A DNA stretch of 64,000 bases, taken from NCBI GenBank assembly GCA_964035545.1, contig OZ037767.1, forward strand, positions 4,480,707 to 4,544,706, read 5' to 3'. Shown here piece after piece: positions 1 to 64,000 of the stretch (within the stretch, counting starts at the first letter, position 1; every line of letters begins with the position of its first letter). The notes beneath the pieces were generated by a model, which did no database searches, was not told the DNA's origin, and worked only from the letters and a program-made list of their open reading frames with translations. Origin of the DNA: Bugula neritina (lineage: Eukaryota > Animalia > Bryozoa). Position numbers and translations under genes: made by a program.

Positions 1-1284
1 GTCATGATGGTTCTTCATAGCGAGCAGTTCATAGCAATCATCTTCATGTATAGTTTTTACGATATATTTCAGAGATTCAGTATTACCTGAGGAAGCTATG
101 GAATGTATAGCTGTATAACCTTTGCTATTCGGTATTTTAAGTAACTCTAATAACCTATCTTTTGGTATACATTCTAATATTTCTAGACGACAGCTACGTG
201 TGGCAGAGAGTAGAGCTGTATTACCATCCTTGTTCTCAATCTTGAGCAATTCAAGTAACTGTTGGGAGGAGATTTTTAAAGCTATCACCTGTTTCAGTAT
301 TTCTGTTTGACCTTTGAATGCTGCTAAGTTCACAGCTGTGTTGTCATGATGGTTCTTCATAGCGAGCAGTTCATAGCAATCATCTTCATGTATAGTTTCT
401 ACGATATATTTCAGAGATTCAGTATTACCTGAGGAAGCTATGGAATGTATAGCTGTATAACCTTTGCTATTCGGTATTTTAAGTAACTCTAATAACCTAT
501 CTTTTGGTATACATTCTAATATTTCTGGACAACAGCTACGTGTGGCAGAGAGAAGAGCTGTTTTACCATTCTTGTTCTCAATCTTGAGCAATTCAAGTAA
601 CTGTTGGGAGGAGATTTTTAAAGCTATCACCTGTTTCAGTATTTCTGTTTGACCTTTGAACGCTGCTAAGTTCACAGCTGTGTTGTCATGATGGTTCTTC
701 ATAGCGAGCAGTTTATAGCAATCATCTTCATGTATAGTTTCTACGATATATTTCAGAGATTCAGTATCACCTGAGGAAGCTATGGAATGTATAGCTGTAT
801 AGCCTTTACTATTCTGCATGGCAAGTAACTTGAATAACTCATGTGCTTGTAAACTCTTTAAGATATGTTTTGTTATTTCTGTACGGCATTTATATGCCGC
901 ACAATGTAGGACTGTATTACCTTCTACATTTTCAGTGCTAAGCAATTCCAGTTTGTTTACTGCTGGTACTGCATCTACTATCTGTTTTAGTATGTCTGCT
1001 TGATTGTTGTATGCTGCAAAATGTACAGGTGTTTCAGTTTTTTCATTTTGTATAGTGAGCAAACAATATAAGTGATCATGGTCTGTTACCGAGTCTATCA
1101 CATGCTTCACTATTTCAGTGTAGCCCTTCCGTACAGCTTTGTGTAAAATTGTCCAGCCATTGTAATCTTTCTCACTCAGCACGCTGAACAGATCTGTGTC
1201 TGGAATTGCAGCTAGTGTCTCCTTGAACCACTTTGGGTTCTGGCAAAGTATCCTTAATTCTTTGTATAACTGACGAGTTGACAT
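1..1284 (-). CDS. Ankyrin-repeat protein, array copy 1 (3' end runs off the window)
   Basis: ATG at 1284 (MSTRQLYKELRILCQNP...) is homologous to the other copies. G-x-T-A-[IL]-H ankyrin motifs; internal 342-bp repeat (e.g. 122 vs 464). Confidence 0.85.
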   Translation of the reverse strand, partial: MSTRQLYKELRILCQNPKWFKETLAAIPDTDLFSVLSEKDYNGWTILHKAVRKGYTEIVKHVIDSVTDHDHLYCLLTIQNEKTETPVHFAAYNNQADILKQIVDAVPAVNKLELLSTENVEGNTVLHCAAYKCRTEITKHILKSLQAHELFKLLAMQNSKGYTAIHSIASSGDTESLKYIVETIHEDDCYKLLAMKNHHDNTAVNLAAFKGQTEILKQVIALKISSQQLLELLKIENKNGKTALLSATRSCCPEILECIPKDRLLELLKIPNSKGYTAIHSIASSGNTESLKYIVETIHEDDCYELLAMKNHHDNTAVNLAAFKGQTEILKQVIALKISSQQLLELLKIENKDGNTALLSATRSCRLEILECIPKDRLLELLKIPNSKGYTAIHSIASSGNTESLKYIVKTIHEDDCYELLAMKNHHD

Positions 1285-2822
1285 TTCCGATTTTAAAAAT
1301 TCAATACTCTGTCCTGATGTACCGATGGAAACATGGCCAGTTTCTCTCAAAAATGTTTTAACTTACTTGAAAGCTTCAGTGAATGCTAACTTCTTTATTT
1401 TTCCCATTTTTATGACTCTAGGAATGTGTGTCTCACAAGAAAAATTAGCTAAATACTTGGCAGTGTTTGTGCAAATGCAGTCTATTTTGTGTATAGGAGT
1501 TAAGAAGGTAACAATGGTTGCCTGGCTACAAAATAAAATCAATGGAACCATTTGTTGTTATTTTTTAAGCACCTATACAAAACATTGTTTGATATTGTTG
1601 TTATATATAATGCTGAATGGTGAAAGCCAGTAAGCATGGCTTGTAAGATAATACTTTCATTATGTAATATGTAATAACAATCAGCTATAGCGGATAAAAT
1701 CAATTTTTCTTTTTCAGATATTTCTATTGATCTTAATTTAGCGTTTAAAATGCTCAAGATGTGCTTTGTATGTACATTGTCAGGTAATTTGGACAATATT
1801 TTTCCATGATATTGTAAACTTGAGCTGTAATATCTTGCACTGGTTTTAACATATATTTGTACATATGACTTGACGTCATATTTTTGCTAAATATTTTGTT
1901 GCTTATTCAACAATTTTAGTATGCTTACTCTATTATGTATATTTGTACATATCTTTCCAATATTTGCTGTATAATCAATGCAATTGTTTTTGTTTTAAGA
2001 GATTAAAATAAAGCTGAAGGTTCATATGTTTTGCAGTAAAAAGAGTTAACATTAGCAACAAACTAGTGGGTTTAATCAAGGGGAAGTTAAATAATATTAT
2101 CATCTATAAAGAAATATACATCAATAATAATTTATACATCATAATTTTAGATGAAAGAATTTTAACAATTAGTAGTATTTGTACTTGCAATAGAACCTTA
2201 AAAATCAGGCACTGAAATATTTTTGTGTAATGGTGCTTTTATGAAAAACTAAATAACAATAATTGCATCAGTGCTAGCTCATCATAATCTTTTGGAGGAA
2301 AAAAACAATGAATTGTGTCTCAAAATTATTGATAAATACAATGTGTTCATTCGCTATTCAAATACAGTTTACAGAAGAAAAAAATACAACTTTAGGATAT
2401 ACATATGTGAATATAAAATAAAGATGCATAGCACTAAAAAGTGCATATGTTTACCCCATTTTAAATCATTGTATCACCAACACTTTGATTGCAAAAATAG
2501 TTATAATGAAGAGTAATTAAATCTAAGAGAAGAAACTCCTTGCACTACAAAAACACATAGTTTAGAATCTAGTTCTCAGTTAGCAGAAATATTTTCAATC
2601 AAAGTCAATGAATCTGATTCCGTAGAGGCAAAATGGTGAAAAATTAGTTCAAATCTAAAGCTACTAAAAAAATGAAATTATTTTAATTCAACTGCAGATC
2701 TGAAATCGAAAATAGGTGTTGAGATTTTCCAAATTGCAGCGTAAAAATGTTTATATAACAGCCAATGGATTAACAACAGTGTCTAATTTGTATGCAGATT
2801 TACGATAAACGCAGCATTATAT

Positions 2823-5240
2823 TCATGATAATTGATCACGGAGTGCTGCCAGCAGCGTTTTGTAAGCTATGTCCAGTAGCTGACGGTACTGTGCAGGAGA
2901 CAGTCTCCAACACATAGAAGCAAGTGTCTTTGTATAACCACCATGAGTTAACAGATGAGCAGCTGTGTCACCTTCTTTATCCTGAATTGAGAGAATGTCT
3001 ATTAGGTCAGCGACAGCGAGCTTGTTGGTCATAGCTTTCAATGTCTCCCCATAACCGCTATCTGCTGCATAGTGTAGAGGAGTTTTACCATCTCTATTCT
3101 GCAAACGGAGTTGTCTGACCAAGTCTGGTGTTAAGACGGAGTTTACTATGTATTCTACTGTTTCTGTGTGACCTCTGTCTGCTGCACAGTGTAGAGCTGT
3201 GTTACTGTTTATATTCTGCAGTTGAAGGAGCTCAAGTGTTTCAGGTACAGATAAAACAGATAGCATACGTTGGATTATTTGTGTATAGCCTTTGTAAGCT
3301 GAATTGTGGACAGCAGTACTACCAGATTTATCTTGTATGCTGATCAAGCTGAATCGGTCCAGTGCTGGTACACAGTCTAATATGCAGTTCAGTATTTCTA
3401 AACGGTTGTTTTCTGCTGCATTGTGTATGATTGTTTGACCTTCTTGGTCAGCAATTTTGAATAATTTGCTTGCTTCTTCTGGGGATATCTTGTTTATTAT
3501 ACACTTCAGAAACTCTGTATGACCTTTATGTACAGCAATATGTATAGCTGTGTTGCCATGATGGTCCTCCATAGCAATCAGTTTATGAAAATCATCAGCA
3601 GATATAGAATCTATGATATGCCTCAGAGATTCAATATTACCTGAAGAAGCTGTGCTATGCATAGCTGTATAACCTTTACTATTCTGCATGGCAAGTAACT
3701 GGAGTAGCCCATCCTTGTTCTCGATGTTGAATAATTCAAGTAATTTTGCGGTCGTTACTAAATCTATTACCTGTTTCAGTATTTCTGTTTGGCCTTTGGA
3801 TGCTGCTAAGTTCACAGCTGTGTCACCATGATGGTCTTTCATAGCGAGCAGTTTATAGCAATCATTTGCAGATATAGAATCTACGATATGCCTCAGAGAT
3901 TCAACATTACCTGAAGAAGCTATGCTATGCATAACTGTATAACCTTTACTATTCTGCATGGCAAGTAACTTGAGTAACTCATCTGATGGTACAATGTCCA
4001 CTATACATTGTAATATTTCTGAATGGCCTCGATTTACGGCACTGAGTAGAGCTGTATTACCAGCCTCATTCTCAATGTTGAGCAATTCAAGCAATGCTTC
4101 GGTTTTTACTAACTCTATTACCTGTTTCAGTATTTCTGTTTCACCATTGAACGCTGCTAAGTTCACAGCTGTGTCACCATGATGGTCTTTCATAGCAAGC
4201 AGTTTATAAAAATCATCTGCAGATACAGAATCTATGATATGTCTCAGAGATTCAGTATTACCTAAAGAAGCTATGTCATGCATAGCTGTATAACCTTTAC
4301 CATTCTGCATGGCAAGTAACTTGAGTAACTTATCTGCGGGTACAATGTCTACTATACATTTTAATATTTCTGAATGGCCTTTATATGTGGCACAGAGTAG
4401 AACTGTATTACCATCTATGTTCTCAATGTTGAGCAATTCAAGCAATTCCTCGGTGGTTACTAAACCAATTACCTGTTTCAGTATTTCTGTTTGGCCATTG
4501 AATGCTGCCAAGTTCACAACTGTACCGCCACGATGGTCCTTCATAGCGAGCAGTTTATAGCAATCATCTGCAGATATAGAATCTACGATGTGCTTCAGAG
4601 ATTCAGTATTACCTGAAGAGGCTATGCTGTGTATAGCTGTAAAACCATACTCATTCTGCATGGCAAGTAACTTGAGTAACTCATGTGATGGTACACTGTC
4701 CACTATACATTTTATTGTTTCTGGATGACCTTTATGTGTGGCACAATGTATAACTGTATTACCAACTTCATTCTTGATGCTGAATATTGTGTTTAATACA
4801 TCAGCTAAGAAATAGTCTTTTATACATTCAACTATCCCTGTATGACCGTGGTATGCCGCACAATGTATTGCTGTATTACCTTTCCCATTCTTCGTGTTAA
4901 GCAATTTCAGTGAGTCTTCTGCTGGTACTGCATCTATTATCTGTTTTAATATTTCTGTGTGATTGTTGTATGCTGCATAATGTACTGCTGTTTCATCATT
5001 CTTATTTTGTATAGTAAGCAGACGATATAAGTCATGATCTGTTACCAAGTCTAGCACATGCTTCACTATTTCAGGAAAACCATTCTGTAAAGCTTTGTGT
5101 AAAAATGTCCAGCCATTGTAATCTCTCTCACTCAGCACACTAAACAGATCTGTGTATGGAAGTGAAGCTAGTTTCTCATTGAACCGCTCTGGGTTTTGGC
5201 AAAGTTTCCTTAGATCTTCGTATAACTGATGAGTTGACAT
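2823..5240 (-). CDS. Ankyrin-repeat protein, array copy 2 (805 aa, single-exon CDS)
   Basis: Uninterrupted ORF with about 20 ankyrin repeats of 39-aa period. Start set at the conserved MSTHQLYED ATG rather than the non-ATG start in the ORF track. Confidence 0.9.
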   Translation of the reverse strand: MSTHQLYEDLRKLCQNPERFNEKLASLPYTDLFSVLSERDYNGWTFLHKALQNGFPEIVKHVLDLVTDHDLYRLLTIQNKNDETAVHYAAYNNHTEILKQIIDAVPAEDSLKLLNTKNGKGNTAIHCAAYHGHTGIVECIKDYFLADVLNTIFSIKNEVGNTVIHCATHKGHPETIKCIVDSVPSHELLKLLAMQNEYGFTAIHSIASSGNTESLKHIVDSISADDCYKLLAMKDHRGGTVVNLAAFNGQTEILKQVIGLVTTEELLELLNIENIDGNTVLLCATYKGHSEILKCIVDIVPADKLLKLLAMQNGKGYTAMHDIASLGNTESLRHIIDSVSADDFYKLLAMKDHHGDTAVNLAAFNGETEILKQVIELVKTEALLELLNIENEAGNTALLSAVNRGHSEILQCIVDIVPSDELLKLLAMQNSKGYTVMHSIASSGNVESLRHIVDSISANDCYKLLAMKDHHGDTAVNLAASKGQTEILKQVIDLVTTAKLLELFNIENKDGLLQLLAMQNSKGYTAMHSTASSGNIESLRHIIDSISADDFHKLIAMEDHHGNTAIHIAVHKGHTEFLKCIINKISPEEASKLFKIADQEGQTIIHNAAENNRLEILNCILDCVPALDRFSLISIQDKSGSTAVHNSAYKGYTQIIQRMLSVLSVPETLELLQLQNINSNTALHCAADRGHTETVEYIVNSVLTPDLVRQLRLQNRDGKTPLHYAADSGYGETLKAMTNKLAVADLIDILSIQDKEGDTAAHLLTHGGYTKTLASMCWRLSPAQYRQLLDIAYKTLLAALRDQLS

Positions 5241-6857
5241 TTTTAATTTTGAAAAAAAGTACTCTATACAGGTCAAAGTTTAAGTACTTATGTAGCGATG
5301 GAAGCAAGGACAGTTTTTGTTGAAAATGTTTTAACTTACTTGAAGGCTTTGGTGAATGCTAACTTCTTTCTTTTTCTCATTTTTCTGACTCTAGGAATGT
5401 GTACCTCACAATAACATTTAGGTAAATACTTGGCAGGGTTTGTACAAATGCAGCTAATTTTGTTTATAGGAGTTAAGAGAGTAACAATGGTTGTCTGGCT
5501 ACAAAATAAAATCAATGAATTTATAACTGTTGCTACTTTCCAAGCACTTATAAGAAACATAAGTTGATGATTGTTATTATATATCATGGTTAATGGTGAA
5601 GAAATCCAATAGTGGTTTGCAAGATAATACTTTTATTATTGAACATTATATAATAACAATCATCTTGTAGTGATAAAATCAATATTTCTTTTTCAGATAT
5701 TTCTATTGATCTTAATTTAGCATTTATAATTACGCTCAAGATGTGCTTTATATGTACATTGTCAGGTAATATGGACAATATAATGTTTCCATAAGATGTG
5801 CTTTATATGTACATTGTCAGGTAATATATGGACAGTATATATTTCTATGATATAAACTTGAGCTGTAATATATTTTACTGGTATTTGTACATATGACTTT
5901 TATGTCATATTTTTGCTAAATATTTAGTTGCTTATCCAATATGCTTACTCTATTATGTATATTTATGTATATCTTTCCGATATTTGCTGTATAATCAATG
6001 CAATTGTTATTTGTTTCAAGAGATTCAAATAAAGTTGAAGGTTTGTAAGTTTTGCAGTAAAAGGAATGAAAATTAGAAACAAACTAGTGGGTTTAATCAA
6101 GGGAAGGTTAAATAGTTTTATCATCTGTAAAGAAAATACATCGATAATAATTTATACATCATAATTTTAGATGAAAAATTTTTAACAATTAGTAGTATTT
6201 GCACTTGCAATAAAACCTTAAAAATCAAACAGTGAAATATTTTTGTGTAATGGTGCTTTTATAAAAAATTAAATAACAATAATTGCATCAGTGCTAGCTC
6301 GTCATAATCTTTTGGAAAAAAACAACAATAACTTGTGTCTCTAAATTATTGATAAATATACAATGTGTTCATTCGCTATTCAAATACAGTTTACAGAAGC
6401 AAAAAATACGACTTTAGGACATACATATGTGAATATAAAATAATGATGCATAGCACTAAAAAGTGCATATGTTTACCCCATTTTAAATCATTGTATCACC
6501 AACACTTAGATTGCAAAAATAGTTATAATGAAGAGTAATTAAATCTAAGAAAAGAAACTCCTTGCACTACAAAAACACATAGTTTAGAATCTAGTTCTCA
6601 GTTAGCAGAAATAATTTCAATCAAAGTCAATGAGTTCGATTCCGTAAAGGGCAAAAAGCTGAAAAATTTGTTCAAATTTACTGTTATTAAGAAATTAAAT
6701 TATTTTAATTCAACTGCAGATCTGAAACCAAAAATGGGTGCTGAGATTTTCCAAATTGCAGCGTAAAATTGTTTATATAACAGCCAATGGATTAACAACA
6801 GTGTCTAATTTGTATGCCGACTTACAATAAACGCTGCATTATCTCCATGATGATTAA

Positions 6858-9257
6858 TTACGGAGTGCTGCCAGCAGCGTTCTGTAAGTCCAGCAGCTGA
6901 TGGTACTGTGCAGGAGACAGTCTCCGACACATAGAAGTAAGTGTCTCTGTATAACCACCACGTGTTAACAGATGAGCAGCTGTGTCACCTTCTTTATCCT
7001 GAATTGAGAGAATGTCTATTAGGTCAGCGACAGCAAGCTCATCAGTCATTGCTTTCAATGTCTCCCCATAACCGCTATCTGCTGCATAGTGTAAAGGAGT
7101 TTTACCATCTCTATTTTGCAAACGGAGTTGTCTGACCAAGTCTGATGTTGAGACGGAGTTTTCTATGTAATCTACTGTCTCTGTATGACCTCTGTCTGCT
7201 GCACAGTGTAGAGCCGTGTTGCTGTTTATATTCTGCAGTTGAAGGAGCTCAAGTGTTTCAGGTACAGATAAAGTAGATAGCATACGTTGGATTATTTGAG
7301 TATAGCCTTTGTAAGCTGAATTGTGGAGAGCAGTACTACCAGATTTATCTTGTATGCTGATCAAGCTGAATCGGTCAGGTGCTGGTACACAGTCTAATAT
7401 GCAGTTCAATATTTCTAAATGGTTGTTTTCTGCTGCATTGTGTATGATTGTTTGACCTTCTTGGTCAGCTATGCTGAATACTTTGTTTGCGGCATTTGGG
7501 GATATCTTCTTTATTATACACTTCAGAAATTCTGTATGACCTTTATGTACAGCAATATGCATAGCTGTGTTGCCATGATGGTCCTCCATAGCAATCAGTT
7601 TATGAAAATCATCAGCAGATATAGAATCTACGATATGCCTCAGAGATTCAATATTACCTGAAGAAGCTGTGCTATGCATAGCTGTATAACCTTTACTATT
7701 CTGCATGGCAAGTAACTGGAGTAGCCCATCCTTGTTCTCGATGTTGAATAATTCAAGCAATGCTTCGGTTTTTACTAAATCTATTACCTGTTTCAGTATT
7801 TCTGTTTGGCCTTTGAATGCTGCTAAGTTCACAGCTGTGTTACCATGATGGTCCTTCATAGCAAGCAGTTTATAGCAATCAGCTGCAGATATAGCATCTA
7901 CGATATGTCTCAGAGATTCAGTATTACCTAAAGAAGCTATGTCATGCATAGCTGTATAGCCTTTACTATTCTGCATGGCAAGTAACTTGAGTAACCCATC
8001 TGCTGGTACAATGTCTACTATACATTCTACTATTTCTGGATGACCTTGATATACGGCACAGAGTAGAACTGTATTACCATCCTTGTTCTCAATGCTAAGC
8101 AATTCAAGCAATGCTTCGGTCTTTACTAAATCTATTGCTTGTTTCAGTATTTCTGTTTGACCATTGAATGCTGCCAAGTTCACAGCTGTGTCACCATGAA
8201 GGTCCTTTATAGCAAGCAGTTTATAGCAATCATCTGCAGATATAGAATCTACGATATGCCTCAGAGATTCAATATTACCTAAAGAAGCTATGTCATGCAT
8301 AGCTGTATAGCCTTTACTATTCTGCTTGACAAGTAACTTGAGTAACTCATCTGATGGTACAGTGTCTACTATACATTTTATTATTTCCGGATGACATTTA
8401 CGTGTGGCACAGAGTAGGACTGTATTACCAAAATTATTCGCAATGTTGAGCAGTTCAAGTAATTCCGTGGTGGTTACCAAATCTATTACCTGTTTCAGTA
8501 TTTCTGTTTGGCCATTGCATGCTGCCAAGTTCACAACTGTACCGCCCTGATGGTCCTTCATAGCAATCAGTTTATAGCAATCATCTGCAGATATAGAATC
8601 TACGATGTGCTTCAGAGATTCAGTATTACCTGAAGAGGCTATGCTGTGTATAGCTGTAAAACCATACTCATTCTGCATGGCAAGTAACTTGAGTAACTCA
8701 TGTGATGGTACACTGTCCACTATACATTTTATTGTTTCTGGATGACCTTTATGTGTGGCACAATGTATAACTGTATTACCAACTTCATTCTTGATGCTGA
8801 ATATTGTGTTTAATACATCAGCTGAGAAATAGTCTTTTATACATTTCACCACTCCTGTATAACCGTTGTATGCCGCACAATGTATTGCTGTATTACCTTT
8901 CCCATTCCTGGTGCTAAGCAATTTCAGTGAGTCTTCTGCTGGTACTGCATCTATTATCTGTTTTAGTATGTCTGCTTGATTGTTGTATGCTGCATAATGC
9001 ACAACTGTTGCGGCTTTCTCATTTTGTATAGTGAGCAGACGATATAAGTCATGATCTGTTACCAAGTCTATCACATGCTTCACTATTTCAGGAAAGCCGT
9101 TCTGTAAAGCTTTGTGTAAAAATGTCCAGCCATTGTAATCTCTCTCACTCAGCACACTAAACAGATCTGTGTATGGAAGTGAAGCTAGTTTCTCATTGAA
9201 CCGCTCTGGGTTTTGACAAAGTTTCCTTAGATCTTCGTATAACTGATGAGTTGACAT
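6858..9257 (-). CDS. Ankyrin-repeat protein, array copy 3 (799 aa)
   Basis: Uninterrupted ORF, paralog of copy 2, conserved ATG at 9257. Confidence 0.9.
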   Translation of the reverse strand: MSTHQLYEDLRKLCQNPERFNEKLASLPYTDLFSVLSERDYNGWTFLHKALQNGFPEIVKHVIDLVTDHDLYRLLTIQNEKAATVVHYAAYNNQADILKQIIDAVPAEDSLKLLSTRNGKGNTAIHCAAYNGYTGVVKCIKDYFSADVLNTIFSIKNEVGNTVIHCATHKGHPETIKCIVDSVPSHELLKLLAMQNEYGFTAIHSIASSGNTESLKHIVDSISADDCYKLIAMKDHQGGTVVNLAACNGQTEILKQVIDLVTTTELLELLNIANNFGNTVLLCATRKCHPEIIKCIVDTVPSDELLKLLVKQNSKGYTAMHDIASLGNIESLRHIVDSISADDCYKLLAIKDLHGDTAVNLAAFNGQTEILKQAIDLVKTEALLELLSIENKDGNTVLLCAVYQGHPEIVECIVDIVPADGLLKLLAMQNSKGYTAMHDIASLGNTESLRHIVDAISAADCYKLLAMKDHHGNTAVNLAAFKGQTEILKQVIDLVKTEALLELFNIENKDGLLQLLAMQNSKGYTAMHSTASSGNIESLRHIVDSISADDFHKLIAMEDHHGNTAMHIAVHKGHTEFLKCIIKKISPNAANKVFSIADQEGQTIIHNAAENNHLEILNCILDCVPAPDRFSLISIQDKSGSTALHNSAYKGYTQIIQRMLSTLSVPETLELLQLQNINSNTALHCAADRGHTETVDYIENSVSTSDLVRQLRLQNRDGKTPLHYAADSGYGETLKAMTDELAVADLIDILSIQDKEGDTAAHLLTRGGYTETLTSMCRRLSPAQYHQLLDLQNAAGSTP

Positions 9258-10801
9258 TTTTAATTTTGAAAAAAAGTACTCTATACAGGTCAAAGTTTAA
9301 GTACTGATGTAGCGATGGAAGCAAGGACAGTTTTTGTTGAAAATGTTTTAACTTACTTGAAAGCTTTGGTGAATGCTAACTTTTTTCTTTTTCTCATTTT
9401 TCTGACTCTAGGAATGTGTACCTCACAATAACATTTAGGTAAATATTTGGTGCAAATGCAGCCTGTTTTGTGTATAGGAGCTATGAGAGTAACAATGGTT
9501 GTCTGGCTACAAAATAAAATCAATGGATTTATAATTGTTGCTACTTTCTAAGCAACTATAAGAAACATAGGTTGATGATTATTATATATCATGGTTAATG
9601 GTGAAGAAATCCAATAGTGGTTTGCAAGATAATACTTCTGTTATTGAACATTATATAATAACAATCATCTTGTAGTGATAAAATCAATCTTTCTTTTCAG
9701 ATATTTCTATTGATCTTAATTTAGCATTTATAATTATGCTCAAGATGTGCTTTGTATGTACATTGTCAGCTAATTTGGACAATATAATGTTTCCATGATA
9801 TTGTAAACTTGAGCTGTGTAATATTTTGCACTGGTCTTAACATATATTTGTACATATGACTTTATGCCGTATTTTTGCTAAATATTTTGTTGCTTATTCA
9901 ACAATTTTAGTATGTTTACTCTATTCTTTATATTTGTGCATATCTTTCCAATATTTGCTGTATAATCAATACAATTGTTTTTGTTTTAAGAGATTAAAAT
10001 AAAGCTGAAGGTTTGTAAGTTTTGCAGTAAAAAGAATGAAAATTAGCAACAAACTAGTGGGTTTAATCAAAGGGAGGTTAAATAGTTTTATCATCTGTAA
10101 AGAAATAAACATCAATATAAATTTATACATCATAATTTTAGATGCAAAACTGCAACAACTAGTATTTGCACAAGTTTGCAATAAAACATTAAAAATCAAA
10201 CAATGAAATATTTTTGTGTAATGGTGCTTTTATAAAAATTAAATAACAATAATTGCATCAGTGCTAGCTCATCATAATCTTTTGGAGAAAAAAGCAATAA
10301 ATTGTGTCTCTAAATTATTGATAAATACAATGTGTTCATTCGCTATTCAAATACAGTTTACAGAAGCAAAAATACGACTTTAGGACATACATATGTGAAT
10401 ATAAAATAATGATATGTAGCACTAAAAAGTGCATATGTTTATCCCATTTTAAATCATTGTATCACTGATACTTAAAATTTATGATTTTGGTTGCAAAAAT
10501 AGTTATAATGAAGAGTAATTAAATCTAAGAGAAGAAACTCCTTGCACTACAACAACACATAATTTAAAATCTAGTTCTCAGTTAGCAGAAATAATTTCAA
10601 TCAAAGTTAATGAGTTCAATTTCGTAAAGGACAGAAAGCTGAAAAATTTGTTCAAATTTACTGTTATTAAGAAATTAAATTATTTTAATTCAACTGCAAA
10701 TCTGAAACCAAAAATGGGTGCTGAGATTTTCCAAATTGCAGCTTAAAATTGTTTATATAACAGGCAATGGATTAACAACAGTGTCTAGTTTGTATGCAGA
10801 T

Positions 10802-12382
10802 TTACAATAAACGCTGCATTATCTTCATGCTGATTGAACACGGAGTGCTGCCAGTAGCATTCTGTATGTGCAGCAGCTGACGGCACTGTGCAGAAGACAG
10901 TCTCTGACACATAGAATCAAGTGTCTTTGTATAACCACGTAATAGCAGATGAGCAGCTGTGTCACCTTCTTTATCCTGAATTGAGAGAATGTCTATTAGG
11001 TCATGTGCTGGTACACAGTCTAATATGCAGTTCAATATTTCTAAACGGTTGTTCTCCGCTGCATTGTGTATGATTGTTTTATCCTCTTTATCAGTAATTT
11101 TGAATAATTCGCTTGCTTCTTCTGGAGATATTTTGCTTATTATACACTTCAGAAATTCTGTATGACCTTTGTGTACAGCAATATGTATAGCTGTGCTACC
11201 AAATTTGTTCTCTTTAGCGAGCAATTTATATAAATGATCTTTAGATATAGAATCTACGATATGTTTCAAAAATTCAGTATTACCTGAAGAAGCTATATCA
11301 TGCATAGCTGTATAACCTTTACCATTCTGCATTGCAAGTAACTTGAACAACTCATCTTTTCCTACAATTTTTGCTATACATTTTAATATTTCTGGACAAC
11401 AGCTACGTGTGGCAGAGAGTAGAGCTGTATTACCATCCTTGTTCTCAATGTTGAGCAATTCAAGTAACTGATGGGGAGAGATTTCTAAAGCTATCACCTG
11501 TTTCAGTATTTCTGTTTGACCTTGCAACGCTGCTAAGTTCACAGCTGTGTTGCCATGATGGTTCTTCATAGCGATCAGTTTATAGCAATCATCTGCAGAT
11601 ATAGAATCTGCGATATGTTTTAGAGATTCAGTTTTACCTGAAAAAGCTATACTATGCATAGCTGTAAAACCTTTGCTATTCTGCATAGCAAGCAGTTTAT
11701 AGCAATCATCTGCAGATATAGAATCTACGACATGTTTTAGAGATTCAGTATCACCTGCAGAAGCTATATTGTGCATAGCTGTATAACCTGTACTATTCTG
11801 CATGGCAAGTAACTTGAGGAACTTATCTGCCGGTACACTGTCTACTATACATTTTATTATTTCTGGATGACCTATATGGGTGGCACAGAGTAGAACTGTA
11901 TTACCAGCTTCATTCTTGATGCTGAATATTGTATTCAATTCCTCAGCTGAGAAATGGTCTTTTAGACATCTCACTATCCCTGCATAACCATAGTTCGCTG
12001 CACAATGTAATGCTGTGTTACCTTTCCTATTCGTAGTGCTAAGCAAGTTCAAGGAGTCCACTGCTGGTAATGCATCTACTATTTGTTTTAGTGTTTCTAT
12101 GTGATTGTTGTATGCTGTATAATGTACAGCTGTTTCAGCCCCTTTATTTTGTATAGTAAGCAGATGATATAATTCAGTTGCAGTTACCAAGTCTATCACA
12201 TGCTTCACTATTTCAGTATAGCCATTCCGCGCAGCAGTGTGTAAAATTGTCCAGCCATTGTGATCTTTCTCACTCAGCACACTAAACCGACCTGTGTTTG
12301 GAAGTGCAGCTAGTTTCTCATTGAATCGATCTGGGTTCTGACAAAATTTCCTTAGATCTTCGTACGTCTGGTAAGTTGACAT
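10802..12382 (-). CDS. Ankyrin-repeat protein, array copy 4 (526 aa, internally deleted variant)
   Basis: Uninterrupted ORF that lacks several C-terminal repeats (in-frame junction CVPAHDLIDILSIQ). Confidence 0.9.
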   Translation of the reverse strand: MSTYQTYEDLRKFCQNPDRFNEKLAALPNTGRFSVLSEKDHNGWTILHTAARNGYTEIVKHVIDLVTATELYHLLTIQNKGAETAVHYTAYNNHIETLKQIVDALPAVDSLNLLSTTNRKGNTALHCAANYGYAGIVRCLKDHFSAEELNTIFSIKNEAGNTVLLCATHIGHPEIIKCIVDSVPADKFLKLLAMQNSTGYTAMHNIASAGDTESLKHVVDSISADDCYKLLAMQNSKGFTAMHSIAFSGKTESLKHIADSISADDCYKLIAMKNHHGNTAVNLAALQGQTEILKQVIALEISPHQLLELLNIENKDGNTALLSATRSCCPEILKCIAKIVGKDELFKLLAMQNGKGYTAMHDIASSGNTEFLKHIVDSISKDHLYKLLAKENKFGSTAIHIAVHKGHTEFLKCIISKISPEEASELFKITDKEDKTIIHNAAENNRLEILNCILDCVPAHDLIDILSIQDKEGDTAAHLLLRGYTKTLDSMCQRLSSAQCRQLLHIQNATGSTPCSISMKIMQRLL

Positions 12383-13087
12383 TTCTAATTAAAGAAAAAT
12401 TCAATAATCTATACAGGTCAAAGTTTAAGTACTGATGTAGTGAGGGAAACAAGGACAGTTGCTCTCGAAAATGTTTTAACTTACTTGAAAGCTTCGGTGA
12501 ATGCTAACTACTTTCTTTCTCTCATTTTTCCTGACTCTAGAAATGTGTGCCTCACGACAAAAATTAGCTAAATACTTGGCAGTGTTTGTGCAAATGCAGC
12601 CTATTTTGTGTATAGGAGCTAAGAAAGTAACAATGGTTGCCTGGCTACAAAATAAAGTCGATGGAATCAGTTTTTGCTACTTTCTAAGCACCTATACAAA
12701 ACATTGTTTGATATTGTTATTATATATCATGTTGATTGGTGAAAGCCAGTAAGCGTGGCTTGTAAGATGATACTTCCATTATTGAACAATATATAATGAC
12801 AATCACCATATAGTGATAAAATCAATTTTTCTTTTCAGATATTTCTATTGATCTTAATTTAGCGTTTGAAATGCTCAAGGTGTGCTTTATATGTACATTG
12901 TCAGCGAATTTGGACAATATATTTCCATGATATTGTAAACTTAAGCTGTGCTTCAGGTGTAATATCTTGTACTAATCGTAACATATATTTGTACATATGA
13001 CTATATGTCATATTTTTGCTAAATATTTCGCTGCTTATCTAATAATTTTAGTATGCTTAATAAAATATTAGTTATATTTGTACATAT

Positions 13088-13503
13088 TGTAATGGATTTC
13101 AGTAGTGCAATTAACAATTAGTTTATATATCGAAAGGGTCGACTCTATGTTGTATATTATTGTGGAGGTCGACTACATCGACTCCCAGCCGACTTACATC
13201 TTATGGTCGACAGTGGCACCACTAATACCAGCCAATCAGGAAGGACTGTTAATTGATAGCAGGTGGAGCTAGCTACTCGTAGTGGAAGCACGCTGAGTAG
13301 CTAGCCGGGCAGAGCAGCTTGGGACTTCGCTTAGAGTAGTTGTGTGCAAAGTGCTCATTATTATGTAATCGTACAATTCATGTTAGTAGTAATTCAATTC
13401 TTGTATCTTGTAAATAATAAACTTGTTATAACGTAAATAACCTGGTGTAGTAGCTTTGTATAAGTCGACCCACATAATATAGTGAATTGAGAAATTCACT
13501 ACA
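13088..13503. mobile_element. Solo LTR (416 bp), probably Ty3/Gypsy-type
   Basis: TG...CA ends with an imperfect terminal IR (TGTAATGGATTTC / GAAATTCACTACA) and a 4-bp TSD ATAT. Contains CCAAT and AATAAA. Paralogous spacers show the empty site gtacatatcttt. Confidence 0.85.
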
Positions 13504-14097
13504 ATATCTTTGTGATATTTGCTGTATAATCAATACAATTGCCTTTTGTTTTAAGAGATTAAAATAAAGTTGAAAGTTTGTAAGTTTTGCAGTAAAAAGA
13601 ATAAAAATTAGCAACAAACTAGTGGGTTTAATCAAAGGGGTGGTTAAATAGTTTTATCATCTATAAAGAAATATACATCAATAGTAATTTATTCATCCTG
13701 ATTTTAGATCTTGCAGAACTTTAACAACTAGTAGGATTTGTACTTGCAATAAAACCTAAAAGTCATTCATTGAAATATTTTTGTTTAATGGTGCCTTTAT
13801 AAAAAATTAAATCATACAAATTTAATCAGTTCTAGCTCACCATAATATTGGGGATAAAAGCAATATATTGTATTTCTACGCTTGATAAATACAATATGTT
13901 CATTAGCCATTCAAATCTAGTTTACAGAAGTAAAAATATACAATTTATAGGCATATGTGACTATAAAATAATAATGCATTGCAGTAAAAGGTGCAGTTTA
14001 CCTCATTTAAATCATCAACACTTAAAATTTAAGAATTTGAATGCAAAAATAGTTGTAATGAAGAGTAAGTAACTCTAATTATCTGCATGCCAATTGA

Positions 14098-16578
14098 TCA
14101 CGGAGCGCTGCCCGCAGCATTCTGTATGTCCAGCAGCTGACGGTACTGTGCAGGAGACAGTCTCCGACACATAGAAGCAAGTGTGTCTGTATAACCACCA
14201 TGTGCTAACAGATGAGCAGCTGTGTCACCATCTTCATCCTGAATTGAGAGAATGTCTAGTAGGTCAGCAACAGCGAGCTTGTTGGTCATAGCTTTCAATG
14301 TCTCCCCATAACCGCTATCTGCTGCATAGTGTAGAGGAGTTTTACCATCTCTATTCTGCAAACGGAGTTGTCTGACCAAGTCTGGTGTTGAGACGGAGTT
14401 TACTATGTATTCTACTGTTTCTGTGTGACCTCTGTCTGCTGCACAGTGTAGAGCTGTGTTACTGTTTATATTCTGCAGTTGAAGGAGCTCAAGTGTTTCA
14501 GGTACAGATAAAACAGATAGCATACGTTGGATTATTTGTGTATAGCCTTTGTAAGCTGAATCGCGGAGAGCAGTACTACCAGAGTTATCTTGTATGCTGA
14601 TCAAGCTGAATCGGTCCAGTGCTGGTACACAGTCTAATATACAGTTCAATATTTCTAAACAGTTGTTTTCTGCTGCATTGTGTATGGTTGTTTTACCTTC
14701 TTGGTCAGCAATACTGAGTAATTTGTTTGCGGCATTTGGGGATATCTTCTTTATTATACACTTCAGAAGTTTTGTATGACCTTTGTGTACAGCAATATGC
14801 ATAGCTGTGTTACCATAAATGTTCCTCATAGCAACCAGTTTATAAAAATCAGCTGCAGATATAGCATCTACGATATGTCTCAGAGATTCAGTATTACCTA
14901 AAGAAGCTATGTCATGCATAGCTGTATAGCCTTTACTATTCTGCATGGCAAGTAACTTGAATAACTCGTCTGCTGGTACAATGTCTGCCATACATTTTAT
15001 TATTTCTGGATGACCTTGATATACGGCACAGAGTAGAACTGTATTACCATCCTTGTTCTCGATGCTAAGCAATTCAAGCAATGCTTCGGTCTTTACTAAA
15101 TCTATTACTTGTTTCAGTATTTCTGTTTGATCATTGAATGCTGCCAAGTTCACAGCTGTGTTGCCATGATAGTCCTTCATAGCGAGCAGTTTATAAAAAT
15201 CATCTGCAGATATAGCATCTACGATATGTCTCAGAGATTCAGTATTACCTAAAGAAGCTATGTCATGCATAGCTGTATAGCCTTTACTATTCTGCGTGGC
15301 AAGTAACTTGAGTAACTCATCTGCTGGTACAGTGTCTGCTATACATTTTAATATTTCTTGATGACCTTGATATGCTGCGCAGATTAGAACTGTATTACCA
15401 AAATTATTCGCAATGTTGAGCAGTTCAAGTAATTCCGTGGTGGTTACCAAATCTATTACCTGTTTCAGTATTTTTGTTTGACCATTGAACGTTGCTAAGT
15501 TCACAGCTGTGTCACCATGAAGGTCCTTCATAGCGAGCAGTTTATAGCAATCATCTGCAGATATAGAATCTATGATGTGTTTTAGAGATTCAGCATTACC
15601 CGCAGACGCTATGCTATGTACAGCTGTATAGCCATACTTATTCTGTATGGCAAGTAACTTGAGTAACTCATCTGCTGGTACACTGTCTACTATACATTTT
15701 ATTATTTCCGGATGACCTTGATATGCAGCACAGAGTAGAACTGTATTACCATCTTCATTCTCGATGCTAAGCAATTCAAGCAATGCTTCAGTCTTTATTA
15801 AATCTATTACCTGTTTCAGTATTTCTGTTTCACCATTGAGCGCTGTCAAGCTCACAACTGTGTCACCATAGTGGTTCTTCATAGCGAGCAGTTTATGAAA
15901 ATCATCTGCAGATATAGAATCTACGATATGTTTCAGAGATTCAGTATTACTCGAAAAAGCTATATCATGCATAGCTGTATAACCTTTACTATTCTGCATG
16001 GCAAGTAACTTGAATAACTCATCTGCTGGTACAATATCTGCCATACATTTTAATATTTCTGGATGGCCTTGATATGTGGCACAATGTAATGCTGTATTAC
16101 CAAAGCTATTCTTGATGCTGAATATTGTATTTAATGTATCAGCTGAGAAATGGTTTTTGATACATTTCACTATCTCTGCATGACCATAGTATGCTGCACA
16201 ATGTATTGCTGTATTACCTCTCCCATTCTTAGTGCTAAGCAATTTCAGTGAGTCTGCTGCTGGTACTGCATCTATTATCTGTTTTAGTATGTCTGCTTGA
16301 TTGTTGTATGCTGCATAATGTACAGGTGTTTCATCCTCCCTATTTTGTATAGTAAGCAGACAATATAAGTCATGTTCTGTTACCAAGTCTATCACATGCT
16401 TCACTATTTCAGTGTAGCCGTTCCGTACAGCGTTGTGTAAAATTGTCCAGTTATTGCGACCTTTCTCCCTCAGCACACTGAACCGACCTGTGTCTGGAAG
16501 TGCAGCTAGTTTCTCCCTGAACTGTTCTGGGCTGCACCAAAGTTTCCTTAAATCTTCGTATAACTGATGAGTTGACAT
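14098..16578 (-). CDS. Ankyrin-repeat protein, array copy 5 (826 aa)
   Basis: Uninterrupted ORF, conserved ATG at 16578. Confidence 0.9.
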   Translation of the reverse strand: MSTHQLYEDLRKLWCSPEQFREKLAALPDTGRFSVLREKGRNNWTILHNAVRNGYTEIVKHVIDLVTEHDLYCLLTIQNREDETPVHYAAYNNQADILKQIIDAVPAADSLKLLSTKNGRGNTAIHCAAYYGHAEIVKCIKNHFSADTLNTIFSIKNSFGNTALHCATYQGHPEILKCMADIVPADELFKLLAMQNSKGYTAMHDIAFSSNTESLKHIVDSISADDFHKLLAMKNHYGDTVVSLTALNGETEILKQVIDLIKTEALLELLSIENEDGNTVLLCAAYQGHPEIIKCIVDSVPADELLKLLAIQNKYGYTAVHSIASAGNAESLKHIIDSISADDCYKLLAMKDLHGDTAVNLATFNGQTKILKQVIDLVTTTELLELLNIANNFGNTVLICAAYQGHQEILKCIADTVPADELLKLLATQNSKGYTAMHDIASLGNTESLRHIVDAISADDFYKLLAMKDYHGNTAVNLAAFNDQTEILKQVIDLVKTEALLELLSIENKDGNTVLLCAVYQGHPEIIKCMADIVPADELFKLLAMQNSKGYTAMHDIASLGNTESLRHIVDAISAADFYKLVAMRNIYGNTAMHIAVHKGHTKLLKCIIKKISPNAANKLLSIADQEGKTTIHNAAENNCLEILNCILDCVPALDRFSLISIQDNSGSTALRDSAYKGYTQIIQRMLSVLSVPETLELLQLQNINSNTALHCAADRGHTETVEYIVNSVSTPDLVRQLRLQNRDGKTPLHYAADSGYGETLKAMTNKLAVADLLDILSIQDEDGDTAAHLLAHGGYTDTLASMCRRLSPAQYRQLLDIQNAAGSAP

Positions 16579-18166
16579 TTCTAAATTTAAAAATTCAATG
16601 CCATGTGCAGTTCGAGTACTGATGTAGCCATGTAAATATGGCCAGTTTCTCACGAAAATATTTTAACTTACTTGAAAGCTTCGGTGAATGCTAACTTCTT
16701 TATTTTTCTCATTTTTCTTACTCTGGAAATGTGTGTCTCACAATAACAATTAGGTAAATATTTGGTGCAAATGCAGCCTATTCTGTGTATAGGAGCTAAG
16801 AGAGTAACAATGGTTGTCTGGATACAAAATAAAATCAATGGATTTATAATTGTTGCTGCTTTCTAAGCACCTATATATGATGTTAATGATTGTTATTATA
16901 TATCATGATTAAAAATGGTGAAGAAATCCAATAATGCAGTATTTCTTTATGGTTTGCAAGATAATATTTCTATTATTGAACATTATATAATAACAATCAT
17001 CATGTAGTGATAAAATCAATCTTTCTCTTTCAGATATTTCTATTGATCTTAATTTAGCGTTTAAAATGATGATCAAGATGTGCATTGTATGTACATTGTC
17101 AGCTAATTTGGACAATATATTTCCATGATGTTGCAAAGTTGCGCTGTGCTTCAGGTGTAATATTTTGCACTGATCTTAACATATATTTGTACATATGACT
17201 TTATGCTATAGTTTTGCTAATTTATATTTTGTTGCTTACCCAATTGTAGTATGTTTATTTTGTTATTTTTATATTTGTGTATATCTTTCCAATATTTGCT
17301 GCATAATCAAGGCAATTGTTTTTTGTTTCAACCAATTAAAATAAAGTTGAAGGTTTATAAGTTTTGCAACAAAAAGAATAAAAATTAGCAACAAACTAGT
17401 GGGTTTAATCAAAGAGAGGTTAAATAGTTTTATCATCTTTAAAGAAATGTACATCAATAATAATTTATACATCATAATTTTAAATGCAAAACTTCAACAA
17501 CTAGTATTTGCACTTGCAATAAAACATTAAAAATTAAACACTGAAATATTTTTGTGTAATGGTACTTTTATAAAAAATTAAATAATAATAATTGCATCAG
17601 TGCTAGCCCATCATAATTTTTTGGAAAAAAAAAACAAATAAATTGTGTCTCTAAATTATTGATGAATACAATGTGTTCATTCGCTATTCAAATATAGTTT
17701 ACAGAAGCAAAGAATACGACTTTAGGATATACATATGTGAATATAAAATAATGATATGTAGCACTAAAAATTGCATGCATATACCCCATTCAAAATCATT
17801 GTATTAACAATACTTAATATTTATGATATGATTGCAAAAATAGTTATAATGAAGAGTAATTAAATCTAAGAAAAGAAACCCCTTGTTCTACAAAAAACAC
17901 ATAGTTTAGAATCTAGTTCTCAATTAGCAGAAATAATTTCAATCAAAGTCAATGAGTCCAATTTCGTAAAGGGCAAAAAGCTGAAAAATTAGTTCAAATT
18001 CATTGCTATTAAGAAATTAAATTATTTTAATTCAACTGCAAAACTGAAACTAAAAATAGGTGCTGATATTTTCCAAATTGCAGCGTAAAATTGTTTACAT
18101 AACAGCCAGTGGATTAACAACAGTGTCTAATTTGTATGCAGACTTACAATAAATGCAGCATTATAT

Positions 18167-20586
18167 TCATGATAATTGATCACTGAGTGCTGCCTGCAGC
18201 GTTCTGTAAGCTATGTCTAGCAGCTGACGGTACTGTGTAGGAGACAGTCTCCGACACATAGAAGCAAGTGTGTCTGTATAACCACCATGTGTTGACAGAT
18301 GAGCAGCTGTGTCACCTTCTTTATCCTGAATTGAGAGAATGTCTATTAGGTCAGCGACAGCGAGCTTGTTGGTCATAGCTTTCAATGTCTCCCCATAACC
18401 GCTATCTGCTGCATAGTGTGGAGGAGTTTTATCATCTCTATTCTGGAAACGGAGTTGTCTGACCAAGTCTGGTGTTGAGACGGAGTTTACTATGTATTCT
18501 ACTGTCTCTGTATGACCTCTGTCTGCTGCACAGTGTAGAGCTGTGTTACTGTTTATATTCTGCAGTTGAAGGAGCTCAAGTGTTTCAGGTACAGATAAAA
18601 CAGATAGCATACATTGGATTATTTGAGTATAGCCTTTGTAAGCTGAATTGTGGAGAGCAGTACTACCAGATTTATCTTGTATGCTGATCAGGCTGAATCG
18701 GTCCAGTGCTGGTACACAGTCTAATATATACAGTTCAGTATTTCTAACCGGTTGTTTTCTGCTGCATTGTGTGTGATTGTTTGACCTTCTTGGTCAACAA
18801 TTTTGAATAATTTGCTTGCTTCTTCTGGGGATATCTTGTTTATTATACACTTCAGAAATTCTGTATGACATTTATGTACAGCAATATGTATAGCTGTGTT
18901 GCCATGATGGTCCTCCATAGCGATCAGTTTATAAAAATCATCAGCAGATATAGAATCTACGATATGCCTCAGAGAATCAACATTACCTGAAGAAGCTGTG
19001 CTATGCATAGCTGTATAACCTTTACTATTCTGCATGGCAAGTAACTGGAGTAGCCCATCCTTGTTCTCGATGTTGAATAATTCAAGTAATTTTGCGGTCG
19101 TTACTAAATCTATTACCTGTTTCAGTATTTCTGTTTGGCCTTTAGATGCTGCTAAGTTCACAGCTGTGTCACCATGATGGTCCTCCATAGCGAGCAGTTT
19201 ATAGCAATCATCTGCAGATATAGAATCTACGATATGCCTCAGAGATTCAACATTACCTGAAGAAGCTATGCTGTGCATAACTGTATAACCTTTACCATTC
19301 TGCATGGCAAGTAACTTGAGTAACTCATCTGATGGTACAATGTCCACTATACATTGTAATATTTCTGAATGGCCTCCATTTACGGCACTGAGTAGAGCTG
19401 TATTACCAGCCTCATTCTCAATGTTGAGCAATTCAAGCAATGCTTCGGTTTTTACTAAATCTATTACCTGTTTCAGTATTTCTGTTTCACCATTGAACGC
19501 TGCTAAGTTCACAGCTGTGTCACCATGATGGTTCTTCATAGCAAGCAGTTTATAAAAATCATCTGCAGATACAGAATCTATGATATGTCTCAGAGATTCA
19601 GTATTACCTAAAGAAGCTATGTCATGCATAGCTGTATAACCTTTACCATTCTGCATGGCAAGTAACTTGAGTAACTTATCTGCGGGTACAATGTCTACTA
19701 TACATTTTAATATTTCTGAATGGCCTTTATATGTGGCACAGAGTAGAACTGTATTACCATCTATGTTCTCAATGTTGAGCAATTCAAGCAATTCCTCGGT
19801 GGTTACTAAACCAATTACCTGTTTCAGTATTTCTGTTTGGCCATTGAATGCTGCCAAGTTCACAACTGTACCGCCACGATGGTCCTTCATAGCGAGCAGT
19901 TTATAGCAATCATCTGCAGATATAGAATCTACGATGTGCTTCAGAGATTCAGTATTACCTGAAGAGGCTATGCTGTGTATAGCTGTAAAACCATACTCAT
20001 TCTGCATGGCAAGTAACTTGAGTAACTCATGTGATGGTACAATGTCCACTATACATTTTATTGTTTCTGGATGACCTTTATGTGTGGCACAATGTATAAC
20101 TGTATTACCAACTTCATTCTTGATGCTGAATATTGTGTTTAATACATCAGCTAAGAAATAGTCTTTTATACATTCAACTATCCCTGCATGACCATAGTAT
20201 GCTGCACAATGTATTGCTGTATTACCTCTATCATTCCTAGTGCTAAGCAATTTCAGTGAGTCTTCTGCTGGTACTGCATCTATTATCTGTTTTATTATGT
20301 CTGCTTGATTGTTGTATGCTGCAAAATGTACAGGTGTTTCAGCTTCCCTATTTTGTATAGTAAGCAAACAATATAATTCAGTTGCAGTTACCAAGTCTAT
20401 CACATGCTTCACTATTTCAGTGTAGCCGTTCCGTACAGCGTTGTGTAAGGTTGTCCAGCTATTGCGACCTCTCTCACTCAGCACACTGAACCGATCTGTG
20501 TCTGGAAGCGCAGCTAGTTTCGCCCTGAACTGCTCTGGGCTGTACCAAAGTTCCCTTAGATCTTCGTATAACTGATGAGTTGACAT
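18167..20586 (-). pseudogene. Ankyrin-repeat gene copy 6, frameshifted (621-aa truncated ORF plus orphan C-terminal part)
   Basis: 2-bp TA insertion near 18725 (ctaatatatacag vs ctaatatacag/ctaatatgcag in paralogs) gives a stop at 18721. The downstream part has substitutions at otherwise invariant residues (DDKTPPHY vs DGKTPLHY). Confidence 0.8.
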
Positions 20587-22215
20587 TTCTAATTTTAAAA
20601 ATTCAATACTCTGTACAGGTCAAAGTTTAAGTAATTTTGTAGCCATGGAAACATGGCCAGTTTCTGTCAAAAATGTTTTAACTTTCTTGAAAGCTTCGGT
20701 GAATGCTAAATTTTTTCTTTTTCTCATTTTTCTGACTCTAGGAATGTGGGTCTCACAATAACATTTAGGTAAATACTTGGTGCAACTGCAGCCTATATTT
20801 TGTGTATAGGAGCTAAGAAAGTAACAATGGTTGTCTGGCTACAAAATAAAATCAATGAATTTATAATTGTTGCTACTTTCTAAGCACCTATACAAAACAT
20901 AGGTTGATGATTATTATTATATATCATGGTTAATGGTGAAGAAATCCAATAGCGCAGTATTTATTTATGGCTTGCAGATAATACTTCTATTATTGAACAT
21001 TATATAATAACAATCATCGTATAGTGATAAAATCAATCTTTCTTTTTCAGATATTTCTATTGATCTTAATTTAGCATTTATAATGATGCTCAAGATGTGC
21101 TTTGTATGTACATTGTCAGGTAATATGGACAATATAATGTTTCCATAAGATGTGCTTTGTATGTACATTGTCAGCTAATAGAGGCAATATATATTTCTAT
21201 GATATTGTAAACTTGAGCTGTAATATCTTGCACTGGTCTTTGTACATGTGACTTTTATGTCATATTTTTGCTAAATATTTTGTTGCTTATCCAATATGCT
21301 TACTCTATTATTTATATCTGTACATATCTTTCTTATATTTGCTATATATTCAATGCAATTGTCATTTGTTTCAAGAGATTCAAATAAAGTTGAAGGTTTA
21401 TAAGTTTTGCAAGGAAATGAATAAAAATTAGCAACAAACTAGTGGGTTTAATCAAGGGGTGGTTAAATAGTTTTATCATCTATAAAGAAATATACATCAA
21501 TAATAATTTATACATCAAAATCTTAAATGCTAAACTTTAACAATTAGTAGTATTTGCCCTTGCAATAAAACCTTAAAAATCAAACACTGAAATATTTTTG
21601 TGTAATGGTGCTTTTATAAAAAATTAAATATCGATAATTGCATCAGTGCTAGCTCGTCATAATCTTTTGGAAAACAAACAGTAAATTGTGTCTCTAAACT
21701 ATTGATAAATACAATGTGTTCATTCGCTATTCAAATACAGTTTACAGAAGAAAAAAATACAACTTTAGGATATACATATGTGAATATAAAATAATGATGC
21801 ATAGCACTAAAAAGTGCATGCGTTTACCCCATTTTAAATCATTGTATCACCAACACTTTGATTGCAAAAATAGTTATAATGAAGAGTAATTAAATCTAAG
21901 AAAAGAAACCCCTTGTGCTACAAAAACACATAATTTAGAATCTAGTTCTCAGTTAGCAGAAATATTTTCAATCAAAGTCAATGAGTCTGATTCCGTAGAA
22001 AGAAAAATGGTGAAAAATTATTTCAAATTTAAAGCTATTAAGAAATTAAATTATTTTAATTCAACTGCAGATCTGAAATCAAAAATAGGTGTTGAGATTT
22101 TCTAAATTGCAGCGTAAAATTGTTTATATAACAGCCAATGGAAATTAACAACAGTGTCTAGTTTCAGGAGTTTGTATGCAGATTTACAATAAACGCTGCA
22201 TTATCTTCATGATGA

Positions 22216-24705
22216 TTAATCACTGAGTGCTGCCAGCAGCGTTCTATAAGCTATGTCCAGCAGCTGACGGTACTGTGCAGGAGACAGTCTCCGACACACA
22301 GAAGCAAGTGTCTCTGTATAACCACCACGTGTTAACAGATGAGCAGCTGTGTCACCTTCTTTATCCTGAATTGAGAGAATGTCTATTAGGTCAGCGACAG
22401 CGAGCTCATCAGTCATAGCGTTCAATGTCTCCCCATAACCGCTATCTGCTGCATAGTGTAGAGGAGTTTTACCATCTCTATTCTGCAAACGGAGTTGTCT
22501 GACCAAGTCTGATGTTGAGACAGAGTTTACTATGTATTCTACTGTCTCTGTATGACCTCTGTCTGCTGCACAGTGTAGAGCCGTGTTGCTGTTTATATTC
22601 TGCAGTTGAAGTAGCTTAAGTGTTTCAGGTGCAGATAAAGTAGATAACATGCATTGGATTATTTGAGTATAGCCTTTGTAAGCTGAATTGTGGAGAGCAG
22701 TGCTACCAGAGTTATCTTGTATGCTGAGCAGGCTGAATCGGTCCAGTGCTGGTACACAGTCTAATATGCAGTTCAATATTTCTAAACGGTTGTTTTCTGC
22801 TGCATTGTGTATGACTGTTTTACCTTCCGGATCAGCAATGCTGAATAATTTGTTTGTGACATTTGGGGATATGTTGTCTATTATACATTTCAGAAGTTTT
22901 GTATGACCTTTGTGTACAGCAATATGCATAGCTGTGTTACCATAAATGTTCCTCATAGCAACCAGTTTATAAAAATCAGCTGCAGATATAGCATCTACGA
23001 TATGTCTCAGAGATTCAGTATTACCTAAAGAAGCTATGTCATGCATAGCTGTATAGCCTTTACTATTCTGCATGGCAAGTAACTTGAATAACTCGTCTGC
23101 TGGTACAATGTCTGCCATACATTTTATTATTTCTGGATGACCTTGATATACGGCACAGAGTAGAACTGTATTACCATCCTTGTTCTCGATGCTAAGCAAT
23201 TCAAGCAATGCTTCGGTCTTTACTAAATCTATTACTTGTTTCAGTATTTCTGTTTGACCATTGAATGCTGCCAAGTTCACAGCTGTTTTGCCATGATAGT
23301 CCTTCATAGTGAGCAGTTTATAAAAATCATCTGCAGATATAGCATCTACGATATGTCTCAGAGATTCAGTATTACCTAAAGAAGCTATGTCATGCATAGC
23401 TGTATAGCCTTTACTATTCTGCGTGGCAAGTAACTTGAGTAACCCATCTGCTGGTACACTGTCTACTATACATTTTACTATTTCTTGATGACCTTGATAT
23501 GCTGCGCAGATTAGAACTGTATTACCAAAATTATTCGCAATGTTGAGCAGTTCAAGTAATTCCGTGGTGGTTACCAAATCTATTACCTGTTTCAGTATTT
23601 TTGTTTGACCATTGAACGTTGCTAAGTTCACAGCTGTGTCACCATGAAGGTCCTTCATAGCGAGCAGTTTATAGCAATCATCTGCAGATATAGAATCTAT
23701 GATGTGTTTTAGAGATTCAGCATTACCCGCAGACGCTATGTCATGCACAGCTGCATAACCATACTTATTCTGTGTGGCAAGTAACTTGAGTAACTCATCT
23801 GCTGGCACAATGTCTGCTATACATTTTATTATTTCTGGACGACATCTACGTGTGGCACAGAGTAGAGCTGTATTACCATCCTTATTCTCAATGTTGAGCA
23901 ATTCAAGTAATACCGTGGCAGTTACTAAATCTATCACCTCTTTCAGTACTTCTGTTTGACCATTGAACGCTGCCAAGCTCACCACTGTGTCACCATGGTG
24001 GTCCTTCATAGTGAGCAGTTTATAGCAATCACCTGCAGATATAGAATCTACGATGTGTTTCAGAGATTCAGTATTACTCGAAAATGCTATACTGTGCATA
24101 GCTGTATAACCTTTACTATTCTGCACGGCAAGTAACTTGAGTAACTCATCTGCTGGTACAATGTCTGCCATACATTTTAATATTTCTGGATGACCTTGAT
24201 ATGTGGCACAATGTAATGCTGTATTACCAAAGCTATTCTTGATGCTGAATATTGTATTTAATGTATCAGCTGAGAAATGGTTTTTGATACATTTCACTAT
24301 CTCTGCATGACCATAGTATGCTGCACAATGTATTGCTGTATTACCTCTCCCATTCTTAGTGCTAAGCAATTTCAGTGAGTCTGCTGCTGGTACTGCATCT
24401 ATTATCTGTTTTAGTATGTCTGCTTGATTGTTGTATGCTGCATAATGTACAACTGTTGCGGCTTTCTCATTTTGTATAGTGAGCAGACGATATAAGTCAT
24501 GTTCTGTTACCAAGTCTATCACATGCTTCACTATTTCAGGAAAGCCATTCTGTAAAGCTTTGTGTAAAAATGTCCAGCCATTGTGATCTCTCTCACTCAG
24601 CACACTAAACAGATCTGTGTATGGAAGTGAAGCTAGTTTCTCATTGAACCGCTCTGGGTTTTGACAAAGTTTCCTTAGATCTTCGTATAACTGATGAGTT
24701 GACAT
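22216..24705 (-). CDS. Ankyrin-repeat protein, array copy 7 (829 aa)
   Basis: Uninterrupted ORF, conserved ATG at 24705. Confidence 0.9.
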   Translation of the reverse strand: MSTHQLYEDLRKLCQNPERFNEKLASLPYTDLFSVLSERDHNGWTFLHKALQNGFPEIVKHVIDLVTEHDLYRLLTIQNEKAATVVHYAAYNNQADILKQIIDAVPAADSLKLLSTKNGRGNTAIHCAAYYGHAEIVKCIKNHFSADTLNTIFSIKNSFGNTALHCATYQGHPEILKCMADIVPADELLKLLAVQNSKGYTAMHSIAFSSNTESLKHIVDSISAGDCYKLLTMKDHHGDTVVSLAAFNGQTEVLKEVIDLVTATVLLELLNIENKDGNTALLCATRRCRPEIIKCIADIVPADELLKLLATQNKYGYAAVHDIASAGNAESLKHIIDSISADDCYKLLAMKDLHGDTAVNLATFNGQTKILKQVIDLVTTTELLELLNIANNFGNTVLICAAYQGHQEIVKCIVDSVPADGLLKLLATQNSKGYTAMHDIASLGNTESLRHIVDAISADDFYKLLTMKDYHGKTAVNLAAFNGQTEILKQVIDLVKTEALLELLSIENKDGNTVLLCAVYQGHPEIIKCMADIVPADELFKLLAMQNSKGYTAMHDIASLGNTESLRHIVDAISAADFYKLVAMRNIYGNTAMHIAVHKGHTKLLKCIIDNISPNVTNKLFSIADPEGKTVIHNAAENNRLEILNCILDCVPALDRFSLLSIQDNSGSTALHNSAYKGYTQIIQCMLSTLSAPETLKLLQLQNINSNTALHCAADRGHTETVEYIVNSVSTSDLVRQLRLQNRDGKTPLHYAADSGYGETLNAMTDELAVADLIDILSIQDKEGDTAAHLLTRGGYTETLASVCRRLSPAQYRQLLDIAYRTLLAALSD

Positions 24706-26261
24706 TTTTAATTTTGAAAAAAGTACTCTATACAGGTCAAAGTTTAAGTACTTATGTAGCGATGGAAGCAAGGACAGTTTTTGTTGAAAATGTTTTAACT
24801 TACTTGAAAGCTTTGGTGAATGCTAACTTTTTTCTTTTTCTCATTTTTCTGACTCTAGGAATGTGTACCTCACAATAACATTTAGGTAAATATTTGGTGC
24901 AAATGCAGCCTGTTTTGTGTATAGGAGCTATGAGAGTAACAATGGTTGTCTGGCTACAAAATAAAATCAATGGATTTATAATTGTTGCTACTTTCTAAGC
25001 ACCTATAAGAAACATAGGTTGATGATTGTTATTATATATCATGGTTAACGGTGAAGAAATCCAATAGTGGTTTGCAAGATAATACTTCTATTATTGAACA
25101 TTATATAATAACAATCATCTTGTAGTGATAAAATCAATATTTCTTTTCAGATATTTCTATTGATCTTAATTTAGCATTTATAATTACGCTCAAAATGTGC
25201 TTTGTATGTACATTGTCAGCTAATATATGGACAATATATTTCCATGATATTATAAACTTGAGCTGTAATATCTTGCACTGGTCTTTGTACATATGACTTT
25301 ATGTCATATTTTTGCTAAATATTTGGTTGCTTTTCCAATATGCTTACTCTATTATTTAGATTTGTACATATATCTTTCTTATATTTGCCATATAATCAAT
25401 GCAATTGTTATTTGTTTCAAGAAATTCAAATAAAGTTGAAGGTTTATAAGTTTTGCAAGGAAATGAATAAAAGTTAGCAACAAACTAGTGGGTTTAATCA
25501 AAGAGTGGTTAAATAGTTTTATCATCTATAAAGAAATATGCATCAATAATAATTTATACATCCTAATTTTAAATGCAAACATTAACAATTAGTAGTATTT
25601 GCACTTGCAATAAAACCTTAAAAATCAAACACTGAAATATTTTTGTGTAATGGTGCTTTTATAAAAAATTAAATAACAATAATTGCATCAGTGCTAGCTC
25701 GTCATAATATTTTGGAAAAAAACAATAACTAATTGTGTCTCTAAATTATTGATAAATACAATGTGTTCATTCGCTATTCAAATACAGTTTACAGAAGCAA
25801 AAATACGACTTTAGGACATACATATGTGAATATAAAATAATGATGCAGGGCACTAAAAAGTGCATATGTTTACCCCATTTTAAATCATTGTATCACCAAC
25901 ACTTTGATTGCAAAAATAGTTATAATGAAGAGTAATTAAATCTAAGAAAAGAAACCCCTTGCACTACAAAAACACATAGTTTAGAATCTAGTTCTCAGTT
26001 AGCAGAAATATTTTCAATCAAAGTCAATGAGTCTGATTCCGTAGAAAGAAAAATGGTGAAAAATTATTTCAAATTTAAAGCTATTAAGAAATTAAATTAT
26101 TTTAATTCAACTGCAGATCTGAAATCAAAAATAGGTGTTGAGATTTTCTAAATTGCAGCGTAAAATTGTTTATATAACAGCCAATGGAAATTAACAACAG
26201 TGTCTAGTTTCAGGAGTTTGTATGCAGATTTACAATAAACGCTGCATTATCTCCATGCTGA

Positions 26262-28079
26262 TTAATCACTGAGTGCTGCCAGCAGCGTTCTGTAAGCTAT
26301 GTCTAGCAGCTGACGGTACTGTGTAGGAGACAGTCTCCGACACATAGAAGCAAGTGTGTCTGTATAACCACCACGTGTTAACAGATGAGCAGCTGTGTCA
26401 CCTTCTTCGTCCTGAATTGAGAGAATGTTTATTAGGTCAGCGACAGCGAGCTTGTTGGTCATAGCGTTCAATGTCTCCGGGTAACCGATTTCTGCTGCAT
26501 AGTGTAGAGGAGTTTTCCCATCTTCATTCTGCAAACGGAGTTGTCTGACCAAGTCTGGTGTTGAGATGGAGTTTACTATGTATTCTATTGTCTCTGTGTG
26601 ACCTCTGTCTACTGCACAGTGTAGAGCTGTGTTACTGTTTATATTCTGCAGTTGAAGGAGCTCAAGTGTTTCAGGTACAGATAAAGTAGATAGCATACAT
26701 TGGATAATTTGAGTATAGCCTTTGTAAGCTGAATTGTGGAGAGCAGTACTACCAGAGTTATCTTGTATGCTGATCAAGCTGAATCGGTCCAGTGCTGGTA
26801 CACAGTCTAATATGCAGTTCAGTATTTCTAAATGGTTGTTTTCTGCTGCATTGTGCATGATTGTTTTACCTTCCTGATCAGCTATGTTGAGTAATGTGTT
26901 CAAGTAATTTGGAAATACTCGTATCTTGTTTATCATAAACTTTAGAAGATCTGTATGACCTTTTTTTACAGCAATATGTATAGCTGTGCAACCATTAACG
27001 TTCTTCTTAGCGAGCAGTTCATAGAAGTCATCTGTAGATATAGAGTTTGTGATATGATTCAGAGACTTAGTGTTACCTGAAGAAGCTATGTTATGCATAG
27101 CTGTATAATCATACTTATTCTGTATGGCAAGTAACTTGAGTAACCCATCTGCTGGTACACTGTCTACTATACATTCTATTATTTCCGGAAGACCTTGATA
27201 TGCTGCAAGATGACCTTGATATGCTGCGCAGATTAGAACTGTATTACCAAAATTATTCGCAATGTTGAGCAATTCAAGTAGTTTTTCAGTCTTTACTAAA
27301 CCAATTACCTCTTTCAGTATTTCTGTTTGACCATTGAACGCTGCCAAATTCAGAGGTGTGTTGCCATAATTGTTCTTCATAGCGAGCAGTTCATAGAAGT
27401 CATCTGTAGATAGAGAGTTTGTGATATGATTTAGAGACGTAGTGTTACCTGAAGAAGCTATGTCATGCATAGCTGTATAATCATACCTGTTCTGCATGGC
27501 AAGTAACTGGAATAACTCATCTGCTGGTACACTGTCTACTATACATTCTATTATTTCCGGATGATTTTTAAATGTGGCGCAAAGTAGAGCTGTATTACCA
27601 TCTTTATTCTTGATGCTGAATATTGTTTTCAATGCTTCAGCTGAGAAATGGTCTTTTATACATTTCACTATCCCTGCATGACCATATTTTGCCGCACAAT
27701 GTATTGCTGTATTACCTCTCTCATTCCTGGTGCTAAGCAATTTCAGTGAGTCTTCTGCTGGTAATGCATCTATTATCTGTTTTAATATTTCTGTGTGATT
27801 GTTGTATGCTGCAAAATGTACTGCTGTTTCAGCTTCTTTATTCTGTATAGTAAACAAACAACATAAGTGATCATGATCTTTTACCAAGTCTATCACATGC
27901 TTCACTATTTCAGAATAGCCATTCTGTAAAGCGGTGTGTAAAATTGTCCAGCCATTGCGATCTTTCTCACTCAGCACACTAAACCGATCTGTGTCTGGAA
28001 GTGCAGTTAGTTTCTCATTGAATATATTTGGGTTCTGACAAAGTTTCCTTAGATCTTTGTATAACTGATGAGTTGACAT
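26262..28079 (-). CDS. Ankyrin-repeat protein, array copy 8 (605 aa)
   Basis: Uninterrupted ORF, more divergent copy, with an in-frame 21-nt duplication (AAYQGHL AAYQGLP). Confidence 0.9.
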   Translation of the reverse strand: MSTHQLYKDLRKLCQNPNIFNEKLTALPDTDRFSVLSEKDRNGWTILHTALQNGYSEIVKHVIDLVKDHDHLCCLFTIQNKEAETAVHFAAYNNHTEILKQIIDALPAEDSLKLLSTRNERGNTAIHCAAKYGHAGIVKCIKDHFSAEALKTIFSIKNKDGNTALLCATFKNHPEIIECIVDSVPADELFQLLAMQNRYDYTAMHDIASSGNTTSLNHITNSLSTDDFYELLAMKNNYGNTPLNLAAFNGQTEILKEVIGLVKTEKLLELLNIANNFGNTVLICAAYQGHLAAYQGLPEIIECIVDSVPADGLLKLLAIQNKYDYTAMHNIASSGNTKSLNHITNSISTDDFYELLAKKNVNGCTAIHIAVKKGHTDLLKFMINKIRVFPNYLNTLLNIADQEGKTIMHNAAENNHLEILNCILDCVPALDRFSLISIQDNSGSTALHNSAYKGYTQIIQCMLSTLSVPETLELLQLQNINSNTALHCAVDRGHTETIEYIVNSISTPDLVRQLRLQNEDGKTPLHYAAEIGYPETLNAMTNKLAVADLINILSIQDEEGDTAAHLLTRGGYTDTLASMCRRLSPTQYRQLLDIAYRTLLAALSD

Positions 28080-29111
28080 TTCTAATTTTGAAAATTTAAT
28101 ATTCTATACAGGTCAAAGTTTAAGTACTGATGTAGCGATGGAAACAAGAACAGTTTCTCTCCAAAATGTTTTAACTTACTTGAAAGCTTCAGTGAATGCT
28201 AACTTCTTTATTTTTTTTTATTTTTCTTGCTCCAGGATGTGTACCTCGCAATAACATTTAGGTAAATATTTGGTGCAAATGCAGCCTATTTTGTGTATAG
28301 GAGAGTAACAATAGTTGCTTAGCTTAAAGAATGAAATTGATGGCATTTTTTGCTTCTTACTAAGCACCTATACAAAACAATGTTTGATATTGCGTATTCA
28401 TATATAATGCTGAATGGTGAAAGCCAGTAAGCCTGGCTTGTAAGATAACACTTTCATTATGTAATATGTAATAACAATCATCATGTAGTGATAAAATCTA
28501 TCTTTTTTTTCATATATTTTTATTGATCTTAAATTATAGTTTAAAATGCTCAAGATGTGCTTTATATGTACATTGTCAGCTCATAAGGACAATATAATGT
28601 TTCCATAAGATGTGTTTTATAAGCACATTGTCAGCTAATAAGGGCAATATATATTTCTATGATATTGTAGACTTGAGCTGTAATATCTTGCACTGGTCTT
28701 TGTACATATGACTTTATCTCATATTTTTTGCTAAATATTTTGTTGCTTATCCAATTTTAGTTTGTTTACTCTATTATGTATATTTGTACATATCTTTTTT
28801 ATATTTGCTGTATAATCAATGCAATTGTTATTTGTTTTAAGAGATTAAATTAAAGTTGAAGGTTTGTAAGTTTTGCAGTAAAAAGAATAATAATTAGCAA
28901 CAGACTAGTGGGTTTATTTAGGGGTGGTTAAGTAGTTTTATCATCTATAAGGAAATATACATCAATCATAATATATACATCATAATTTTAGATATTGAAA
29001 ACAATAAATTGCGTCTCTATAGTCAATACTATTGATGGATATACAATGTGCTTATTAACAATGCAAATGCATTTTACAAAAGCAAAGATACAATTTTTAA
29101 AGATACGTGAC

Positions 29112-29492
29112 TGTACCAGTATCATAGATCTGATTTATGAACATTTTATCTTTAGATATAAAGCTTTTCTAATGCTTTGCATTGTCAGAGCTACTGCGGC
29201 TAGCAAGCAGCCATCTGACAACTATATTATATACATTACTGTTTTACGCTGCATCCTTCCTTCAATTTTACTTGCAATATGTAATGCTCAGCATGTACCA
29301 CCCAAGAATAACTGTGGATATCATTACAACCTATCATACTTTCATCTGTATTGAACACTCACTAGTAAAAGTAACTTACAAGAGGGCAATAATAAAACAA
29401 CATGTACTTATTAGCATCAACTTATCAATCAAATATAAATGATGTTCGTTGCCGACCCCCTCATGTAGACTATTATGTATACTCATAGTACA
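29112..29492. mobile_element. Solo LTR (381 bp)
   Basis: TGTAC...GTACA termini with a 5-bp TSD GTGAC (29107-29111 and 29493-29497). The empty site atgtgactataaa is present in the paralogous spacer near 13955. Confidence 0.75.
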
Positions 29493-29771
29493 GTGACTAT
29501 AAAGTAATGATGCATAGCACTAAAAAGTGCACTTTACCTCATTTAAATCATTGTACCACGAAGACTTAAAATTTATGACTTTTATTGCAAAAATAATTAT
29601 AATTAGACGTATTTAAATCTAACTGAGAGAAGAAAATTGTTGCTCTACAAAAACGCACAATTGAAATCTTACTTCTGCTAGCAAGAATAACTTTAATTAA
29701 ATTGCACACGAATATGTCAAAATGCCTATACAATTTTTACAAGTAAATTAGGAACAAACATATATAAAAAC

Positions 29772-29777
29772 TTTATT
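29772..29777 (-). promoter_or_regulatory. Candidate polyadenylation signal of the Roco-caspase gene
   Basis: AATAAA on the minus strand about 180 nt downstream of the stop at 29955. Confidence 0.4.
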
Positions 29778-29954
29778 GATTAGCTGAATATAAATAAATT
29801 CACAGGTACATTCAAAATATATAAATCAACATTTAAAAATGATTGCGCAAAATCAGCAGTATATGGCAAGTCTGTCTAACAAGTGCAAATGGTTGGTTGA
29901 TATGGCAGGTCTGTGTCTACTGCATGTGAACATGTGATGTGCTGCAGACGGCAC

Positions 29955-32329
29955 TCACTGTGGGAGTTGTTTGCTATGGATTTTTGGAAAGAAGAAAAGT
30001 TTTCTGAGGTGAGTGAAAGTACATTCCTGACAATTAGGTACATTACCACCAGCTGCTTCATCTCCTGTTTTCTTACAATATGCAATACTGACTCTTCTAA
30101 CTCTGTCTTGTATCTGTAAGTAATAATAGGAAAGAAATATGAAGCTGATGACTCAACACACATCACACTGCTGATTCTAATTTTAAAGATTAGAAAAGCT
30201 GCTGGCATTGTGATACAATAAAGTCCTTCAGCTGCTAATCAAGTAGAAATACGTAATTCCAGTTACCTGAGGGATACTCAATTACTTACTATTCTAAACA
30301 GCTCACTAACATCTCTGTGACAGCTGTGTCTGTAGAATGTAGCCACCAGTATTCTGATAAACCATGTACCATAATTCTCATTTCTACCAGCCTTGTAAGC
30401 TGTAACACATGAAGGAGCTACTGTAACAGCATGTGAATTTCTCAGTCATACTTGAAGTCTAAATGACCAAATATTTACAAATATTTTTGTTGAAGAAAGA
30501 TTTTCAGTCAATTCAAATATATTTTCTTCACACTCACTCTCTGTACTTGGCTTTACAATGTAGAAGTCATCAGCATCTAGGTGAGTGAATCTATCAAAGT
30601 GAATATTTGGAGACGTATTCTGATGCGAAAAAGACTCACTCTCAGCTGTTGCTGAAGATGAGGGTAGAGGGGTAGGTGTTGGTGGTGAGACGGTGTCTGG
30701 GTTTTGAGACTGGACAGCATTACCAAAGTCAGTTCTGCCTGTATGTGAAATGCTGATACAGTAACTTTGTAATATGACGGTCAGTAAGAACTTAGGACTG
30801 AATTCACAAGCAGATTTGATTTCGAGTTGAAGGGTGTAGCCGATTTTAAGTAAAGATGGCACAGGTAAAAATGGCACAATTAAAAATGGCACAGTTAAAA
30901 ATGGCATAGGTAAAAATGGCACGGTGAAAATGGCACAGGTAAAAATGGCACAGGTAATAATGGCACGAATGGCAAAGCAGGTAAAATTGGCACACTGATG
31001 TTAAATTTCCCCAAACTCAAACCCCCCCCCCAAACCCTAACATTGAAAGTGTGTCATTTTACCTACTTTGCCATTCGTGCCATTGTCACCTGTGTCATTT
31101 TCACCGTGCCATATTTACCTGTACCATCTTTACCATGCCATATTTACCTGTGCCATTTTTACCGTCCCATTTTTACCTGTGCCATTTTTACTTGTGCCAA
31201 TTTTTACCGTCCCATTTTTACCTGTGTCATTTTTACTGAGGCCAATTTACCAGACACCGGTGTAGCCTACTTTCACATACTCCAATAACTTTAGGTATCT
31301 TTAAAATCGTGATTTCCTAAGATATTTCACCACATTCTAATGTTGTAATTATAGAAATAATGTAGCTTAACAGCTAATTTTAGTAAAATGAGTAATAACT
31401 CTGTGCTACTTACTGCCAGAGCAGGCATGAAAGATGATGAGTTTGGGTTTTCCTCTCATGGCAGGAAATTTACTAGCTGAGAGTAAATCTTTGACTTCTG
31501 ACAAGTTGACAGGTTTACAGTATCTATCATAGAAGATGTTTCCGGAAGTTCCGTGTGACATGATGACTAGAATGAACATGCCTAGTTGCTGGTGGTCTCT
31601 GTGGGTGGTCTCTTTCCTTACTTCTGATAATATTTCCTGGTAAATTAAAAGTATGTATTGAAGTGTAAAAGCAGGCTTGGGTAAATAAGTGTGTTTACAC
31701 AAAAGCAAAAGTTGCTTTAAAGTCATGCTAAAATATTTATCACAAAGAAAAACTATTAGGTAGTGACGTGTTTGTAAACTAAAACTGAGAACTGACAAAA
31801 CTAAGAATTTAAACACGAGTTAACGTATTGCAAATTTGTTGGTATACAAGAGGTATAGGTACAGTAATGGAGAAATTGAAGAAATTGAGAAAAGCCTGTG
31901 TTCTAAATTAGAAATGTAGCAATAGAAGTTATGTTCTCGCGAGAGTTTCAAACAGGCCTCAAACCAAAATTTAACAAAAAATTTTAAAGAGCATAGGCTA
32001 TCTCAACTTCTCCACTACTGCCCCTAAATGAAAGACAATGCCTCCGATCTGTAGTATAACAAGACCTGCTATATATCGCAGTTAGTGACAGCCTGAGGAG
32101 AATAAACTATATAATTTGCCACAGTAACCTGTTTACTTAGGTCAAACAGAGGATCATCTTCATTGGCTACAACAAATCCCATGTCTTTTAACAGAATTTT
32201 GATGTTAACATAGTCGATGTATGAACCATCTCGAGTTGCCTCAGTCAATTCACTGCCATCTTTTCGAAAGAACCTCTCATTGTTTATGATCATGACACGA
32301 CCTCTAACAGGGTCACTCATTGCATAAAC
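29955..32329 (-). CDS. Caspase (C14A) p20/p10 domain exons of the same gene
   Basis: YAMSDPVRGRVMIINNERF, RDGSYID, ILVIMSHG (catalytic His), GKPKLIIFHACSG (catalytic Cys), and p10 motifs DADDFYI, AGRNENYGTWFI and LRKLFFFP. Confidence 0.9.
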
Positions 32330-35300
32330 CTGTAAAACATTCAATTTGATCAGCAACCAATTTGATTACTAAAAGCAGGTAAACATAATCAAATACGAAA
32401 CTATGTGATGTAATCAACAAAAATACTTGCAAATTGTTTCAATTATATAAAAGAAAGACAATATTATCTTCTTTACTTGTTGGTGGTTGTCAAACTTCTG
32501 TTTAACTCGTTCATTGTTGGTAGGTTTCAGCTGCATACCATCAATCATAGATATACAAGGTTCAAGGTCATCTTTAGTAAAGTCAGCATATCCTTCCTCT
32601 TCTACATCAGAGCATTCACTAATGTCATCATCTTCAAGAAGAGCCGAGACAGTCTGAGTTAACAAACTTTTTTCTCCACCCATCTCTAAAATAAATGAAA
32701 GGTGACATATTCAGTACTCTAAGTAACAAATACTAAGTATCAGAATGACTATAAACAAAGAACAGAACCGATACTTTAGTGTTTCAGTCAATAATGTGAT
32801 AAATAAGTTATAATAATTGAGACCGTGTTAATTTCTGCATATAGCCTATGTAATGGATTATCTGTCATCATGAGTTTTTGCCGATTGCTGTTCACAAGTG
32901 GATGAGCTCCATTTAACAGCAGTGGTGGAAAAATTGGGATAGCCTAAGTTCTTTAACTTTTTTATTAAACTTTTTGAAATCCTTGCAAGAACATAACTTC
33001 TAATTTCTAATCTAAAACACAGGCTTTTCTCAATTTCTCTAATTGAAGATTTCCTTTATAGCAGCAACATTTTATGATCGAAAACTGATTATACCGTGGG
33101 CGGTTGAAGAGGTCTCTTCTCTTGCAGATTTCAGCTCATTGACAAATTCTTTTAAGCTATCAGCTTCTTCTGGAGATAGCGAGCTGCCTGGAGAGCAAAA
33201 CATTGTCCGTGACCACAAAAATTATTATAATTACAAGCTTCAAAATTTAAACAATGAAAGCTGATGAATAAACCACAGAGAAATAAACTATTCTACTTGA
33301 AGTTAAATTACACATACATGGATACAGAAGAGCACTTGGTATCTCTTCATCACTACACAGGGTTGTTGAAGATCCACTACACAGTCTGGTACTTGGTGTG
33401 GGATGCTTCAAAGAACGAAGACACCACGGAGGATTCAGCATTTTCTTAGGACAAGGAACTCTTAGCAGTAGGCAGTGAGCACAGTAGCATGTACTAACTG
33501 GTCTACTTGCAGTCCAAGTTTCTAAGACATGTCTAAGGATGTTGTTGTTGGTGGTAATGAGTCTCTCCCACATTCTGCTGATGTTGGTAGCATTAGATGA
33601 CACATGGAGTGACACCTTTCTAGATTTGTAGTCATGTACCAACTGTGTGTAGATACCATCTTGGTAGACATTGGCTCCATTTCTTTTCACTTTAATCACA
33701 GCAAACTCATCAGAAAACAACTCTAACAAACCAACATTCATTTGGTGATAAACATATTGCGGTAGCGCTAAGCCATTGAATTTGGTTTCAACTCGAAGGA
33801 GCATGTTTTTTGGCGATGTGTATGAGGTATTAAAGAGGTCGTTAGCAAACTGGGGAACAATAAAACAGGGCTCTTTGAAATCGCCAGGTAAAGGACCATA
33901 TAACAAACGGAATGTGAGAAGCAAACAAACAGCAACTTCTACATCCTCCAAACTAGTAAATGGTGTTTCCTGTTTAACAAGATGAGTGAGAAGACATTGC
34001 ATCATCAAACCACTGTTGGTGAAATGACTTACAAATCTCTCAAAATCTTCCTTTTCAACAGGCATTCCATTTTCTGAAAAATATGGCTGGAACTTATCAA
34101 CCCTACTCTGCCATATGTTGGGATCATGATGATACAAGACACAGAGAAGTTTGGTGACTTCTGAAATCCTGTGGAATATGTATGGTCGGAGAGAGCCAAT
34201 ATCTTTATACCACAAAATTTTGCCGCAGTCATGCATGTATGTGAGAATTATGTCCAGCTGACTTGACTCAATGTTTTGAAGTTCTGTTTGTACGTCTTTC
34301 AGCATCTCATCAAAGGTGCTGTACACAGAGGGAATAGACAAAACTTTTTCATTCACTTCTTCCCAGACCAGAGGTAAAGGTTTTACAAAATGTTGACTGC
34401 TTTGAAGAAGAGACTCTTTAATCATGTCAAACACTTCATATTTATCCTCTTTTCCCACGTCATAAATGTCCTCATCAAGAAAGATTCCTTTAGTTGATTC
34501 ACTGAAATGTTTGATTTGAGCAAATTCTCCTCCCAATGCCTTCTCTTCCCTAATAATTTCCTCACACAATTGATTTGAAATTTTCAGAAAACTATTTTTA
34601 AGTTCCTGAAATTTTGCACTTTGAAACTTATCTTCATGTGTAAAGATAAGTTTTGGAGCACCAAGAGTTGGGTTAGCAAGATAGAGGTGAGACATGTAAT
34701 CAAAGGCCAATCTTCTAACAGCTTCTCTGTGTGTGGATTCACTTGAAATCTCATCATACTGTTTCATGTTAACTACTATGACTGGAATGCAATTTTGTCT
34801 CAGTGTCAGTTGATAGGTTATATGGTAGACCTCCTGGCCTCCCATATCAACAAGACGGAGTACCTTACCATCTATCTCAACCTCTTCAACATTAAACACC
34901 TTTGTTGTCTCATCTACCACAGCGTCTAGACCTCTGTTGGTCAGAACTCTTTTTTTATCAGCATTTTGTAATGTTTTGATTAAACTGGTCTTTCCAGCCA
35001 TTGTGTTACCTAGCACAACTATAGTAACAAATGGTAGGTTTCTACCAGAACCTTTAGCCAAGTCTGTGTAATATTGTCTCACAGCATCTATTCCTCTCTC
35101 GCATACTTCTAGTGGAGGGGATGTGAGAGCATGGCAACCAGATACATACAATGTGTGAAGTTGAGTTAGCTGTAATATCTTGGGGTCTAGAGATGTCAGG
35201 GACTCATTACCAGATATATGCAGTATCTTCAGGCTAATCAGTGAGTACACCGGAAATGGTAAACTGGTGAAGTCATTATATGGCATGTATAGTTCCTCTA

Positions 35301-37210
35301 ATTTCTGTAGACTTTCTATGCTAATAAAAATATATTTGCAGTTTTAAAACTGCTTCCATACAAAGATAAATACTAACACTCCCAAATATATTGCATAATA
35401 TACCATGATGATGAATAAATAAGATTGTGCAATGTAGAATATAATAATCACATTTCATAGTTAGGAGTTATACTCCCAGCTATTTGATACAACAGCAAGC
35501 AAATGATACAATGTATCATCACACGGCCACAGCACATTGACTACTATTACAATATTATCTCAGCATAGCAAATCAATGAGAGTTTCATGAACACAGCTGA
35601 AAATGATTATTTTGTTAGCTTTGTCATTCAGTCAATAATTTTTCCAAAATATTACATTAACTATTATGTACAAGTTTCAGACAGTCTCAATATATAATTT
35701 CATTTCAGTGCAAAGTGTTCTATTAAAACAAAGTGGGAATTGTCACCACTTCTATCTGAGTTCATCGGATAAAATAAAATAGTACAGGTGTATGAAAACA
35801 AACATATAATACGCATCTATACTGACAATATATTTATAGATTATGTTTAGTACAGCTAGTATCATTTTACATTATAATATAATACACACCTGTTTGGTAG
35901 AGTTGTTAGTTTACAACTCCTCATGTACAACTCTCTCAGTGATAGTAAGGATGTGAATATATTGTCAGGTAGACCTTCAGATAGATTATTATGTGATATA
36001 TCCAATATCTCAAGATTCTTCAGTGAAGATATGCTGTAACATAGCATATAAATATGGAATGTTGCATAATAATTTAGTGAGAAAATAACCAGAGCATGTA
36101 ACTCCACGAACATGACATCTAATCTACTTTTACTAACAGAGTATTGGAGTTGTCCTTCCCTTGAATATTAAGTACATGTGTACTGTACAAACAAGAGAGC
36201 AGCCGTGGTCTAGGGGTTTGAGCGCTGGCTTAGTAAATAAAAAAGTCATGGGTTTGAACCCCAGTAAAGGCCATCGGTGATGTTAGGAAGAGCATCCAGT
36301 CACAATTGCTCCTGTATTACATTTAAATAAGTCCTTAGCCCACTTTAAACCCTTTCCATCAGGGGTTCTTACTGGGATAGTGACTATAAACTTCCGCGAG
36401 GTTTTTTACTGCACAAACTACTTCATCTATATTCTATACTATAACAGTTGAAGTATATGAAATACTATTGCATAGTTATTACATTCTCTCCTACTCTATA
36501 TTGTTATACATGTAATTATATAAGACACACCTGTTTGGTAGAGTTGACAGTTCACAGTAACTCATGCCCAACTCTCTCAATGATAGTAAGGATGTGAATA
36601 TATTGTCAGGTAGACTTTTAGATAGGTGATTATATGATATATTCAACACCTCAAGATTCTTCAACGAAGCCATGCTGTTGTAACATAACATAACATGCTG
36701 GTAGAAAATCATCAAAGCCAATTTAGCTTCTACCGGTATGTATCATTAATACTCTACACTTCGCTCAATAATAATATGATAATAGCTCACTTATAAGCCA
36801 GTATAGCTTTAGGTTATAACAATTTCCTACTTGATCTAAACATAACTCATTTCACAACAAAATAATTTACTTGTCAGCATTTATTAGAGTAATAAGTGTG
36901 AAGTTGTCCTACCATTTCTATCTGAATACATCTGATAGAGTAGAATAAAGTAGTTTTCTTATAACATAATATACAGAGTCCAGTTGACTTAATAAATATA
37001 GTGCAGATAACTTCATGACGTATAAAATAATACGCACCTGTTTGGTAGAGTTGGCAATTTACAGTGACTCATTTCCAACTCTTTCAATGATAGTAAGAAT
37101 GTGAATATACTATCAGGTATGTGATTCTCTGATATATTCAATACCTCAAGATTCTTCAGTGAAAATAGGCTGTAACATAATATAAAGCTATTGAATCGCA
37201 TGTATTATAA

Positions 37211-37289
<79 letters not shown>

Positions 37290-39281
37290 TTTGATACAAG
37301 TCACTTCAATTATATAAAAACATCATACATTTCCACACAATTATATAAACAATAATTATATTCATATATTATATTTAGTAGAGTATCATTTTACATCATA
37401 ATATAATATACACCTGTTTGGTAGAGCTGGCAGTTTACATTCCCTCATGTACAATTTTCTCAGTGATAGTGACAATGTGAATATATTGTCAGGTAGACCT
37501 TCATATAGGTGAGTATGTGATATATCCAATATCTCAAGATTATTCAGTGAAGATATGCTGTAACATAGCATATAGATATGAAACGTTGTATAATAATTTA
37601 GTAAGAATATAACCACAGCATGTAACCAATTAAACTGGCATCAAATCTACTCTTACTGACTAAGTATTGGAAATTGTCATCCACCAGAATATTAAGTACA
37701 CATGTACTGTAAAAACCACTTTAACTATATTATAACACTCAAGTTATGAATTACTTTTGTATAGTAAGTACAGTCTCTCCTATAGCTATATATTATTGTA
37801 CATGTAATTATATAATATGCCTTAATGCGTTGACTTTTTGTGACTTATTTGTATGGTAGAAATTTTTAATAATTTGTAGGCGTTTATAAAGATGTGTATC
37901 ATTTACTGGTTCATTACGTTCAAATACTTATCACATAAAACACAGTATTTATATAGATACAGCATGTGGGAGGAGAGTAAGTGGGAGGAGCTAACAATAT
38001 AAACAACAATCTTATTATGACATAATACATACCTGTTTGGTAGAGTTGACAGTTCACAATAACTCATGTACAATTCCCTCAATGATAGCACAGATGTGAA
38101 TATATTGTCAGGTAGACCTTCAGATAGGTTATTGTGTGATATATTTAATACTTCAAGATTCTTTAGTGAAGATATACTGTAACATAGTATATAGATATAT
38201 GGAATGTTGCATAATACAGGTAATTTAGTGAGAATATATAATCACAGCGTGTAACTCGTTGACAATGACTTAACATAACAATTAAGTTATGAATTAATAT
38301 TGCATAGTACGTTAGTACATTTTCTCCTACTCTATATTACTATACGTATGTAATTATATAATACACACCTGTTTGGTAGAGTTGACAGTTCACAGTAACT
38401 CATGTCCAACTCTCTCAGTGATAGTAAGGATGTGAATATATTGTCAGGTAGACCTTCAGATAGATTATTATGTGACACATTCAATACCTCAAGATTCTTC
38501 AGTGAAGATATGCTGTAACATAAAATAAAGTTAAAAAACTGTCAAAGCCAATTTTATTTCTAGGTATTATTATTATGCTTGCATAAGTAACAGTTGCTAC
38601 TAAAGCTAGCGTTATTATAAGAGGAGATTACTTCACATTCTACTCAAACTACAGATAATAGCTGTAGTGTTGAGTTTACCCAGCGGTCCAGCGGTATAAT
38701 GGTTAGCACGATTGCTTGTAAGCTGGAGGTCTCGGGTTCGAATCCCAGCGAGAGAAAAATTATTTAATAAGCTATTTCGGCCGTTATTGAAATGTGGTAG
38801 TACTCCGAGAGAGTAAAGAGGCCAGTGAAATTCCTGAGAACTAGGTGGGATGTAGTGTTGAATTTACCCAGTGGTCCCATGGTGTAATGGTTAGCACACT
38901 TGCTTGTAAGCTGGAGGTCTCGGGTTCAAATCCCAGTGTGGGCAAAATTATTTTCTAACAGCTCACTTATAAATGTAGTTTAAAATTATACGAATATTAT
39001 ATAACAATATTATATAACAATATTATATAACAATATTATATAACAATATAAGAATATTATACCGGCCCCAGTCAGCATTGCTGTCTACTCCACACACCCA
39101 TAGATGTGCTAGATGAGGAAACAGTGTGTTCATATTTGGAGGAATGTCATACTCCAGTATAACATGAGTAACTGTATGATGTCTACTTTTATCATTGATC
39201 TCTTCTATAGTGTAGAGTGTAGTATCATTCTCCATCCACTTGTCATCAGCTCCATCTATACTGGATGTGTTGAACCACACC
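29955..39281 (-). CDS. LRR-ROC-COR-caspase fusion protein (Roco/MFHAS1-like N-terminal part plus peptidase C14 caspase), about 1,400 aa, spliced
   Basis: Exons (minus strand): 39281-39063, 38512-38369, 38176-38033, 37557-37414, 37169-37038, 36674-36531, 36033-35890, 35320-33318, 33187-33095, 32685-32477, 32329-32129, 31636-31414, 30738-30538, 30399-30290, 30113-29955. All introns are GT-AG with compatible phases and no internal stop. The start is uncertain (candidate ATG at 39235). Confidence 0.82.
30842..31258. mobile_element. Foldback-type MITE in a caspase intron
   Basis: Left arm of ~15-bp repeats (GGTAAAAATGGCACA)n, right arm the reverse complement. Flanked by a 9-bp direct repeat GGTGTAGCC (30833-30841 and 31259-31267). 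Confidence 0.8.
31862..32020. mobile_element. Short MITE-like element, with a related copy in inverted orientation at about 32920-33040
   Basis: TIR CAGTAATGGAGAAATTGA / TCAACTTCTCCACTACTG. Internal sequence (gagaaaagcctgtgtt...agaagttatgttct) recurs reverse-complemented in a nearby intron. No TSD seen. Confidence 0.55.
33318..35320 (-). CDS. Large exon: terminal LRRs, ROC GTPase and COR region
   Basis: LRR cap (SPPLEVCERGIDAVRQYY), G1 GNTMAGKTS, G3 DMGGQEVYHITYQ, G4-like FTHED, COR motif LTYMHDCGKILWY, and a C-terminal Cys cluster CYCAHC. Confidence 0.9.
35890..38512 (-). CDS. Six tandem LRR exons (two LRRs each) of the Roco-caspase gene
   Basis: Five 144-nt exons and one 132-nt exon, all phase 2-2. 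Consensus ISSLKNLEVLNISHNNLSEGLPDNIFTSLLSLRELYMSYCELSTLPN. Confidence 0.88.
36195..36406 (+). mobile_element. tRNA-derived SINE in an LRR intron
   Basis: A-box-like (gccgtggtctagggg) and B-box-like (gggtttgaacccc) head. 14-bp TSD tactg(t/c)acaaac(a/t)a with 2 mismatches. Absent from the paralogous intron near 37705. Confidence 0.7.
37216..37285. repeat. (TA)n microsatellite
   Basis: Direct observation. Confidence 0.95.
38663..38960 (+). mobile_element. Small insertion with ~110-bp terminal direct repeats, each containing a tRNA-like sequence
   Basis: Repeats begin TGTAGTGTTGA at 38663 and 38851, each with an A box (TGGTGTAATGG-like) and B box (GGTTCRAATCC). The empty site gataatagctcacttataa is seen in the paralogous intron near 36778. 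Confidence 0.6.
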
Positions 39282-40914
39282 CTGTACTCTACACAAGTAT
39301 ATAAATAATAACTTTGATATGAGGAATAGAATGTTTATAAATATCATCAGCTATATTGAATGTGTAGAATCATGACTAGCAAAAGTTACAATTTACAACA
39401 AACTTTTGAATTTTCATCATTCATTGTTACTCTGAAGATGGGCAAAGTGGTGCCCCCCCCCCCCAATATTAGTTAATTACTTTGCCTAATAAAGCAATAA
39501 AACCTCAATGTTTCTCGTATATACTAATTCATAATCAAATTGCTAGCTAGCAAAGATATATTTATAATAAACATTTTATATTTTAAATATTTAAACAAAT
39601 TAAGACTGTGATTTAATCTGAATGTATACTATGTCAAACTATAACCTAACAGTATGACTCAACCTTGTAGCTGGTGCAGACGTAAACTACAGCAGATGGC
39701 AGGTAAAAGGGTAGCCATATTGTTTATAGCTCTGTACAGCATGTGTTATAATATATAATATAATACTATTTTATAGACAGAAGATGTACTTCAACTACAA
39801 GATATAGAAACTATGGTTACTGAATACAAGCAGTAAAACTTTCCTTATGTCACTGAAACCCACTTAATATTTATAGGCTATTTATCATTTCTTACACAGT
39901 CTGTTGCAGAGTTAATTTGATAGACTCTGTAGTTACTGATTACAGTGTCTGTATTTATATGATTTACTAACCAGTCACTGGCGGAGGTAGAGGAGTGAGT
40001 GGAGGTTGAAGTCTAGGAACAGATTTACGTTGACCCATCCTGTAGTCACTGGCTATAGCTATAGTCGTATCCAATAATCTTCATTCTTAACAACCAGCTT
40101 ATTGAGTTTATTTCTTTAAACTCTATACATGGTAAAATACTAAAGCTCATTTGTGAAGCATGGGCTTTTTTCTGTGACTGTTTATATACACACCAAAGTT
40201 AACTAACTTTTAGTCACTTACATTTTCATAATAGATTAAACTGTACTTACAGTGGATTTAAATAACATCAACAGGCGAGATGAGATACTCTTCACCACCT
40301 GCATATGTTACATAATATCCTCCATAAATTGGCATGATTATCCTCTCACTACGACATGGAGAGGACAAGTGGCTTCACTCATCTTCCCTAGTGTGTGCTA
40401 GTCAGTGCTGCTACTGCCAGTATTGTGGGGGTTATATGATCACGTGATAGGTTGCTCAAATGTCATGCCTTTTGGTATTGACTGTTATATCACCTGCAGA
40501 ATAATGGTGGCATTCTAGATATGTATATACACTTTGGTATAAGTTCTAGTTTATAGATGAACTTTGTAGTCTACTCCTTATAGCTAATGAGAAGAGATGT
40601 AAAAGAGCTGGTACAATAAAAAGCTTTGTTTTATGATGTTCACAAGGAACACATAAATACATGTATATATAAAGAGTTTTGTAGCTGCGATGCACAAGTT
40701 ATGTGCAAGTTGTTTGCAATATAATTCTTGATATTTAAATTAATCAATTGCATTCAGTTGATAACAAAAAATGTAATTCTTTGAGTATAACAATAAACTT
40801 GAATCAATCTGGACACCGTGCCTGATGAGTAGTAATGGAGCAAATTTATTAGCATAGGTTACATGTCACAGACTAACAGGCATAATCAACGTCAGTGCTC
40901 CCGCAGTATCTCGT

Positions 40915-41130
40915 GAAGATAAAGCCTCTGTCATGCATAGCTGTGTAACCTGTTCTGTATTTTAAGTAACTTGAGTAACTCATCTGCTGGTACAATGTCT
41001 ACTATACATTCTATTATTTCTGGATGACCTTTATATGCAGCACAGAGTGAAGCTGTATTACCAGCCTCATTCTTAATGCCTCAAGCAGCTGAGAAATAGA
41101 AATATACATATCACTATCCCTGCATGACCA
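40915..41130 (-). pseudogene. Degraded fragment of the ankyrin-array gene family
   Basis: Close match to array CDS (aagtaacttgagtaactcatctgctggtacaatgtctactatacatt...) with deletions and frameshifts. Confidence 0.85.
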
Positions 41131-42720
41131 CGAGTTTGGAGTTGGAATTTATGTTGGAACTTGGAACCTCCAACTCCAAGCTCGAGAATTCTAAACTACT
41201 GCCCTTAGTCACCCCCAACTCGGAGCTGCTTATAGAATAATTCCACCAACTTTTGTGATTTCAATTTTTAAATAACAAAAGCATTCAAAACAGCTCATAT
41301 TATTACCGACATATGGAGTAAAATCTTACTAGCAATTTTCAGAATGAAAATGGCTAGTAAATAGATTTTTCACTTACTAAAATGAAACTATATTGCTTAA
41401 ATTTTTGAAAATAGGCGCATCTGGCAGAGAGCCAATAGCCCACAACCCTTTCTGAACTCCCTAACCTTCTTTGAGCAACTTCAAGGCATGTTTGCCCTGA
41501 AGCTTGGTTTGCAGTCAGTTTTTTAATATGCTTATAGTAGAGTGAGCATAGACAAAACCATGATAATATAGTACAACATATCACAACATTATTTAGCAAA
41601 TGCATAATAAAAATGTAATATTAATAGTTTCACAATAATTTAGTTACTGTCACAGCTAACTAAAATGGTTAGGGCTTATAACTGTTGACTACTTTAAACT
41701 AGTGTAGAGTCATTTGTTGCAGATGCTTTTAGAAAATCATTACCACTGAATTATATGTGGTTTGATTATATTACAACTGATTTCAACCTTAAACATGTGA
41801 GCTGCGAACATGTGTACTAATTGTTATTATACCCTTTGATCCTTTGTTTATTTATTTATTTATAGTATACAGGCCTAACAGAAAGTTTTAATTATTCACC
41901 TGTGAAAAGCAACTTTGTGCCATATCAATTTACCTGGCAGATATATAATATTATTATGATCAATAAAACCTTCGATACAACCAAAAAACCGGAGTTGTCT
42001 CCCTACAATTAAGTCATCTAATTACATTGCATATTAATGGACAAAAATTTTTAATCACATTGATAAACATTAAAAAATTATTTTCTTTTTTATGTTTTAC
42101 AGGAAAAAAATTATAAAAATTATATAATTTGTATAATAGAATTTTAAATTTTTCACACACAAAAATTATAAATAACAAAATTATATAATTTACTAAATTT
42201 TTTCTAAAAGCCAATTTTCGAAATCACTTTATGAACCCTCGCAACGAGGTGACGAACCGAGTAAAGGAGCAAAACCCATTTCTTACCCAGCATAACACAG
42301 TGTGGTATATTTAAGAGTGTTGACTTTAAACCATGAAAAATCATTATGCCGCTATTGGTACCGCGGGTTTATATAAGTTATAGAGGAAAAATTTTGCCAC
42401 TTTTGTGATTTTATTTTTTTTTATATTATGTGTCCATTTTTTTTAGTTTTGTTTATTGGTAAAATTTTTAAACATATTTTCAATACATATAAAATTTTAA
42501 AAAAAATTAAAACTTAATCATGCACGTAAAAACAAAGCTATAAAGTTTAAGCTTCGCTGTGATTACAATGTGAATATGAATTGAATAATGCTTGCAATAA
42601 CCATTTTACACAAAATACTTTACAGTTGCTATAAATGTAAGACTAGTAAATTGGATGCAAATAGGCACGGTAATACTACTTAATTTATGCTATTTTTGAA
42701 TTTTGTAGTAAATATTTGGC

Positions 42721-42795
<75 letters not shown>

Positions 42796-43080
42796 TTCAT
42801 ATTTGGGTTCATAGGTGGTCAATTTGGTATGTAAAACATCCATAGGGGGCTCTATGCCCATAGGGGGCTGCTCATAGGGGGCACCATGTTTGAGTGTTTT
42901 AAATTACTCAGAACAGTCTGTTATGGTATATAGACACTATTTTAAAAATAGGCTCACAGAAGGACAATTTGATATTTTCCAATACCAGAGGGGGCTCTGT
43001 ATATATATACAAAAAGCCCCCTATGGTATTATAAAATATCAAATTAGGGAGTTGTCTTCCCAAAAACTAATGTAACGTTT

Positions 43081-46000
43081 TTTCACTGTTGGAAACACTT
43101 AATTACATTGATAATAATATCATTTCAGTTGCTATAATTGTGCCAGGGCTTAAGGTAGAACTTGTATAGAAATCTGGCCTGCATCTCCGTTAAAAAAATT
43201 ATATTTGAGTTGTTGTGAGCCTATATATTTATTATCTGCCCCCTATGAGCCTATATATATTATATCTGCCCCCTATGAGCCTATATATTCTACATCTGCC
43301 CCCTATGAACTTATATATATTATATCTGCCCCCTATGAACTTATATATATTTTATGTGCCCCCTATGAACCTATATATTCTATATCTGCCCCCTATCAAC
43401 TTATATATTATATCTGCCCCCTGTGAACTTATATATATTTTATGTGCCCCCTATGAACCTATATATTCTATATCTGCCCCCTATCAACTTATATATTATA
43501 TCTGCCCCCTATGAACTTATATATATTATATCTGCCCCCTATGAGCCTATATATTCTATATCTGCCCCCTATGAACCTATATATATATTATATCTGCCCC
43601 CTATGAACTTATATATATATATTATATCTGCCCCCTATGAACTTATATATATATTATATCTGCCCCCTATGAACTTATATATATATATTATATCTGCCCC
43701 CTATGGGCATATATATTCTATATCTGCCCCCTATGAACCTATATATATATTATATCTGCCCCCTATGAACTTGAATATATATATATATTATATCTGCCCC
43801 TATGAGCCTATATACTCCATATCTGCCCGCTATGAACCTAGATATGTGCCCTCTTTCACTGTTGGAAACACTTATTTACAGTGATGATAATATCATTTCA
43901 GTTGCTATAACTGTGCCAGGGCTTGAGGTAGAACTTGTATAGAAATCTGGCCTGCATCTCCGTTAAAAAATTATATTTGAGTTGTTGTGAGCTTATATAT
44001 TATATCTGCCCCCTATGAGCCTATATATTCTATATCTGCCCCCTATGAACTTATATATATTATATCTGCCCCCTGTGAACTTATATATATTTTATGTGCC
44101 CCCTATGAGCCTATATATTCCATATCTGCCCCCTATGAGCTTATATATTCTATATCTGCCCCCTATAAGCCTATATATTCTACATCTGCCCCCTATGAGC
44201 TTATATATTCTATATCTGCCCCCTATGAGCCTATATATTCTACATCTGCCCCCTTTGAGCCTATATATATATTATATCTGCCCCCTATGAGCCTATATAT
44301 TCTACATCTGCCCCCTTTGAGCCTATATATTCTATATCTGCCCCCTATGAGCTTATATATTCTATATCTGCCCCCTATGAAATTATATATTCTATATCTG
44401 CCCCCTATGAGCCTATATATTTATTATCTGCCCCCCTATGAGCCTATATATATTATATCTGCCCCCTATGAGCCTATATATTCTATATCTGCCCCCTATG
44501 AACTTATATATATTATATCTGCCCCCTATGAACTTATATATATTTTATGTGCCCCCTATGAACCTATATATTCTATATCTGCCCCCTATCAACTTATATA
44601 TTATATCTGCCCCCTGTGAACTTATATATATTTTATGTGCCCCCTATGAACCTATATATTCTATATCTGCCCCCTATCAACTTATATATTATATCTGCCC
44701 CCTATGAACTTATATATATTATATCTGCCCCCTATGAGCCTATATATTCTATATCTGCCCCCTATGAACCTATATATATATTATATCTGCCCCCTATGAA
44801 CTTATATATATATATTATATCTGCCCCCTATGAACTTATATATATATTATATCTGCCCCCTATGAACTTATATATATATATTATATCTGCCCCCTATGGG
44901 CATATATATTCTATATCTGCCCCCTATGAACCTATATATATATTATATCTGCCCCCTATGAACTTGAATATATATATATATATATTATATCTGCCCCTAT
45001 GAGCCTATATACTCCATATCTGCCCGCTATGAACCTAGATATGTGCCCTCTTTCACTGTTGGAAACACTTATTTACAGTGATGATAATATCATTTCAGTT
45101 GCTATAACTGTGCCAGGGCTTGAGGTAGAACTTGTATAGAAATCTGGCCTGCATCTCCGTTAAAAAATTATATTTGAGTTGTTGTGAGCTTATATATTAT
45201 ATCTGCCCCCTATGAGCCTATATATTCTATATCTGCCCCCTATGAACTTATATATATTATATCTGCCCCCTGTGAACTTATATATATTTTATGTGCCCCC
45301 TATGAACCTATATATTCTATATCTGCCCCCTATGAACTTATATATTATATCTGCCCCTATGAACTTATATATATTATATCTGCCCCCTATGAGCCTATAT
45401 ATTCTATATCTGCCCCCTATGAACCTATATATATATTATATCTGCCCCCTATGAACTTATATATATGTATTATATCTGCCCCCTATGAGCTTATATAATA
45501 TATTATATCTGCCCCCTATGAGCCTATATATTCTATATCTGCCCCCTATAAGCCTATATATATTCTAATCTGCCCCCTATAAGCCTATACATTCTATATC
45601 TGCCCCCTATAAGCCTATATATTTTATATCTGCCCCCTATGAGCCTATATATTCTATATCTGCCCCCTATGAACTTATATATATTATATCTGCCCCCTGT
45701 GAACTTATATATATTTTATGTGCCCCCTATGAGCCTATATATTCCATATCTGCCCCCTATGAGCTTATATATTCTATATCTGCCCCCTATAAGCCTATAT
45801 ATTCTACATCTGCCCCCTATGAGCTCATATATTCTATATCTGCCCCCTATGAGCCTATATATTCCATATCTGCCCCCTATGAGCCTATATATTCTATATC
45901 TGCCCCCTATGAACTTATATATATTATATCTGCCTCCTATGAACTTATATATATATATTATATCTGCCCCCTATGAGCTTATATATTCTATATCTGCCCC

Positions 46001-46190
46001 CTATGAACTTGTATATATTTTATGTGCCATCTTTGAGCTCATATACTATTTATGTGCTGCTATGAGCCTAGATATGTTATATGTGCCCCTTATGAGCTCA
46101 TATATGCTGCATGTATGCGATCCCCATAAGCCTGTGTATACTATATCTGCCCCATATGAGTTGATGTATACTATGTGTGCCCTATATCAG
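43081..46190. repeat. ~30-bp minisatellite (TATATCTGCCCCCTATGARCYTATATAT..) in three higher-order blocks
   Basis: Each array is preceded by the same ~135-bp leader, starting at 43081, 43854 and 45051. Confidence 0.95.
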
Positions 46191-48268
46191 CAAGCACAGT
46201 CCACAGCGTCTGATGTGTATCATAGTAGGTTTATTAATTTGCATATTTTTAATTTGATGTCTTTCTCTGCAATTATGACTTTCAGCTTTAGAAGTTTTTT
46301 TTGTTATATGCAGCACGTTTTCAAATTAAAAAAATTATCAACCTAAGAAGATACATACCTTTTGCTGTCTCCAATTTGCTGCTCAAATTTTTATTTTTGC
46401 TTCTGGTAGAAACAAGCATTTTTTCTAAAAATTTAGTTATAGTGTTTAAAAGTACTATATGGTTTCCCAGCAACCTTTACTTAGCTGAAATGTAACTTTC
46501 CAGTGTCAGAATAGCAGCTTTGACAAAATTTCTCGTATACATATACTGCTAGTAACAGAGAAAATTATCTGTTCCTGCAATTACTTTTACTAAGGTCTAT
46601 AGAGGGAGACCACATCCCTACAATTATGCAAAAGATAATAGACCCCCTGTAGTTTTGGGCCTAGTTTCTTTGCATCTTCATAATCATTTTAATCAGGAAA
46701 CTTAAGTAGGCTTAGAAGTTTTTAATTTACTAAAAATGGCTGCTAAGAGAGGTACCTTAGTTTGAACCTTATACAGAAATCCTATAATTAGCCTATTTGG
46801 CTGCAACTTCAAAAGCACTCTCATATTTATAAATTCGTTTGAAGGAGTTTACCCTCAAATACTGTACAATAAAGAAAAAATTTCAAGCTAGCTGTTCTAT
46901 TTTTCTTGGTTTTGTGTTATCTCAGTACACGCAGAGTTTATAGTCTCTATGAGAGACCTTTTTAACTGACTGAGGGCATAATAGCTGAGATCTTGTCTGC
47001 TGTCACTACAACACGGACTTTTATAATAGGAAATATTAAGAAATGGTTGCAGCTTACCCTTACTACTAAATATTAGACCCTGTAGAATATAAGATAGGCC
47101 CTACACCAAGTTTCATTCACAATAAATCTAATGGGAATCAGTAGAGATGATGAATTCAAAGTTATTAACACATATTATTGAAAACTATTTATACATGTCT
47201 TACTCTTTTTGTTGGTAGTCAAATTATATGACTAGCAAGAAGTCTAGATTTTGTTATTCACCCATTGCGCGAACAATACTTTTTCTAGCTGCATTATTTT
47301 ACTTGAAAAATTTTCAAAACAGGGAAACCAATTCAGCAACTAGTTTTAAAGTTTGAAAAAGGCATGTAGCACCAGTGTTACACTGGTCATCCGTCTCTAT
47401 AAGAGTAACAATTCAGTTTAATTCCAAATAGACAACCCCCTCCATATAGACGCCAAACAATATATTCTACTTAGACTGCCTACTGAACAGCTATATTTAA
47501 AAGCGTTAAAAAATGAAAATTGTACTTTTTATAAATAATATGTATTTTGCTGGAAATATTTTGTTGCATGCAATTAATAGAAGCTGGGGGAAACCCTGAG
47601 TATGTCTCATGTAAACACAGTTGGAGCAAATACACTAGATAACTGTAGAATGGCTAAATATTTGCAGCTGTAATACCTCTAAACAATTCAACTAAAAAGT
47701 AGACATGGATGTGGACATTGTGGCTATTTGGTAATTAGTATAATAGCTTAACAGTGGATTTGCTCTTATCCTTACTAAGTGACAGGCAAAGTAAGAATTT
47801 ACAAAATAAAATCTTTTAACAACCTCCTATCCCAATACATTAGGCCAAGAACTACGGCAAATTGAAATTAATGATGGGTGTCTTTAGATTGCCTAACTTT
47901 TTTGGAGCTACTTACATTTTTCTTTCCTATATTGAAGAAAAAACAGCCATTTAGTTTAGACTTAGCAAAGGCTAGCAACTGTAAGATATGTAGTATTAGT
48001 CAAGTAGCTAACCTGTTACACAGGAAACTTAATAAATAAAACGTTCTGCCTCAGCAAAAGAAGTTTAAGATTTTTACAACCGTGGCTCATTAAATGCTTG
48101 AATATTTTTATGTATAAACACCTAAAGTAAGTTTGTGATTTGAAATTAATGGCAAAAGGTTAGACTCAACTTATTTACTATTGCCTTTCTCGGCCTGGGC
48201 CCAACCAGGCTAAGCAACTTAATTGACTACTAAAAGTTTATGGAGAACTCGAACAGCTGACGTGTAAA

Positions 48269-50662
48269 ACCATGTAAAAGTCAGCCGATCAGCATTGTGT
48301 ACCAGGTCAACACCCCACTATTATAGTTTATATAAAATTCTGCAAGTTCAGTTGCAAAATGCATGCTTCTAGAAAGCAGTTGTGCAACTTTTTTCAAGTG
48401 CATTACTTTATTTCATATCTTAAATTTATGATCTTTGATGTATTTTTCAAAACAATTAAATTGAGTGTGTATAAAATGCAATTAAAAATTGTATGTCTAC
48501 AAAAATGACCTGGTACACTTTTGCAGCTGAAGGCCAGTTGTTACATAACTCTTAGCTTTATTTGTTCTCTATTATACTAGTATGAACTCTTGTTCTCCAA
48601 TATGCCAGCTGGTAATGAGCCACCAGATTTTGGTACAGAACTCTGATTAGCCGGGTTTTTGAATGGTTTTCTAATACATACATCTGATTGCCTGAATAGT
48701 GCACACTCCATCTACATTTACATGGTGCAAGCTACAGGGTAGTATTATACCAACTTTCTGTTTACTAATCTTTTGTTCACAATAGTAAATAGGCTATTCA
48801 GCAAAGATTTTATGGCATGTAAGCCATGGGAACTATCAACCCTCTCTGCTGTATATATTTTAGCTTGTAATAGCAAGTCTACATCATAGTGTTACTACCA
48901 ATATTCTCATATAAACTTATTCAATTTTCTTCAGATAATAAAATCCCTCCTTCACTCATAGAAAATAACAAGCAATCATTCAATGATTTAGCTTTGGTAA
49001 ACTATCATGTACAGTTTTTAAATGCATTTATTTTAGACTACCCTATTCTTCAGCTTACCAATACCATAGCTTAAAAAATGTGTATTGCAGCTTATGCTAA
49101 GCCTGAGTTGGCCGTTTCTGAACCTAAAATACTGTTTGTCTCTTATATTTGGACAATAGGTTGAACTAGTCATATTATATTTACTTGCAGGATTTAAAAT
49201 GCAAGTTTAGCAACAACATAGGTTTTTCTTTCAATGAATTATAAACACATAAATTATTGGTGTAGAGAAATTGCAATTTATGCTGCTTATGATAACATAA
49301 TGTTTTTACACGATCTAATCTCATAGCTTTAAAATATCGTAAGAAATTTTTCTATGAAAGTACTGGATTTCATCAGTTATAGAGAAAGTACTAGACTTCA
49401 TCAGTTATAGAGGGTGGCTGCAGATTGCAGAGATCCCAGCAGACAATAGGACTTTCAAGAAATGCTAGCTGAAGGCTTTACCCAATACTTTACCATTCAA
49501 ACAGAATGTAATGGGTGTCAACATGCATTACATAATGTTGTGACTATGCATAGTAATCTGGCTGTATGAGACAAGGCTTTGTTCATGAATTTAAGCAAAT
49601 ACTTCTGACAAACAACTATTGCTTTACTTAGTAGCTGGTTTAAACCCATGCAGCTATAACAACAATAATTTTAATGAATGTTGTGTTTAAGCAATGGGTA
49701 TAAATCATTCTTACTTTAAACACTGAAGTATTATCGGGCAATGACTAGTAATGAGGTGGTCACTTTTGATAGACTTTAAAGACAAGTATAAATGAAGCTA
49801 ATTTACTCCTAAAAAAAATTGCAACCAAAAAAGTTTATTCTTTACTGAGTATAGGATTGTCGCATGTTAAATTATAACCTTAACTAAATAAGTCAAGACA
49901 GCAAGTGAACTACTTTAGGTGATAGATGAATACTCTATATAAAACATCTTTTCTAAATATGTAAACTGCTAAACCCTACAGATAAATAATAAATACATGT
50001 GGTTTAACTACTAATGTTTATTGAAACAATTTCAAAGTTTAGTAGAAAGAACTATAATGGGACAGATGCATAAGCAATATTAGCAGCAGTGATGGTTGAT
50101 TAAACCTCTTTAGTAGTTCCCATGGCTTACACGCCATAAAATCCTTGCTAAATAGCCTATTTACTATTATGAACAAAAGATTGATAAACAGAAAGATGGT
50201 ATAATACTACCCTGTAGCTTGCACCATGTAAAGGTAGACGGAGTGTACACTATTCAGGCAATCAGATGTATGTATTAGAAAACCATTCAAAAACCCAGCT
50301 AATCAGAGTTCTGTACCAAAAGCTGGCATATTGGAGAACAAGAGTTCATACTAGTATAATAGAGAACAAATAAAGCTAAGAGTTATGTAACAACTGGCCT
50401 TCAGCTGCAAAAGTGTACCAGGTCATTTTTTTAGACATACAATTTTTAATTGCATTTTATACACACTTACTTTAGATGTTTTGAAAATACATCAGAGTGT
50501 CATAAATTTAAGATATGAAATAAAGTAATGCACTTAAAAAAAGTTGCACAACTGCTTTCTAGAAGAATGCATTTTGCAACTGAACTTGCAGAATTTTATA
50601 TATGCTATATTAGTGGGGTGTTGACCTGGTACACTTTGCTGATCGGCTGACTTTTACATGGT
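48269..50662. repeat. Internal inverted repeat: arms 48269-48835 and 50114-50662 around a ~1.28-kb spacer
   Basis: accatgtaaaagtcagccgatcagc...ccatgggaacta is matched by its reverse complement tagttcccatgg...gctgatcggctgacttttacatggt. Confidence 0.9.
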
Positions 50663-53600
50663 CTAAGTAATTTTAGAGGTAATGGCTTTCATTATAGAGC
50701 TAATAACAGGCTCCAACCTTATAGAGATACACAAAGGGCTACATAAGGACAACAACAACTACAATAAGTATAACATAGGACATGAAGTTTGAAGCAATTT
50801 TGCTGGCAATTCCCCAAAGAATTAATATTATACCTAACTAATGTAAACTTTAAACACATTTTTTCAACTTGCTGAAACTTCATACCAGCAAGAAATCTTT
50901 TTAACGAAGATAAATTGCATTTTGTAAAACTGTTTGATGTTGCTGTGCAGCTCTGGCTGAATTATAATGAAACATAGAGCAAGCCATTTATTTTGCAAAA
51001 CTAATCATAAAGTACAGAATAAATCATGAAAAGTTGTATAATTTTGTATTTTATATCAAAAAAAGTTTTCTTTAGTTAAATTAACATTTCAGTTGTGGAA
51101 AGAACAACTGTTATATTGTTTCTAATAGTTTCACTTGAAGCTTTCCTGCAGTGTAGCAGTGTTTGTTCTATCTATTCAGTCAGTTACCTAATTATTTATT
51201 AGTTTGTAGGCTGTTCTATTTACTCTAGGCCCTAGGCTTTAAGAATGAAGAACTAGCACTATCTAGCACCATCTAGCAATTGTAACCTATTGATAGTCCA
51301 GGGTGCTTTACTTGCCATACTCTGGCTTGCAGATCGAAGGATTCAAATTGCTTTTTATGACTAGATACCTGTTACATTTTGCTCTTACAAGATAAATCAA
51401 TTTTAAAATATTCTCAAAGTAAAAACATGTTTAATGGTAGCACCATACATTGTTGTTCAGTTTGTATCTCTACCTCAATATTTTGCATTATTTTGTTCTA
51501 TCAATTTGTGAAAAGAGCTACTGAAAGAGCTGTTGATGAAACTTAAAACAAATTGAAACATTTACCCCATACTCAACTTGCTGGATTGCTCTCTATCATG
51601 GTAGGCTATCAACAAAGCAAGCCAAAATTGCTTATTCTGAAGTTTAGCTTTTGTGAAAATTGGCAAGCTTTAGTTAATAACCTGTAATTATATAGCCAAG
51701 TTGTTTAATTAAGATTTAAAGTAGCATTGTGTTACACACAATAGTTTCGGAAAATAATTGAAAGAAAAATTTAATAATATATTATTACTATAAAGTACCA
51801 GGAAAGTCTTGCTGATGTTCATAAAGCATGCATTAAACATTCTGTATTTCAATGGAAGATGACTTACACATTGTAGAAGGAAAGTTGTCTACTTGTCTTA
51901 GTTTACAAGGCTATGTCGTAATGCTAGTAGTAGACTGATACCCAAACAAAAAAAAAGGAAAAAATCTGGTGCTTGTCATAAATATTATGTTAGATTTGTC
52001 TCTCTAGCATTAGGACAAAAAGAGAGATGAACCAGTTGCATATATAGTGCGATTGTGCATAAACTGCTATCCTAGCTTACAAATTGTTGAGTGCCAATAT
52101 TTGAATTGTCAATATATTTATGCCAGGTAAGGCCAGTAAGAAAATGTAGTTTACCAGTACAAGATTAAATAAAAAGTACGTAAAAGCAGTAGCAGAGACG
52201 AGTTCTGAAACGTCTGCTCATGCAAACAAAATGCCCAATTGCTAAGAGTTGGGAGCAGTTTTGAAGAAGCTTGTATATTATACCACTAATTGTTAACATT
52301 AAATCTATAAAAGTTACTGCTAAAGATTGAAAAAAAAATCAAGGCACATTCAGAAGCTTGCTAATATATTTCTTTTGAAGCTATTGCAATTAAAGAGTAA
52401 TTTGTAGTGTAACTGCTGCATTTCTAGCCAACAAAAAGTTTCAATAGCTTATAAAAGGCTAGACAACATGGTTTTCAAATTTTGTTTTAGTACACATAGC
52501 TTCAGGTTTTTTAAGAAGCACTATTTTATATATTAGCAACTGTGAAAGATATAGTTAGGGGTTGCTCTTATTTGTGCTCCGTAAAGCATTTAAAAAAAGA
52601 ACTCAGATATGGGTTTGAGAAGAAAGAGCATATAATTAGTAGCCTTACATTCAGCTTTAACTCAATATATTTTACTGAAGCGTTGAGTTAATCGCTATAG
52701 ACTTTAGAGCATATGAAAGTGTACTAGCCGACTGTTTTGTGTGCACTATAGCAAAGAATCACAGTTCAAAGTACATTTTCAGATATAAATGATTGTGAAA
52801 AATATATTCTAATTGGTTTAATCTTATCATATATTACAAGTCTCTTTGTTATGTAAATTCAAATAGAATACTATAATTATTTTGAAATAAATATTAAAAA
52901 ATTATCAGCCTATTGTGCATTAGTACTTCAAATAATATTAGCAATGACAAAAATATTAGTAGGACATTTTGTTCTCATATGATGCATCATGAAGATGAAG
53001 TGCAGAAAATGTGCTAATATTCTTAAGATTAGTTTAAAGCAATGGTGTTCTGCGTGTTCTTTAATGATTGATTACAAACAGTGCTCTCAAATTGCTATCT
53101 ATATAACTGTTCAAAGAATCACCGAGGCAGACTTTTAAGAAATCTGCAAAATACTGTACCTATACGGTTGATTTAATGAAAGGAATAGCTAGTAAAACTT
53201 CAAAAATAAGCCTTTGAAGCAAATCGTTTAGCATCTGGTAAATAGAAGTGCATACTTGGCCGTTTTTTTTAGTATAATACCTATATAGTGGTGCTATCTA
53301 TCCAATTGTTTTTTATTAAAAGACTTTAGAACATATAGCTAGTTTAGAAATTAGTTTTATCTTGCTTATTTGTCCGAATTATAGTAGGTATATGCATGGT
53401 AGCTAAATGAACTTAACACACATATTTTTTAATACAGGAAAATACTATAGATATTAGATATTACAGTATAAACTGGCTGCAATCAAATTGAGTAATTTTT
53501 AAAATAAAATATACATTATACGTTTCATTCATTCTTTAAGTATACAATATAGGCTTATAATAATTTGAGGCAACTTTTAATTAATTAATTATATCTGTAT

Positions 53601-54265
53601 TTTGTCAACTAACTGCTATTCTATTTTTGCTATTACAATATTTTACTTCACTTGCTTATTGAATGACGTGCAATTTCTTTTTCAAAGTACTTGTTTTTAC
53701 AGTTTAAAACTATATACACTTGGTTCAATTTAATTGAACTTTTCCTGTTATATAAAAAAATATATATATACAACTTTCATTACCTAAACAAAATATAAGA
53801 ATAAGCAAAACATCAACAAATGTAATGAGGATGATACAGGGTGCACTTCGAATTATTAGACATGAAAATCCTTATTCGATTTTAAAAAGGAAATACATAA
53901 CATAGGAAATTGAAGTGTAATTTTTTTTATTTTGAATGCATGGCTATATCAGTTCCTTACAGAGAGTAATGGCATAGTGTGAATAGAAGTTGAAAAATAA
54001 TTTTTTTTTAACTGAAATTGTTGGATAATTAATTATAGCAGACAAAGTAGAACAAAACCAATTGAGTTTCTATACTTTGCATAGTACAAATGTAATATAG
54101 CTTTTATTACTCAAAAAGTAAAAATGAGAAGACAATTTCAAAGTAAAAATAATATGATATATTCTGATAACAGAGGGGGCTCTGTTTATAGGCCCCCTAT
54201 GGTATCGAAATATACCAAATGCATATAAGCCCCCTATGAGCAGCCCCCTATGAAACCACATTTAA

Positions 54266-54320
<55 letters not shown>

Positions 54321-54373
54321 TATATACATATATATATATATTTTAATAATATATTATATATTGTTATATTATA

Positions 54374-55691
54374 GGGGTAACGGGGGCACAACGGTCATAG
54401 GGGTACAAAAAGCCGGCCAAATTGTCAGAGAACTTATTGACTTAGAGTTGTGATTTTTTTTTTCATAAAAATATATTGACATAATTATTCAGCCTCTGTA
54501 GTTTCAACACTTGCGGAACATACGTGTTGAAAAGGCGAGTAAAAAACTGTTTTTACCTACTATTTGTAAATTTTTTAGGATGTCGTTGAAGCCTTATAAC
54601 TTTTTACACTCAAAGGCAAGAAGCCTACATTTTACTAATATTGTTGCCATTGCTTGTCTCTACAATGCTTAACTAGTATAACAGCAAACACTGAAATAAA
54701 TTTTCCTTGAGGCACATTTATTTTCGATTTGGCCACACGGGGCACAATGGGCCACGCTGACCGGGGCACAATGGGCCACCTGATTATTGCACCCTGATCA
54801 CTGTTATTAGTTTGTTTGCCAAAAAAGTTGGTTGAACTGTTACTAAAATTTATAAATATAGCCATTTCTGACCTTTTTGTAAAATATCAAAGACATCATG
54901 GTAAGACTACAAAACTACAAGTTGAAGCTCCCCTAATACATACATCTGGTAAGGTTAAAGCTTTGCCATTTTATACATAATACAAAACACTCTGCTGTTG
55001 CTACTAGTAGATAGTCATGATAATCATTATATATTACACCATTGAGGAAATATACATGCATTTGACTGAAATAAATTGTGATTTGCTCATTTGCTCCCCC
55101 CTCTCCCTTCCGTACTCCAGTCACAAACTTCAGCCATGCATGCACCTTAGCTACAATTCATTGAAAAAAGTTCACTCAGAATTTTGTAGTACATTTTAGT
55201 AAAGTTTTTTTAATTAAACGTTGCTCTGAAGTGAAAATAACAAAACATTTTTAGTTTTAAACAGTAGTGATAATGGCACTGCAGAACTGAGTGACGTGCG
55301 TTTGATTTTGCCTTCCTCTGCTATCCGTAGTGGCACAAACTGTACAGCTAAAACATGAATTTTGCTGTAAATCTAAAAGAGTATCTTTATTTATTTGTGT
55401 TATTAAATAAATAAAGATCAGATATAACAAAATACGCAAAATTTCAATATATTTGTTGTGTCCCACCCAGTGGCCCATTGTACCCCGGTACCGGGGCACA
55501 ATGGGCCAATTTTTTCTTCATGAAAATTTCATTATTCTGAAAGTTGTGAAAGAGATAGAAACAACAAACTGGTACCTGTAATAGACAACAGATGTAGCAT
55601 TAAGACTAGAGATTATTGAACTAGTAACTTGAAAAACAGACGAATGAGAGCAACAAATGCAAAATTCGGCCCGTTGTGCCCCCGTTACCCC
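54374..55691. mobile_element. Nested non-autonomous DNA transposon (MITE, 1.3 kb), TA target site, Tc1/mariner-pogo-like
   Basis: Perfect 21-bp TIR GGGGTAACGGGGGCACAACGG / CCGTTGTGCCCCCGTTACCCC flanked by TA. Internal GGGGCACAATGGGCCA repeats. Inserted in the (TA)n tract of the host element's right arm. Confidence 0.85.
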
Positions 55692-56117
55692 TATATATAT
55701 TATATAAGTATAATAATATTATATATAATATATATATATTATAATAATATATTATATAATATAATAATATAATATATTATTATATTATATATTATATTAT
55801 ATATATATTATATATATATATATTATATAATATAATAATATAATATATTATTATATTATATATTATATTATATATATATATAATATCATATAAAATATAT
55901 TATTATATTATATTATTTATAATATATATATATATATATATATTATAATAATATATTATACATTAATATATTATATATTATATATATAATAATATCATAT
56001 ATAACATATTATTATATTATATATTAAATTATATACATTATATATATATAATGATATTATATATAATATATATATATATATATACGTATAATAATATTAT
56101 ATATTATATATATATAA

Positions 56118-56201
<84 letters not shown>
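55692..56201. repeat. TA-rich low-complexity tract / microsatellite
   Basis: Direct observation. Counterpart of (TA)n at about 42725-42792 and 54267-54340. Confidence 0.95.
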
Positions 56202-58434
56202 CATGCCAAATATTTACTACAAAATTCAAAAATAGCATAAATTAAGTAGTATTACCGTGCCTATTTGCATCCAATTTACTAGTCTTACATTTATAGCAAC
56301 TGTAACGTATTTTGTGTATAATGGTTATTGCAAGCATTATTCAATTCATATTCACATTGTAATCACAGCGAAGCTTTAACTTTGTAGCTTTGCATTTATG
56401 TGCATGATTGAGTTTTAATTTTTCTTTTAATTTTATGTGCAATAAAAATGTGTTTAAAAACTTTACCAATAAACAAAACTAAAAAAATGTACACATAAAA
56501 TAGAAAAACAATAAAATAACAAAAGTGGCAAAATTTTTCCTTTATAACTTATATAAACTCGCGGTACCAATCTCGGCATAATGGCGCCCATATGATTCCG
56601 TAAGATTTGCTAATGGCAACACTCCTAATATATACCACTCTGGCATAACACACAATCATTTGAGTTGGGAGGGCCACTTCACCGGAGGTGTTTTGTGACT
56701 AGTTATAATATGAACTACTAAGTTATTACATCTTTAAACTTAGATTCTATTGCATTTATATTTAGGAACAGTTCAAATGATTTACAGATATATTGAGAAT
56801 TTACGTATTAGTAATTAAAGCCAGTAGATTTTTGTCAACACATCAACAATTTTGAAACAGGAATCTAATTTAGATTAAGCTGAAAACATGTCTAATAACA
56901 ATTCAAACTAAATACTATTCTGTTTAGACTTTAGTGCATCTATTCTACTGTCTCTCTGTCAATGAATTCAAGTGAGAGCGCTGCATAACTAATCATGGAA
57001 TATTATTTTCATATTTAGTTTATTTTCATTATATCCATGTCATTGCTATGTGGGTCATTTTTCTGTATTTAGCAAGCACTAGAAAACTAGAAACAAAAAT
57101 TAAAAGTCATGGCAATAAAGCAGGTGGTAGTATTTTTGTGCACGGTGATTAAGACATGTAAAGGTATAAAGCTAAGAGAAAATTCTGCAAAAAGAAGTGC
57201 ATTTTATTGCCATGCATCTTGCAAATAAAAATGTGGCTTTGCTCAGTTGTTTTGGAGTGTGACTTTCTACCCTTGAAAACTGTATCACTTATACCGTGGA
57301 TAGTAGATGAAACACCGGTATATACTACGCAAGTAATTTGATGAAAGAATAAAAGTTGTAGGTGTGGCATTATTAGCATCATGATGATAATAATATAGAT
57401 ATGTGTTCTGGCGTTCTGAAAATGTGCTCTGCTTCTCTTTTGTAAGCAGGGAGCATGTAAGATGACCCGATGTTGACAAGCTACAAGCTAGCAGGTACTA
57501 AAGCTACTGACAAGTGATAGCCAAAGGAAAGCCAACACAAAACACTCTGGAGCTGGAGCTTAGCCTGGTAGGTTAATACTACAGTAGGGAATATGGAGTA
57601 TGAAATAAATTTTACAAAATTATATGAGTGTGAGATTTTGACAAACGAATACACCACTATCCACTATGCAAAAGTAACCACAAAGTTTCTTGACAAAAAT
57701 TTAACAAAAAGCGTGGTAGAAACAATTTAACAAAGTTTGAGGAATGTATAGTTGTTTGTTTTATTTGTTAACAAATAATTAGGTTTATTTAAAAAACATT
57801 TAGCAGCTACACTTTTATAAAATGTGCATAAATTGTCAAAATGCGGGGTGTGCTAAATAAAGTAAAATAAACATTGGATATAATTCTAAGTCAAATACAA
57901 GTATTCATATCTATAAATATCTTTAACAAGTTCTCTACTAAATATAATAATATATCAAAAATAAGGTGAACTCTGTAAAAAAAGTATTCTTACTGCCCAA
58001 GCTATATTTTTCAACAGCTGTATGTTGCTTATAGTAATTAAAACTACAAAATTTACCACTGAAACTTTGAATTTTGCCATAGATGGAGTTGGCCACTTAC
58101 CAAAGTGTAATGTTTATTTACAACCTGTTACAGCCACTATAAGCATCGAATGCTTTCTTGTAAAGTGTAGGTCAATTACATTTAGTTTGTAGAGTCTGTG
58201 CTTCAAGGGCTGCTTTACAGATACTTTTTGACTGATAAGAATCGTGACATTTTATCAAAATTATTGACAGTTTATTTAAAAAATAATATTACTTGCAAAT
58301 AGTAAAGTATAACTAATGTAATAACACAAAAACAAATAACAACTAATATTTACATAACAGCCTTACTGTAAAAGCTGTGAGTACTATACATGCAGCACTA
58401 GGATACAAATAGCAGACAGTAAAATATTTAGGAT

Positions 58435-61400
58435 TCAACTTTTAAGCTTATCTTTCTTGCTATTATTGTCATAAATTTTGTTGAGCAAAGAGGTAGTCTG
58501 TGTATGAACTTTTGCCAACACCTTCCATTTATTTACGTATTGCCCCGCGACAGCCATATCTCTCAACGATTTAATTGGCTTTTCTTTTCTCTCCCTTGTC
58601 TGAGATATTGTTTCCTTCTCTGAGACTAAGTCTGCTAGGGATGAGTCATTGTTGTGATCTTCCAGAAACTCAAGTAGTACTTTGTCTATTAGACCCAGTA
58701 AGGTTTCTCTTTCAGTTATATTTTCCTAAAGTTTTATAATTACAATTATGCGGATTTTATTAAAAACATTAAAAATTAATATAGAAATAACTTTGGTCTT
58801 ATTGCATGGCATGCAATTATCTTAGTTCTATAGCTAAAGATATAGTAGTACAGAATTAAGTTTAGTGATAAATTTTTAATAAATCTTTGAGAAATCAAAT
58901 GTGTATAGAAACATACTTCAAAAAGTGGTTTGATTATATAAAAAGAATTCTTTTGCCTTCATAGTTTTCCATCTAGAGAAAAGCTCAAGTGTTGAAAAGA
59001 AAACTTTTGAAGTTATCTTAATATATTATCCTGTGTACACCTACAACATCTAGGTTCTAAATTGGCGCAAAATTGTTCCAGGAAAAACGGCCACAGCAAA
59101 GTATTACCTGCAGATATTCCATAAGCATAAGATATTTAAAGTAGACATCTTTGTGCCATGAGGTTACTGTATCCACCGACTTTAACCTCTTGCAGATCTT
59201 TTGAGCAGCTTTCTGCCACAAGTCCACCGACGTGAGACTTTCGGCTGGGGCAAGCTTTTCTCTCCCCTGTGTTTATTATAAGATATAAGTGACAGCTACG
59301 GTATAGCGTGTGTGCAAGTCTACATGGAACCCATACTAATCCATACCAATAGGCTAGATAGTAAATAGGATTGTTTTGATAGCCTACTTACCACAGAGAC
59401 TGGGGTGTAGCGGTTTGCACTATGCCCAAGTTTCTTATTATGTGTGTCTACAACAGTTGGACGACTTGCAGAGGGACACAGGCTTGTGGGTATGGGAGAC
59501 AACACGACAGACTCGGCAGCACTCAGATTGTACGAGGAGAACTTCCTAATATTGTGTTTTACTTCTTCACTTATATCCTTTACTGCAAATATTGTATATA
59601 ATAATTACTGTATTTTATTACTAGAATGACCGCTAATTAACAGCTTAGATCATTTTATACACAATATTTACACAGTTTGAGAACTAAATTACTAGTCTGT
59701 TTAATGAAAAGCTATAGTGAACCTTTGCAAGTCACATTCCAAAGTTGAATAAAAATCTTTCAAAAGTTTTACTAATTCAATTTTGTCTTTTTTTATACAG
59801 TTATCGAACCTATATATATTTATTTTAAAGTTCTCCCCAATAGTGTTATATTTGTGTCTGTAACCTTATGCTGAAAAAACAAAACAAAACAACCCACTTG
59901 AAATAACAAACCGTTATTTTCTAGTGTCTCATTCACTGCTAAATGATTGCTCTTGAACTTCTTTTTTCTTAAAAGCTTATCTTTGGTTTTTAGAGCACCT
60001 TTAACCACTTTCTGGAATTTTATGAGTGGCACATTCAAAACCTGTTGATCTCTCTCAATGGGGTCAGGCTTCACAGCCACCTTGTTCTTCCGGTTCAGCA
60101 ACCACTGTAGTGTAAACAGATCTGGCCATTTCAGAGAGCTGGCAGCACCAGATATCTCTTCATTGTCGACAGCAGCATAGTTGGCTGCCAGTTTCTCACC
60201 TTTCATTTTTTCTAGCCTGACAAACAACAGATTATGATTAGTGGTGTCTAGTAATACTAGAGGGGCACACCACAAAGTTCTTGTCCTTCTTATGATTAGG
60301 TACTCTGTTGTTTCATTCCATCAGGTTAATGGTTTGTTCCATTATACTCTACATTCTAAAGATACTGACGCCAGTCGAACCTTAGCTAGATTGCATGGGT
60401 AACTGCTAACTGTGGTATATGATTACGGAACAGCTACAGCCGCAGTGAATAGGACATATCTACCACTACCACTACCACTACCACTACCACTACCACTACC
60501 ACTACCACTACCACTACCACTACCACTACCACTACCACTACCACTACCACTACCACTACCACTACCACTACCACTACCACTACCACTATCACTGCCTGAT
60601 CTATAAGCGTGTTTTAAAAATACACCTAAGTATGATCTAAAAATATACCTACATATGATCTAAACACATATTAATATCATATTATTATATATCAACATAC
60701 TTGGAGTTGTCTTCAACGTTAGCCTCGTACCACTTGTGTGTCTGGTGGCCGGTTGCTCTTCGCATGTTAATCTTAGTGACATTATCAGCTTCCTTTCTAA
60801 TGTCTCTCTCCGTATACTTTTCTGCCTTGAAATGATGATACACATAGATAAAGTTTATTACTTATGCATGTATAGCAGCTGTATGGCTTTGTAATGGATG
60901 CTTCAACAACCAACCAGCTATGATCGAAGTCATTTACTATTTGCCAACTTTCATGTGTATACAGTGCAAAATAATATATAGAGTGTCATCAGAACATTCA
61001 CACGCTTTAAAATACTATAATATATTAGCACTATAGATGGAAGAGAATATAATAACACTTTACTAGGAAAGATAGAATAAATTACATATAATGAAAATAT
61101 ATAGAATTATGCATAGTATAGCACTCACCTGTTCCACCAGACTCTGGCGTATTTGTACAAAGTTATTAACTAATATTCCAATCAGCATGTTGCCTATGAT
61201 GTACGAGCCAAATATCACCCAGAGAATCACAAACGTTGCAGCACCGGTACTATTCACTTCCTGTCAAGTTATACAGTAGCTTTACAATTGTGTGGCAACA
61301 CTCTTTGAGAACAAGACATGCAGCTACTGTTTGCACATTTAGATGCAAAATAGTGGAGACAAAAGTTATTTCAAATAAGTCCACTTGTAATATTCTTCAA

Positions 61401-63912
61401 TTGACTGAAAGGGAAAAGTTTCATAGATATTTTGAGTTTTGACTTATTCCGCTTGTTGCTGTAAGATAACTCACCACTTTCATATCTTTGTAGACGTCTA
61501 CCCAACCATCTAGTGTGAAAAGACGGAAGAGTAGAAGAAGCAGACGGTCCACACTCCGGAAGAGATGGTTGTATATCAGAGCCTCGTTTTGAGATATTGC
61601 GTAATGCTATTCACAATATCAAAGTATACGATGAAAAACAAAAGTACTTGCTATTTGCATTACAATATGTTATTTAATATTCATGATTAAACTCATCTGT
61701 TTTTGAGAGAGAAATTTAAGTAGACTAAAAATTTGACTCACTTCAAAAAAGATAACTCCAATTAAGGCAGTCATAAACGCTACAATCAGAAAGAGAAGGA
61801 AGACCATGATGAGAGATTTGAGTGCTTTCGTGACAGACTGTATTAAGAGTCGGAATTGGGGAACTCTGCAACACCAAAGAGCATAGCTAAAACTGCAACA
61901 CCAAAGAGTATATAAACTTGATGCTTAGAGGAGACCAAAGATAAAAGTGCCAAGTGTTGCAACAGCAAAATGTAAATATAAAACATTGTACATTGTTGAA
62001 ACTTCTGTGTGAAACATTATGTCATGGAGCTACTGACTAAGATGTGCAAACAAACCAAGAAGAAAGACAACTGCTAAATAACACATTCACTATTAATAAG
62101 GAAAGTATAAGTTATTACTTCAAACATGAAAACTGCAAACAATGCAGCTTAGAAAAAGAGTATCTATGTTTGTTGTCCTTGTCTTGTCTTGTCCTAATTG
62201 AATGAAATGAGAATTAAATTCCGAAATAATATTTAATTAAAATCTTGTAATAATCTTCAAGCAGTATTACACTATATATAAGTGAACAGAGTTTACCTTG
62301 TAATAAGTTTAACGCAAATCAAAGCTCGAAGGATTAATGTTATATTTTTCACTGATCCGGCCTCTGGATCTTCTGAGCTGTTGCTTGCCGACAAGGGAGG
62401 GACGAGAGTAGTCAGTAAATTTGGCAAAACCGACACAATTGTAGACACAAAGTCTATGATGTTCCAAGGGTCATACCAAAACCCCTGTGAAAAGAAAAAA
62501 CAAAATGCAACACAAGTACTAGCAATAGGAGGCTTGCACCAATCTTCTTTTACACGTGTGTGTGTGCGTGTGTGTGCGTGTGCGTGTGCGTGCGTGTGTG
62601 TGTGTGTGTGTGTATGTTAGAGGGATGCCATAAATTGCTATTACAGAAGCTACTAATTTCTATAAATATATATAAGTTATAATAAAAGTGCCATACTTTG
62701 AGGTTCTCTAGCAGGGATAATAGTAATTGCAGTAGAAGTAAAACTGATACAGCTGTATCCACAAGGCAGAGAAGAATATAGAGTTTTGGTCTCTCAGACA
62801 AAATACTTTCTCCGTGGTCTACAAAAAAATTTCATATATGCATCAGCAAATAATAATACCAGCTACAATCATTTATGTTTATTATATATATCTTAATGAT
62901 TAGGGAAATTATGTAGAGTATCTTAAAGCATATAGCTTGCTTGAGAATGGTAAACTAGAAGTTACTTTTTTACTATTTAATATTGATTATCTTTTAAATA
63001 ATATTGAATAATAAAAAAGAGAACATTAATTTTATTATTTTTCTAAAACATTTAGCAAAGTGGAAATTCATAGAGAGAAGACATACCCAGATGAATGACA
63101 ATCAGTATGGCATTGATGATTACACCAATCACACAGCTTGCACCAAACAACCGAGACTCAGCTATCCAATGAGCCCATAGCTTAAGGGGAGTGAACTTTG
63201 AATGACGGCTTTTGAGCCGAGAAATATCTCTTTGGTTTTTATCAATTCTAGAGATTTTTCTTTCTTGCATAAGCTTTCTTGTGCTAAGATGACATAAAAT
63301 GGAATACCTTTTAGCAGAATGACTGTAAATTGTCATAAAGAATAAAATTAAAAGAAAGGTAGCAGCTGAGAAAGTATACTAGTGGCCATAGCTTCTTGCA
63401 ATTGTCATGACAACTATGAATGACATGAAGCATCAAATGACACATGCAGCTGTGACACATAGAGCAAGTGCCTGGAACTAGAATAGATAAAGAGACTGTT
63501 TGCATTCATAGGCTGTTGAGCTTTGCAAGCAGGAAAAAATAGAATTCTTATCATATATCAGCTCTAAAACTTTACAAGGTGTAAAATGCCATTAGTATTT
63601 ATTATTACTACTATAAGCTTTGAAAATTATAGAATATGCCATCAGACGTTACTGTGTTATCTAAAGACCAATTATCAAGCTATTTTTAGAGTTTTATTTT
63701 CAAGCCCTGCCAGAAAAGAAAATTAGCAAAAGAAACTTACTGGTTGAGTTTGGAAGAATCAAAATACACTGGAGTATCTCCTTTGTCAACTAAATAGCCG
63801 TCAGCAGAAACATTTTCTTGAAATTCACTGGCAAATATTTTCTTCTCTAATGTCAAGTCATCAATATCTGGCAGCTTAAAGTCTTGTATCAACTTTGCTC
63901 GAAATGTCAATG
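58435..63912 (-). CDS. CATSPER2: Cation channel sperm-associated protein 2-like (single-domain 6TM channel), 5'-partial, spliced
   Basis: Exons (minus strand): 63912-63741, 63322-63087, 62818-62697, 62484-62297, 61865-61742, 61606-61475, 61260-61129, 60821-60701, ~60211-59912, ~59582-59392, 59266-59108, 58725-58435. Motifs recalled as CatSper2-like: FRAKLIQDF, PLKLWAHWIAES before S1, FWYDPWNIIDF, pore FRLFTLDGW, S6 GILVNNF, C-terminal WHKDVYFKYLMLMEYLQENITER. Boundaries of the two low-complexity exons are tentative. Confidence 0.8.
60460..60588. repeat. (CCACTA)n microsatellite, intronic
   Basis: About 21 perfect hexamer units. Confidence 0.95.
62556..62613. repeat. (TG)n/(TGCG) microsatellite, intronic
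   Basis: Direct observation. Confidence 0.9.
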
Positions 63913-64000
63913 CTACATATAGTAAAACATGAATGATATGAATACTACAATGAAAATTTCATTTATAACTGCTGACCCATTCAAAATGTATTTCTCCTTT

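What the first reader, a model, noticed from the sequence alone, without database searches (positions are those of the whole stretch)
29955..39281. Roco-caspase: LRR sensor, ROC-COR GTPase and caspase protease in one polypeptide
Seen: 15 GT-AG exons splice in one unbroken frame from an LRR array through intact ROC motifs (GNTMAGKTS, DMGGQ, THED) and COR. Two short linker exons (33187-33095 and 32685-32477, phases 1-1 and 1-0) then lead straight into a full caspase p20/p10 domain. I see no CARD, DED or death domain between them. Known: characterised animal Roco proteins (LRRK1/2, DAPK1, MFHAS1) carry kinase or death domains or no effector; COR mediates nucleotide-regulated dimerisation; initiator caspases are activated by induced dimerisation. 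Inference: this is a single-chain receptor-protease ('one-piece inflammasome') in which LRR ligand binding or GTP cycling switches a tethered caspase. I do not know of a characterised animal protein with this architecture.
Basis: partly seen in the sequence, partly recalled or inferred. Interest (0 to 1): 0.95.

Follow-up and report, generated by a model that had tools for sequence, protein, structure and literature searches.

The report
Bryozoan LRR-Roco GTPase fused to caspase
This moss-animal gene joins a fast-changing leucine-rich-repeat sensor, an LRRK2-like GTPase switch and a caspase protease in one reading frame, and it is one of at least 71 such genes in the genome, so it looks like an untested family of one-chain immune or cell-death receptors.

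Summary
Observation confirmed. Fifteen GT-AG exons run in frame from LRRs through ROC-COR (fold matches LRRK1/2 and CtRoco) and two linker exons into a caspase with His/Cys and both S1 arginines; Gln283 is His. The start exon is unresolved. The genome (probably Bugula neritina) has at least 71 ROC-COR exons, each followed by a same-strand caspase exon. The ROC-exon donor is conserved in all 30 paralogs examined while the read-through tail is not. A Watersipora RefSeq model has the same exon layout. RNA joints were seen only among caspase-side exons, from relatives, not at ROC-to-linker. The 144-nt LRR exons vary mostly on the predicted binding face; caspase types are swapped between near-identical ROC-COR modules; NACHT is almost absent. 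The architecture is not unprecedented: amphioxus models carry it ('LRRs-caspase' noted 2008), and Kaur 2021 lists it in bacteria. I found no paper on the bryozoan family, nor any experiment. Best reading: one-chain receptor-protease, caspase switched on by ROC-COR dimerisation (0.6). This scan found the family before on other DNA of this genome.

The parts
40201..40566 (-). Conserved 5' region, probably promoter and first exon. Candidate ATGs at 40513, 40335 and 40304; candidate donors after 40494, 40299 and 40251. Not resolved.
   Evidence: 19 other genomic matches (17 long, at 71-82% identity), most 1-4 kb upstream of a paralog's first internal exon and some in tandem
39063..39288 (-). First coding exon found: N-terminal cap or degenerate LRR, phase 2 donor
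   Evidence: 60 matches in genome; weak match to N-termini of Watersipora models
38369..38512 (-). LRR cassette exon (144 nt, phase 2-2, two repeats)
38033..38176 (-). LRR cassette exon (144 nt)
37414..37557 (-). LRR cassette exon (144 nt)
37038..37169 (-). LRR cassette exon (132 nt, 4 codons shorter)
36531..36674 (-). LRR cassette exon (144 nt)
35890..36033 (-). LRR cassette exon (144 nt)
   Evidence: LRR_1 E=1e-7
33318..35320 (-). Large exon: last LRRs, ROC GTPase (G1 35010-34984, G3 34848-34834, G4 34641-34630), COR-A, COR-B and a conserved C-terminal Cys cluster
   Evidence: AlphaFold pLDDT 92.8, pTM 0.91; Foldseek LRRK1 E=1e-22, CtRoco E=4e-20, LRRK2 TM about 0.6
33095..33187 (-). Linker exon 1 (phase 1-1; one predicted helix in the homolog)
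32477..32685 (-). Linker exon 2 (phase 1-0; acidic, mostly low-confidence in the homolog model)
   Evidence: RNA joint to the next exon in relatives
32129..32329 (-). Caspase large subunit, part 1; Arg179 equivalent at 32233-32231 (RDGSYID)
31414..31636 (-). Caspase large subunit, part 2; catalytic His 31555-31553 (SHG), Cys 31423-31421 in HACSG (His at the Gln283 position)
   Evidence: HACSG fixed in 13 genomic copies
30538..30738 (-). Pro/Ser-rich intersubunit linker and start of the small subunit
30290..30399 (-). Caspase small subunit; Arg341 equivalent at 30385-30383 (AGRN for SWRN)
29955..30113 (-). Last coding exon with stop; AATAAA at 29777
   Evidence: RNA contigs

Best explanation
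A functional gene for a roughly 1,430-residue cytosolic receptor-protease, in a large bryozoan family. SHOWN here: LRR array, ROC-COR and caspase are in one reading frame; the catalytic dyad and both S1 arginines are intact; ROC, COR and caspase are under purifying selection; LRR variation concentrates on the predicted concave face. INFERRED: (1) the LRR face binds a microbial, allogeneic or damage ligand, or a host protein altered by infection; (2) this shifts the ROC-COR nucleotide cycle from a monomer (probably GTP-bound) to a COR-mediated dimer; (3) the dimer brings two tethered caspase domains together across the ~100-residue linker and activates them by proximity, as for initiator caspases, with no CARD/DED adaptor and possibly no need for autoprocessing; (4) the caspase cuts after an acidic residue (Asp most likely; Gln283-to-His and Trp340-to-Gly should alter the fine preference) and triggers cell death or defence signalling. 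The family probably does the job NLRs do in other animals.
For: Frame and motifs. 71 of 71 ROC-COR exons are followed by a same-strand caspase exon, 66 within 5 kb. ROC-exon donor conserved in 30/30 paralogs, read-through tail 4-45 aa. Linker-exon splice sites kept wherever the exons align fully. Same exon layout in Watersipora XP_067947674.1; about a dozen Watersipora models and a Bugula model with the same ROC-COR-caspase layout. pN/pS about 0.2 for ROC, COR and caspase exon 11; pN 0.31 on LRR face codons versus 0.08 elsewhere; entropy up to 3.2 bits at face positions versus mostly under 1 in the framework. Only one partial NACHT match and four CARD matches in the genome. Roco monomer-dimer cycle and COR dimerisation (PMC6337361). 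S1 residues (PMC2064784).
Against: No RNA joint for 33318/33187 or 33095/32685 among the 15 of 79 joints displayed. RNA contigs are mostly 90-99% identical, so they come from paralogs or alleles. No dimer model was possible, and the homolog monomer model has pTM 0.66 with no defined ROC-COR/caspase contact. Face codons also have raised pS (0.30), so pN/pS on the face alone is about 1.05; diversifying selection is suggested, not shown. Gln283 is replaced. No ligand, substrate or immune induction is known. The NB-ARC search found nothing at all, not even the Apaf-1 one might expect, so exon-wise family searches are insensitive and NLR scarcity is provisional.
Confidence: 0.6

Rival explanations
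1. One-chain protein, but the switch runs the other way or not through the LRRs: the COR dimer holds the caspase inactive and GTP-driven monomerisation or membrane recruitment frees it, or the protein reads cellular GTP level or stress rather than a ligand.
For: Roco proteins may act as GTP sensors, and monomer and dimer both occur in cells (PMC6337361). From my own knowledge, the LRRK1 dimer is described as autoinhibited. The linker is long and flexible.
Against: Caspases need a dimer to be active (established knowledge). LRR-face variability with a constant framework argues for ligand reading.
Confidence: 0.15
2. The HACSG subfamily is a weak or non-apoptotic protease, or a regulatory partner, that heterodimerises with other family members or processes a signalling substrate without killing the cell.
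For: Gln283-to-His is fixed in 13 copies; Trp340 is Gly; no conserved Asp site in the intersubunit linker. Other paralogs carry E(T/V)CSG. An earlier scan note reports Cys-less paralogs (s1-453578, not checked).
Against: His, Cys, Arg179 and Arg341 equivalents are all kept; the small-subunit exon is 97-100% identical across 11 copies; pN/pS 0.22 on exon 11.
Confidence: 0.12
3. The family serves allorecognition or colony-level programmed turnover (zooid fusion or rejection, polypide regression) rather than defence against microbes; the biochemistry would be the same.
For: Bryozoans are colonial and recycle polypides (own knowledge). Variable LRR faces would fit self/non-self reading.
Against: No expression data tested. 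Similar Roco-effector sets in bacteria and solitary amphioxus are read as counter-invader systems.
Confidence: 0.08
4. Two adjacent genes: a Roco gene ending at the read-through stop (33247) and a separate caspase starting at the ATG at 32683.
For: ATG at the start of exon 10; an AATAAA at 32966 in intron 9; some Watersipora 'solo caspase' models begin in the linker exons; the ROC-to-linker joint was not displayed in RNA.
Against: That Met is Ile, Val or Ala in several paralogs, and intron 8 has no polyA signal. The donor is conserved in 30/30 paralogs while the tail is not. The exon chain is the same in RefSeq models of another genus. The introns are only 130 and 409 nt.
Confidence: 0.04

Closest known systems
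Amphioxus 'LRRs-caspase' direct-connection genes (Zhang et al. 2008, PMC2575513); database proteins such as BRAFLDRAFT_67388 (P0100) and P0171-P0181
   Same: LRR, Roc, COR-A/B and Peptidase_C14 in one chain; intact dyad; the same caspase intron positions. The paper proposed a direct link from pathogen recognition to apoptosis.
   Different: The paper's text does not mention ROC-COR, and I could not confirm which models it meant. Amphioxus P0176 has LRR-ROC-COR in one exon and one linker exon, QACRG, and sits in a Roco clade that alternates caspase with GT4, death or OTU effectors. Shared or separate origin is unresolved (AU p=0.36).
Bacterial AP-GTPase (Roco) counter-invader proteins (Kaur et al. 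2021, PMC8195603)
   Same: Variable N-terminal LRRs, AP-GTPase, COR and an interchangeable C-terminal effector that includes caspase; LRR+AP-GTPase+COR+CASPASE rows in the supplement. The supplement also lists a sponge APGTPase+COR+DED+TRADDN+CASPASE protein.
   Different: Those are bacterial predictions; the kind of caspase-like domain was not checked. The protein here has an animal-type caspase with Arg179/Arg341, animal introns and a 70-plus gene expansion.
MFHAS1/MASL1, LRRK1/2, DAPK1 and Chlorobium tepidum Roco
   Same: LRR-ROC-COR core and fold; RefSeq names the homologs 'MFHAS1 homolog'.
   Different: No kinase, WD40 or death domain; a caspase follows COR. Identity to solved Roco structures is 12-16%.
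Brown algal LRR-ROCO candidate immune receptors (PMC11378527)
   Same: Expanded family; LRRs on phase-2 cassette exons with variable faces.
   Different: 72-nt single-repeat exons there, 144-nt double-repeat exons here; no effector domain in the algae.
NLR inflammasomes and the Apaf-1 apoptosome
   Same: Works like them in logic: repeat sensor, nucleotide switch, proximity-activated caspase.
   Different: Small GTPase plus COR instead of a STAND ATPase; caspase tethered in cis; no death-fold adaptor; dimer rather than wheel expected.

Membership tests
Roco proteins | ROC GTPase with G1, G2, G3, G4 motifs | tested here: met
   Pfam Roc E=4e-8; G104, G109, K110, T139, D158, G161, T227, H228, D230 nearly invariant in 71 homologs
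Roco proteins | COR domain directly after ROC | tested here: met
   Pfam COR-A weak (E=0.03) but Foldseek aligns 650-720 columns to LRRK1, LRRK2 and CtRoco, and the isolated COR 3dpt at E=2e-10
Roco proteins | GTP hydrolysis and nucleotide-dependent COR dimerisation | not testable with these tools
   Single-chain prediction only; the catalytic/dimer arginine of CtRoco was not mapped
Caspases (MEROPS C14A) | Caspase fold with large and small subunits | tested here: met
   Peptidase_C14 on exons 11 and 12, caspase-3 hits; homolog P0035 covers profile 1-225/233 at E=1.5e-36 and matches exons 11, 12, 14 and 15
Caspases (MEROPS C14A) | His-Cys catalytic dyad | tested here: met
   SHG and HACSG align to caspase-3 SHG and QACRG
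Caspases (MEROPS C14A) | Basic S1 pocket Arg179, Gln283, Arg341 (canonical QACxG) | tested here: inconclusive
   Both arginines kept; Gln283 is His. Not the Asp/Glu pattern of meta- or paracaspases. Watersipora homologs keep Gln
Caspases (MEROPS C14A) | Cleavage after Asp | not testable with these tools
   Needs an enzyme assay
Initiator caspases (caspase-2/8/9/10) | CARD or DED prodomain | tested here: not met
   No such match in exon 8 or linker exon 10; exon 9 is 30 aa; homolog linker low-confidence
NLR / STAND receptors | NACHT or NB-ARC ATPase with C-terminal LRRs | tested here: not met
   The switch is a ROC GTPase and the LRRs are N-terminal
LRR-AP-GTPase-COR-effector systems (Kaur 2021) | Variable LRRs + AP-GTPase + COR + interchangeable C-terminal effector in multiple paralogs | tested here: met
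   here the effector varies among caspase types rather than among unrelated domains
LRR-AP-GTPase-COR-effector systems (Kaur 2021) | Counter-invader function | not testable with these tools
   Predicted only, also in the source paper
LRRK / DAPK kinases | Protein kinase domain | tested here: not met
   No kinase match in any exon scanned

The most novel reading that the evidence does not exclude
Bryozoans have replaced the NLR repertoire with 70-130 single-chain LRR-ROC-COR-caspase receptors. Specificity is diversified by duplication and exchange of 144-nt LRR cassette exons, output is diversified by swapping caspase modules with different S1 pockets (Gln, His or Glu at position 283), and the Roco GTPase cycle directly gates the protease. 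That would be an animal intracellular immune receptor class built on a small GTPase rather than a STAND ATPase, and a natural one-step reporter of the disputed Roco monomer-dimer cycle.
Probability: 0.35. Interest if true: 0.9.

Novelty: new variant of a known kind. Interest (0 to 1): 0.72.

Why it matters
Whether Roco proteins (including Parkinson-linked LRRK2) signal as GTP monomers or GDP dimers is still debated (PMC6337361). A caspase works only as a dimer, so a natural ROC-COR-caspase turns that question into a protease assay. For immunology, it would be a receptor class where sensor, switch and executioner share one chain, expanded to at least 71 genes in a genome where I found almost no NACHT domains. 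It would also give the bacterial AP-GTPase conflict systems and the amphioxus hybrids, both only predicted, a tractable animal example. The His and Glu variants at the Gln283 position are natural probes of caspase P1 specificity.

Tried and rejected
All searches were exon by exon by reference, and the multi-domain fold used a database homolog (P0035). Acceptor 30420 for exon 14 was rejected: RNA contigs and the gapless caspase register favour 30399. The start exon could not be fixed (three candidates). A first AU test rejecting one clade of caspase-bearing Rocos (p=0.0002) was set aside because amphioxus caspase forms nest among GT4 and death forms; the fair test does not reject a common clade (p=0.36). 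The caspase tree lacked reference caspases and had long branches, so it cannot assign a caspase class. Two further ROC queries added only five loci because only top candidates are scored. Nine literature searches found no paper on bryozoan Roco-caspases; the library lacks most subscription journals. Linker Met 32683 as an independent start was rejected as not conserved.
Full report
1. Observation. I read the - strand 40500-29000 and did phase bookkeeping exon by exon. Fifteen exons with AG/GT ends chain without a stop for 1424 codons: a cap exon (39288-39063), six phase 2-2 LRR exons (five of 144 nt, one of 132), a 2003-nt exon with the last LRRs, ROC and COR, two linker exons (phases 1-1 and 1-0) and five caspase exons ending at the stop at 29955, with AATAAA at 29777. 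The joined model was left out of all searches and folds; every search was by exon reference. Pfam finds Roc (E=4e-8), LRRs and Peptidase_C14 (E=4.5e-10 on exon 12, 0.001 on exon 11), but COR-A only at 0.03. The AlphaFold model of exon 8 (pLDDT 92.8, pTM 0.91) settles COR: its best Foldseek hits are LRRK1, C. tepidum Roco and LRRK2 over 650-720 columns, and the isolated COR domain. A region at 40201-40566 is conserved upstream of many paralogs and holds three candidate start exons, which I could not rank.

2. One gene or two. RNA support is indirect. Contigs from three presumed RNA runs cover all exons from the ROC exon to the last, and show joints 32477/32329, 32129/31636, 31414/30738, 30538/30399 and 30290/30113, several only approximately. 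They are mostly 90-99% identical, so they come from paralogs or alleles, and the two ROC-to-linker joints are not among the 15 of 79 joints displayed. Run X14 covers introns and behaves as DNA. Comparative evidence is strong. In all 30 paralog loci fetched, the ROC-COR exon ends at the same GT donor, while the read-through tail ranges from 4 to 45 residues. Linker-exon acceptors and donors are kept wherever the exons align fully, and the Met at the start of exon 10 is not conserved. The Watersipora subatra RefSeq model XP_067947674.1 (1419 aa) has LRR cassette exons, one large LRR-ROC-COR exon, two short linker exons and five caspase exons with boundaries matching this gene; a second model agrees. 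About a dozen Watersipora models and a Bugula neritina model carry ROC-COR and caspase in one chain. The host is probably B. neritina (216 Mb, symbiont metatranscriptome hits, bryozoan-only close homologs); this is inference.

3. Family. The ROC-COR exon has 66 scored matches of 153 candidates in the genome, and two other queries add five. Reading these tables against the caspase exon-12 table (137 matches) by eye, all 71 have a same-strand caspase exon downstream: 66 within 5 kb, the rest within 16 kb. Clusters lie on contigs C1 and C6. This copy is an outlier on C3, next to an ankyrin-gene array, while its closest relatives (about 85%) are in the C1 cluster, which suggests a relocated duplicate. 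A NACHT profile finds one partial match, CARD four and NB-ARC none. These searches are exon-wise and insensitive, so NLR scarcity is provisional; NACHT domains are, from my own knowledge, often encoded in one long exon, which makes that blank more telling than the NB-ARC one.

4. Sensor. The 144-nt LRR exons are 81-92% identical within the gene, and all 19 full paralog exons have AG/GT ends in the same phase. Across 24 exons the framework is nearly invariant, while positions 14, 36, 38 and 39 reach 2.5-3.2 bits; these are the exposed positions of the LxxLxL strands. On ten motif-defined face codons pN is 0.31 versus 0.08 elsewhere: 1.7 times the exon-wide pS but only 1.05 times their own pS. 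I had seen the entropy before listing those codons, so this is suggestive. ROC, COR-A, COR-B and caspase exon 11 all have pN/pS near 0.2. The layout parallels brown algal ROCO genes (PMC11378527).

5. Effector. His and Cys align with caspase-3. Arg179 and Arg341 equivalents are kept, so the S1 pocket remains basic, unlike meta- and paracaspases (PMC2064784). Gln283 is His, and this is fixed in 13 genomic copies with synonymous variation, so it is a subfamily trait, not decay. Other paralogs with 77-85% identical ROC-COR exons carry a quite different caspase (42-46% identity in exon 12, E(T/V)CSG where visible). On the ROC-COR tree the caspase type changes at least twice on well-supported branches and 4-5 times in bootstrap trees. 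Identity to this gene is equal for both types over ROC (0.86 vs 0.87) but diverges in columns 421-540, within COR (0.88 vs 0.70). Recombination within COR has therefore probably moved caspase modules between sensor-switch modules; four loci were classed only. The intersubunit linker is Pro/Ser-rich with no conserved Asp site, so autoprocessing may be dispensable. In the model of the Watersipora homolog, ROC-COR and caspase fold as separate confident domains joined by a mostly low-confidence linker with one helix.

6. Mechanism. Established knowledge: COR-B drives Roco dimerisation, and the current model has a GTP-bound monomer and a GDP-bound dimer (PMC6337361); initiator caspases are activated by dimerisation (own knowledge). 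Inference: ligand binding to the LRR face shifts the protein into the COR dimer, which pairs the tethered caspases. I give this 0.6. Rivals are an inhibitory dimer or GTP sensing (0.15), a weak or regulatory protease (0.12), allorecognition or zooid turnover rather than microbial defence (0.08), and two genes (0.04).

7. Comparison with what is known. The ROC-COR search also returned amphioxus BRAFLDRAFT_67388, with LRR, Roc, COR-A, COR-B and caspase. A search with it found about a dozen more in Branchiostoma species, among relatives that end in GT4, death, OTU or trypsin domains instead. Zhang et al. 2008 reported amphioxus LRRs-caspase hybrids as direct links from recognition to apoptosis, without naming ROC-COR in the text (PMC2575513). 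Kaur et al. 2021 described bacterial LRR-AP-GTPase-COR proteins with at least 24 effector types including caspase; their supplement lists LRR+AP-GTPase+COR+CASPASE rows and a sponge APGTPase+COR+DED+TRADDN+CASPASE protein (PMC8195603). Bryozoan and amphioxus ROC-COR modules form separate, well-supported clades with different LRR exon structure, but a common clade is not rejected (AU p=0.36). No paper on the bryozoan family or on any experiment with this architecture turned up. This scan has flagged the family on other DNA of the same genome: 62 notes hold these words. Those notes are not independent support.

8. Verdict. Real gene, a Roco family member by tested features, with an animal caspase bearing a non-canonical S1 residue. 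The concept has been predicted in amphioxus and bacteria, so it is a new variant of a known kind. The large bryozoan expansion, cassette sensors, effector swapping and apparent NLR scarcity are undescribed as far as I could find, and the protein makes the Roco dimer question directly testable. Interest 0.72.

Noticed in passing
window 1-28993: Tandem array, period about 4 kb, of at least seven single-exon ankyrin-repeat genes on the - strand (526-851 aa, 48-91% identical, internal 117/351-nt repeat units). The copy at 18167-20586 is split into two ORFs, probably by a frameshift.
   Followed up: partly
window 40904-41130 and 29493-29701: A degenerate ankyrin-gene fragment lies just upstream of the Roco-caspase gene and array-unit DNA just downstream, suggesting the gene landed inside the ankyrin cluster.
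   Followed up: partly
G000:C1:34343515-34349769, 34224375-34227186, 34248223-34250199: The conserved 5' region is present in two or three tandem copies ahead of some paralogs, hinting at alternative promoters or first exons.
   Followed up: no
L005, L007, L010, L011, L016, L020, L022, L024, L027: A second caspase class with E(T/V)CSG (Glu at the Gln283 position) sits behind near-identical ROC-COR modules; its P1 preference may differ.
   Followed up: partly
window 33318-33490: A CxxC motif and later cysteines at the end of COR-B are nearly invariant across bryozoan and amphioxus homologs; possible zinc site next to the linker.
   Followed up: no
window 34641-34630: G4 reads THED here and in L020, THKD in most paralogs.
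   Followed up: no
window 30850-31236: Inverted arrays of a 15-nt unit in intron 12 (MITE-like); other high-copy repeats lie in introns 9 and 11.
   Followed up: no
window 38660-38945: Two tRNA-like (SINE-like) fragments in the first intron, by eye; ARAGORN calls no tRNA.
   Followed up: partly
window 43216-46105: A 30-nt minisatellite, about 94 copies, gives spurious ORFs.
   Followed up: no
window 57000-63400: Exon-like frames on the - strand resembling a voltage-gated-channel-type membrane protein (about 61600-63400) and another gene (about 58400-60300); judged by eye only.
   Followed up: no
P0182-P0219, P0233 (Branchiostoma): Amphioxus LRR-ROC-COR proteins end in GT4 glycosyltransferase, OTU, death, trypsin or caspase domains, an effector set much like the bacterial AP-GTPase systems. 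Lingula has ROC-COR-CARD forms.
   Followed up: partly
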